Of a stretch of 64,000 nucleotides of DNA, positions 1-64,000 are shown piece by piece. The stretch is from Cetorhinus maximus (Eukaryota), in assembly GCF_964194155.1 (NCBI RefSeq), contig NC_135902.1, positions 43,338,001-43,402,000 of the forward strand, read 5' to 3'. The position numbers and the translations under genes were made by a program. How positions within the stretch are numbered: position 1 is the first letter of the stretch; every line of letters begins with the position of its first letter. The notes beneath the pieces were generated by a model. The model saw nothing but the letters and a program-made list of their open reading frames with translations, did no database searches and was not told where the DNA came from.

Positions 1-398
1 GAGTCGATGTTGAGGACTCCCAGGGCAACTCCCTCCCAACTGTATACCACTGTGCCGCCAACTCTGGGTCTGTCCTGCCGGTGGGACAGGACATAACCAG
101 AGATGGTGATGGTGATGTCTGGGACATTATCCATAAGATATGACTGTATGAGGATGACTATGTCAGGCTGTTGCTTGACTAGTCTGTGAGACAGCTCTCT
201 CAATTTTGGCACTAGCCCCCAAATGTTAGAAAGGAGAGCTTTGCAGTGTTGACAGGGCTGCAATTGCCATTGTCGTTTCCGGTGCCTAGGTCGATGCCCC
301 TAGCTGCTCACTCCCTATGCAATGGTTCATCTAGTTTCATTTATTTTTTGTGTCTTTGTAGTGGTTTGTTACAACTGAATGGCTTGCTAGGCCATTTT
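1..398 (-). mobile_element. CR1-clade LINE (family A), 5' UTR plus start of the endonuclease domain; runs off the window edge
   Basis: Closely similar to 39860-40245. Minus strand encodes ELSHRLVKQQPDIVIL...VLSHRQDR-like APE endonuclease N-terminus. Confidence 0.85.
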
Positions 399-469
399 GC
401 AATTGTCCAACAGCTTCGATGTCCTTGCAGCTTATATGGATGAATGAGGGAGCTGCAGGATGGATGAGC

Positions 470-950
470 AAACTGACCATGGCATCATGGTACAGGAGGC
501 CATTCAAGCTGGGGGCAGTAAATAGCAATGTAGTGGTAGTAGAGGACAGTATAGTTAGGGGGAATAGACACAGTTCTCTGCAGCCGAGAGCAAGAATCCA
601 GAAGGCTGTGTGGCCTGCCCGGTGCCAGGGGTCAGGACATACACTCTGGGCTGGAGAGGAACTTGCAGTGGGAGGAATTAGGAAAGAGGTTCTGCATAGG
701 GAGTGATCAGCTAGGGACTACATTAAAAAGCAGGGCCTCAAAGGTAACAATCTCTGAATTATTAACTGAGCAATGAGCAAATTGCTGTAGGGTTAATAAG
801 TATAGGGTGTTGAATGCATGACTCAAAAACTGGCGTAGGAGAAGTAGGTTCTGGTTTGTGTGGCACTGGCACCAGTACTGGGGAAGGTGAGAGCTGTACA
901 ATTGGGATGGTCTTCACCTGAACTGTAATGGCATATGTTCTGGTGAGTCG
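470..950 (+). mobile_element. Vertebrate-type CR1 ORF1 (SGNH/GDSL esterase-like) fragment, decayed
   Basis: VVVVEDSIVRG (degenerate GDS motif) followed, after frameshifts, by an LPGARV-like block. Homologous to 56816-57124 (IGDLLVRG...CCLPGARVKDV). Confidence 0.75.
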
Positions 951-1059
951 TATAAGGGCGCAGGCTCACTCTCCGCACCCTTATCCCATGCGGATGAAAA
1001 TTGTTGGTGCCAGAGTGGGGGGCAAGAATCCATGTCCATTATTCCTACTCTCTGTCTCT

Positions 1060-1350
1060 TGTCACTCAGCCAATCACTAACTAGGTCAATAATTTGTCTT
1101 CAATTCTATGAGATTTGACTTTAGCTAACATTATTTTATGAGGGATTTTGTCAAATGTCTTCTGGAGTCCAGATAATAAGAACCATAGACATTTTTTTGT
1201 CCATTACTTTGGTCACCTCTTCAAAAAATTCAGTCAAGTTCTTTAACCGTGACCTACCCATTACAAATTCATGCTGGTTCTTTCTGATCAGTTGAGAGTT
1301 GTCAAAGTGTTCAGTCACTCTATCCTTAATTATAGACTTCCAGGTGACTA
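1060..1350 (-). mobile_element. CR1 ORF2 reverse transcriptase fragment
   Basis: SIIKDRVTEHF...IRKNQHEFVMGRSRLKNLTEFFEEVTK matches the CR1 RT QHGF..GRSCLTNL.EFFE motif. Confidence 0.85.
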
Positions 1351-1471
1351 TCATTTTCTAACCTCTATCATCTTTCTTATATAGCGGAGCAATATGTGCA
1401 ATTAAGTTGAGGCATTTTCAAGTGGCTACAGAGGCCACCTAAAGCAGGCAGCTGATGAAGGACCTAATGCT

Positions 1472-1689
1472 GTCTGGAATTCGCTGCCCAAGTTGGTGGT
1501 AGAGGCAGAAACTTTAAACTCTTAAAAAGTACCTGGATCTGCACCTAAAGTGCTGTAAACTGCAGGGCTATGGGCCGGGTGCAGGAAGGTGGGATTAGAA
1601 AGGGGACCTGGGTGTCCTCGGGCTGGCATGGACAAGATGGGCTGAATGGCCTCCTTCTGCACTTTAACTTTTCTATGGTTCTATGGTTC
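1472..1689 (+). mobile_element. CR1 3' end with TTCTATGG repeat tail
   Basis: ORF2 C-terminal VWNSLP..VVEA motif, 3' UTR gggctgaatggcctccttctg, terminal (TTCTATGG)2. Confidence 0.85.
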
Positions 1690-2128
1690 CAATGCCTGTT
1701 TAAGGGTCCAACAGAGAAATTGAGCCTCCTAGAGTGGAGCAGGCCTCGGGCCTCAGGTGTATGGCATGTGGCCTTGTTAGTTGGCATCACCAAGGGAGTG
1801 AGTAAATATATTTTATTTTTAATTCAGGGTGGGTCAGCAGGAGCAGAAGTTCCTCTTGGCTCCAGGGCACATGTGGGGTTCTATCAGCTGCAACCCTCCC
1901 CTTTGTTCCCTCTTCCCCTTCCTGGCACATAGCTGAAAATGTATGTTCAGAGATAGGTGAGCTGCACTGGGTGAGCTGCACTGTGGAGGCACAACAAGCA
2001 CCAGCAGCTTATCCAATATTATTCAAATGAGACTTGAAGGCCAATTTCAATCTGACCTTGAACGTCCTGGTTTCCCCCAGGAAACTTTGTCAACAGTGCA
2101 TGGATTCCCCTGGTAAGTGTATCCTTAG

Positions 2129-2545
2129 TGTGCCAGCTGTAGTTCAGTTGGTAGCACCCCTCTCCAAGTCAGAAGGCTGTGGGTTCAAGTCCAACTCCAA
2201 GAACTTGAGCACAGAAATCTAGGCTGACAATCCAGTGCAGTACTGAGGGAATGCAGTGCTGTATTATGTGTGATGCCAAACCGAGGCCCCATTTTCCTGC
2301 TCAGGTGGATGTAAAAGACTCCACTGATACCATTTCAAAGAAGAGCAGGAAGGTTATCTTCAGTGTCCTGGTCAATATTTACCTTTTGGTCAACATCACA
2401 AAAACAGATTATCTGGCCATTGTCAAATGCTCTATTTCCTACTTTACAACAGTTGAGTACACTTCAAAAGTACTCTGGCTTTAAAGCCCTTTGGGATGTC
2501 CAGTGGTCATAAAAGGTATTTTCTAAATGCAAGCTTTTCTTTTAT
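2129..2545 (+). mobile_element. tRNA-derived Deu-domain SINE (SacSINE1-like) with L2-type tail
   Basis: Box A/B head (gttcagttggtagc...gggttcaagtcc), central caggtggatgtaaaaga...aagagcagg core, tail ctttgggatgtcc...aaatgcaag. Confidence 0.8.
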
Positions 2546-4028
2546 TTTTCAATGGGGTACAGCTGTTTTCCACTTAAGGTAAATGTGCATGATTCCCCCT
2601 TATTTGCTACCTAAACAACCTTTACAAGATCACCCGTCCATCTTTCTTTTGGGTGAGCAGGCACAGTGCAGATCCTGGATTTCCCCTCCTCCATTACAAT
2701 AAAAAATATCATAGCAACGGCATGTCCTAAAGACTTTTCTGCTTTCTGTCTGCCCCAACCTGCAAACTACTGAGAAGAACCATTATCCAACAGCCCAGTA
2801 ATAGGAGTCCACATACATATGTTGTGGGTGTAGCACTTGTGCTCCTCATAGGATTGATAGCACGTTCCTGCCGTCATATGCATTTTTAAAGAAAATGGCC
2901 CATTGGTGACAAGCTAAGGATAGTGTTTTCATATTTCAGTCTTCAGCTGCGATACTGAGGTGTTGTGATGTACATTAAATATAAGTAACACCAGGGGTTA
3001 GGATACTTAAGGGGTTAAGAATGTTATCTTAAACCGAAGAGATGAATTATAAATATACTCCTACTGGTGTTTTTTCTTATCCTATCTACAGTGTTATTAT
3101 TACTTCTATTCAAAAGCTCAGGAACTGTGCCATTAGCTCAACAGGTTTATACTGGAAACAGTTGAGTGCATTGTGGAATATGGAACCCATTGTAACTGCT
3201 TCATAATAGTGGGAAGAGGTTATGTAAAAGAAAGAGGTGGTGAAAGTTGTACTTAGCCTGTTTATGTAAAAACATAGACTGCACTCAACACAAAATACCT
3301 CTGCATCTGATTAAATGCACAGAACAGAAACTCTAGCTTTTACTTAAATAGTGTGCATTCAGAAATTGGAACAGCTAAAGAAAGTGAATGGAAAACAAAG
3401 ATGCCTACACCTGTCCTCTAGAGCTATCAGGAGTCAAAAGCAGTGAATAAGCTTTGGCCGTATCAACAATTGAAATAATTATTCCTGGATTATTTTAGGC
3501 TTTTGGATTCTCTGTCTGTTATTTGCAGTAATTTCGTCAGATAGTGTGTTACCTTTTTGGGTAAAAGTGAATAAGGTTGATAGCCAAGAGTTTTCGGACA
3601 AGAGTATTTTGCTAATGTGTTAATAGCTTCTCCACCGCCCCCCCTCCCCCCCACATGATGTTCTACATTTTATTGGTGGTTTAAGCATTGACTGCAAAAT
3701 ATTGTATTTGGCGTGATTTTGTTGAGTTTTGATGGTTAAACTGAAAATTGAGCAAACTAGATATGGTTTATTATTGCCCACATTGTATGCTTTAGCCCAG
3801 GTTTTGCAGTGGCAATAAAGGCAAAAGTATCAGCATTCGCCCTCATTACTGCACTAAAACTGACAGCAAGTTTGATAGTCCATACACTTGCAATAACAAT
3901 AAAATCCAGGGGCTGTTGTCAGTGATTCTATGTTTCCCAACAGGATGTGCTGTAGAGGTCACCCTCCCCCCCCCAAATCGCAATCAATGGGAAATCATCG
4001 AATTGGCGAGAACTTCCACTCTTACATT

Positions 4029-5126
4029 TGTTGTGAAACCATGCTTTATGTCAAAAGAATGATTTTTTAATTTATTGGCTGGAAACCCCGAATTGAATTT
4101 TTTGTAAAAGGTGAAAACCACACTCCAATGACTTGGGATCATAATCAAAGATGGCTGCACATTTGCATCACTGTACCTTCTACATTCCAAAAAAACATTG
4201 AATTGGAGACATCCTGCTTGAAAAGCTGCAGCAGGAACAATGGCCTTGAAAGAGGATGAATGAGGGGCCATTTCCTGTTGCATTAGCAAAATGTCTAATC
4301 ACTTGAGCACCAAACTGGATAGAGACAAATCATTAGATATAATCATTTGGACAGGGGAACCCTGGCAGAGTGAGGAATTCCCAGCCATGATCTAATTCTG
4401 TTACAATTAGAATACACTAGCCATGGCCTTATTTGGGTCACTGGGCAGTTGGAGAGATAAGGTCATGTGATGAGCCAACCCATTATGTATTTTAAGCACC
4501 TCTTTACTCTACAGAACCAGACAAGCAACTGAGAAGCTGAAGGAGCAAGGCCCTGTGTGGATTCTTTTTCCCTCTCTCTACCCAACTTGTACGTTTTTGA
4601 ATCCTGTCTGCTGATTTTGACTATCCAGCTGCTGAAAAAGAGACTTTAAAAAGAATTCAACCCAACGCTGTTGTCTCCAGAAGAATAGATAAATTGTCGA
4701 TCTATAACTTTAAACCTCCTCGATGCTGAAAGCAGCAGGACCACTGAATTTAGCCTGAAGCCAGCCAAGTCACCAGCCTTCAAAAGTCGTATGCTTCTTT
4801 AATTTTGCTGGACTCTAAAGTTACTTAATCTATCCTCCTGATTCTGATCTATTTGTGCGTGTGTGAGAATCTTGAGTGTCTTAAGTGTGGTAATGTAGGA
4901 CCATTGTTTATTACTTTTACTTACACCAGGCTAAGTACAATAAAAACTATCCTCCTTTCTTTTCTAAAAATTCAAGTGTCTGTTCGGGTCTTTTATGGTC
5001 ACAGCACATAAACAGTTAAACGCTCATGGAATTGGCTAGTATATCCATTTTAAAGAGAACCCTGTTGCAATCAAATGAAGAGAGGGAAAAGAGGGGAGCC
5101 ATTTGACCCCTCACCTGATTGTAGCA
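4029..5126 (+). mobile_element. Solo LTR (~1.1 kb), distant relative of the 34032-35192 family
   Basis: TGTTGTG...TGTAGCA termini, 4-bp TSD CATT/CACT, AATAAA near 4939, 3' end similar to 35010-35097. Confidence 0.7.
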
Positions 5127-5344
5127 CACTCTTCTTGTTCATTGAGTTGTACTTAGGTATTTAATGGTGCACAGATACCACCTATTGAGAGCATATCCTA
5201 AAAGCAAATTTTTGCTTCAGCGTGCCATGTAAATAATGGATTTTACCCGAGTTGTGCTGCCTCCAATGTTATTTTAACATAGTTACTGCACACGTTCCAA
5301 GAGCTGCAATGTAACTGCACATGCTCAGTCTGTTTTTTAACATG

Positions 5345-5800
5345 CAACCCCTCCTCACTTCCCGATTGCCATTTCCTGCCTCTCTCTTGCTCCTTCCTGC
5401 TTGCCGCTCCTCTACTGACCCCCTCATTGTTTCCCGCTCACTGCCTCGCATGGCATCCCTCTCCTGAGCCCTCACTGTGAGCAGCAGTGAGTGGGAGGAA
5501 TGGGAGGGGTCAGGAGAGAGAAGCGACGAATGGGAGGGAGCGAGGGGGGTGACAGGAAGCAGCCAGCAGGAGGTGAGAAGCAGTGAGCAGGAAGGAACTA
5601 GGGGGTCATGAGAGTCTGAGTCAGAGGCATCAAGGGAATCGAGAGAGGCAGTGAGTGAGAGAGAGCAAGGGAGTGGTGGAAACCCGTGAGCGGAAGGAAG
5701 CGAGAGGGCCAGGAGAAGAGGAGTGTGGAAGGGAGAAGGAATCAGGAGAGAGTGGATGAGAAAGAGTGAGAGGGTTCAGGAGAGGGAAGTGGCAAGCAGG
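5345..5800. repeat. Degenerate ~45-bp purine/pyrimidine-biased repeat in inverted arrangement
   Basis: The CT-rich block 5345-5477 is the reverse complement of GA-rich units in 5478-5800 (gcagtgagtgggaggaatgggaggggtcaggagag). Confidence 0.55.
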
Positions 5801-6514
5801 AGGTAAGTAGAAAGATAACTATAATAAATTCTGAAAGAGTAGTAAGTTCTTGAGACTGGTAAGTTAGTAAGATTTGGTAAGAATAGTAAGAGGATTTTTG
5901 GGCCGGTTAGTTTTAAGGCAGCCAGCAGGCTTTTGTTGTAAAAATTGCAGGTCAGGCACATAGCCCACCCTTATTTCATGCTTTCTTATCGGAAAGTAAT
6001 TTTTTTTGGCAATGTTTTAGGAATAGATAAGAGTGCTAAATATGGGATAGCTATACTAACTAACTAAAACCCCACAGTGAACAGTTCAGGATGAAACATC
6101 AACAGACAACGAGCCAAGGACCTGCCTTCGGGCAAAGCACACATGAATGAATGAATGAACCCACAGTGACAAGGAAGGGAGGCAGGACTTTAGAAGTGTA
6201 GTCACAGTTGTAACGGAGGTAAGTAGACAGGATGAGATTTCAACACACGAGTTATAAGAGCTCGTCTGTTTCATAGTGCTATTACAGAACAGAGTGGGTC
6301 TTAATGGAGACAGTATAGGTGAATTTCAGTGTTGTTTGTGCGAATATGTACTGCTCAGGGTTTGATAGGATAGCCCCAGCAGAAATTGTTTGTTTTTTTA
6401 ATTTAACATGCTCATAGCAGGATTAATTTTACAAAGCAATACGAAGGAGACATGGACAGCAAGACGTGGCTCCGGGACCTCGTGCCCTGCCGAGCTGACA
6501 CCATGAGGCAGAAG

Positions 6515-6647
6515 CTTTCATCTGGAAGATGGTGCTTCTGATATTGTGCAGCACTTCCTCAGTACTCCACTGGGATGCAGGGTTGTTGTGCTCAATTCTT
6601 TGGAGTGGTACTGGAACCCACAGAGGTTAGAGTGGACTGGCTGACAC
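6515..6647 (-). mobile_element. Deu-SINE 5' fragment
   Basis: Reverse complement resembles the head of 2129-2260 (gtgtcagcc...gggttccagtaccactcc...agtactgagg). Confidence 0.55.
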
Positions 6648-6761
6648 TGTAATATAACATTCCATATTCAGCAAGAAAAAAATGACAGTAAATTCACCCA
6701 TGTAATAAGAAACTTCTTATCCGACAGCTAAAAGCATGTTTCACCTTTTAATTGATTTTAA

Positions 6762-7592
6762 TATTCATTCATGGGATGTCGGTGTTGCTGGCTGGGCCGA
6801 CATTTATTGCCCATCCCTAATTGCCCTTGAGAAGGTGGTGGTGAGCTGCCTTCTTGAACCGCTGCAGCCCATGTGGTGTAGGTACACCCACAGTGCTGTT
6901 AGGGAGGGAGTTCCAGGATTTCAATCTGGCGGTAGTGGTGCAACAGCAACCATTCCAATTCAGGATGATGTGTGACTTGGAGGGAAATTTTCAGGTGGTG
7001 GTATTCCCATGCATCCCCTACCCTCATCCTTCTAGGTGGTAGAGGTCTTGTGTTTGGAAGGTGCTACAGAAGGAGGCTTGGCAAGTTTATTGCAGTGCAT
7101 CTTGAAGATGGTACACACTGCTGCCACTGTGCGTCAGTTGTGGAGGAGTGAATGTTTAAGGTTGTTTATGGGGTCCCAACTGCTTTGTTCTGGACAGTGT
7201 TGAACTTCTCAAGTGTTGGAGCTGCACTCCTTCAGGGAAGTGGAGACCATTCCATCAGACTCCTGCCTTGTGCCTTGTAGATGGTTTTAGGGAGTGAAGA
7301 GGTAAGTTAGTCACTGCAGAATTCCCAGCCTCTGATCTGCTCTCGCAGCCACAGTATTTATATGGCTAGTCCAGTTCAGTTTCTGGCCAATGGTAATCCT
7401 CAGAATGTTGATGGTGGAGAATTTGGTGACAATGATGTGTTGATGTCAAGAGGAGATAATTCGATTCTCTCTTGTTGCAGATGGTCATTGCCTGTGACAC
7501 CAAGGCTTCTTGCCACTTAGCAGCCCAAGCCTCAATGTGGTCCAGGTCTTGCTGCAAATGGACACAGACTGCTTCAGTATCTGAGGATTGTG
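6762..7592 (-). mobile_element. CR1-clade LINE family A, 5'-truncated 3' fragment
   Basis: Shares the 3' end gggcaataaatg...cccatgaatgaat with 37733 and 40630. Encodes MQQDLDHIEAWAAKWQ (RT thumb region). Confidence 0.85.
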
Positions 7593-8501
7593 AATACTTC
7601 TATGGGATTAATCTAACAAGCTATCTAATAAGCACATCACTGAAAAATGATATCATGGAGCCAGCTAACAGACATTTTTATGTTCCTTTTTCACATGCTA
7701 TGATCGATGTGCAAAGAAACTTTTCAATCCCAGTTTTATCTGGTTTTACTTGATCACTTAGCATGAATACTGCCTCTGTCTGCTGTACAAAAATATCTAG
7801 TTCAAGCTGGTCATTACCAGTTAAATTCCAGTGCTTGTCTGTCGATGAGTACATTGTCAATTGCAGCTGGGAATTTACAATTAGAAATAGCAGTTCATTC
7901 ACTGAAATGCATTTCTAATGTTACAGCCCTTCCTCCATATCAAATTCTGTCCGAACCTGTTGATGTTGTATTGGTTCAAACAGCATGTTCCTAATAAATG
8001 TGTTTTTTTTTCCTCAACTAAAATTTGGATAGAACCGGTATAGGTCTGTGAGCTTTTCCCAGGCAGGGCTTTTGACTCAGTCTAACTAAATTTTGATTTA
8101 ATTCTGGGAATCACACAAGGTGATTTGTACTTCTCAGACGATGTGGGCTGATATTTTGCGTTTAGAATAACAATGAGGCTAGCAGTGCTCATTATTAGTA
8201 TGGAGCCTCTGGGGTCTGCACGTGAGTAGAAATCAGTGAGTTGCTGTCTGAGTTACCCTGCCACTGCACAACCTTAGCTCCGTGGTACTTCACTAATAGA
8301 TGAACAGAGAATTGGGCTGTTGCTCCAGATTGTTCAGGACCTCAATCAAGGAGCAGAATCATAGAATGATACAACTCAGAAGGAGGCAATTTACCCGTGT
8401 CAGTGCACACAAAATGTTTCATTCCCATTGTAATTTATTGCTTAATATGATTGTTTCCTCACAATATGTCGCTGTTTTCTCTCAGTATCTAGAAAAAGAT
8501 A

Positions 8502-9181
8502 GGGCAGAATTTTCGGGGCAGTGGGCGGGCCCAGGAGTGGCCGGGAAAAAGGTCTGCCAACCCTGACCGCTCCCCGACAGCGATTTCACGCTGTCTGGCC
8601 AATTAATGGGCAGCCAGTGCGAAAGACGCCCTGAGAAGCTCAGCACTGTCAGGTTGGGGGCAGGGGAGGAGGGCGAGCACATAAGTCTGCGCATACACAG
8701 GGGAGGGGGTACTGAAAGCTCCCTGAAAGCAGGGAGCTGCCTCAGGGAGCTGAAAAATTTTAAGCTCAAAATTAAAGATTTTGAAAATCGGGGAAAAAAA
8801 AATGTCCCCACAAAGGACTCACTCACGTGAACCAAAACGTAATAAAAATTATGTCAAAATGTTTTTTTTAAATTTTAATGTCGGAAACCTCATCCCACCC
8901 CATGGATGAGGTTTCCTAAAAAATCCAAAGGCCACCTGGCTGATTCACCCGCCCGCATGTTGGATGGGCAGCAGAAAAATGGCAGTTAAGTGAAACTTTA
9001 ATGGCCTCAATAGGCCTCTTGATTGTCAGCAGGCGCACTGTAGACTCTCACGTGTGCCCACCAGCCAAAACATCGTGCGAGTGCGCAACGCTGTTGGGAT
9101 ACTCGCCCAACATCATCTTGCGCTATTTCACGCTCGGGTGTGTTGGGCATGCGCCCGCACGTTGAGGGGAAAATCCTGCCC
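8502..9181. mobile_element. PIF/Harbinger-type MITE
   Basis: TIR GGGCAGAATTTTC / GAAAATCCTGCCC, 3-bp TSD ATA, internal hairpins shared with the 13401, 18837 and 20430 copies. Confidence 0.8.
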
Positions 9182-10094
9182 ATAGATAGCGGGTTGGGGA
9201 TGTGCATATAGTTCTGTTTCAAACTTCTTTTCACAATAATTCTAGTTTTCATTTTTTTTACACGTTCAGGTTTTAAAAGGATCACCCCTGAATTTTCACC
9301 TAATGGTGTCAGAGTTTTTTCTTTTTTGTTTTAAATGCACCAATTATTTAAGGTGGCCATGGCCTGTTCCACTAATCGCAGACACCTGATACTTTAAATT
9401 CACAGAACAAACACATGTTCTTCTTTTTCGCTTACTCTTAAGTAATACATTTTAAACTAAGATGTGTGCAACTCCTCAAGCAGGCTGTACTGGGTTGGCT
9501 TTTTGCACATTCTCAGGAATTGCTTGCAGATGACCAATTGACACCTTTTCTCAAAGTATAACATAGGGAAGAGCATGTTTGTCTGGCATGACTTCTGTGC
9601 AGTCTCCGTCCTCTGCTCTGACGCTAAATGTGAAACGTTCTTGGAGTTCTTTGTCTTCAAAGCCGGTGCTATCCATTCATCTGCATCCTCCTCTTCCTGA
9701 ATCCTGTGTCCCCACCCCCATCTCCGTCTTCATTCACTTTTCACTCTGCAATTTCTTCCTCGTGTCCTCCCTCAGCCTCATGACATTCATTTACTCCGTG
9801 AAGCATGTTCCCCAGATTCCCTCTGAGCCCAGTTCTTAACTGCTCCAGTCTTAATATGCAGCTCTTTTCTACTCATTCCTAAACTGCCTCTGGAGCTTCC
9901 AAAGGTCCCCTATTAATTGATTTCAATGGACGATAGACCATGGGCAACGTGTCTGAAAATGAGCCCACATGTTTCTCTTGTCATAAGCAATTGTTTTATA
10001 AGTTTGTTCCATTTTATTTATCTTGTTTTTCTTCTTTGTTACCCTTTTACCATTCTTTCATCTTGGATCTTTGAGTCTCCTCTCTGTGTCTTCT

Positions 10095-11480
10095 CTATGC
10101 TGGCCCACAAGACTAAGATGCTTATCGATGAGGCCTGCATCCTCAGCACATTGCTGTGGGGCAGTGAAGCCTGAACAACCAACACTTACCAAGAAAAAAG
10201 ACTCATAACTTCCACATCTGGTGTCTATGATGCATCCTTAAGGCATCACACGGAAAGACAAAGTCCCAAATGAAGTGGTTCTTTCTAGGGTAAACATGCC
10301 CAGCATGCCAGTGACAATCAAGGAAAGGAGGCTTCATTCAGTTGGACATGTGCACAGGATGGAAGATGGCTACATCCCCAAAGGTTTGCAAACACGGAGG
10401 TAGTCCGTGCCAAGAGACCAGAATGGTGCCCAAAGCTCTGATTCAAGGAAGCTATCAAAAGAGACGGGAATGTCCTCAACATCAGTCATAACTAGTGGGA
10501 AACTCTAGATGGCAATCGATGCAAATGGCAACACCAGCCATGGACAGGAGTTCACCACCACAATGGCATGTGAGGTGGTATTTAATGGAGGTAATGGGGG
10601 CCTTGCCTGCTAGCTAGAGAGCCAGAGAGAGACCCATGTGACCTCTTTTTGGGAAGACCTACCGAAGTAAGTGACAATCAGGCACCTAAGTGGATAGCAG
10701 CAGACTGACCCCAGGATGAAGGACCCTGTGAGTGGAAGTCCTGCTGCTGAGAGCTGCCAGCCAATCAGAAGCTGGCAGCTCTTCATTGCTTGGCAGCGCC
10801 AGCAGGGAGGCAGTGGCTGATGCTGGTACTACACCCATCTGAAGCCTAGGATTGTCAATTGTTCCAGGCGCAGGTGAATGTTGGCGGGTCAGGGTGTCAC
10901 GGGGTGGGGTGTGAGGGTGGTTCAGCAGAAAGGGCAAAGGTTATCTCTCAGCAGGCCCTTTCCTGATGCCATGTCCCTCGATCAGGCACTGAGTGCCTTT
11001 GAATGAGGGACCACCCGCCATTGGAAGCCTGCAAGCAACTGACAGGGTTTGCTTTTAGGGCTCCCTGCCCTTGTCTGCCATTGGATAAATACCAGCACTG
11101 ATGTGGGCCTTATGGGCATTAACTGCCCACTTAGGAACCTCAATTGGTGGCAAAGGAGGGAGGCCATCCACAGGCCTCCCCACCACGGACTTTATCAGGG
11201 CAGTGATGAGAAGGTGGCAGCATCCCCACTCGCCATCCTCTCACCTGATCAAATGTCCCCCATCACCAAACTCACCTTGGGGGAGGACATTAAATTCCAA
11301 CCATGGTTTTAGAAGCTCCAAAGCAAATTCCAGGTATGCACGAAAGGTGTCAGCAAAAATCATCTGGCACTATCAGCACATGACAACTTTGTGTGTGGCA
11401 CTTGTGGCAGACTTTGCCTTTCCAGAATTAATGATCAAAAGAAGTACAGTAGATGATCTTATCTGACCTCAAAGTTCTGA
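10095..11480 (+). mobile_element. RTE-clade LINE 3' fragment, split by a MITE
   Basis: TKMLI.EACILSTLLWGSEA, IT.KDKVPNEVVL and VGHVHRMEDG motifs. Resumes after 11302 with a CGTCGR.CLSRI-like C-terminus. Confidence 0.75.
10574..11302. mobile_element. Older Harbinger-like MITE inserted in the RTE
   Basis: Imperfect TIR GGTGGTATTTAATG / CATTAAATTCCAACC interrupting RTE homology. No clear TSD. Confidence 0.6.
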
Positions 11481-11504
11481 GGCTGCATTGCCATCATCTC
11501 TCTG

Positions 11505-11990
11505 CATCTCCTCCTCTCTCTTCCTTGTCTCTCTGCCTCTCCTCTCTCTGTATCTCCTCTCCCTGCCTTGTCCCTCTGCCTCTCCTCTCCCTGCCTTGCC
11601 CCTCTGCCTCTCTGCTCCCTGCCTTGTCCCTCTGCCTCTCCGCTCCCTGCCTTGTCCTGCTGCCTCTCCGCTCCCTGCCTTGTCCCTCTGCCTCTCCGCT
11701 CCCTGCCTTGTCCCGCTGCCTCTCCGCTCCCTGCCTTGTCCCTCTGCCTCTCCGCTCCCTGCCTTGTCCCTCTGCCTCTCCGCTCCCTGCCTTGCCCCTC
11801 TGCCTCTCCTCTCCCTGCCTTGTCCCTCTGCCTCTCCTCTCCCTGCCTTGCCTCTCTGCCTCTCCTCTCCCTGCCTTGTCCCTCTGCCTCTCCACTCCCT
11901 GCCTTGTCCCTCTGCCTCTCCTCTCCCTGCCTTGTCCCTCTGCCTCTCCTCTCCCTGCCTTGTCCCTCTGCCTCTCCTCTCCCTTGTCTC
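11505..11990. repeat. 28-bp pyrimidine-rich minisatellite (~15 copies)
   Basis: Unit CTCCCTGCCTTGTCCCTCTGCCTCTCC(T/G) repeated in tandem. Explains the overlapping repetitive ORFs at 11453-12281. Confidence 0.95.
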
Positions 11991-13400
11991 TATGTGTATA
12001 TGCTGGATTTACATTGTTCACAGCAAAGAACAGCTTCCACTGTGCATGGTAAAGCAGAGATGATTGGTGTGGAGTTCCCATGGCTGAAATACTTACCTAT
12101 AGTGCATAACACCTGGGAAAGAGAACTTGAAATAACTAGCCTGACTGAACTGAATGGAACTTACAATAGAACACGTTATTCTGGTATTTTGATCATTTCT
12201 AATGTGTTGGCAAGCTGGTATAAACAACTGGAGAACCAGATTCAGCCTGCAGCCTATAATTGTGCATTCGTACAACGATAAACACCAGTAGGATGGTTTA
12301 AAGATAGCAGCAGCAAAAAAAATCATTAACATCTCATTGGTCACCAACAGCTAGAAATGAAAAATCTATCCTTTTAACACTTTGCTCACAGTTTTTATGG
12401 TGGTTGTTTAAGGATCATGAAATCACTTTCAGAACATAGGCACTATCTTAAACCTAAGCTGTACGACATTACATTGGTTAATTTATCCTTTTAAATAATG
12501 CATGCTACAGTGGAAAGCATGAAAGACCAGAGAGTATTAGCATGAGCAGGCACTGAATTTTACTGAGTTCTATAGTGAGCTCTACGTGAAGACTAACAAA
12601 AGCTGAATGCTGCTGGTAATGGTTTGAACGCAGAATTCCCTCACATCATTTAGGTTCTGCTAATGGAAACAAGGATCCTTAGTTACCTAAAAGTGATTTG
12701 AACCAGGCAACATAAGAGTATTCGCTTGATATCTCTGGTGTCACAAGCAGAGGGAAACTCTCACAAAAAGACCTCCGGAAGGTTGAAAACAGCAAAATGC
12801 TACCTTAACTTTTAGGAAACTAAGCTTTGCAGAAATAATTTAGTAAGAGAAACATTTGGCACATAAATACTGTGACCGTATTTTGAAGTTTAAGGACACA
12901 AAATGAAACAATAGTTGCGCATTAATGCCCTCTGTAGGACACACCACAGGACAGCATAAGCAAAATGATTTGTGGAATGAATTGGCCATACACCAAGGTT
13001 ATACAACCATCAAGATAGTCTCAAAAGGCCTTTTTTACGTGTCTGTACATCTTGTCTCTGCACAAATCCAACAGCTTTCCATCTATTTTTTTTAATTCCT
13101 TGGGCACACATATGGTAAAGCACTCATGCTTGCCCAATCTCCTAAATGGTTCATTGACTGTGCATCTCCCAATTTTCCTTGATCCAGTGGGAAACTAGAA
13201 TAGGTGTCTCAGTGGATCCAAAAGGTGAGGTGAAAATTACTCCATGACTAGAATCCAGTTGCATGGATCTAATGCAAGAATGTTCCTTGATGATATACCA
13301 GCTCCAACTCATCCAATCGAGTTTCATGTCATTGAATTCTACAGGAGAGCATTTAGGTCCAATTAGATTTTATTTTTAGTTCTCCAAAGCCAAACTCTAA

Positions 13401-14102
13401 GGGTAGAATTTTCTGCCTACCCAGTGGGCGGGCCCGACCCAATCTCTGGCAGGCAGGGAGCCGATCCCCACTGGAGAAGCGGGCCCCGCTGCCCTTTTAA
13501 GTGGGTGGGCCAATTAAGGCCCGCCCAGTGTGACGTCCGGCGGGAAGTGCTATGCGCTTCCTGTGCAGGCGGGGAGGGGGGGGGGATTCCCCAAAGGCGA
13601 GAGTGCGGTCTTTCACGCATGCGCACGATAGAGCACACATCTCCCTGAGGCTGCACTTAGCCTCAGGGAGATCGCTGACAGTTGTACAAACATTAAAAAT
13701 AGAGAAAAAATTTTTTTAACATGTCCCCCTCATGTGACAATGTCACACGAGATGGGACATGTTAATAAATTTCACTAAAACTTTATTCAACTTTTTAAAT
13801 CCCTACATGAAACCTCATCCTGCCGGTGGATGAGGTTTCATGTTTTTTCTATTCCCCGCCGGGGCTCCTGGCCTGCCCGCCAACCTTAAGGTTGGACGGG
13901 CAGGTCCTTTAATTGTTTCAATGATCCTGTCAATGGCCTCAATTGGCCATTGACAGGTTGGCGGGCCCGCAGCTGATTTTGCTGCGCCCCCACCTTCCTG
14001 AAGATTTAAATGGGGCGGGATGACATCGGGGGTTCCCCTCAACGTCATCCCGCGTCGGCGAACAGACCCCGCCCCCTGCTCCCTGACAGCAAAATTCAGC
14101 CC
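13401..14102. mobile_element. PIF/Harbinger-type MITE
   Basis: TIR GGGTAGAATTTT / AAAATTCAGCCC with TAA TSD on both sides (13398-13400, 14103-14105). Confidence 0.88.
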
Positions 14103-14217
14103 TAAGTTTTTGATGTTCTGGTCAAATTGTGATATCCATGGTCCTCCGTGAAAGTGAATGGACTACATAAAGTTATAATGTGATTTCAGCTGTGTTCAAA
14201 TGTACAACTGAGGTTTT

Positions 14218-14588
14218 TAGCCTTGGCTAAGTGGGTGCCACTCTTGGCTGAATCAGGAAGTTATGGGTTCAAGACATCCTCAAGAGACTTCAGTGCATAA
14301 TCTAGGATGGCACTCGTGCAGTACCACAGGAGTGCTGAACTGTTGAAGGTGCTGGATGAGATGTTAAAGTGAGGTGGATGTAAAGAATCCAGTGGCACTT
14401 AAGGGAGTTCTCCTGATATGCTAGCCAATATTTATACCTCAACCAAGCTATGGGACTTTGCTCTATGCATTGCCTGCCTCATCTCCCTACACTACATCAA
14501 GGATTACACTTCAAATGTATTTCATTGGCTCTAGAATGCTTGGGATGTTCTGAGGCTGTGTAAAGATGTAATATCAAAGCCAATTCTA
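14218..14588 (+). mobile_element. Deu-domain tRNA-SINE (SacSINE1-like), degraded
   Basis: Same head/core/tail order as 2129-2545. Confidence 0.7.
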
Positions 14589-15449
14589 AGAAGATGTAAA
14601 CTCCTGAGCATGTCCTTTAGTATAGGTAAAGTTATTGTAATAGAACTTGTTTAGGGCTGGAACCAAACTACTTAGCATGCCTTCCAGAGATAGATCAATG
14701 CATCCTTAAACAAAGTCCACCCTTAAGCAAAGAGAGGTGAATTCTCTGACAGATGTGAGTATCCATATTTCATCAGGCATTTGCTTAAGTATTATGCCTG
14801 TCTGTAGCTCAACTGCCAAAGGTCACGTGATTTTCAGCTGCCATTGTGATGGTCTGTTTGTATCCAGTTTTATAATTTAAAAAATAGTCTGAAATTCGGA
14901 ATAGGACATTCCAGTACTGGACACAACACTATTACAACAATTTGCAGTGACACGCTGTTACTTTTAAAGGGACAAGTAAACTGAAGAGCAGTATCTGAAC
15001 GAGGCCAAGTTCAGATATTCAGAAAATGAACTTCAATTGTACCAATTCAGGATTCGAAATTCCATTCATTGGTTATATTTATTGAGTTCCTCCATAGCCT
15101 GCTCATATACTTTCTTTTGCTTAGGAACAGGTGTAGAGCATTAAGGCCCTCTAATCTAGTCTATTCCGCAAACTGACCCAGTGATAATTCTCCTGTGATA
15201 ATTATAGCTGTTTGATACAGTTTGAATGGAGATCTAACTAAATGTAGTGGCTTGTTACAGGATCCAAGCATATCCATAGGCTCGGAGCGAAATGAGACTT
15301 GTGAAGTATTTTAGGTGGTAGATTGGAGAAGGTTCAGTGCAGGTAGCAATGAAAAGTATAAAACTGAAAACAGCATTGCGTCTACTGGCTGTGCCTGAAC
15401 TATGCAGATTGGACAGTGTCTTCCCTCTGGAAATTTCTATCAGTAATTG

Positions 15450-18400
15450 TAGTAATCTAATATGTAATATACCTTTTAAGACAAGTGTTGTAATGTAAGA
15501 TCACATGATCCTAATGCCCAATAGCAGAGTAGCACAGGCTACCTCTGTGTGAGAGAGTCTTGAGTTAGACACTGAAGAGTGAAGACAGAGGTTTGAGTTG
15601 TGAGCATACAGATGTAGCTGCTGAGCTTAGTTTGTAAATAAACAACATGTGTTTATTCTAGCAATGGTCTCCTGATGTTCTGTCTCTGTACTGGCTCGGT
15701 CACCCTGAAACAAGCATACAACCCAGATCTTTTAGCCCCAACAAACCAAAGGGCACTGGATCCAACAAACTGGCAACGAGAGTAAAAGCATGAAAAGCCA
15801 AGGGAAAAACGAGGGAAAAATGAAGAAGAACGAAGGAAATCAGAAGAACCAAAATCGGGCCATACCTCGCACGGTAGTTGTAAGGAAAAGAACATTTCAG
15901 AGCATGCTGCAATTTGGAACAGCGGAGGTCTTTTGACTCAACCTTGGATAACTCGCCTCGCTATGTTCTTCCAGGCCAATGACATTGTGGGGGAGGGGGA
16001 GTGCGCGACTCTTCTGTTCATGTATGGGAGTAAGACATACGGATTAATTCGAAATCTGTTTGTGCCCAGTGCCATAGATTCAAAAGGTTTTGATGACTTA
16101 GTGAATCTCGTAAAGAATCATCAACCCAAGCCATCAGTGACCATACGGTTTAAATTCAACTCAAGAATTAGAGCTGCGGCGAAGACAGTTGCTTGCTATG
16201 TGGCAAGTCTGAAGCAATTTGCTGAATATTGCGAGTTTGGTACGTCTATCAATGATATGCTTAAAGATCATTTGGTGTGCGGTATAAACAAAAATGCAAT
16301 TCAGAAGAGGTCATTGGCTGAGGCAAATTTTAGATTTTCAGTAGGCATTGGAAATCGCTCTGGCAATGGAAGGTGCAGTGCGAGACTCAGTCACCATATG
16401 AGGCGCCGTCCTCCATGTTGAATGGGAAGCCTTAACCAAAAAGAGCGCAAAAGTGCAGAGCTTTACTCAAAAGCGGGAAGCAGCCACCGCGAGCAGACAA
16501 ATTAAAAGGGTAACCTAAAAAATCATGGCATAATAGAAATAGAGATGGAAGCAGACAACTTTGTAAGTTTAAAAAGATCAAATCTTTCTTCTGCCATCAA
16601 TATGAACACCTCATGAGGCATTGTAAAAATAGAATCAGGCAGACTAGCAGACAATAGCAAAAACCCAATGAGATAAACAGCATTGAAAAACCTGAAGTAA
16701 TAGATCCTGATATCTATTCATTGTATAATTTAAAGGTAGGAAGAATAGAGCCTATCAGAATGGAGGTGGATACTGGTGCAGCTGCTACAGTGATTGGTGA
16801 GCATACTTCTAAACACATGAATTATGGAGAACGTAAGCTGAATTTAGAAGAACCTGGTGATAAATTAAGAGCATGCATGGGAGAAAATATACAAGTCAAG
16901 GGCGTATGTAAAGTCACAGTACACAACGGAGCTCAAACAGTGAGATTACCCTTGATGGTAGTAGCAGGCAAGGGACCTAATTTCCTCCGATAAAATTGGC
17001 TGAAAGAAATTAAATCTTCCAACTGAGAACTAATGGACTTTCAGAGCTACAAAAATATGCCTCGAATTTCAGTTGGAAGAACTTGGGAAAATTGAGGGGC
17101 TACAAGCAAAAATTCATGTAAATTCAGAGGCAACACCAAGATTCATGAAGACAAGACTTTATGCAATGCGGGATAAGGTAGACGCCAAATTGGATAGTTT
17201 AGAAAAACTGGGAGCGATACAAACAGTACAATTTTCAGAAAGGGCAGTTCCAGTTGTACCTGTTCTAAAACCTGACCGAAGTATTTGAATATTCGAGGAC
17301 TATAAATTAATAGTCAATAAAGTTGCAAAATTGGATAGACACCCCATACCTAAAATTGAAGATTAATATGCTAAATTAGTAGATGGAACGGTTTACACAA
17401 AGTTAGATTAAGTCACGCCTACCAGCAATTGGAATTAGAGCAGGCATCCCAGAAGTTTGTCACCATAAATATACAAGGGATCGTATCAATACAAATGTTT
17501 ACCTTTTGGCGTGTCTTCTTGCATCTTATTTCAAAGAACAATGGAAGGTTTATTACAGGGATTGCCCCGTGTTGTAGTTTAATTGGATGATGTTCTCGTG
17601 ACTGGACTCACTGAAAAAGAACACTTGATGAACTTGGAAGAAGTTCTAAAACATTTTTCGCAGCTGGGAGTGCGATTGAAAAAGGACAAGTGCACATTCC
17701 AGGCAAAAGAGGCAACTTACCTAGGTCACAAGGTAGATTCACAAAGCCTACATCCACTTGAAGAAAAAGTGAAAGCAATTAAAGAAGCCCCAGCGCCAAA
17801 GAATACAGCTGAATTGAAATCATTCTTGGGAATGATTAATTACTATGGACACTTATTGCCTAATTTGCTGATAGAACTGGCACCATTGTTTTGCTTGCTC
17901 ATGAAAAACCCGATGGCAAACAACACAAGAGGGAGCTTTCGCAAAAGTGAAACAGTTGTTACAATCATCCACACTTCCAGTACATTTTGACACCAAAAAA
18001 GAGTTGATATTAACATGTGACGCATCACCTATGAAGCGGGAGTGGTGCTTTCCCATCGAATGGATGATGGATCCGAAAGACCTATAGCATATGTGTCAGG
18101 AACACTCAGTACTGCAGAGAAGAAGTACTCTCAAATTGAAAAAGAAGGCCTGGCAATCATTTTCGGTGTTAAAAAGTTTCATCAACATGTACATGGTTGT
18201 CACTTTACTGTCATAACGGACCCGCTAGCTATTATTAGGACTATTCAGGGAAAACAAGTCTATACCCCCTATAGCATCAACAAGAGTACAAAGACGGGCA
18301 TTGATCTTGGCAGCTTATGAAGTCAAATTGCAAACGCAGATGCATTCAGTCGTTTACCCTTGCAAGTAAAAGATGACACTGTTCCAATTCCTCAGGAATT

Positions 18401-19505
18401 CATGTTGTTATTGAACTTCCTGGACTCTAACCAATATATGCAAGACAAATTAAAGATTGGACATACCGAGACACAATTTTATCCAAAGTGAGAAATCAAG
18501 TCCTACATGGTTGGCCACAAAAAACAAGAATCTGATTAAATGAAACCTTATTTCCAGGGAAGATACGAGATAACCAGCCAAGAAGGTATTTATTGTGGAG
18601 AGTTCACGGGACTGTTCCTCAAAGCATGAAAGCCATTGTTATCCGAACTTCACAGTGCACCGATTTTCCAAAATGAAGGCAAGAGCACGTAGGTACATGT
18701 GTAGCCGGGAATGGATGGAGAAATAGAAAACTTAGTGAGAAGTTGAATGCAGTGTCAACAAGTACAAAAATTACCTGCAACAGCCCCGTTACACCCCTGG
18801 GAGTGGCCAGGAAGGCCATGGATACAAGTACACATTGGGGAGATCGGGCAGGAGCGGGCACAGGCAGGCGCTCAGCCGATCACAGCCTGCGATCAGCTGT
18901 GCGCCGCCATTTTATGTGGGCGGGCCTTTCCAGCGTGGCGCGCACCCAGAAGCACTGACCACTCCCTGTGCGGACGGGAGGGGGGAGTAGGCTGAGTCGG
19001 GGCCTGCGCTCTTTCACAAACGCATGCGAAAAAGCGCAGAAATCTTCCTGAGGCACAGAGCTGCCTCAGGAAGATTAGTTTGATTTTTTTTTTAAAGAAA
19101 AAATTTAAGACAATTCCCCTCATGTGACAGAGTCACATGAGCGGGGACATGTCAATGAACTTTAATAAAATGTTTTATTCAATTTATAAACATTTCATGA
19201 AACCTCATCCCACCTGTGGTTGAGGTTTCATGATAAATGCGAAGGCCGCCTGGGCTCCTCCTTAAGGTTGGACGAGTGGCTCTGTTAAGTATTTCAATTG
19301 ATATTTAAATGGCCTTAATAAGCCTTTGACAGTTCGGGCGTGCAGCCAACTCCGGTGCACGCCCGCCAAACTGAAAATCGGAATGATGCGCGGTGCCGTA
19401 GGGACGCACGCCCAACATCACTGCGTGTCATTTTACGCATCGGCAAGTGGGGCCTGCCCCCACTCACTGAGCCGAAGATTCTGGCCATTGATTTATGTGG
19501 GACCT
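15450..19505 (+). mobile_element. Decayed Gypsy/Ty3 LTR retrotransposon (5' LTR, PBS, gag, PR, RT, RNase H, truncated IN)
   Basis: LTR ends ...CCAACA at 15767; PBS TGGCAACGAG at 15771 (one mismatch to tRNA-Ser(GCU) TGGCGACGAG). gag RFKFNSR...LKDHLVCG, protease EVDTGAA, RT LDDVLV, RNase H ERPIAYVS..LS.AEKKYSQIEKEGLAIIFG, IN CQQVQK...LHPWEWPGRPW.QVHI. Many stops and frameshifts; no 3' LTR seen. Confidence 0.92.
18837..19486. mobile_element. PIF/Harbinger-type MITE inserted in the Gypsy integrase
   Basis: Splits the integrase VHI|D..GP motif. ATT duplicated at 18834-18836 and 19487-19489. Body homologous to 13401-14102; left TIR eroded. Confidence 0.85.
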
Positions 19506-20189
19506 TTAATGTCCCAGCCATCACTGAACGGACCATTCTTCCCTGTGATGAGCTAGGAAGAACATATCAATGCCTTCTGTATAGCCATTGCCCTGGTAGC
19601 CCTTCTGCCTCCGCCTGAAAGGTAGCTTTATAGAAATGTAAATGGTAAGAGCCAGTTACAAGTTTCAGTACATCTTTGAAGTAATTCTTGACATCAGCAG
19701 TGTGAAATTCCATAGGAGGTGGGTTGGTATGTCTTAACTGTAATCCACATTGGAAACTTCAATAACTGAAGAACTTGTAGTACCAGACATGTCAAATGAC
19801 TGGTGGCAGCCATCTTAAGTCAGTGCCTTTGCTTGTTTTTTTAAACATCCCTTTAAAGCAGTTCAGCCAATGATATTAAAGATTAATATTACACATGCCC
19901 TCAAGACATCATCATGACAATGTAAGTTCCAGATATATGTCTGTTTGAGAATACGATAGACAATTATAAAGGTAAAGATAGACACAGATGGCGACATTAC
20001 CTATGATAGATCCTATCTGGTTGAGATTGGATGTTTGTTCTGTCAAATATGACTGGTTGTTGGGATCTGGAATGTTCTACCTGAAAAGGGGGTCAAAACT
20101 GATGCCATAAATAATTTTGAAAGGGAATTGGAAAGATTTTAATTGTTCCACAATTGGTGGTCATTATTTTAATTAACATAATTGCATAA

Positions 20190-21210
20190 CAAGCCAGAAC
20201 TGGAGGAGCGCAGATACCTTGGAGGATTATGAGGCTGGAGGAGATTACAGAGATCGGGAGAGGTGAAACTCTGGAAGGGGTTTGAAAACGAGGAAAAGAA
20301 TTTTAAAATCGAGGCATTGCTTAACCACGGGTCAATGTAGGTCAGCGAGTACAAGGGTGATAGGTGAAATGGCCTTGGTGAGAGCTAGGATAGAGGCAGC
20401 AGAGTTTTGGATGACCTCAAGTTTTCTGAGGGCTGTATCTTTGGCTCGGCAAGATGGGCGGGGCCCGCTCGCCGAGGTGTAAAATGACACACAGTGATGT
20501 CAGGCGTGCGCCCCAACGCCCCAACATTCAGACTTTCAGTTCAGCTGGCGCGCACCCAAGTTGGCTGCATGCCCGCCGAACTGTCAAAGGCCTATTAAGG
20601 CCATTTAACTCTGAATTAAAATAATTAACGGAGCTGCCCTTCCAACCTTAAGGTTGGCGGGCAGGCGAAGAGCCCAGGCGACCTTTGCATTTTTCATGGA
20701 ACCTCATCCATGGGCGGGATGAGGTTTCATGAATGATTTTAAATTCTGACAAAAATTTTTATTGAAATTAATGCACATGTCCCAGCTCATGTGATAGTTT
20801 CACATGAGGGGACATGTCATAAAAATGTTCTCACCACATTATTAAACTTTTTGGGCTTAAAACTAATCTCCCTGAGGCGCCTCTGTGCCTCAGGGAGATT
20901 TCTGCGCTCTTTCACACGCATGCACGAAAGAGCGCACTCCCGACTCAGGCAACTCCACCTCCCCCTGCCCGCACAGGGAGCACACAGCACTTCCAGGTGC
21001 GCGTCACACTAGGCGTGTCTTAATTGGACCGCCCACATAAAATGGCGGCGCGGACCCGATCAGGGGCACCGATCGGGTCTGCGCCCGCTCCTGCACCACC
21101 CGCCCAACAGGCAGAAAAATCTGCCCTGGGGGTAGAAAATGGTAGATCAGCCAGGAGTATGTTGGACTAGTCAAATCTAGAGATAACAAAGGCATGGAAT
21201 GGGACTTCTA
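20190..21210 (-). mobile_element. L2 LINE ORF2 3' fragment split by a MITE
   Basis: Minus strand encodes HAFVISR.D.SN.LLA, KLEVIQNSAA and PITLVLADLH-type L2 C-terminal motifs. Confidence 0.8.
20430..21126. mobile_element. PIF/Harbinger-type MITE (opposite orientation to the 13401 copy)
   Basis: GGGCTGTATCTT / AAAATCTGCCC ends, flanks TGA/TGG, reverse-complement homology to 13401-14102. Confidence 0.82.
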
Positions 21211-21990
21211 AGCAACAGGAATAACAGGGATAAAAAAGATGTCTTTGCCCTTCACAATTCAGCAGTTCTAAACTCTTGTAACATAAACAGAGTGGAGCTC
21301 AGGGCTTAAGTTTGGTTGTCATGTGGAATAACTTACACTTCATTACAATGCTAATGCAGTACTTTGAAACTCTGACAAAAATAATAGGCTCCTTATTAAA
21401 ACCATAATGGTTCTAAGTTCCAAATCTTGAATTTTATATCTTAAACGTCAATGCCAAATTTAACCATTCAATGTATGATAGTTCAGGTCAACAGCCCAAG
21501 TGAAACAGTTAATTGAACAGGAGGGAAGCAACATTCTTTTTGGCAATAAAAAAATTTCAGAATTTGGAACTTCTGGACGTTATGCATTAATAAGAGACCC
21601 ATTCGTTGTCAGATTTGAAAGAGGTGATTAAAATTGAATGGCCTTCTTCACAATGTTTTATATTTTGCTGTCATTTCTATAGTATGTAATATCATACTTA
21701 ATTTTACACCAAAGAATCAATTTTTTTCAAATGCCCAAGGTCCTGCTGTTGTTTTCTAAATCTGGCATGTAACATTCACAGTGACAGCTTTTACAACAGT
21801 CATCTGGCTGATGGCAAATTGCTTGCACCAGCATATTTTCAGCTGATTAAAAGTTGCTTGAAGGAACAAATTATATATTGTGTTTTACTTGCAGTATCAT
21901 GCAAATCAGAGAGCAATGTGGCCTGTACTTGTTGGTTAATCCATGGCATTTTATGCTTCTACAAATCCAACCCCCAAAACTCTTGGAAAA

Positions 21991-22086
21991 GCTGACGAAA
22001 AGTTACCAGACCTGAAATATTAACTCTGTTTCTCTCCAAAGATGCTGCCTGGCCTGCTGAGTATTTCCAGCACTTTCTGTTTTTAA
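21991..22086 (+). mobile_element. Penelope-like element terminal (pLTR) fragment with a minimal hammerhead-like core
   Basis: CTGACGA-stem-GAAA (21992-22017) followed by ctctgtttctctcc...gatgctgcc...cctgctgagtatttccagca, the same motif as 47316-47675. Confidence 0.65.
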
Positions 22087-22095
22087 TCCAGAACC

Positions 22096-22871
22096 CGCCA
22101 TCAACATTATGAATGAATGAAGTGATAAGGTGCATTATTTTAATGATGTTAGCGTGGCCAGAGCTAAAAGATTAAGGAGGTTGCAAGTTTCTGAAGGATA
22201 TGGTAAAGTGGAGTCGAGACTTGGGTTCACTGAGTTCAAGAAAGGTTTGAAAACAAGAGGTCATGAGGGACCTCAAATGGGAGGTGAGGGAGCAAGGGCA
22301 CTGATTGTTAATACATGGAAAAGTAAGGCTGGTGAATGGAAAAATAAGGCTAATAAATACAGACTGTTCTTTTCCTGCACACAGACAGTAGACAGTCAGA
22401 CAAAGACCCAGCGCAGACAGCAGACAGTCAGGCACAGACAGCAGGCAGTCAGACACAGACCCAGTGCACACAACAGATGGTCAGACATAGACATGGACCC
22501 AGCAGAGAGAGCAGTCTGTGAGGCCCATGCACTTGGGTCAGAGTTGAGAATGAAATGCATGCAATTGAAGCGTCAAGATAAAAAATATGCCAAAGTAATG
22601 GAATATAAACATATAGCAGAAACCTTATCCATTTACTAGCCTTATTTTTCCATCTATTAACAATCAGTGTCCTTGCTCCCTCACCTCCCATTTGAGGTCC
22701 CGAGTGGTCTCTTGTTTCCAAATCTTTCTCGAACTCAATGAACCCAAGTTTTTCCTCTACTTTTCCCTGCCCTTCGGAAACCTGCAGCCTCTTACTGCTT
22801 TATTTCTAGTCACACTTACATCTTTAATGTAATACACTTTCTCACATCATTCATTCCAATAATGATAACGG
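22096..22871. repeat. Long imperfect inverted repeat (foldback-like element), ~245-bp arms with ~285-bp spacer
   Basis: 22096-22340 is the reverse complement of 22628-22871 (e.g. gggacctcaaatgggaggtgagggagcaagg vs ccttgctccctcacctcccatttgaggtccc). Confidence 0.85.
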
Positions 22872-25529
22872 AACCACGGAGATCGGAGGATAGATTTGTA
22901 GAAGCATAAAGCCCTACACTACTGTCATGTAACATTCTGTACGTGCAGCCAGCCAGCCACAGGTTCGCTCCCTGGTGTTCTAACAGTGGATCAAACTACT
23001 GTTCATTAAGTGATCGTAAAATGGGTAAGCATTGTTCTCAATACTCTATAACTGCATTTAGTATGTTAATAAAAACGCCTCTCAGGAATGCTCACTGTTT
23101 TAACCTAGTGCCAATTTTACTAAGTTATTTTAATAGGTCATGTGGAGAGGAAAGTTTGTCTCATTACAAGTTTGTTCCTCCTAAAACAAACTTCACCAAA
23201 TACTCCTAATGCCACTCATGTAAATCTAGCTGTTTAGTGTTTAATATTTTACATAACCTGCAGTTGCTGCTATTTTAACCTTTACACTCCTGGACGGTTC
23301 TCTCTCATCAATTCCATTTAAGCGAACAGCCTCTTTGCCATGGGATTACATTTGCTTATTTGGTTTTGAAATATTAACATTACAGCAAATCCTAAACCCT
23401 GAATACCACTGCCTTGGAGTCATGACCGTTTGCTTTAAAACTTGTGATGTTTTACTTGAAATTGATACATATTCTTTTCAGAGAATGGGCCACGGCTTCC
23501 CAGCTACTTATTGTCAAGTATTTCACAATGAAATGTGAGCCATTTGCAGATATGTGATTAACAAAAACATTTCCTATGTGCTTGTGCTGTGTGCTTTTTC
23601 TTATTTGACATTTGCAATTGTTTAGTTAGCTGCTATAAAAGTAGCCATCAGAGGGAACAGTGCATGAATTAGAAATGGCTAGAAACCGGGTTTAGGTGTT
23701 TACAGCAGAGTAAAAGATTTGACTTGATTATTGAGAATGTTCTTTCAGGACACTGTTCAGTTATTCTTTTCAATGCTGTCTCAACCCAGAATCAGAGTAT
23801 AGACAGTAAACACACTAATCATTAATTTTTCATGACAAATTTAAACAACTAAATGTTATTTGGCACACAAAAAAAACATCTCCTCATATCATTCCAACTA
23901 TGAAATCTAATTTGTGCTTAGGATTCCAAAATATCTATAAATATCTTGCCTTTTATTGAAGATTAAATCACATAGTGAATAAAGAAGCCAATTCGATTAC
24001 CCTGCGTCAAAGCCCTGTTTCCTCCCACTAAACAACAAACAAAACAGGAAAAGCAGCAATCGCATTAATAGTTACTGTGGCAACTCAATATTATGTAAGT
24101 ACGAACTGCATCCATTTTTACTGATTTTTTTTCCAGTGTAATTGAATGTGACTGAAACTAAGGCTACAGCTTGTCTATGTATAATGCCCTACCCCATTCT
24201 CACAATGCTTAATCGCACTTTGCAATCAACAATATTCTTCGAAGTGCATTAAGGGTTATGCTTTCCTTTATTTGATGGAGTGTGGGTTAATGTTAATAGC
24301 CACTTACTTGGTATAAATACTGAGCACTCCCTTCATGCAGCTACTGGGCGCTCAAAATTATATGGTAAAGATACAGAAAAATTGATTTGTTCTCTGATCG
24401 TGACATAAGGCTCTTGCAGGTTTCCTAGCCAAGAAAAGGGTAGACCTTTCTGGTACAGACCATTAGCCTAAAAATAAGCAACAGAGATAAAAAGTTTGGC
24501 AGGACATCACAGAGCTGAAACATTGAGTGGAGCTGGGACATTTTTAATACAGGGATGAAGGACACATAGGAAATTAAAGATAAGTTTGAGTACAAAACAA
24601 TGCCATTAAAAATACACAAAATTGGGTGGCGCCAGACTAATTTTACATGCATAAAATATGCGCTCGAGTGTCAATGGCAGGCGCATGCACTTTCTGCTCC
24701 AGTAGTATGCCACCTGCCATATTGGTGCAAAAAAGTGGCAGCCAGAGTTGGCACTTGAAACATATGCAAATTGGGGGCCAAACACCTATTTGAAGTTTAA
24801 TTTATGGGCATAAACTGGCACACGGATGATGGATCCATCCAGGGGAAATAATTCTCTTCATTGGAACCAGAATGGTGAAGTTAATGGAGGTGAGGTTCTC
24901 TTTGGCATTGGGTCTGATACTGTTGGTCATCTGTACACACCAGCTAATATTTACCATTGTAATCATTGGCTATGATTTTCACCAAGCTATAGCTGTGTGT
25001 CCATATTTGATAGTTGCTGTAGTTTCCATAGCAGGTCATGCCTATGGTTATCTGAAACCTATGCCAGTATGTATGGCAACACTACAATAGGGCACCTAGG
25101 CTTAACAATTATCCTTTTATAATGATATCAGCTACTAGAATATACAACCTAACAATCAATCAGATGTTTGGAAATAACAGTCCTTCCTTGACTTTGATAA
25201 TGAAAAATAACATTTAGATGATACAGATTTCCAATCCACAGAGGTCATAACATTTTAAGGCTGTGTTTTAATGATATGCAAAACCATTTCCATTATAACC
25301 TTGCCTCGAAGGACTAAGGGCAATCTGAAAATAATGCAGCAAAACCCACACCTCGTGGGGAAGGCTGTTAACTTAGGGTATAATTACCTTCCTACTAGCA
25401 TATCTCATTTTAATGGTTAACTCATGGAATATACTTAATTCCATGCATGTTAACCCACACAACAAGCAGGTAGTCCTTGCAATTTGGTCAGAACAGTTGA
25501 CACAAGTAAAAAGAAGCATTAAACAGATA

Positions 25530-25785
25530 CCCTGACTGCCCTCTGGGTGGACTTGATGAATCCCATGGCACTATTTCGAAGGAGACTTGTCCGCGATACC
25601 CTAGTCAATATTTATCCCTCATCCAACAGATTATCTAGCCAATATAACATTGCAATTGTGTACAAAATTAGCTGCTGCATTTCCAACATTACAATAGCAA
25701 CTACATTTCAAAAGCTATTTTAAGTGCTTTGGGATGTTCTGAGGTCATGAAAGGTGCTATATGAATGCAAATCTTTTTTCTTTTT
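25530..25785 (+). mobile_element. Deu-SINE 3' half
   Basis: Core atcccatggcactatttcgaa and L2-type tail gctttgggatgttctgaggtcatgaaaggtgctata. Confidence 0.7.
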
Positions 25786-26894
25786 TTCTAAATTAATAAG
25801 TAAATTTCGCACACTGAACATTTCTGGTTAGAGAGAAGAGTCATTACTTTCAGTACAAATTTGACCTTCTGATCACTTGTAAAGGAACAAAGAGCAAGTT
25901 TATAACCAACCATTTGGTAATAAATATGAAACTATGCAGACTCACTTGGTCCTAGTTTCATGACCAGCTATGTCTGGTCAATTCAGCAAACTACAAATGA
26001 GCTCAGAATTTCATTTAATTTTAAATGTAATTTAATTATTTGTAAAGAAGAGAAGGAATCATTCCAGCACTTAAATATAATCAAGGGACCGGAGTGCAGG
26101 CAGTTCAATACAAGCTCTGGTTTACCAGCAGAGCCCTAAGATTATTAATAAAGTTGCCTTGTCTTTTAGTTAAAGTTGCCAGTCAGAGCTTCATAAGGCA
26201 GTCTACAGCACATTTTTGACATAGTGATTTTTGCAAATCTGCTCAAAGTTTCCTTTCGGAATATGAAAAAGATGTTTTGGGCTGAAAGAGAGTTTGCACA
26301 ACCATTGCTAAATGAACGCTGTCTGTTACCAGCTCAGAGAGTACAGTGCTTCTAGTACAATGTCTTTATTAGAACAGAATGTAAAATGGCTGCCCCAGCC
26401 TGTGCCTCATGGCATAAGTCACATGACTACAGCAGGCCAGGAAGGACCTTTAGTACAAGACTGCATTTCAATTTCAAACATCGTCAGCCTTGTTTTTATA
26501 TAGTTTTTTTCTGACAAATCCTATTATTTGATGCTTGCCACAAAAGTAGCAAATTAAGAATGGGAGCAATGAAAAATGGAGATGTTGAGGAGGTTTCATT
26601 TTAATTGTACCTATATGGGATATTTACTGTTAGCACTTTCTAAGAGCCACATATCATGTCATGCAACTTACAGACTTTGCTTTATAAAAATGGGTTATGC
26701 GATGGAGGTGATGATGCAGCCAACTCTGTTGGCATTTTTACCTTCAACATGATTTGGGGTGGTTTAGACAGTGGATTTTTCACATGCCTTTTTATGAAGA
26801 ATGTGTTCTTGATATGATCCTGCATTCTATGAAATGTGTAAATCATAGAACAGGTCCATTGGCAGAGGTGAGGAGTGCCGAATAAATCAGAGAT

Positions 26895-27160
26895 TTAAGA
26901 ACATTGGAACAGGAGTAGGCCATTCACCTCTCAGGCCTGCTCCATCATTCAAATAGATTGTAGATGGACTGTACCTCAACTCCATTATTGCCCATCTTTG
27001 CTCCATATTTTTTGCTTAACATCTTCCCTTAACAAAACTCTTTACCAATCATAATCTTCAATTCCAATTGCTTAACATATGCAGCCTTTTCAGGTAAACA
27101 GTTCCAAATATTCACCATCCTTTGTGTGAAAAAGTGCTTCCTGATCCTTGATCACTTAGA
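26895..27160 (-). mobile_element. Old CR1 3' end
   Basis: Reverse complement gives gaatggcctactcctgttcc...ttcttaa, a CR1 3' UTR and tail. Confidence 0.6.
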
Positions 27161-29467
27161 CCTAATTTTAATCAGATCCAGATTCCCTTATCCTTGACCC
27201 TGACCACCTTCCACAACTCCACTAGACATAATCCATTTGAAAGGATTTCTAAATCAGAAAATTATCCTTTTCTAATTTAGGGTTAAAATGATCCATAATA
27301 ATGTACAAATAGCACACTCATTCATTGTTGCATGATCCAAAGATGCATTTATAAAGAAGAGGGATATACACTTTAACATTAAATTTGAAATGTAAAGATA
27401 TATCCCTCTTCAAGAAATAGTTCCTAAGTCACTTATGGTATCATCCGATTAAATGTGCATATGTAATGATAGCCTTAGTTACACATCCCCAAACTAAAAA
27501 AAAGGGAAATCTGAGTGACAAACAACAGGCAACAGATACACATCAATTTGCAAAATGTTTACATTGTTCGAAGATTATTTACCATTTCAGTAGCAGAGAT
27601 CACTGTGTCTAGATTATTTTTGGTGATAAATATGAGTTCCGTGACTACTCGCTCACTGTAATTTTTAGGTACTCGTTGATCATTCTTCAATCAGTATAAC
27701 TGAGGCACTTTTCAGACTCTAACATCTATATTTTACGCTTCGCAAGACAGAATTTGTCCATATTGTACCTATAGCCCTGAGTTATTCACCCCATTACCTC
27801 CTCCCTACTTGCAGGCTTTGACTTGCGTATCAGATTTACCGCATGCCTGAAATTATATGGTACAAAATGTGAAGAGGACTTGTATTTCATATAAACTATG
27901 ATTATAGAGAGAAAACCCAGACTGTGAGTTGAACATTGTGAAATGGAACTGATGATCGTAATGAAAATATATCTTTTGTCGAGATAACTCCAATCCTATG
28001 AAACTCCTCAAATATTCAGTTTTCAGTCACTAAAGCCAGTGCATCATTGAAATTTGAAATAAAACTGTTACCTGGATCTGATGTATACATTTAGTAAAAT
28101 TATTGGGAATCAGTTTTACATATTGACCTTTTACTACTTGTCACATAAATTTGCATTCCAATTTAGCCTTAACTTGGTCATTCACACTTAACAATTCTTA
28201 GTCGCCTAACTTATTAACAGTGCTAGATAACAAAGAAAGAGTAAAATGTGTTCCTACCTTTAAAAGCAGCTCCCTCTCTAAATTCCAGATTAACTGTGAG
28301 GAGGCAGTGAAATAGTTTTGCTTAAAAAAAAAAGTACATTTGTACAACAGTACACCTGGAGAGTTGTTGGCAGAGTCCTAAATGCACTGTAAGGATTAGT
28401 ACCCTTTGTAGCTCATTATGAAAAAAAAACTGTGAAACAGCTTTTAGGTTAAACATTGACACCTCCCCAAGGAGGCTGTCTCTCAAACCCTGGCTTGAGG
28501 GTTCTGCTTGATAAACTGTGAGCTTGCATTACATAAATACATGCTGCTAGGTTGTTTTTTTTCAGGGTTTTTTCTTTTAAATAATAGTCCGTGAAAGCAT
28601 GTAACTCTTGTTTCAGTATAGAATTTCAATTACTTGTAATGTTTAGTCTTTGTACCAGTGCCACTTATCAGGACATACAAGTTGCATAAATATTTGCTGA
28701 TAATAATCTGAACCAGTCAATTGAAGATAAGCATCTAGTCAAGACACTGACTGAGAACAAAGACTAAACTTGATGCATTTAAACATTTACCAGCTTGTCC
28801 AAAATGGCTTTTGGCATAGGCAATGGCAACCCAATTCATGTTTCGATGAGCTGGATGATTGCAAGTATTATTATGCTGTTAATGACATGCAACTTGAATC
28901 TCATCAAAAGCTATTGTGCATTCCTTGGAACGCTACAAAGCTGTTGAAATTATTGCTGATAACAGATTGAAGGTTTTCTGCGTTTAAACCCTGGGAAAAT
29001 TCAGTCTGTATTTTTTCCAATGAAAGGTTGATTCAGAAGGGAAAGTTATCCTATTACAAAGAACAGAACAGAAATCAAACTATCCTTAAGGCGGTTAATG
29101 TCCTTATCATTAATGATATGAACATTTTTAGGTGTCTAACAGAAGAAAATGGTTGAACTACAGATTAATAATCATAAACAACATGTGTTTATAACAATCA
29201 TCAGTTGCAGATTTGTTTTTTGAGGGCAAAGCATACCAGGTACTTGCTTTCTTGTCATACATAAAGAAAGTAAGACTTGCATTTATTTAGCTCCTTCCAC
29301 AACCACAGCCACTGTAGTATTTTTGAATTATAGTTAGTGTTGTAATTTGCGCTCAGCAAACTCCCACAGATAGTCCTACTCCAGAAAATTGAAATAAGAA
29401 CCTGGGCTGACAATTCCAGTGCAGGACTGAGCAAATGCTGCACTTTTTAAAGGTGCCATTTTTAAAA

Positions 29468-29590
29468 CTCATTCATGGGATGTGGGCGCCGCTGTTAAGG
29501 CTAGAATTTTTTGGCCATCCTGGCGGTCAGCCGCTGCCTTGAGCCACTGCAATCCGTGCTCTCTCTCAGTGTTGTTAGAAGGGAGTGCCA
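29468..29590 (-). mobile_element. CR1 family A 3' tail fragment
   Basis: tcattcatgggatgtgggc...gattttggcccagcgaca, as at 6762 and 40630. Confidence 0.6.
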
Positions 29591-30540
29591 AGATTTTGGC
29601 CCAGCGACAAGGATGGTGTGCGTCAATCAGTGGTAATTTTTTTCTGAGGCTAGGCATTAAAATCAGCTGGACCTCCCACTGCTGCTCATCAATTAGTCTG
29701 GCTGTTCTGTTTTCCCACCCGCGAGTTATAATTCCCCAAAGGTATTAATATCAATAAAGGAGTACTTCCTGATGTGGCGTGGAGGCAAGAATCGTTCATA
29801 ACCTGTTTGTCTTTGCAAAAACAACATTCTTTGTAATACATCTACTGTACAAAGTAGATGTTAGATTTGCATGCAATTGAAGCCTAACCTAACCTCCTTC
29901 CTACTGTGGATGGACAATTAGAAGCAATTTAAACCCAATGTGAGGCATGAACAAGTAAGGCAAGAACAAACGACAAAACAGCTGAAATCATTTTACTTGC
30001 TTTCATACAAAAAAATCCCATTCAAACCGCTTTTAATCTTAATTTTCATTGGTATCTTCGATGAAATGAGGCAGAAGAATGAGATGGATATGTGACAGCA
30101 GAAGCAACTGGTGCTCATTTACCTGCCTACTGATTTCTGAAATTCATTCAATGTAAGCAGGCGGTTTTATAAACTAACAGGGAAATCTCAAGCAAATCCT
30201 GACAAACCCGACATTTATTTTCTCGCCTGAAATGATGCATCAGGCATAACCTACCAGTGCAACATTGCAACCGCAAATTTGCATTTGCTGTTCGTATGCT
30301 GCTGGTTCAAAGAATAGTACAAAGGTTAGGCATTTGATCTTACTTCCACCTTTGCATACTGAACTAGAAGTCAGCTGTGAGTCACAAGGCTTGTATCAGA
30401 AAATTTAATGTGATCTCTGCAAAAAATATAATCGACACGAGCATTGAATTGCCAGTGTTCTGTCATTAACATTTCACAACATTGAACAATGACAAATGAG
30501 AATGCCTTTTAGGAGATATTGAGTTACCACAGTGTCATCA

Positions 30541-31000
30541 AACAACAACAGCAGCAACAACAACTTGCATTTATATAGCACGTTTAATGCAGTCCCAAGG
30601 AAACATTGTCAAACAAAATGTGACAGTGACCCACATAAGGAGGTAATAGCCCAAATGATCAAAAGTTTGATAGAAGGGGTAGGTTCTAAGGAGCGTCGTA
30701 AATGATGAGAGAGTGGTAGAAAGGCAGTGAGGTTTAGGGAGGGAATTCCAGAGCTTAGTCAGCTGAAGGCACAGCCACAAATGGATAACGAAAATAAGGA
30801 ATTCACAGGGGGCGGGTGGGGGGGTGCACCAGAATTGTAGGCGGATAGAGATTGCAGGAGGTTGTACAGCTGGTTGGGGGACTCCAGAGAGAGAGTGGGT
30901 GGAGACAAGGACAGATTTAAAAATGAGGATGAAGATTGTGAAATCAAGGTGTTGCTGGACTGGGAACCAACATAGGCCCAGTGAACAAAGAGGTGACAGA
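30541..31000 (-). mobile_element. L2 LINE 3' end with (TTG)n tail
   Basis: KLWNSLPK motif and gctatataaatgcaagttgttgttg terminus on the minus strand. Confidence 0.75.
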
Positions 31001-32064
31001 CGGAAACATAATGTATTTTTTTTTCTTTTTAAAATGGCAGAAACTAATAAAGAATTAAACCATAAAACAAAGGACCCTTAAAAACTTAGAATAATATTAT
31101 CACACTTGTCCAATACACACTGCATGTGAGATTGCCCTGACTGAGATTTATAGCAGTTAATAGCATAGGAAGGCCAGGAGTAATTCTGTACTTCTGAGCT
31201 TGTCAGAACTGGTTCAAACTCACTCTTGCACTGTGTTATAGTGGCTTTAGGAAAGAACAGACTGAGAAGCTGTCCCATTATCTGAAGCCCTTTGCATGAC
31301 CTTCTAATTTACTGAACAAGTCACTTTGTTTAAGTTCTCAAGATACGCTCCCTGGAAAATAAGTGAACGTTCAGTGTGCTTTGCTGCAGAGTTAAATGCT
31401 GCCTGTGCTCGGGAACAGGTTAACAGTCGCTCTGCACCAAAAAGAGAAAGTTACATCAAAATGGAAGAATGGAGAAATATATAGCATGTCACCAGCCTGC
31501 AACTGAAATACTGTAAACCTGCCTCTTTAATTTGGAGCATTCTATAACAGTTTGGAGCTTGAATTCAGTGATTGTGCAGGGGTTAGAGCTGCTGTGGGCA
31601 GTGTAAGTGGACAGACTGGGAGCAAGCTACGCACGCACAGTTCTGCATTTTTAAGTTCTTTGGGCCCAGCCGCCTGTGCATGAGGGAAACTGGTGTGAAA
31701 ACCTGGGTCATGTGACTGGGAGCAGCGCATGATTGCAGACAAGTGGTCCAGAAAGGGGACAGGGAGAGGGGACATGAAGGGGTCCTAAAAGAAGAGACCC
31801 AAACAGAGGACAGGGACCAGAAGAGATCTCAGTCAAATAAAGTTAAAAAGAGAGGAGCCGAGAAAAAGGCTTCAAACAGGAAAAGGGCTGCGGTTAGTAG
31901 ATTTTAACTGAAGAGGGCTCAGGCAAAGCCCTGGCAATCAGATGGCTCAGGAGATGTCCTGAAGATCCAAGAAGGCAGCAGAAGACTGCTGGGGCAAAGG
32001 TACCCCTTTTATAGTGTTCTGCTCAGCGGGGCTAGAGAGCTGAAGTTGTGCTTGTCATTGCACA

Positions 32065-35000
32065 CCTTCCTTTCTAGTGATGTCATGCTGCTATCCCTTA
32101 AAGGCATATTACAACATCCCCCTTTCCTTTTAAAGATACTTTGCCCCCCCACCCCACTCTTCTAATGGAGTATAACTATTTACAATACATGTTCATGTTT
32201 AGTTACCATTACATAAGTGTAAAGGACTGGTGAATCTATGAGGCTGTAAAACAAAGAGGTAATCTACTGATACACCCAGATCTTGTAATAGTAACCTTGT
32301 CGAGAGGCATCTGTGATTGCTCACACTGATTTGTTGGATTGTCATTCTTGGATGTTGTTCCTGGTTTCATTTTGGATCTTGCCCTTGATGAAATAGGACC
32401 ACACAGTGGTGGAGGGATTGGAATGGATCCGATTTGTCCCCAGTTATGCCTCATTATTGCGCCTCTGTATGTAATGACTTCATAGGATCTTGATCCTGAA
32501 CAAATCCTTGTCACCTCAGATGGTTGTGACATACCTTCTGTGGGATCCTGGATGTGAATTTGTCCCAGCTGTAAACTTGGCAATTCTGCATCTTTATCAT
32601 GCACATTGGCCACCTTCTCTTGTAGTTTTGAAAGTTGCTCTCTAGTTTCTTAGAGAGTAGAATGGGTAAGAGTAGGTCAATTGGTACACACTGGTCTGCC
32701 AAACATGAGCTCTGCCAGTGATGGAATAGTTGCACTTAAAGTTGTTGGTCTCAGGTGTAACATTGCAATGTGTAGGTCTTGCTTGGTCTTTCTACATTTG
32801 GGAATTAGGGATTTCACCATGCAAAGTATTCGTTCAGCTAGACCATTAGATCTAGGAGAAGGAGTAGTGTGATCACTATTCCATTTCTCACACATATCCT
32901 GAAATGGCTGACCAATAAATTGTGCACCGTTATCCATAATGATCTCTCTAGGCACACCAAATAAACTGAAAATAGCACTTAGTGTGGTAATAGTTATGCT
33001 TGATTATTGTGCAATTTTTGAATAATGGGGTACTTTGTAGAGTAGTCGATGATGACGATGAAGTCAATGCCATGGACATGAAAGAGGTCGGATGCGATTT
33101 TGGACCAAGGATGGGTAGGAACCTTTTGCGGAATCAATGGTTCTTTGTGCTGACTTGGCATATGTCCTTGACATGCATCACACTTCTTGATGACAATTTC
33201 AATATCATTATTCAAGCACGGCCAATAGACTACCTATTTGCAAGTCTTCTCATCTGATCTATGCCCATATGTGAGTGAGTGATGTTTTCCATGAGCTTGA
33301 TGGTGTGACACCTGTGTTAGCTGCTCTCCATCTCATCATGCACATCATCATCATACTCTGGTTTGTCAATCACCTCATGTAAATGCTTCTGGTAGGGTAC
33401 CATGCGGTCATTCTTATTGCTGAAAGGTATCCGTTGTGCAGGGTTTATTTGGATCAGTGCACAGATCTTTGAAGCTGCATCAAACTTTGCTCTAGTGCAC
33501 TGCCTCTACCAATGGCCCTTTCTGCCACATGCTTTGCAGAATTGCTGGAAAACTGGACATTTCTCTGGTGCATGCAGAAGGCCACACCTTCCACTTGTCT
33601 TGCTAGGTTAGAGTGTTCGAGTGAATACGTCAACAATTGGGGTTCTGCCTAGGAGCTGTAATGTTCCTCAGTCTGAGGATCGCTTCATATTTGCATCTAT
33701 CCCTGAGTAGCTCTTTGATGCTATACATGTTGAGCTTGTCTAGCAGATCTTTCCGGAATGCTTCCATGGGATTGGATGTGATCACCAGCTCAACAATTCT
33801 GTCTGCTAGTTCTGCATTCAAAAAGTCACAGTACGTACCTTTTCTCTGTTTCTGCTGACAAAGTGGTCTACGAAGCCTGTTGTTGAAATGACATGAACTC
33901 TGGTCACCGAATATGGAAGTTTTAACCTGATTCTGAGCCAATGTAGTCCATATTTTTTAGGGATTCTTTAGCTCTTCTGCTGTTAATCCTGATGTGTTCA
34001 GTCTGTGTAGACCTTCATTGCCAATTACTAGTGTCATGACAGTGGATCACAACCCAAATTACTTTTGGGCATATGGAATGTTTTGAGGAAGTCGTGTTTT
34101 TTTTATAAAGAACATAGAAGCAAAAGCTGGCTGAGACTGTAAAGTAACCACTTTCTGGAAAATTCCTATGTGGATTATACTTGACTGACTAGTCCAGAGA
34201 GACCCTGGAATGTCACACCTAAAAAGGTGTCAAAGCCCACTTCAGTCAGAGGCACTTGAAAGGGAGAGATGCAATGCAAAAGACTGAACTTTAATCTCCT
34301 GTGGCTGTAGAGACAATGGAGACCGATTACCATCTCAGCAGAAACCACCTCCTGTTCAGTTATGTCTCAGAATGTAGACATGATCTGAGTTGAAAGGAAA
34401 ACAGATTCTGGGCAAAAGACATGTTTGTTTTTTCCCTTCCAGGAATACACAAGAAAAGGGGTTAAAAAGCCAGCCGCAAACCTGATCCATGTGTTCTAAT
34501 TCTGGTGTTCTAGTGTGTGCTGTGAAGGTCACAGTAGAAGAAAAGTAACTAGACATCCCTGCAACTTGCAGGTAAAAGTCTCTATATATATCTCTCTCTC
34601 TCACTCTCTGGCTGGAGGCAAGTCAGCAAAGCCACAGCTGAAAAGGAAACAGGACAACTCCTTCAGCTAACCTGCAGAACCAAGTGTCTCTGAACCAACT
34701 GCTCAACTGTCAAAGTTAACTCTACTGGAATCACCCAACTTAATGGCCACAACATTTCACCATCTACTCCTCATAGACAAACCAAGACTGATTCGTATAC
34801 CATTTTTTAAACTTTTATTTTTGGACTCACCTTTTCAAATCTGATCTGTGTGTGTGTGGGTGTTGAGTTTTTATTATTTTTTTCCTCGAGTTTTAGTAAC
34901 TGATAAACTTACTCTTTCTTTGACTCAAGAAAGCCTGGTTAAATTGGCTCCTTCTAAAACATAAATACATTTGGACTGGAGAAAGGTATCCATGAGGGAA

Positions 35001-35972
35001 GGGATCCTTTTTAAATTAACCTTGTTGTGACCAACCAAGGGGGTTGAATACGGAAGGGGGGGGGGGCAGCTCATTCCTCCTCGCCCGGGAGCATAACTAA
35101 ATTGGGGCCCCGTTCAAGAAGTTAACATTTTGGGGTATCTCGTCCAGGATCTTAGCAAATTGGAGGATCTTGCCCAGGGACCGGTTGTAACACTAGGCAA
35201 ATTTTTATGTCTGTCTTGTCTGGTTCAGATATACCGGAATCAAGAAACCATAGCTCTCTACGTTGTTTAAACATTCTGAATTCAGATAGTAGGTCAGCTG
35301 CATCCCAATTCAAACTGGGGAATTTCATGGACATTTTGACAATATCCCTTTGACCTTCCTTCTCTTATTATACCTGGGATGAGTGTCGCTGTGCCTGTTT
35401 TCACGCACTTTTCCGAAGCTCCATTCATTATAATCACAACCCTCTCTGGCCCAATTTTTGGGATCATTTTTTTGTTCGTTTGTTTGACTGTCCCTCGCTC
35501 GCTATCGATCCAGCCCACACCCTGGTCACTCACTTTTCCCAATTTAAGATAACCCAGTGCTGATCCTCTCAGTGCACTGTCCTGCTCACCACAAGGGATC
35601 AATCTGCTTACCAGCTCTTTCCTTGAGCACTATTCCGGCACTGTGTCTTCAAAGCTTTTCTGACCAGTCACCACGCTACAATTTCAACACTCTCCAATGC
35701 TGCAGCTTCATTGCAGTCTGACCAAAATGTCGAGAGTCGTCTCATGCCATGTAGCATGATCTTAATGGCTCATAAGGGATTGTACAAACACAATATGGGC
35801 TCATTTATTAATTCTAGACACGTGAACATATGTACATGGATAGAAAGCTTAAGGGCATCAGAGCTTCAGGGCTGTGTGTCTGTTCCAGGCTGAAGTGAAA
35901 TAGGCTGGATCACACAACATACTTCACTTAAAGCGATAGCGTGCTACTATCTCTTAAAGGCATATTACAACA
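32065..35972 (-). mobile_element. Internally deleted Gypsy element (5' LTR 35750-35972, gag with CCHC, integrase, PPT, truncated 3' LTR)
   Basis: Both LTRs start TGTTGTAATATGCCTTTAAG on the minus strand (35972 and 32116). PPT AAAAGGAAAGGGGGA precedes the 3' LTR. gag FPSLNWDAADL, zinc knuckle CKACGRKGHW, IN HSHMG...CDAC...PWSKIASDLF...IIMDNGAQF...SNGLAER. No PR/RT/RH motifs found between gag and IN. Confidence 0.88.
34032..35192 (+). mobile_element. Solo LTR (1161 bp) inserted in gag of the Gypsy element
   Basis: TGTCATGAC...GTTGTAACA termini, perfect 4-bp TSD CTAG (34028-34031, 35193-35196). The gag frame continues across it (KICL|VIGNEGLHRL). Confidence 0.9.
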
Positions 35973-37732
35973 CCACCTGCTGCTTCCATTTCCACCATTG
36001 GGACCCACACGGCTCTTATTAAATTCTGCCCTCTGAAATGAATTCAACAAGATTTGATGTAAATCATATTGACTATGAAGACACAGGGGAATCTTTTGGA
36101 GCAGAAAATCTCTTATGCAATAACATTGTTATTGTGGTTGAAGAACTTGCTGAGTAAAAGATTAACAGTACATAACACGCACAGTGAACATAGTGACTTC
36201 ATTGTTGCAGTCCAAAAACTTATAAAGTTCAAAGTCTAAAAGTCTTTGAAATTAAGGAACAACGAATAAGAACTCTTTGCAGGATGATTAATTCATTAAA
36301 AAAAAGTTGCCTGTCTCAGAATTTTGATTGTAGAGAATGCTTGCTCAAACATAGTTTTCACTAGATTATTTTATATTGATATTGTACCAAAGACATATGT
36401 TTATAAATTCTGCCTGTTTCTTATTCATCAGCTATTTGAGAATTTAGGCTACTCTTCTGCCTTCCATGCAAAGCTGAAATTTTTTGTAATGAAAACAGGA
36501 AATGATGGAAATGCACCAAAGTACTGTCAGCATTTAAGTAAAGATAGGCTCCAGTGTTACTGCTGCAGACCAGTCATCTGAACAAGTTGCAGTCATCAAT
36601 GTTGTTATACTTCTCTGCTAATAGCATAGGGTGGTAATTCAAGTCATTAATGGAATGAAATTGTTAATAGAGAGCAATGTATAGCTCTATTCTATACTTC
36701 AAATATTTTATATATTCGATCCAATGTATAAATAGGTCTGATTAAAAATTACCATAAGTGATAAGTAAATCTGATAATACAGTATGGACTTTAAATTATC
36801 TCTATTCTCTAATTGGTGTTGGAAGTCATTAATATGACAATTCTTTCATCAGCCCAATTTTGCTGAGCACTGATCTTATCTTGCCTTGCTAGCAGTATCT
36901 GTTGCCAAGCCAGAGAATCACCTGCAATGGCTTCTCCTCCTGCTCCCACACACAGTTACCTCTGGTGTCTCGCAAGGCTCTATCCTTGTCCCCTACTATT
37001 TCTCATCTGCATGATGTCTCTCAGTGACATCACTCAAAAACACTTCAACAATTTTCACATCTACGCTGACGATGGCCAACTCAGTCTCACGATCACCTCT
37101 CTTGACTCTTCTACTGTTTCTAAATGGTCACAGGCTGCTTGTCAGACATCTAATTCTGGGTGAGCAGAAACGCTCTCTAAGTATTGGGAAAAACAAAGCT
37201 ATGGTCTTCAGTCCTTTCACAAATTCCATTCCCTAGCCCATGACTCTATCCTTGTCCCTATCAACTATCTGAGGCTAAACCAGACAGTTTACAACCTTGA
37301 TGTCATATTTGACCCTGAGGTGAGCTTCAGACCACATATCCACGTCATTCTGAAGGCCACCTATTTCCACCTCAGTAACATTGCTTGACTCTGTCTCTGA
37401 CTCAGCTCAGCTCATCCATGCCACTTGACTTTTCCAATGCCTCCTGTGTTCTACTTTCTGTAAACTTGAGGTTACCCAAACCTCTGCTGTTGATGTCTTA
37501 ACCCACACCAGGCCCTGTTCACCCATTACCACTGTACTCACTGACCTACAATGGCTCCCAGGTAAGCAATGCCTCCATTTTATAATTCTCGTCTTTGTTT
37601 TCAAATCCATCCATGGCCTCAACCCTCCCTATCTTGTAATCTCCTCCAGTCCTACAAACCACAGAGATATCTGTGCTCCTCTAATTCTGCTCTCTTGCGC
37701 ATCCCCAATTTTAATTGCACCACCATTATTTT

Positions 37733-40490
37733 AAATTTGTTCACGGGATGTGGGCTTCACTGGCTGGGCCAGCATTTATTGCCCATCCCTAGTTGTCCTT
37801 GAGAAGGTGGTAGAGAGCTGACTTCTTGAACCACTGCAGTGTGGTGTAGGTACACCTACAGTGCTGTTAGGAAGGGAGTTCCAAGATTTTGATCCAGCTA
37901 CAGTGGAGGAACGATGATATATTTCCAAGCCAGAATGGTGAGTGACTTGGAGGAGAACTTCCAGGTGGTGATGTTCCCATCTATCTGCTGCCCTTGTGCT
38001 TCTAGATGGTAGTGGCCGTGGGTTTGGAAGATGCTGTCTAAGGAGCCTTGGTGAATTCCTGCAGTGCATCTTCTTGTAGATGGTACATACTGCTGCTACT
38101 GCGCGTCGGTGGTGGAGGGAGTGAATGTTTGTGGATGTGGTGCCAATCAAGTGGGCTGTTTTGTCCTGGATGGTGTCAAGCTTCTTCAATGTTGTGAGAG
38201 CTGCACTCATCCAGGCAAGTGGGGAGTATTCCATCACACTCCTGACTTGTGCCTTGTAGGTGGTGGACAGGCGTTGGGAGTCAGGAGGTGAGTTACTCGT
38301 TGCAGGATTCCTAGCCTCTGACCTGCTCTTGTAGCCACAGTATTGTTATGATGAGTCCAGTTCAGTTTCTGGTCAATGGTAACACCCCAGGATGTTGATA
38401 GTGGGGGATTCAGTGAAGGTAATGCCATTGAACATCATGGGGCAATGGTTAGATTCTCTCTTGTTCAAGATGGTCATTGCCTGGCACTTGTGTGGCACAA
38501 ATGTTACTTGCTACTTGTCAGCCCAAGCCTGGATATTGTCCAGGTCTTGCAGCATTTGGACGTGGACTGCTTCAGTATCTGAGGATTCACAAATGGTGCT
38601 GAACATTGTGTAATCATCAATGAACATTCCCAATTCTGATGGAAGGAAGATCATTGATGAAGCAGCTGAAGATGGCTGAGCCAAGGACACTACCCTCAGG
38701 AATTCCTGCAGTGATGCCCTGGGACTGAGATGACTGACCTCCAACAAACACAACCATCTTCCTTTGTGCTAGGTATGACTCCAACCAGTGGAGAGTTTCC
38801 CCCCTGATTTTCATTGACTGAAACTTTGCTAGGGCTCCTTGATGCCACACTCGGTCAAATTCAGCTTTGATTGTCAAGGACAGTCACTCTCACCTCACCT
38901 CGGGAGTTCAACTCTTTTGTCCATGTTTGAACCAAGGCTGTAATGAGGTCAGGAGCTGAGTGGCCCTGGTGGAACCTAAATTGTGCGTCAGTGAGCAGGT
39001 TATTGCTAAGCAGGTGCCACGTGATAGCACTGTTGATGACCCCTTCCATCACTTTGCTGCTGATGGAGAGTAGACTGATGAGGCGGTAATTGGCCGGGTT
39101 GGATTTGTCCTGCTTTTTGTGTACAGGACATACCTGGGCAATTCTCCACAGGCAAGTAGATGCCAGTGTTGTAGCTGTACTCGAGCAGCTTGGCTAGGGG
39201 CGCAGTAAGTTCTGGGGCACAAGTCTTCAGTACTATTGCCGGAATATTGTCAGGGCCCATAGCCTTCACATTATCTGGTGACTTCAGCTGTTTCTTGATA
39301 TCACGTGGAGTGAATCGAATTGGCTGAAGACTAGCATCTGTGATGCTGGGGACCTCTGGAGGAGGCCAAGATGGATCACCCACTTGGCACTTCTGGCTGA
39401 AGATTGTAGCAAATGCTTCAGCCTTATCTGTTGCACAGTGGTAGTGCACACAACATGATGGAGGGTATCCTCAATGTGAAGTTGGGACTTTGTCTCCACA
39501 AGGACTATGCGGTGCTCACTCCTACCGATACTGTCATGGGCCGATGCATCTGTGGCAGGAAGGTTGGTGAGGATGAGGTCAAGTACGTTTTTGCCTCTTG
39601 TTGGTTCCCTCGCCACCTGCCACAGAGCCAGCCTAGCAGCTATGCCCTTTATGGCTCGACCAGCTTTGTCTATAGTGGCACTACTGAGCCATTCTTGGTG
39701 GTGGGCATTGAAGTCCCCCACCCAAAGCACATTCTGTGCCCTTGGCACCCTCAATGCTTCCTCCAAGTGAAGTACTGGTTCATCAGCTGAGGGATGGCGG
39801 TACGTGGTAATCAACAGGAGGTTGCCCATGTTTGACCTGATACCATGAGACTTCATGGGGTCCGGACTTAATGTTGAGGACTCCCAGGGAAACTCCCTCC
39901 CGACTGTATACTACTGTGCTGCCACCTCTGCTGGGTCTGTCCTGCCGGTGGGATAAGACATACCCAGGGATGGTGATGGCGGTGCATGGGACATTATCTG
40001 TAAGATATGTTTCTGTGAGGATGACTATGTCAGGCTGTTGCTTGACTAGTCTGTGAGACAGCTCTCCCAATTTTGGTACTAGCCTTCAGATGTTGGTAAG
40101 GAGGACTTTGCAGGGTCGACAGGGGGGCTGAGTTTGCCATTGTCATTTCTGGTGGCTAAGTCGATGCCGGGTGCTCCACCCGGTTTCATTCATTTTTGGA
40201 GACTTTGTAGTAGTTTGATACAAATGAGTGGCTTGCTAGGCCATTTCAGAAGATTAAACCACATTGCTGTGGATCTTGAGTCACATATAGGCCAGACAAG
40301 GTAAGGACAACAGATTTCCTTCCCCAAAGGACATTAGTGAAACAGATGGGTTTTTACAAAAATCGATAATGGTTTCATGGTCATAATTCGAGATTTTTAT
40401 TGAATTCAAATTCCACCATCCACCAGGGCAGGATTCAAACCCAGGCCCCTAGAGCATTACCCTGGGTTTCTGGATTACTTACTAGTCCAG
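37733..40490 (-). mobile_element. Near full-length CR1-clade LINE family A (tRNA-like 5' head, EN, internal deletion, RT, 3' UTR)
   Basis: EN QPDIVILTETYL, WVGDFNAHH, LDLILTNLP. RT KAMGPDNIP, QFRFHQGHS, FDRVWHQG, GIPEGSVLGSAIFSCFINDL, MFIDD. Frameshifted. Confidence 0.92.
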
Positions 40491-40629
40491 CCATTGCATC
40501 CCCTCTATAGTCCCTCAGCTCTGCAATTCCGCCTCCCCCCCCATCCCCCCCCCCCACCACCCCACAGACCTCTCCATCTCTCTATCCCTCATTCCTCTAT
40601 TGAGATGCTCCTTAAAGCTATCTTGTTTT

Positions 40630-41443
40630 TTTATTTATTCATGGAACGTGGCCATCGCTGGCTAGGCCAACATTTATTGCCCACCTCTAATTGCCCGTGA
40701 GAAGGTGGTGGTGAGCTGCCTTCTTGAACTGCTGCAGGCCATGTAGTGTAGATACATCCATAGTGCTATTAGGGAGGGACTTCCAGGATTTTGACCCAGC
40801 GACAGTGAAGGAACAGTGATATATTTCCAAGGTAGGATGGTGAGTGGCTTGGAGGGAAACCTCCAGGTGGTGGTGTTCCCATGTGTCTGCTGCCTTTGTC
40901 CTTCTAGATGGTAGTGGTCATGGGTTTGGAAGGTGCTGTCTAAGGAGTCTTGGTGAGTTCCTGCAGTGCATCTTGTAGATGGTACACACTGCTGCCACTG
41001 TGCATCAGTGGTGAAGGGAGTGAATATTTATGGATGGGGTGCCTATCAAGTGCGCCGCTTTGTACTGAATGGTGTCAAGTTTCTTGAGTGTGTTGGAGCT
41101 GCACTCACCCAGGCAAGTGGAGAGTATTCCATCACACTCCTGACTTGTGCCTTGTAGATGGCGGACAGGCTTTGGGGAGTCAGGAGGTGAGTTACTCACT
41201 GCAGGTTTCCTAGCCTCTGACCTGCTCTTGTAGCCACAGTATTTTTATGGTGAGTTCAGTTCCTGGTCAATGGTAACCCCAAGGATGTTGATAACGGGGG
41301 GGGTTCAGTGGTGGTAATGCCATTGAATGTCAAGGGGCGATGGTTAGATTCTCTCTTGTTGGAGATGGTCATTGCCTGGCACTTGTGTGGCGTGAATGTT
41401 ACTTGCCACTTGCCAGCCCAAGCCTGGATATTGTCCAGGTCCA
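40630..41443 (-). mobile_element. CR1 family A 5'-truncated copy
   Basis: High similarity to 37735-38545. Encodes DLDNIQAWAGKWQVTFTPHKCQ. Confidence 0.9.
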
Positions 41444-43079
41444 AGATTTGACCACCAGCCCTAATATCTCATGGTGCAACTCAGTGTTGACTTTTATTTT
41501 ATAACACTCCTGTGAAGTGCCTTAGGATGTTTTATTATATTGAAGGTGCTATATAAAAAAGTTGCTGTTGCTCATTAATCATTCATGCATTGCAGATGAA
41601 CTTGTTGAAAGAGCTACTTGCTGAAATGTCTTTATGTTTTGCTGTATTTCAACAGATCACTCCTTTGCCTTCTGACATTTACTTGACTATAAAAACAACC
41701 ATTGGAATCCTTTTGTTTCTGACAATTAAGATCTACATTTTCCCAACTGTGCTCATCTCCAGAAAGATAGTGAGACACAGGAGGAAACAGAAACAAGGCA
41801 AGTAAAATATTTTTAAGCTGGCTTTTATTCAGATAAGTAGGCATGTAGATTAGGCAGAAATATAGTAACTGTGGTGAAGAAGAGGAAATGCAAGGGTAGG
41901 CAGGGGAATATTCTGAGCACCAGAAGCAAGTTGATTACATTTTATTTTGACAATGCTTGCCACTTTTTTCTTTCTACCCCCACCCCCATTCTTCTCCTAA
42001 GTGCTGGAAAGATATAACTGATCAATTGTCATTATTCTCCACTACCACATCCAAGCCTCCATCTTGTTTTTGTATGAACTTAAGCAGTGAGCGGTAAAAG
42101 GATATCCACTATGGCTAAGGCATCATGGTCGTGCCTCATCCTGTCCAGACATTAATGCTGAGGGGGAGAAATCGGGGCCAGCTCGTACCTCCCTGACTCT
42201 GGGCCGCAGACTCCTCTTATTGCAGCTTCACTGCCACCACTGCTTTCAGCTACCCCAGCACAATATTTTAAATTGTCTTGATTGACTGAGCAAATGGCAA
42301 AACTAACATTTTTAAATTAATATTTAAGACCTACAAATAATTTTACATGTCCCTTAATCTTTACCATGTCCAGCATAACTTGAACACAACGTTGTTCCTG
42401 TAAATATTTCCAATGTTCCAGCAGTGCCTACTGTTTACAAAGTTCTTCATTGACTGAGAAATGCTATGAGACACCCTGAAGTCATGAGTACAAGTACTAT
42501 CTTTTCTTATACGGACAGCTCTTCTCAGTGATCTTATTTGTCAGTCACCATTTTACATGTTGTTTCTTTCCTTTTGTAGCTATTCTTACCCCAGTTGGTG
42601 GAGAATATGTAAAGTATGTGTGAGGTGAACACTTCTCCTTTCTGTATCTGCTAAAGCTGCTATATTATATGTGGTGTGCACGGGTGAGTGTATTACAGTT
42701 CCCCTTTCCTATGGCACTATGCATTGCTGGCATTATAGGCTGCCCACCATATTCCCTTTCTAATCCAAAGGGCAGAAAACACCCACTGTCAAAGCACATG
42801 GTTCAAGTTAAAGCTGCTAGTCAGGTTTATTTATAAGGAATAGTTTATGAATCATTCTTCTGGAACAAACCTTTGCATATCAGGAGCAAACACTGAAATT
42901 CAGAAGTGGGAATTTCCCGGCTCGGCAAATATTGCTCACCCCCTCCCTTTCTCCACCGCCACATGCTTAAGTTTGTGTAGGTTTTGAGTGTGGAGTTGGT
43001 TTAACTTTTCCAGTTATGTTCATGTGGTTTCCATGACAAATGTGGAATTAGGAATAATTTTAGTGCACAGCGAATGCGA

Positions 43080-43325
43080 AGAATCTCATCACACTATTTT
43101 TGAAGAACACCAGGGGAGTTCTCCCTCATCTCCTGACCAATATTCATTCCTTAACCAATATTACTAAAAAATGGATGACCTGGTCATGCTCACATTGCTG
43201 TTTGTGGGATCTTGCTCTGTGTAAATTGGCACAAAATAGTACAGTACTTCATTGGCTGTAAAGCATTTTGGGATGTCCTGAGGTCATGAAAGATGCTATA
43301 CCTGTATAAGTGCAAACCCTTCTTT
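43080..43325 (+). mobile_element. Deu-SINE 3' half
   Basis: Core gaagaacaccaggggagttctcc and tail ttgggatgtcctgaggtcatgaaagatgctata. Confidence 0.7.
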
Positions 43326-44289
43326 ATCTAAAGATAAAGAGACTGTTGGAATTCCAATTACTACTTAGATGTTGTCAATGATCTGGTCTGTTAAACATGT
43401 ATTTTTCTAATATTGAGAAATTTATTGTGCATGTACATAGGGCATGCTGAACTCAGTGCCCAGCTTCCTGCTATTTGCTTGTGATATCCAACATTCTGCA
43501 TCAATAACATAAGTTACCCCGAAGCAAAGGAATGCAACCAGTAACCAATAACTCAATATTCAACTCGGACAGTAAGTAACCACTTCTGAAATAAATAATA
43601 AGGTCTAGAAACTAATGCCCATTTTGGAATTTTCTGATTGATCCTTTGATGAATTTAAGGAAGGCACCAAGGTCCTTGTAGCTTCTGCCACTGTCACAGC
43701 ATGAAATGTGAAAACAAATGGGGTCCTGGATAACAGGGAAAGCACTTATCTAACTGTAGAGTAGGAGTTTAGCACAACAAATTAAATAAATATTTTCCCA
43801 CTAGGCAGGTAATTGTGTTATTAATCCATTCTGCTATAATCTCGGCTGAGAATAGCAAACTAGCTGCCATTTGATGGGTTTCGAGTTTGCTTTTGGCATT
43901 TGCCATTCATTTTAAGTAGCTGGCTTGCTTTCAAATAGTCAAATTGGCTCAAATATGATTCCAAGAGCTTGTACCCATACATTTCAAAAGATAGAGGGAA
44001 TTTTTAATGCAATTAACTTGTAAAAAGAATTCCTTCAAGACAAACAATTATGCATAGAAGTGTAGATGTCTGTAGGCAATGTTTATGTATTTTCTTCTTC
44101 ACTGTAAAGAAAAATGAATATTTATTAAAGAATATCACTGACGGCAAAGATAGATAAGCACATGAAGGAGAAAGGACTGGATGGATAAGCAGATAGAGTT
44201 AGGTGAGGGGAGGCTCAGGTGGAGTATACATACAGGTATTGATCAGTAGGGCATGCGTCTGTGATGTAGATGCAATGAAGTATATTGTA

Positions 44290-44715
44290 ACACTCTTGTC
44301 TTTGAGTCAGAAGATTGCAGGTTCATGTCCAGAGATTTCAGCACAAAATTTAGACTGGCACTATAGGAGTAATGCACTGTTTGAGGCTTTGCCTTTCGGA
44401 TGAGACATTAAACCAAGGCCTTCTCTCTTAGGTGAAGTTTGAAGATCACATGGCACAGTTTTGAAGAGAAGCAGGGGAGTTATCCCCAATGTGTCAATAT
44501 TTATCCCTTAATCAACATGACAAAAACAGACTATCTGGTCATTATCACGTTCTCCAGTTTAACAACTAGCTGCTTGCTGTGTGAAGATTGGCTGCCATGA
44601 TCCCTACATTACAATAGCGACTACACTTCAAAAGTGCTGCATTGGCTGTAATATGCTTAGGGATGTCCTGGGGTTGTGCGAGGTTCTATGTAAATGCAAA
44701 TCTTTCTTTTTTTCT
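44290..44715 (+). mobile_element. Deu-domain tRNA-SINE, nearly full length
   Basis: Head (gagtcagaagattgcaggttcatgtcc), core and L2-type tail as in 2129-2545. Confidence 0.78.
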
Positions 44716-46119
44716 TCCATGTTAATGTGCAGTGGGGTTAGTTTTCACCTTCATGAGCTGATTGGTAATCTAGGAGGTGTGGATCTTCCAAGCATTTGAG
44801 AAGCCCCTGATTTTCATTCTCTTGAAATCAATGCAAGCGAAGTTGGCTGGGTTCTATAATGAGTAGCCTTCTCCTCCACCAGATTAGCAGCCGGGCGACA
44901 AGGACAAATATTTACCTCATTTTACCCTGAAGGCTTACTTAAAATATTGGAACCTTTATTATTTGAGGCATGACTGAAGGGATTGAAATGCTTCAATAAT
45001 TGGAACCAACAACATGCATGTGAGATCTTCTGCCTATACAGTAGTACTAATGCGTTTCTCAATTCTGGAAAAGTACATGTTTAATGGACCAGAACATTGA
45101 AAACAACATCCAAGAAGTAACTGGAACAATCAGCGCCTCCAACAGTTCCCTTCAGCAAACTTTAATGCAAAATATACAAGGAGGAATTGTTCCCAATTTC
45201 ATATTTGTTATAAAAATAGAGTGGCCATGGCAGGAAAGGTAAAATGTGCTCAACACTACAGCAGTAACTCCCCAGACTGTAGGTTTATCCAGTGAGTAGC
45301 TGAACAGTTCAAGAAGGACTGATCTACATTCTATGTTGTTAGATGATCATCCAGATGGTGGTAGGGGCATTTGAATTGGTTTCAGAGCACTTGGGCTAGG
45401 AAGGAACAAATTGGCCAGGATTTCCGCTCTGATCACTATCCAATGAAGTGCGTGTGGCCAGAAAAGGGAAAATATACAGCAATGACTTCCCTAAAAAAAT
45501 GAGTACGAGGCCTAAGCTGTGAAAGTAATCTTTGAGAAATGGCTAGACAGGTTCCAGATGTCTTTTGTGTGACACATTCTTGGACTAATGAGAAAGCAAC
45601 AACTCCAAGACAAAGATGTTCAATAAGCCCAGTGCAGTCTTTTAAAAAATAAATAACTTGACTAAGGTGGTGGGGACACATCTGAAAGGATATATGCTAA
45701 TAAGAAGTGTAATATAGAAACTCAATTTCAAAGCATGGATTTCAAGAGGGGACTAGCGATTATCTTGATGAGAGATATTGACTTGGGCATAGACTACCAG
45801 ACCAGGGACAAGTTGCGCATTAAAACTGTAGTGAACAACTGCCTCTGATACATTGACCTTAACAAATACATTATTAGAGTAAAGAAAGCTCTTCATTAAC
45901 ATACAATGCATACACATTTTTTGCGTACTGAATGCCTTTGAAATGCAGTGATGTGCTATGTCAGTGAATATGACAGCCATTTAGCACAGTATGATCCCAC
46001 AAACAGGAATGAACGAATGACCTGTTAGTCTTTTCTTGGGGGGTGACGGTTGAAGTAAGACCAGACTTTTCATAGTAACAGTGTAACTGCTTACCCAAAG
46101 TAGATGTTTAAGGAAGAGT

Positions 46120-46490
46120 AAAGTCATGCAGCTATCATATTAGGGTATTATTAAACATAAATAAAGTGCCAGTAATGAAGCCATCACGGACAAAGTCACA
46201 CTACCAAAGAAGAGGTGCTAGTAAAATCTGAGACCAGAAGAACTCTGCTGACCAGGATCAGGAAGCGACAGTTGGAATTTCTTGGGCACATAATAAGAAA
46301 TCATGATTTAGAAAGTCTGATGCTGATGTGAAAGATCGATGGTAAAAGAGATCGAGGTAGGCAAAGAACGATCTTTCTAAAGACCCTGACAAACTAGATG
46401 AATGTACCACCAACAAAGATGATCCACACCTCCAGAGCAAGATTAACATGGAGTCTGTGGCTGCCAACACCCTTTTAGGGCATAGTATCT
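46120..46490 (+). mobile_element. RTE (BovB-like) LINE 3' fragment
   Basis: EEVL...RTLLTRIRKRQLEFLGHIIR...KIDGKRDRGRQR, a typical RTE ORF C-terminus. Confidence 0.75.
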
Positions 46491-47315
46491 GAAAAGAGAG
46501 AGAGAATGACAGTGCGTAGTACTTTATATACATAGTTCAAATTGATTATTAGTATTTGTTACTACACATTAATAAGTGAACTATTAATAATTGCTCCTTC
46601 AATGCATCTAGCAAGAATATGGTGATTCGGCTATAGATAATAACATTGAAAATGGTCAATAGTCACTATAATTTCTGTGAGTTCGCAGCCACAGATTAAA
46701 ATGAGCAATCTCCTATTGTTAAAGGTTGCGATTCATCCACAGTTTAATGTTAATGGCAACAGATGGTCAAATCATTCCTTTGGCTGACTAAGCCAAATTT
46801 GGGCCCAAATGGCCCAACTTCAAGCTGGCTGAACCTTTTAAACTGTACATCGGGGTAGATGTCAACAAGTCATCGCAAATATGATATATATTTAAAAGGA
46901 AGTGGCTGGTTTTTATCAAGAAACTGGAGTTTAAAGCAGGACATCTGGCCGAGGAAATTACTTTCTGTCACACGTGGGTTATTAGGAAATAGGAACAAAA
47001 TGAAGCCTATTACCTTCTGCAGGCTATTGAGGTTACAACAATAGGCAATTTCCTCTTTAACTAATAACTGTTATTGTTACCTTCCTATGATTTGGTATTA
47101 ACAATATGCATTCAAACTGCAAAGGATTAGCAGAAAATGGATAGCATGGGATTTTGGAAGGTAACTAGATTGTTTGTCAAAGTTATTTGCCATTGTCCGT
47201 AGTGAGTCCATATTTTAGCTAGTTAAAACATCTGGTTTGTTTGTTTTAAAATGTCCTTTCCTCAGTACTGCTGAAGCACAGGAGTGAAACATTGAGAACT
47301 AAACTCCATTCCTGT

Positions 47316-47675
47316 GTAAAAGCAAAATACTGTGGATGCTGGAAATCTGAAGCAAAAACATAAAATGCTGGAAAAATTCAACGGGTCTAACAGCACCTGT
47401 GGAGAGAGCAACAGAGTTAACGTTTTGAGTACGTATGACCCTTCTTTAGCGTAATACATAACAATATATCTTAAAAGTAATCTATCCGTACCAATGATGT
47501 CAAGCAAACATACAATGGCAACTGCATTGCTCTGCCCTGACTCCTCTCTTCAATCTGAAATAAAAACAGAAAATACAGGAAATACTCAGCCGGCCTGGCA
47601 GCATCTGTGAAGAGAGAAACAAAGTTAGTGTTAGACAGAGTTAATGTTTCAGGTCAATGACCTTTTGTCAGAACT
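47316..47675 (-). mobile_element. Two Penelope-like terminal fragments (47316-47450, 47555-47675) with degenerate hammerhead cores
   Basis: aaagcaaaatactgtggatgctggaaatctga motif. Minus-strand CTGACAA-AAGGTCA-T-TGACCT-GAAA at 47671-47647. Confidence 0.65.
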
Positions 47676-49489
47676 AATAAAGGGCAGGGAGGAGAGATTA
47701 TGGGGTGGGATGAGATCAGGGGGAGGCAAGGGATCAGAGGAGGGGAGAAATCAAGGGAGCGGAGAGATCGTGAGGATCGATTGATGAGTCGAGCAAAAAG
47801 GCTTCGGGGAGAGATCAAGGGAGCAGAGAGACCACGGGCAGAGTGGAGGGATGGGAGGTTGGGAGAGATCATGGGAGAGCGGGAAGATGAGGGGAGTGGA
47901 GAGATTGTGGGTGGGTGCTAGGGGTTAGTGGGGCTAGATCAGGCATCGGAGATCTTGGAGATGGGGGTCTGGACAGATCACGGGCATGTGTTTTACTGGC
48001 TAGCTAATTGGGCCTGATGGTAACACTCCTGCTCCTCCAGGTCCACAAGCAATGCTATAAAGGCATTTACCTTGTGGATTCAGTCCTGTGTGCTGCCTTT
48101 CACCTGCTAGGTTTCCCAAGGACAGGGAAACCCAGACAATATGGTTTATGAAAATAAATCCTGTTAAATTGGAGATACACAGCCTCCTGAATCAGTTTTA
48201 CCAACTGACTGGCTCTTGAGAGTGGATTGGTTGCCTACTATGCAACCCACCTCCATTAAAACCAGATGCTTTTGGTGGGTGAGAGATGGTTTGGGCTCCG
48301 TTTTGAAGTTTTTAATATTTCAAATTTCCACCCGACCCAAACATATCCATTTTTGGAAGTTAAAATGACCGCAAATGTTTAGGTCAACGATCTTCCATCA
48401 GCAATGTTCATTATAAAAATTTCTTCATTGTTTCTGTGGAACATTAATTCCTGCCTTGCAAAACATGTACTTGGAATATTTTGGAATACGGTTCAGTAAG
48501 TTTAATATGCAATTTGTTGGTCTACTGGTAAGATACAGGACACCTTATGCAGCTGTACAAATGAGCAGCACTAAAGGGACTGGGTGGAAAAATATATTGT
48601 CAGCTATATTAGATCTGTGGGGTACAGCAGGATAATTTTATGAGATTTGGACTGGCTCAGAAACAATGGACCAGAACAAAGGTTGAAGCAATGGAATTGT
48701 GCAGTGGTGTTCTCAGTCCTGTACCTAGAAGGATTTTGAATTTCTGCTGTGAATGTTTATTCATATGGTTGCATCATCTCAAATAATAACTGCCCTCATG
48801 GGTTGAATGTTCGCCTGTGTTTGACTCCAGGAAAAAAAACACTGGATGACTGCACCAATCTCCTTTTAGAACAGTTGGAATGTCATTGCCTATAATCATG
48901 TTTGCTTTGACACTTGTTATTTAGATGTCCATCTTCTTTGGTATCCTGGAAAGTTAAAATATCATTAAAATATAAAGCAGTGGTCCTTGCTCCTGAATAG
49001 AACATAAAAGCTATGCCTGAGATTTCTGAATGACACTCTTTCAATAGTTTGACAAGGTCATGTCATTTCAGGTAAATGAAAATCCACTACCCAGATTGAA
49101 GCCGGACTATGAAGATTAAAAAACAGATTTACCTAAGTCATAATGTCCTCCAGAGCATGCAAAATCTCTAATCTTTTTAATTTTCTTGAGATATTTGTTA
49201 TTTTATCATACTGTTATGTGTCACCAGTCAGTTCAGATAAGCTTTATACTTTGTAACATTTGCCAAGTTTTAGATTGGGAAAATTATAAGTGAGTCTTAG
49301 CCCATGATCAACCTGTCTTAATATGTCTTTATGCAGCTCACTGTCAACGTTTGTCTAATACCACGCTTTAGAATGGCTTTTACTAAATTAAATGTGCTAC
49401 AAAATGCAAGTTGTTGTTTTTAGTGGTGGAGGAACTAACATGAATCACTAAGCACGAAGGACTTAGGTTTAACTTACAAGAACTTTTAA

Positions 49490-49683
49490 AAAATTTGTCC
49501 ATGGGATGCAGGCATTGCTGGCTAGACCAACATTAATTGCCCTTGAGAAGGTGGTGGTGAGCTGCCTTCTTGAATCGCTGCAGTCCATATAGCGTAGGTA
49601 CACCCACAGTACCATTAGGAAGAGAGTTCGGGGATTTTGACCCAGCGAAAGTGAAAGAACGGCAATATATTTCCAAGTCGGGT
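49490..49683 (-). mobile_element. CR1 family A 3' tail
   Basis: Same sequence as 40630-40840. Confidence 0.8.
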
Positions 49684-50854
49684 CTTACTTGGTCAAGAAA
49701 TGGGTGTCATTATTTTACCAAATAAAGATGGATATGTAATAAAGCTATGTGATGCCAACATAATTTCAAGATAATAAAAGTTGGGAAAAAGAGTAAGTAA
49801 AATAACGGAGGGGCAATGTTCAACTACCCTCATCTGTTTCTTGCCTGAAAGACAGATGATCAGTAGACACAAGGCTTTCTTTTCTTTAATTCCTAGTTAG
49901 GAGAATCCGGGTCTAAGGTGAGAAAAACAAGCTATGCAAAGCTCCAAAGGCCCCAATACACAAGATTGGGGGTCAAGAAAATAAATTATCCCTGTTGTTC
50001 ATGTCATTATTTCCAAACCAAACCTTATGCACCACAAATACTAAAATGCATGTTTCCCTTGCCAGGATAGGGTATGATGAACTTTCATTGTTAGGTCATA
50101 GGACAGAAATTAAGACAATGACACTGCCTACAGAAAAACTCAAGCATATAGAATAACAATTTCAGAATTTTTACGGATTGAATTAAATTCTCTAAATATT
50201 AAGCAAAGCTTTATGTTAACACGGAATTGTTTCACCGGGTTGCATGACGTTGTGGAAGTAAAATTACAATCCCATCGATATGAAAAAGCAGTCAATTTCG
50301 GCTTTTACTGTGGGTATGTACATAATAACATTTTACTACTTGATCACAGGACAGAACAAATTCAGTCACGTTGCTTTTAGAAGCTTGTTTATTTCCCAGT
50401 GAACTGAGTCACAAATGTGTTGGAATATTCCAAATTCTTTGCATACTTATTCTGTTTTGAATGTCTTCTTTATTCATGATTTTTGCTATCGGTTTAAAAA
50501 AATCAAATCCTTTAATAGACTTTTAATATTCAGACCACTTTCTCTACACTTTTACAAAGTCCCATGATAAGGACTCGCACCTAAAGTTTGAAATTTGCAA
50601 ACATATACTCCAGAAGCCTCTTGCATGAAGCCTGGCATACATAGTCACACGCACACACACACCAATTCCTTTCAGGGTTCTTGTGACTATTGTTAACTTT
50701 CTCCTTCAATGTTGCCAATTATCAATCTTCACTATCACCGCTTAATCATCTTTTAAATCCACTTTCAAAGGGCCTCAGTTTAACAATTCATCCAAAAGAT
50801 ACACACCCAATTATAATGCACTCCCTAGGTACTAGCCTTGATCTTTGCACTTAA

Positions 50855-50998
50855 TTCTTTCGAGTTATCAACAGTCACAGATTGCAACTCTTTTGAGTAC
50901 AATCACAGTTCTTGATTTCCAGGAGTGGGCCATGAACCCACAACCTTCTGATTCAAAGGCAAGGGTGCTATGGACTGAGCCACAGCTGACACCTCAAT
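50855..50998 (-). mobile_element. Short tRNA-headed SINE with ACTCGAAAGAGT-type tail (copy A)
   Basis: 14-bp TSD ATCTTTGC(A/G)CTTAA (50841-50854, 50999-51012). Near-identical to the 57270, 57412, 58323 and 62615 copies. Sits inside an older Deu-SINE head. Confidence 0.88.
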
Positions 50999-51425
50999 AT
51001 CTTTGCGCTTAAGTAGAACTTGAATCCACAACCTTCTAATAGAGAAGCAAGAGTGCTTCCAACTGAGCCACTGCAAACATGACAGTAATTACAACACCTC
51101 TGACACTTCAAACCTGTGAAGTTTCACACCCTCAATAGAAAAGAATTTTAAGAAAAGCCAAATGTATGCTGACATCAATACGTTTGCATGGTGTTCATGT
51201 TAATTGGTTTGCTATTTCGTACTGTGCTCCTGAACATGTGATATTTTACAGCAACTGCATTAGAATATGTTGGAAAATATTAGTAATGACTACCATGGAT
51301 TTATGCTCTGATTTGATGACAGTGATTGACAGTCCATAAATTATTCTGAAACAAAATGCAATTGCTTAGTGTGGAGCAAATTATTGCAAACTGCCATCTT
51401 AATACTCCTTGACATCATCATCATG

Positions 51426-52523
51426 TGTTAGGACCGGCCGCTGGGTGAGGTTTCTCCAATTTGTTGAGATCCCGGTTGAGGTACCCCAAATTGTTTTGCT
51501 CCAGGGTGAGGAGGGATGAATTGGCTCCCTTTCGTTATTCAACCCCTTGGTTGGTCACAACAAGGTTAATTTAAAAAGGATCCCTTCCCTCGTAGATACG
51601 TTTTCCCAGTCCAAATGTATTTATGTTTCAAAAGGAGCCAATTTAACCAGGCTTTCTTGAGTCAAAGAAAGAGTGAGATTTTTAGTTATTAAGCACAAGG
51701 AAAAATAATTTACAAAAAGCAACACACATACACACAGATTAGAAATGAGAAATTGAGTCTAAAAACAAAAGTTTAAAAAATATACGAATCAGTCCTTAGG
51801 CTTGACGGTGGGGAGTAGATGGTGAAACGTTGTAGCTGTTAAGTTGGGGTGATTCCAGTAGCGCTGACTTTGGCAGTTGAGCAGTTGATTTGGAGATTCT
51901 TGGTTCTGCAGGTTAGCTGAAAGGAGTTGTCCTGTTTCCTTTTTGACTGTGACTTTGCTGACTTGTGACTTGCTTTGAGCAATCAGAGAGAGGACCTACT
52001 TACCTCCAAGTGCAGGGATTCCCAGTTGGTGTTCTTCAGCTGTGACCTTCACAGCATAACACATATGAACAGAATACCAGACTAAGACAGAGAATGAGGG
52101 TTGCAGTTGGCTTTTTTAAACCCCTTTCTTTGTGTATTCCTGGAAGGGAAAAATAAACATGCCTTTCGCCCAGAAATGTTTTCTTTTCAACTCAGTTCAT
52201 GTTCACAGTCTGGGATATAACTCAACAGGAGGTGGTTTCAGCTGAGATGGTAATCATTTTCCATTATCTCCACAACCACAGGAGATTACAGTTCAGTTTG
52301 CGTTGTATTTTTTTTCTTTGAAGTGCCTCTGTGACCATGCCATACCTTTCAGATGTGACATTCTGTTCTTTCTAAACTAGTTGGCCAAGCAATCCACATA
52401 GAAATTTTCCAGCAAGTGGGTTCCTTACAGTCTCAGCCAACTTTTGCTTTAAAAAAAAAATGTCTCACTTTAAAGTTCAATATGTCCATAAGTAATTCGG
52501 GGATAGGACTCGTGGTCATGACA
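51426..52523 (-). mobile_element. Solo LTR, same family as 34032-35192
   Basis: Reverse-complement homology along its full length, TG...CA ends, 4-bp TSD CATG/CACG. Confidence 0.9.
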
Positions 52524-52874
52524 CACGTGTGTTCTTCCCAAAGGCAGGCTCTTAGCTCATTGTCAGCTGATGCTTCATCCTGAGCTGTTTTCTTGGCAGT
52601 TTTTTTGTCAGCCATCACCTTCCACTCTCATGGCCAGGGTGAGGAGACAGGTCTCAAGTCTACCTCAGCTGGAACAGGAATCAAACCCATGTTGTTGGTG
52701 TTATTCCGAAGCAGACGCTAACCAACTGAGCTAACTAGCCCCACATAGCTCTTTGAGATAACTAACTAATATTGAAGCTTTTCAAGATGCCTTGAGGAGA
52801 TGGTTAGTCAACTTGAATAGCAACAGTTTTTACAACTGACCAATCTGCTAAATGATTTCAGAAACCATTGAGAG

Positions 52875-53115
52875 TCAATCTTATGGTGTTGGACAGGGGT
52901 TGCCCAGATCAGGTAGCAGTGGCAACTCCCTTTCCCTGAAGAACATTAGTCATTTATTTAAATGTTATGGCAACCCAGCATATTTTCATGGTCACTTTTC
53001 CCTACTGCCAGCCCACAAGTTAATAGATTTATTGAATTCAGCTTTACAACATGTCATAGTGGGTTTCGAACTTATGACCTCTGTTGCTGCTAGTCTGGTA
53101 TCATAACAACTACAT
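52875..53115 (-). mobile_element. Old tRNA-headed element related to the 5' end of CR1 family A
   Basis: Minus strand aagttcgaaacccact...gaccatgaaa...ctaatgttcttcagggaaagg resembles 40490-40300. Confidence 0.5.
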
Positions 53116-54198
53116 TCCCTTGCCCTCAGGGACCATCTTTGGTGGCAAAATTCTATCTGGTTTGCCATGACATCTTTCTTTGGCTTGGAAGGGTTGGCTG
53201 GGTTACAACAAATTCAGCACTTGTGTGCAAGGCTGGTAATGCGATATTCAATCATTCGAGCCTTCAGTGCTGAAAGTTACAGTACAAATAGATTCCACAT
53301 ATCACATACAAGCTCATTAAACTACAAAACAAATGATCAAACAATTCACTTTATTCTTGTTCTAGAATTGCTTTCAACTATTTTCATTATTCCGTCTTTC
53401 AACACAGGACGTCAACTAGAAAGAGCTTTTCTCAGCCAATTATTTCTTAATTGCTTTTTTTTGAGTCCACCCCCTATATTCATTAAGATAAGATAAACAA
53501 ACAATAAGCTGATCCTAATCAGACCAGAGTGTATCATTGGGCTCCCTCAAATCCAGGCGTCTCCTATCTGCCGTTTCCCTCCCTTTGGCACCGACTTGGC
53601 ACCATTTCTTGCTCCCAAGCAAATGCTGCCAACAATCACTTTTCAATATTGCTACTCCATTCCAGGACTGCTATCAGCCTTTCTAAGGCCACTGCAGCCT
53701 ATATCATCCCTCCCACTCTCACCGGACACCTCTACCCATCTGCAGTAAACAAAAATGAGGACTTTTGAGATTCTTAAACAGTTTAATAAACATGACGGAT
53801 ATATTGCGTACTTCTGACTAAAACATATATAACCTGAGAATCAATCGCAGAAGAATGTACTCCCCTATCTAAATCACTGGCATTTGCCTATAATGTTTCC
53901 TGAGGAAAAAAATTAAGAGCAATTATTAAAACTGAAGGTAGATTTCAGTCTATGTGCTCCATTTGACTCTGTTCTCAAATGTAGTTAACACAGAATTACA
54001 TAGTATTGCAGTACAGAATCTGACCATTTATTCTAACTGGCCTATGCCAGTGTTTATGTTCCAAATGAGCTTTGGGCCACCTTACTTCAGCTCAGCCTAT
54101 CAAGATATCCTCCTATTCCGTTATTGGTCATGTACTTAATTAGCTTCCCCATAAATGCATCATTGCTATTCAGCTCAACCACTCTTTCTAGTAAGAAG

Positions 54199-54653
54199 TG
54201 TTATGACCGGTCCCCCTTCGAGGTTCCCCCAATTTGTTACGATCCCGGACGAGGTGCCCCGAATTGTTATGCTCCCAGGTGAGGAGGGATGAACTGGCTC
54301 CCTTTCTTTATTCAAACCCCTCAGTCGGTCACAACAAGGTTGATTTGAAAAAGGTCCCTTCCCTCGTCCAAAAGGAGCCAATTTAACCAGGCTGTCTCTA
54401 GTCAAAGGAAGAGCAGGTTTATTAGTTACTAAACACGAGAAAAAAAATAATAAAAACATATCACACGTACACACAGATTAGAAATGAGAAGTGAGTCCAG
54501 GCATAAAGGCTAAAAAAAAATACGAATCAGTCCTTTGGCTTATGCATGAGAAGTAGATGGGGAAACATTGCAGCTGTTAAGTTGGGGTTATTCCAGTAGC
54601 GCTGACTTTGGCAGTTGAGCAGTTGGTTTGGAGATCCTTGGTTCTGCAGGTTA
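54199..54653 (-). mobile_element. 3' portion of a third LTR of the 34032 family
   Basis: Homologous to 51426-51915. Contains the clearest PBS-like units. Confidence 0.85.
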
Positions 54654-54654
54654 G

Positions 54655-55241
54655 AGAGTGAGATGGCAGTGAATGTGTGATGGACTTGTGAGTGTGAGAA
54701 TTTAGGGTGATGAGATTGTTGCCTTACTCTGGTGGCACGGATGAGATCTTCCATCCGTTTTCTGCAATGGACAGCCTATCTCTTGTGTGCAGCATTGGCA
54801 CTGACCACCTCTGCCACCACCTCCCAAGTTGGAGTGGTGAGATTGATGAGCCTCTTGCAGCTAGAGGAGGGGTAGAGGACATCTTGGTGGGCCTCCATGG
54901 CATCCAGAAGTTGTCCCAGGAATCCCTCACTGAATCGGAGGGTCTGCACTCATCTTGGCTTTTGGGGCCATGTCTTCACAGTTGCCCTCCTGGGCTGCAA
55001 GCATTGAGAAGTGTGCACGTGGCTCCAGTATAAATGTGGTGCCCTGTGTGAGGAAGCAGCGAGGTAACAGTGTGGCGGGCAATTCAGAGGCTTCCTGCAG
55101 TCAGATGGCGTGTTTCCTGTGGCTGCATAATTAATGAGGCGGAAATGGGATGATACAGCAGGAAAACCCACCATTGTGGGTAAAACTAGTTTTTTCCCCA
55201 CCCGCTACCGCACTTTGTGCAAATCTGGGACGATTCTGTCC
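54655..55241 (-). mobile_element. Harbinger transposon end with decayed Myb/SANT-like ORF exon
   Basis: RFSEGFLGQLLDAMEAHQDVLYP...WEVVAEVVSANAAHKR*AVHCRKRMEDLIRATR followed by a GTAAGG donor. TIR-like GGACAGAATCGTCCC at 55241. Confidence 0.75.
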
Positions 55242-55249
55242 TTTATCTT

Positions 55250-57225
55250 AATTTCTATCTTCTTTTTTAATCAGGGAGCTCTGGATTTGTTTGCCCTATC
55301 TTTCCCTTTTGAGGGAAGATACCTTGACTGTGGCCGAGCCATTTCTTCTTTGAAGGTAGCCCATTGTTCAGCTACAGTTTTTCCACTAACCTTTGGTTCC
55401 AGTCTATCCAGCCCAGCTCTGTTCTTACCCCACCGAAGTCAGTTCTCCCCCAGTTAATTATTCTTACTCTGGATTGCCCATTGTCCTTTTCTACCGTCAT
55501 CCTAAACCTTATGATACAATGATCACTGTCTCCTAAATGCTCCCCCACTGATACTTGCTCTACTTGGTCCACCTTATTTCCAAGAACCAGTGCCTCCTTT
55601 CTTCTTGGGCTGGTCACATACTGCTGTAGAAAATTCTCCTGAACACAAGCTAGGAACTCTTGCCCCTCTCTGCCCTTTACACTACCACTATCCCAGTCTA
55701 TATTCAGGTAATTAAAGTCCCCCATTATAACTACCCTATAATGTTTGCATCTCTCTGTAATTTCACTGCAGATTTGTTCCTCTACATCCTGCCCCCTCTT
55801 AATCACATCTTGGTTTAATGTTTGTAAGTTTATTTTCAATTTTGTCTTTTGTTTTTGCAGTTTCCTTTTAAGGGGCTGCATTTTACTTTGTCCCTTGATT
55901 TGTTAATTTAATTTAACTGGTTTGGCTCAAAAGAGTTACATCCTTCCCACTAACTGGTGGTCTATAGACTACACTGAGCAATGTAATTGCACCCTTTTTG
56001 TTCCTTGGCTCTAGCCAAATTGATTCTGTCCTTGAACCCTCTGGGACATCCTCTTTTCCCTGCACTGCATTGCCCTCCTTAACCAATACCGCTACCCCTC
56101 CTCCTTTTCTTCTTGCTCTATTTTTCCTGAACACCTTGTACCCAGAAATATTTAACACCCAGTCCTGCCCTTCCTTGGTCCCGATCTCTGTTATCACCAC
56201 AACATCATAATTCCGCATGGCAATCTGTGCCTATAACTCCCCAATCTTATTTACTATACTCCGTGCATTCACATACATGTTATATAATCCTGATTTAGAC
56301 TTCATGACTTTCTCCCTTACTCCGACTCCACCTTTAAGTTACTATTCTCTATACTAGTGCTATCTGTCTCTCCCAGTATTTTGTGCACCCTGGTATTCCT
56401 CTCTAATATTCTCTCCTGGCTCCCACACCCCTGCAGAGTTAGTTTAAAGCACCCCAACAGCTCTAGCAAAACACCCCACAAGGAACTCAGTCCTGGCTCT
56501 GTTCAGGTGCAACCTGTTTGGCTTGTACAGGTGCCATCTGCCCCAGAGCCAGTCCCAGCGTCCCAGGGATCTAAAACCCTCCCTCCTGCACCATCTTTCC
56601 AGCTATGCATTCATCTGCCTTTTCCTCCTATTTCGGTACTCACTTGTACGTGGCACTGGGAGTAATCCAGAGATTGAGGCCCTGCTTGCTAATTTTCTTC
56701 CTAGCTCCCTAAATTCTGTCAGCAGGACCACATCCCCTTTCCTACCTAATTCATTGGTACCAATGTGGATGATGACCTCTGGCTGTTCACCCTCCCCCAG
56801 AAGAATGTCCTGCAGTCACTCGATGACATCCTTGACCCTGGCACCAGGGAGGCAACATATCATCCTGGGGTCACATCTACAGCTGCAGAAAAGCCCATTA
56901 GTTCCCCTAACTAACAAATCCCCTATCGTTATTGCTCTTCCTTTCTTCTTCATCCTCTCCTGTACAGCTGAGCTGCTCATGGTACCACAAACTTGGCTCT
57001 GTCTGCACTTCTCTGAGGAGCCAATGCCCTTACCTGTATCCAAAACAGAAAACCGATTAGGGTGCAGGACCCCAGGGGACTCTTGCACTACCTGCCTGGT
57101 TCTTTTGGACTGCCTGGCAGGCACCTATTCCCTTTCTGCCTCCGTGCTCCTGACCTGCGGTGTGACCACCTCTCTGAGCATGCTATCCATGTAGCTCTCA
57201 GCCTCGTGGATGAGCCACAGTGACT
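55250..57225 (-). mobile_element. Vertebrate-type CR1 5' part (ORF1 esterase plus ORF2 endonuclease), truncated
   Basis: ORF1 NRFSVLDT, IGDLLVRG, CCLPGARVKDV. ORF2 YDVVVITE, GYKVFRKNR..RKGGGVAVLV, VVYRPP, IMGDFNY.NIDW, HLGDSDH. Confidence 0.9.
55791..55936 (+). mobile_element. 146-bp 5'-truncated Tx1-like LINE 3' end inserted in the CR1 endonuclease
   Basis: 8-bp TSD TACATCCT (55783-55790, 55937-55944). Ends ...ggctcaaaagagt. Homologous to the units of the 58463-59597 array. Confidence 0.72.
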
Positions 57226-57269
57226 CCATCTACATGATTTTAATCCTGTGCACCATCACCTCACACATG

Positions 57270-57553
57270 GTGTCAGCTGTGGCTCAGTTCATAGCACCCT
57301 CGCCTTTGAATCAGAAGGTTGTGGGTTCATGTCCCACTCCTGGAAACCAAGAACCGTGATTGTACTCAAAAGAGTTGCAATCTGTGACTGTTGATAACAA
57401 AAGAATTTTTGAGGTGTCGGCTGTGGCTCAGTCCATAGCACCCTCGCCTTTGAATCAGAAGGTTGTGGGTTCATGTCCCACTCCTGGAAAACCAAGAACT
57501 GTGATTGTACTCGACAGAGTTGCAATCTGTGACTGTTGATAACTCGAAAGAGG
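57270..57553 (+). mobile_element. Dimer of the short tRNA-headed SINE (copies B and C) under a single TSD
   Basis: 15-bp TSD ATCACCTCACAC(A/G)TG (57255-57269, 57554-57568). Two monomers joined by aagaatttttgag. Confidence 0.88.
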
Positions 57554-58322
57554 ATCACCTCACACGTGTGAGATTTTGACTCCTCCACACTTGTCACCAT
57601 GGTGCAACATGTTGCTAGGCACATCACCCAGCGACTGCAACATTATTATCATGTTCTGAAAACAGTGTTCTTTTGAATGCAGGGCCACAAAGATCTGGCT
57701 CCACTGCCAGTGCAGCTGCTGAAAGAGGCACTCCCATCCTCCGAGAATGGTCCACCTCTTCCTGTTCCTGCTCTCCAATGCTTAGTGATTCAACCTCAAT
57801 ACTCCCCTCATGCTCTTTTAGCTACATCCCCCCCAGTGGATCTTGCTGGGCTGCTGCTGCCAGGGTTCTGCATTTGAGCAGAATGCCAGACATTTGTTTC
57901 CTGCAGGTGCTACAGAGGGTGTGACCTCTGATTTCTTCATGTTCCTGTGAAGATATAAAGATGAATAAACAACAAGGCAAGTTTATATTTCTGTTCATGT
58001 GCACTCACGAGCTTGCATCACTGCTATCCTCTGCAGGGGAAGCTCCTGGGCATTGAGATTTTCAGAAATATGTAGGTCTGGGATGGAAAGGGGGAGAGAA
58101 AGAGAGAACCAAAAAAAACCCTGAGTTGGGACATGCTCACCTATCTCACTGTCTCCTGCTACCTCTGTCAATCAGTTTGTTGGAGCTCATTAGCCATTCT
58201 TCAAATGGGGAGATTACTTGGGTTGTAGGAGGTCCTCCCCCAGTACCTGTTGTTAATTCAATGTTAATTATATTGTTAAGATACACAGATGAAGGGTATT
58301 GTTTAATTGAATACTGAGAGCA

Positions 58323-58462
58323 TGTCAGCTGTGGCTCAGACCATAGCACCCTCGCCTTTGAATCAGAGGGTTGTGGGTTCATGTCCCACTCCTGGAAAAC
58401 CAAGAACTGTGATTGTACTCGAAAGAGTTGCAATCTGTGACTGTTGATAACTCGAAAGAATT
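58323..58462 (+). mobile_element. Short tRNA-headed SINE copy D, fused to the Tx1-tail array
   Basis: Near-identical to the other copies. Its end ctcgaaagaatt runs directly into tataaagagagactc, the array junction sequence. Confidence 0.85.
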
Positions 58463-59597
58463 TATAAAGAGAGACTCACTGCAGGGGCTGGAGTGCTTCA
58501 TCATAATTTGATTTGATAAGTTTCCTTTAAAATTTTGTCTTTTGTTACATTGCCCCTTAAGGGCTACTACTCAAATTTACTTTGTTAATTTGGCCATTTG
58601 TTTAGTGTTGCTCGAAAGAATATAAAGAGAGACTCACTGCAGGAGCTGAAGTACTTCATTAGCCCCCAAAACAACATTTTAATTTAATTCTGCAATGTTG
58701 TTTTAAATTTTCTCCTTTGTTGCAGTTCCACTTGAAGGGGTTATCAATTTGTTTAAATTAGTTAATTTGATTAATTGTTTTATTTTTTAGTACTCAAAAG
58801 AGTATAAAGAGAGATTCACTACAGGGGCTGGAGTGATTCATTAGTCCCCAAAACAATATCTTAACTTAAAAGCAAAATACTGTGGATGCTGGAAATCCAA
58901 AACAAAAACAAAAATAAAACCAAAACAAAAACAAAAATAAAAATAAAAAGTTTTTCCAGGTATTTCTGTTTTAGTTTTTAATATCTTAACTTAGTTAGAT
59001 AAGGCTCCTTTAAAGTTTTGGGTTTTCACTACTGTGACCCTTGAAGGAGTGTCAACTTGTTTAAGTGGGTTTATTTAATTTGCTAATTATTTTAATTTAC
59101 TGAGACACACCACAGGGGCTGGGGTGCTACATCAGCCTCCAAAACACTTTAATTCAGTTAGATGAGGTTCCTTTAAAATTCTGGGTTTTCATTTCAGTGC
59201 CAAGAAAAATTATAAGGAGTGATTTTCTGAGACCAGTGGGCACCGTGGGGGCTAGAGTGCATTAGCAGCCCCCTACACAACATTTTACTTTAATTATGTA
59301 AGTTTTCTTTAAAGTTTTGACCCTTTGTTATAGTGCCCCTTTAAGGGGCAATCAGTTTGGTTAATTGCCATATTTGATTAATCAGTCTATTTTATTTTAT
59401 GGGTTACTCAAAGAGTATAAAGAGAGACTCGTTGCAGGGGCTGGAGTGTTTCATCAGCCCCCAAAACAGCAGTTTAATTTAATTACATAAGATTTCTTTA
59501 AAGTTTTGTCTTTGTTATAGTGCCCCTTTAAGGAGTTATCAATTTGTTTAATCAGTTAATTAATCTATTTTATTTTCTTGGTGCACTCAAAAACATT
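58463..59597 (+). repeat. Head-to-tail array of ~6 Tx1-like LINE 3' ends (about 115-190 bp each)
   Basis: Recurring caggggctggagtg...cagcccc, AT-rich UTR, gcccc(t)ttaagggg and ctc(g/a)aaagagt. Unit 5 translates F*DQWAPWGLECISSPLHNILL*, which I recall as the C-terminus of Tx1-clade ORF2. Confidence 0.68.
58869..58979. mobile_element. Penelope-like end with inverted segment inserted in array unit 3
   Basis: 14-bp TSD AATATCTTAACTTA (58855-58868, 58980-58993). aaagcaaaatactgtggatgctggaaatc motif, then an inverted tttttccagg...ttttgtt-like segment. Confidence 0.7.
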
Positions 59598-60074
59598 ATA
59601 AAGAAGAAGTGCTGGGGCACTGGTTTATTAGTTAGAAAGCAGACATATATAATGCTGTATTCTGTTAATAAACCCATTATCAAGAGAAGTATTAGAGTGT
59701 CATTTCATACTTCAACAGTTGGCTTGGGATTGTTCAATCTGTGACCTGATTCTGTGAAATGTTTCTTTCTGGAGATGAATATTACACTTTCCTGAATAGA
59801 AGCAGCCTCAATGGCACTCCAGCATTTGCCCATCTATTTCTCTTTGCATTAAGAATGATTAGCAGTGAATGTGAGGGCGGTGCTAAGTTGCTGCTCTTTC
59901 ATGCATTATGTCCCTGCATTGATCTATGTGCAGTCTCTAAGAGGTCAGGGAGTATTTCCCATGTGGACATCATTTTACAGATAGCTACATAGCCAAGGAA
60001 AAAGCAATGAATTACAGAGAACACTTGGGAGTAGACACATGGCAAATATATTGTGTTACATGTGTGCAAAGATT

Positions 60075-60260
60075 CATACTTATCCTCCTTCCTGGAGAGG
60101 ACGTGAATCATTTTCTTGCACTGTATCCATTTCTTTGGTATGGCACTGCTGCTGCTGAAGACCACTGCTGCCTCTTGCCATGGCCTGTGCACCACTGCCA
60201 TTAGAACATCTTTCCATTGCAGGGAAATAGTGCACTTCTCCCTTGTTCCTCTTCCCAAGG
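60075..60260 (-). mobile_element. Decayed Harbinger Myb/SANT-like ORF fragment
   Basis: KDVL...WQEAAVVFSSSSAIPKKWIQCKKMIHVLSR resembles the W..VA..V....RTW.QCRK...DL motif seen at 54730-54940 and 62315-62530. Confidence 0.55.
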
Positions 60261-60999
60261 TATTGCTCAATGACCTTGTCGTCAAAGCAGGTTGTTCTTG
60301 GGTAACCTTGTCTCTTATGAGTGTTTTTCCAACGTCTTCCTCTTCTGGTACTCCCGATTGTGAAATAATCTGCAGGCACAACTAACTTCACGGAAGCACT
60401 GCACAATTTACTTGGCAGTTCATGAGCTTGAAAAACGTCCATTCCATCTCAGAATTCATTGTTTCTTCCACAGCCTCTTTCAGGGCCCCAAGACTCACCT
60501 GCTCTTTAAGCCTGCATCAGGCCTTTTATTGGTAGCAGTTCCATTCCACTTCACTGCATGTTGTATCTGCACCAGCAGAAGAACTCAGTGCCTGCCCATG
60601 TCAAAACTAGAAGGTGGACGGCTTTTATGTCAGGGCAAGTGTTTTATTTTTGTGTTGCCAATGTTTTGTGCTCATTACCAGATAATTAGCCCATGCAGTT
60701 GGAAAATTGGTTCATAGAAATCCTGCACTGTGACAGAAGTGCAAAGTAAACAGAATTGGATGTAATCTTGTAAAATGGAGTCTGAGTTGCAGTGTCATTG
60801 TCTGGTAGCTCCACATCAGGAATTTTGTGGCCAGTAAGTTACAGGTCCATTTTGTCTTGTTGAAATATTCTGACATTTGCTGTAGTCATTTTTATGGCAC
60901 TGGTTTAAAATATTCTGATGCTCGTTCTTTACGTTTCATGACATTGGCCTGGATTTAATATTGAAATTTAGATTTCCTTAGGTTATGCACTCTTCTAAT

Positions 61000-62950
61000 A
61001 AACCTACACATGCCAGTAAAACTGCCATTCCCCTGGCAGGACCTTAGCAACCCATTGGAGGACTCAGTGTTGGATTGCTGTGAATGCCTCACCACTAAGA
61101 CCTGCAGCCATGGTGGCAGCAGACTGAGCCTGAATCACAACAAGCGTGGATCTCATGATCTCAGCCTGAGCTTTCACTCCAGCACTCAGAGATTGGGTGG
61201 CTTTCGACTGTGCTGCTATGGAAGCTGAGGCATCGACCACCAGACGCTCCCATCATGACTGGGCCCTCAAGTGCTGCTATGGAGCTGGCCACCACTTCCA
61301 TGCTGGGAAGGATGGGCTGTAGGTCTGCACCTGTGCCCAGTGCCATATCACAGCCAGAATCCTCTGCTCCTTGACAGTGACGACAAGCTGCCTGGCAGGC
61401 CTGCCAATGCACCATGCACCCCAGTGTGTATAACCAACAGCATTCTCCAGCGGGCTGCCCCAGTGCAGTACTCATCTGACTTCCCAGTGGCAGAAGTTAT
61501 CTGCAACCTTCCCCTCCAGTGAGCTGGAATATGCTTTATCCTTTCCCTCCCCCACCCCCCCTCCCCCACACTGGCCCGGCTGCAGATCCTAACACAATGC
61601 CACCCTCTCTGGTTCACACAGCGCCAGTATCTGAACTGGCAGCTGGTAGAGTCAGGACAAGTGAAGATGCTTCTTCATTAGTGCTTTGCTGTTGCTCTCA
61701 CCTTTCCTCCTGTGGCTGCTGTGGCTGCATAGGCAGGCGGCAGTCCTTGGAAATCAGAAAACCACAAGCAGAGGGTTGGGCTGTTGGAAGGAGGAAGAAA
61801 GTAGAATGAAGTAGGTCCATGGTCACACCACCTGCAACTTGCACTTCATGCCAGACAGCAATTTGAGGGAGTGGTGAGATTCTGGATGCGGCAAAAGGCA
61901 GGAACATACCGTAATCCTCAATTTTCCAGATAAAGCCAGATGTAACAGGTTCTGTCACAATAGGTCCCACGATGCAGAACACCATCTCCTCTGTAGGCCT
62001 TGCCTGCCCCCCTGGTAGTTCTGCTTTGCTCCATTCTATTGCCTGTGACCTTGTCTGGCAAGACAGAGGGAAGAATGTCAGTGATTATGTAGCACTGTAT
62101 TTGGGTGATGTGCCTACCATCGCTGAATAGCTAGAGGTAAGTGGAGGCAATGGGAGGTGAGTGAGGCTGGCATCTTGGAAAGTATTTGAGGGTGAACTGG
62201 AGAATCTGAATGTTAGGCATGAGCCTTAACTACTTAGGAACTGCTAATGGGTGAATGATCAGGGATTGGTGTTGTGGTGGTCAGGTGATGTCATGTGAAG
62301 ATGCATTCCCTTACCTTAACTAGCCCTGTGAGGTCAATGAACTTTTTCCAGCATTGCTGCCATGCCCTTGGGGTCAGAGTCCAGGAATTGACCTCCTTGT
62401 CCACCTGCTGTCATTCTCTTCCAGGGGCATTCCCTGAGGGCTCCATGAAAATCTGGCCTCTCTCCTACTGTAGACCTCCATCACTAAGGCCTCCAGCGCT
62501 GCATCTGTGAACCTGGAAGCATCCTCTCTTCCCCGGTGCTCCATTTGTTTTGTAGCTAGTTGCAGTACTTTTAAGAGGGACAGACTGCCCTTAAGAGGTG
62601 GAGGCTAGCTGGAAACTCTTTCGAATTATCAACAGTCACAGATTGCAACTCTTTTGAGTACAATCACAGTTCTTGGTTTCCAGGAGTGGGACATGAACCC
62701 ACAACCCTCTGATTCAAAGGCGAGGGTGCTATGAACTGAGCCACAGCTGACACCTCCTAGCTGGAACATGTACTAGCTTCACACACTGTTAGGCCCCTTG
62801 TTGAGCGTTCAGCCACCCAACAACATGGGTCATGCTGAGCTGAATGCTGCGATCATGGAAATGAGGCGGCATCACAATGGTTTGCACGCTGACCTCAATG
62901 GGATTTGACACGGGCAGATCACAAACTGCGGCCCCCGCAACCAAAATTGA
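61000..62950 (-). mobile_element. Degenerate Harbinger element carrying a spliced Myb/SANT-like gene remnant
   Basis: Exon ~62530-62315 SRFTDAALEALVMEV...QQVDKEVNSWTLTPRAWQQCWKKFIDLTGLVK then GTAAGG. Next exon ~62058-61909 ends IEDY|GTATGT. Boundaries approximate. Confidence 0.68.
62615..62756 (-). mobile_element. Short tRNA-headed SINE copy E
   Basis: 10-bp TSD CTAGCTGGAA (62605-62614, 62757-62766). Ends ...gataattcgaaagagt. Confidence 0.9.
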
Positions 62951-64000
62951 ATGCAGACCAATTCTTTGCCCCACAACTTCACAGGCTCCTGTGAGCTGGG
63001 AGGTCACAATGACTCACATTACTTTCAATCAGTTTCATTTTTCCAGTAAGTGACTTAGACTGATTTATAACACAAAGTTATTTTGATTGAATATTTTCAA
63101 ACACTAGTGTAAGATATCAAAGCGAAGTGCATGTGGTAATGTAGGCTTGATGTTAGATTAATCAGGTACATAATGTTCTCAGCATGAGGCCAAGATGGAA
63201 AGAAAATAAGAGTTAGAAGAATGAACTTCACACTGGCAAGAAGATTGGAGACTATTCAAGTGAAAACTCAAGGCTCCTAATTAACAGTAATCAAGAGATT
63301 AAAAGGCCATACAGCATTGTGGCTGTGTATATTTCAGGAGACACCTGGACAGTGATAATATGTCACTAAGTCTTAATGTATACCGTAATGCGTTTATGGT
63401 ATCTTTCTAATTATTTTAAAACAGGAACTAACAAATATATTCACTGCCAGTTCTACAGCTTTACTGATGTCACAGGTGCTATGGATTAATATTTCTAAAT
63501 AATTATCGACTGGCTTGTGCCAACTATTGGCACTCTGTTAAGTCAAATGTAATAGTAAGTAATAATAAGCACTCTGAGCCAATAATTACATGTTGGGCTA
63601 AGTAAACAGATGTTAATAAATATTTTTGTTCATATTGTTTTCAATTTTCACCATTAGTATGATTTTATCAAATTAATTATTGCCAATCAGCAACAAAAAC
63701 TGTTAAATGTTTTGTCCTAAAATACTGAACAAGTAGAATTTCAAGAAAATGTGGAATGCTGTTTTGAAATATTGAAATGTGTGATTTTATGCTAAGCATT
63801 GGTTTAAAATATTTCCTATGCAGTAAAAACAAATAACCCTAGGCTATATAATGATTTTAACATTGGTATTCAAGTCAACCACCACAAGACATTTATGGGG
63901 AACATTGGAAACGTCACAGAATTGTTCTATATTTCTCAAAGTCAATATTAATCTATTTTCTCCCAATGAAAGTTAATTAACAAGGATCTCATCAGTCTCA

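Follow-up and report, generated by a model that had tools for sequence, protein, structure and literature searches.

Vertebrate L1-group enzymes are known mainly for their relaxed recognition of poly(A). Stringent L1-clade pairs, in which SINE and LINE share a hairpin-forming 3′ tail, have been counted only in plants and an alga, at least in the portion of the survey that treats them (PMC3472496). They comprise ZmSINE2/3 with LINE1-1_ZM, where ~50 bases are shared in the monocot case, and a green-algal pair, and amount to three hairpin-sharing L1-clade SINEs among 58 pairs (PMC3472496). In crocodilians, SINEU elements with U1/U2 heads have been connected to Tx1-Mar by target preference; according to the sections of that paper dealing with their ends, no LINE with the same 3′ terminus was found for SINEU-1, and a shared tail is absent from the only SINE group linked to Tx1 (PMC4494074). 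SacSINE1 and SacSINE1-CM, from sharks and chimaera, are described as Deu-SINEs that combine a tRNA head with an L2 tail (PMC5499810). RTE-tailed SINEs include Au-like and Sauria elements and hagfish SINE1-1_EBu (PMC6007223, PMC7245038). Pairing of a SINE with an L1/Tx1-type LINE has hardly been described in vertebrates.

Here we report on a young SINE within a 64,000-nucleotide stretch of shark DNA, the whole of which is referred to as the window. The element is a new lineage-specific SINE, and its partner is likely of Tx1 type. The account that we consider rather probable is that of a dispersed, lineage-specific 140-bp SINE, made of an older tRNA-type head and a duplicated hairpin tail, which is likely copied by the reverse transcriptase (RT) of a neighbouring tail-less LINE, itself probably of the L1/Tx1 group. 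A literature search, to which Repbase and Dfam were external, returned no description of this family. The SINE resembles SacSINE1 in its tRNA-type head, which is 75-79% identical over ~70 bases to that of the window's older ~430-bp SINE (presumably SacSINE1-like), and differs in its lack of a body and L2-type tail, its length (140 vs. ~430 bp), its 10-15-bp target-site duplications (TSDs) and its restriction to one lineage. For SINEU, too, mobilization by a Tx1-clade LINE has been proposed; its TSDs occasionally measure ~10 bp, copies occur in tandem and template switching is invoked (PMC4494074). In contrast to SINEU, the link here is a shared terminal hairpin, the head is of tRNA type, the sites reveal no target preference and the dimer lacks an inner TSD; Rfam gave no match to a U1/U2 snRNA-derived head in the monomers up to an E value of 10. 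ZmSINE2/3 also have a hairpin 3′ end in common with an L1-clade LINE, but such pairs belong to plants and an alga and share ~50 bases, whereas the present element is from an animal, shares ~11 bases, carries them in duplicate and ends in T rather than A. It resembles RTE-tailed SINEs, for which TSDs of 10-17 bp, often T-initial, and young families born by tail swapping are reported (PMC6007223, PMC7245038), and differs from them in having neither an RTE-type tail nor a microsatellite end.

An earlier note on this DNA had recognized five near-identical monomers in both orientations within ~12 kb, and our alignment agrees. The five ~140-bp monomers represent four insertions:

50855-50995, minus strand: SINE copy 1, full length; TSD 50999-51012 and 50841-50854, 14 bp, one mismatch (at a CpG)
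57269-57405, plus strand: SINE copy 2, first dimer unit, with a 2-base deletion in the terminal hairpin; 5′ TSD 57255-57269
57411-57552, plus strand: SINE copy 3, second dimer unit; 3′ TSD 57554-57568
58323-58462, plus strand: SINE copy 4, without 4 bases at the 5′ end; adjoins an older array
62615-62756, minus strand: SINE copy 5, full length; exact 10-bp TSD 62757-62766 and 62605-62614

Identity to copy 3 is 95-97%, and pairwise divergence of the core 2.3-4.4%. Three of the four insertions have unrelated TSDs of 10, 14 and 15 bp, as previously claimed, the 15-bp TSD of the dimer containing one mismatch (CpG); in a control, random flank pairs gave a TSD-like match of ≥10 bp in 3/5000 cases and of ≥12 bp in 0/5000. 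No TSD was found in the flanks of copy 4 or between the two dimer units. The monomers end in a short T run without poly(A), confirming the reported lack of an A-tail, and a five-T run directly follows copy 2. The TSD lengths are supported as lying within the L1-clade range, and their variability, together with the absence of terminal inverted repeats from the SINE copies, marks these insertions as products of retroposition. Among four sites (three SINE sites and a LINE insert), no common target sequence was seen beyond the first T in three.

A local origin by segmental or tandem duplication, or a family of DNA transposons or satellites, would be in keeping with the clustering of four events within 12 kb, the frequent head-to-tail joints and a neighbouring array that arose by local amplification. 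Against this, flanks are unrelated, TSDs vary in length, both orientations occur and terminal inverted repeats are absent. We regard this explanation as highly improbable, and for the monomers it is refuted, in line with the earlier note, by thousands of reads that exit both ends into unrelated DNA. Reads and contigs were compared for 4 of the 24 listed runs, covering the window's species (organism A) and two relatives (organisms B and C): 1,704 reads run out of the 5′ end at 57269 and 1,649 out of the 3′ end at 58463, in both cases into unrelated flanks (agreement 0.37 and 0.33, respectively). The earlier note had proposed a determination of copy number and 3′ end precision; in reads, the family numbers on the order of 10^4 copies in the window's species and is dispersed, with sharp ends, including the 3′ end. 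Raw reads of a second sample (X21) gave 600-2,100 per SINE bin vs. 0-1.4 in five unique bins, or at least ~9,000 copies. The element is thus short, non-coding, dispersed and of high copy number, as is typical of SINE2 (tRNA-head) families.

The relatives place this amplification in time. Depth at tail position 58396 relative to unique depth is ~24,700 in A, 22 in B and 35 in C, making the tail ~700-1,100 times scarcer in B and C than in A, while flanks differ by 3-4% between A and these relatives. At the dimer, the match of the orthologous contigs of B and C breaks off at 57554. The remaining 56 letters equal the span over an empty site to a point 30 bases within the neighbouring LINE; these contigs fit an empty site. 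The SINE multiplied in one lineage after its split from the two relatives. The earlier designation of a new, recently active family therefore holds in the sense of a burst after the split from B and C, "recent" meaning that split only. For the older SINE with the same head, head depth in A needs no excess over B and C, indicating no burst in A. The head-to-tail joint (58463 to 57269) occurs in 210 reads with 115 starts and in 33 contigs, with at least eight different spacers among those listed, and ~7% of the 3′ exits among those listed run into another head.

The two parts of the SINE have separate histories, and copy 3 serves as the example:

57411-57484, plus strand: tRNA-like head, cloverleaf-like fold with three arms
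57496-57552, plus strand: tail, two imperfect copies of one ~25-base unit
2126-2560, plus strand: older long SINE with only the head in common with the young family

Similarity to the older SINE ends at its base 73, and the Deu body and L2-type tail are absent from the young element. The proposal that an old SINE head was reused is borne out by this identity, whereas the idea that it acquired Tx1 tails fails in that the tail is one ~25-base unit duplicated, not two captured tails. The head previously called Deu-SINE-like recurs in the older SINE. Both internal boxes deviate from the usual consensus: the A box is altered at its 3′ end, and the degenerate B box carries T where A is conserved, in 5/5 copies. 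ARAGORN and Rfam gave no match on the monomers, Rfam neither at the gathering score nor at E values up to 10. What points to putative Pol III transcription is the short 3′ T run alone. The first tail unit lies within a predicted 10-bp hairpin, the stem of which is invariant in 5/5 copies, and the second forms a short terminal hairpin. Only copy 5 retains this terminal hairpin intact: copies 1 and 4 terminate in GAAT and copy 3 in GAG, while copy 2 bears its deletion there. The loop is a GNRA tetraloop only in its G state. Thus, of the two modules previously described as each ending in a GNRA hairpin, two units do exist, but as internal duplicates, and the terminal hairpin is broken in most copies. 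A hammerhead ribozyme, suggested by CUGUGA and GAAA in the tail, was dismissed: Rfam gave no match, and the core departs from the usual consensus.

The motif RCTCRAAAGAR occurs 10 times in the window vs. 0.42 expected, seven times in monomers and three times in LINE-end pieces, which are as follows:

55795-55936, plus strand: LINE 3′ end, 5′-truncated, 142 bp, with the last codons, stop, AT-rich UTR with two hairpins, terminal motif and no poly(A)
58463-59597, plus strand: array, six decayed units of a truncated LINE 3′ end that all begin at the same point, 68-79% alike in the four units compared
59225-59293, plus strand: array unit 5, whose frame carries F-x-x-[QR]-W-x3-G, a stop 12-18 residues beyond it and one internal stop

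The LINE insert splits one endonuclease domain of a minus-strand host LINE. It had been delimited as a TSD-flanked piece of 146 bp (55791-55936) ending in the SINE terminus; the TSD and the terminus stand, and the limits become 55795-55936, as the joint skips 154 bases with 12 fitting on either side, leaving a 142-bp insert and a 12-bp TSD (55783-55794 and 55937-55948). The array, built by amplification of a single truncated LINE end, predates the SINE because it is orthologous in B and C. Most of its units had been said to end in the SINE terminus, which is not the case: the motif is matched in 2/6 units, persists as a decayed remnant in 2/6 and is lost in 2/6 that are cut short. Unit 3 is interrupted at ~58868-58980 by another repeat. 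A composite element of copy 4 and the array was ruled out, since no TSD surrounds both and the array is orthologous in B and C.

In the SINE as in the TSD-flanked LINE piece, the terminal motif coincides exactly with the 3′ end. The claim that SINE and LINE share a 3′ hairpin accordingly stands beyond chance, but only ~11 terminal bases are common. The partner link is further favored by the same TSD range and the absence of poly(A) in both. All three organisms contain many copies of the insert's family (~540 in A by raw reads), its abundance in A meaning that a partner was present; its depth relative to the host LINE is 0.25 in A, 0.20 in B and 0.17 in C, ratios that do not separate ages.

Mobilization by a different LINE, for example of the RTE clade, with the motif a relic or a convergence on a stable tetraloop, seems unlikely. 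TSDs of RTE elements measure 7-15 bp, and those of RTE-related SINEs often begin with T, in the account available (PMC6007223). The window contains one candidate source at ~46400-46505. This LINE end terminates in a purine repeat, and we take it to be RTE. However, the SINE tail has no blastn match to it or to any other LINE end in the window and no microsatellite. A T stretch preceding the TSD by ~10 bases is clear at the LINE insert and in 0/3 SINE sites, a sample too small for a decision; no RTE-type tail was found, and the motif coincides with the exact terminus of both element types. Relaxed copying by an L1/Tx1-type enzyme that primes on a U-rich end, as for tail-less retrocopies, would make the hairpin a passenger from one founding template switch. 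Although the terminal hairpin is mismatched or deleted in 3/5 copies, both end variants are common among reads and T-initial TSDs suggest priming by pairing, we hold this to be unlikely given the invariant internal stem, the retention of the motif in LINE ends only 61-79% alike, and the older SINE's failure to burst in A with the same head.

L1/Tx1 identity of the hairpin-ended LINE is probable, judging by its coding remnant. The signature F-x-x-[QR]-W-x3-G with its stop spacing is present in 108/120 fetched EN-RT-zf-RVT ORF2 proteins and was found once in six frames of the window, inside array unit 5, against null expectations of 0.1 per window and 2/3000 for the array's sense strand; it was picked after both sides had been seen, and the 120 proteins are one related group. 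Word-based comparison of the array peptides with proteins of 77-2000 aa left 0/61 candidates at E values up to 10, that with 23-76-aa proteins gave no candidate, and the Atlas returned no match. HMMER over 1.84 billion representatives gave two matches, a thioredoxin repeat and a low-complexity repeat, both dismissed as chance. Neither a PSSM nor HMMs built on 113 and on 111 ORF2 C-termini placed the unit 5 peptide among the best hits, and its matches were not significant. Pfam on 111 window frames detected CR1/L2-type EN and RT and Gypsy domains and no zf-RVT; no RT was linked to the hairpin LINE ends within the window, and a full-length LINE was not recovered. The SINE hairpin pattern had 0 matches in metagenome and viral contigs. 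The array coding motif had 0 in viral contigs and one in metagenomes, a 70% GC bacterial gene dismissed as chance. A narrow RT motif had 0 in viral and genome contigs; a looser one had 0 in viral contigs and at least 130 stretches in genome contigs. The terminal motif was seen in loci L036, L037, L042 and L074, away from the element end in the two inspected. The earlier Tx1-like assignment thus has one post hoc C-terminal signature in its favor, while five homology or profile tests gave no confirmation. That the hairpin-ended LINE is the partner but belongs outside the Tx1/L1 group is quite unlikely in our estimate: the peptide lacks significant homology to any ORF2 and no target preference was seen, yet signature and spacing match the fetched L1/Tx1-type ORF2 ends, and the short AT-rich UTR and 12-bp TSD suit the L1 group.

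If the L1/Tx1-type LINE is the partner, transcription of a source copy by RNA polymerase III would terminate in the T run, yielding an RNA that ends in the hairpin and 2-5 U. Binding of the C-RAAA-G hairpin(s) by the LINE protein might then be followed by target nicking and by priming through A-U pairing of one or two bases; T is the first TSD base at the LINE insert and in 2/3 SINE events. The 10-15-bp TSDs could result from a second, staggered nick, and dimers with 0-6 variable bases between units may form when the enzyme, on reaching the 5′ end of one RNA, jumps to the 3′ end of another. More tentatively, with our confidence falling somewhat short of even, this could be the first vertebrate SINE to parasitize a Tx1-clade LINE through a doubled imitation of that LINE's tail-less terminal tetraloop hairpin. 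The L1-group enzyme would then be stringent and independent of poly(A), would prime on U-ended Pol III RNA, would jump templates often enough to form dimers at several percent of insertions, and would have driven a burst of at least 10^4 copies in a single shark lineage. Weighing against the partnership are the ~11 shared bases, as stringent pairs usually share longer tails, the terminal hairpin broken in 3/5 copies and the B box without its conserved A in 5/5. B and C carry the LINE family at roughly the level of A, which makes LINE activity during the SINE burst no more than presumptive. Many Tx1 families are target-biased, and the four sites share no target sequence.

Should the pairing be real, a 140-base template with a defined hairpin would provide a minimal substrate for studying RNA choice by Tx1-type enzymes, priming without poly(A) and the rate of template jumping. 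Thousands of lineage-specific insertions with empty sites in relatives would likewise represent clean phylogenetic markers in slowly evolving genomes. Further matches to the head lie at 44288-44330 and 51012-51074, and copy 1 sits directly behind the head of an old tRNA-head SINE in the same orientation, its 5′ junction bearing 3 extra bases.

The window holds a young SINE of about 140 bp with a tRNA-type head, present as four near-identical monomers besides the one used as query: with copy 3, blastn against the window returned four more copies, 95-97% identical to it, plus three weak matches confined to the head. Pairwise divergence among the five was 2.3-4.4% over the aligned core, with 11 variable columns, which bears out the five near-identical monomers of the earlier note. 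The features concerned are as follows.

Young SINE copies and LINE ends, with target-site duplications (TSDs) of the SINEs
50855-50995 (-), SINE copy 1; TSD of 14 bp, 1 mismatch, at a CpG
57269-57405 (+) and 57411-57552 (+), SINE copies 2 and 3, a dimer; single outer TSD of 15 bp, 1 mismatch, at a CpG, none between units
58323-58462 (+), SINE copy 4; no TSD found on inspection of its flanks
62615-62756 (-), SINE copy 5; TSD of 10 bp, exact
55795-55936 (+), 5′-truncated LINE 3′ end inside a host LINE (the insert)
58463-59597 (+), six decayed LINE-end units (the array)

Random flank pairs gave a TSD-like match of at least 10 bp in 3 of 5000 cases and one of at least 12 bp in 0 of 5000; the three events with TSDs of 10-15 bp claimed earlier stand. 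Since both mismatches in SINE TSDs lie at CpG sites, the insertions are not brand new.

Four of 24 runs from three organisms were aligned to 55650-59750 at 85% likeness: X1 and X21 from Cetorhinus maximus, X5 from relative B and X9 from relative C. X1 probably represents the source sample and is therefore not independent of the window; X21 consists of raw capture reads from a second sample. In X21 the SINE bins reached 600-2,100 reads vs. 0-1.4 in five unique bins. Summed depth (~4,900) over unique depth (0.55) gives ~9,000 copies, or 8,500-17,000 with an assumed 3-6 Gb genome, an order of magnitude only, since very few reads define the unique depth and off-target depth is reduced in capture data. 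Contig depth in X1 leads to 81,000, which by the tool's own warning is no copy number. Both ends are sharp, with 1,704 X21 reads exiting at 57269 and, at the 3′ end, 1,649 at 58463 and 676 at 58459, all into low-agreement flanks; exiting reads carry a short T run at the SINE 3′ end. Together with the TSDs, these thousands of exits confirm dispersed retroposition, as previously proposed, rather than local duplication. At 58468, 347 X21 reads run out of the SINE 3′ end into the same flank (97% agreement), reflecting either a copy next to a captured locus or a 3′-extended subfamily. A 12-kb part of the 64-kb window (50841-62766) contains all four SINE events together with the insert and the array, more than ~10^4 evenly spread copies would give; this may reflect a local preference of the machinery.

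Depth relative to unique depth at tail position 58396 was ~24,700 in C. maximus, 22 in B and 35 in C; depth of the neighbouring LINE was about equal in all three. The orthologous flank is present in B and C (3.1 and 4.2% divergence), and contigs of both cease matching at 57554 with 56 letters left over. An empty site would place these at 57199-57254, 30 bases into the LINE ending at 57228, the reach expected for 31-letter words. The contigs fit an empty site at the dimer, a fit computed from the letter count rather than read from the sequence. In C, matching breaks off a second time at 58324, where copy 4 begins, and 76 letters remain beyond it. The depth contrast and the contig stops indicate that the SINE family expanded after C. 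maximus split from B and C.

Recycling of SINE heads and swapping of tails are well known. Bases 1-73 of the young SINE are 75-79% identical to the head of an older SINE of 430 bp (2126-2560), with no match beyond; the older element has its own tail, common to other old copies, and is probably SacSINE1-like. SacSINE1 itself combines a tRNA head with a Deu body and an L2 tail (PMC5499810). Copy 1 sits directly behind an old SINE's head in the same orientation (50700-51092, -), close to where the tails of the young and old families diverge. Three tRNA-like arms can form in the predicted fold of the head, and in four copies the whole monomer folds better than shuffled sequence (z -1.8 to -3.7); ARAGORN and Rfam gave no match in the monomers. 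Both promoter boxes depart from the consensus in every one of the five copies, the B box by a T instead of the conserved A and the A box by a changed 3′ end that extends the first hairpin to 7 bp. The two motif-ended tail modules described earlier are present, but both are one ~25-base unit occurring twice. The first lies within a 10-bp hairpin with an invariant stem in the predicted folds of all five copies; the second forms a 5-bp terminal hairpin, complete in copy 5 only.

The terminal motif, RCTCRAAAGAR, connects the SINE with the LINE ends, occurring 10 times in the window vs. 0.42 expected: 7 times in SINE monomers, once at the insert end and in two array units. The insert end thus carries it as claimed, but only two of six array units do, not most. 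The insert, put at 146 bp in the earlier note, is actually 142 bp with a 12-bp TSD, as paralogous host copies skip 154 bases, of which 12 can be placed on either side (seen in 114 X21 reads and, for every other run, in 7-8 contigs). Both host LINE halves match endonuclease models. The insert opens within the final codons of a frame, continues into an AT-rich UTR that contains two hairpins, and stops at the terminal motif without poly(A). Depth of its bin is high in all three organisms, and raw reads give ~540 copies for C. maximus. The six array units share a common start; among the four compared, likeness is 68-79% to one another and 61-65% to the insert. Because the array is orthologous in B and C (~4% divergence), it is an older amplification of one truncated LINE end; copy 4 came after it. 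A short piece of another repeat (58868-58980; 92% match to 47317-47364) breaks up unit 3. A decayed LINE at 45000-46505 (+), presumably RTE-type, has in its end region a hairpin, CCC-TTTTA-GGG, resembling the array units' upstream hairpin.

Shark Tx1 ORF2 C-termini probably resemble the peptide encoded by the array units; direct protein searches with array peptides found no ORF2 match. An EN-RT-zf-RVT layout occurs in 9 of 12 scanned eukaryotic LINEs from contaminated genome bins, and some of these LINEs adjoin U1 or 5S genes, as do target-specific Tx1 families (PMC4494074). Among the best 120 of 1,036 relatives of one such LINE, 108 end in F-x-x-[QR]-W-x3-G followed, after 12-18 residues, by a stop; the pattern was picked after viewing both sides, and the 120 proteins are one group without a source name. 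Its single match in the window's six frames lies in array unit 5, against 0.1 per window in shuffles and 2 in 3000 for the array sense strand. The proposed Tx1 partner gains from this one signature, but not from the direct searches, nor from HMMs and a PSSM built on the 120 ORF2 relatives, which did not rank the unit 5 peptide highly. TSDs of 10-15 bp are compatible with both L1-clade (7-18) and RTE (7-15) LINEs (PMC6007223). We consider it probable that the LINE ends belong to the L1/Tx1 group; a link of the SINE to such a LINE via the shared hairpin is likely, and the pairing as a whole is favoured with more reserve.

Two of the EN-RT-zf-RVT LINEs (L042, 2068-2465; L039, 595-758) end in a few A that immediately precede a U1 snRNA gene recognised by Rfam, and L040, of the same group, has a similar junction judged by eye; the literature searched yielded no U1-targeting Tx1 family. 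Another host-derived LINE (L067, 209-321) has its poly(A) end at a 5S rRNA gene. Several prokaryotic bins, one of them from Arenicella, contain intact ORF2 genes of eukaryotic LINEs in long tandem arrays (L002-L081), which points to host contamination of the genome collection.

The joint between SINE 3′ end and head recurs in X21, where 210 reads with 115 starts show it, and in 33 contigs of X1; head-joined reads make up 7% (210/2,882) of the listed reads leaving the copy 4 end, the window's own dimer-junction reads not counted. X1 shows at least 8 different spacers (plus 2 from the copy 3 end), of 0-6 bases past the head's first two. Variable spacers, a single outer TSD and none between units fit end-to-end template jumping, cited for R2 in PMC2881922; dimer subfamilies could be an additional source of joints. 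A Pol III transcript of the SINE would terminate in the T run, a LINE protein would bind its hairpin, and priming might proceed through one or two A-U pairs; TSDs begin with T at copies 1 and 5 and the insert, not at the dimer. Jumping between SINE RNAs would yield the dimers. The breaks in the terminal hairpin of three copies suggest that the functionally important hairpin may be the invariant internal one, or that recognition may be looser than in stringent pairs.

The element is a real, lineage-specific and apparently undescribed SINE. The open literature searched gave no account of it, nor of any tRNA-SINE whose tail is shared with Tx1; it may be listed in Repbase, Dfam, SINEBase or subscription journals, which lay outside this scope. 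Such an account was absent from the excerpts of PMC5499810, PMC7245038, PMC4758252, PMC2881922, PMC6007223, PMC8869645 and bioRxiv 10.64898/2026.06.26.734816, as was Tx1 from those of PMC10468316, PMC10886601 and PMC5786205. Shark SINEs have L2/CR1-type partners in the pair table of PMC3747384, and L1 tails occur in 3 of 58 SINE-LINE pairs (PMC3472496; both sources in part). If true, the novelty would be a vertebrate SINE tied to an L1/Tx1-type LINE through a shared poly(A)-free hairpin.

Elsewhere in the window lie three related LTR-like pieces (51428-52515, 54200-54654 and 34283-35059; one of them inverted, with stretches that are 86-89% alike), remnants of Gypsy-type RT, RNase H and integrase (15786-18317 and 32680-33003), and a minisatellite at 11426-12068 with about 16 or more copies of a 28-bp unit.
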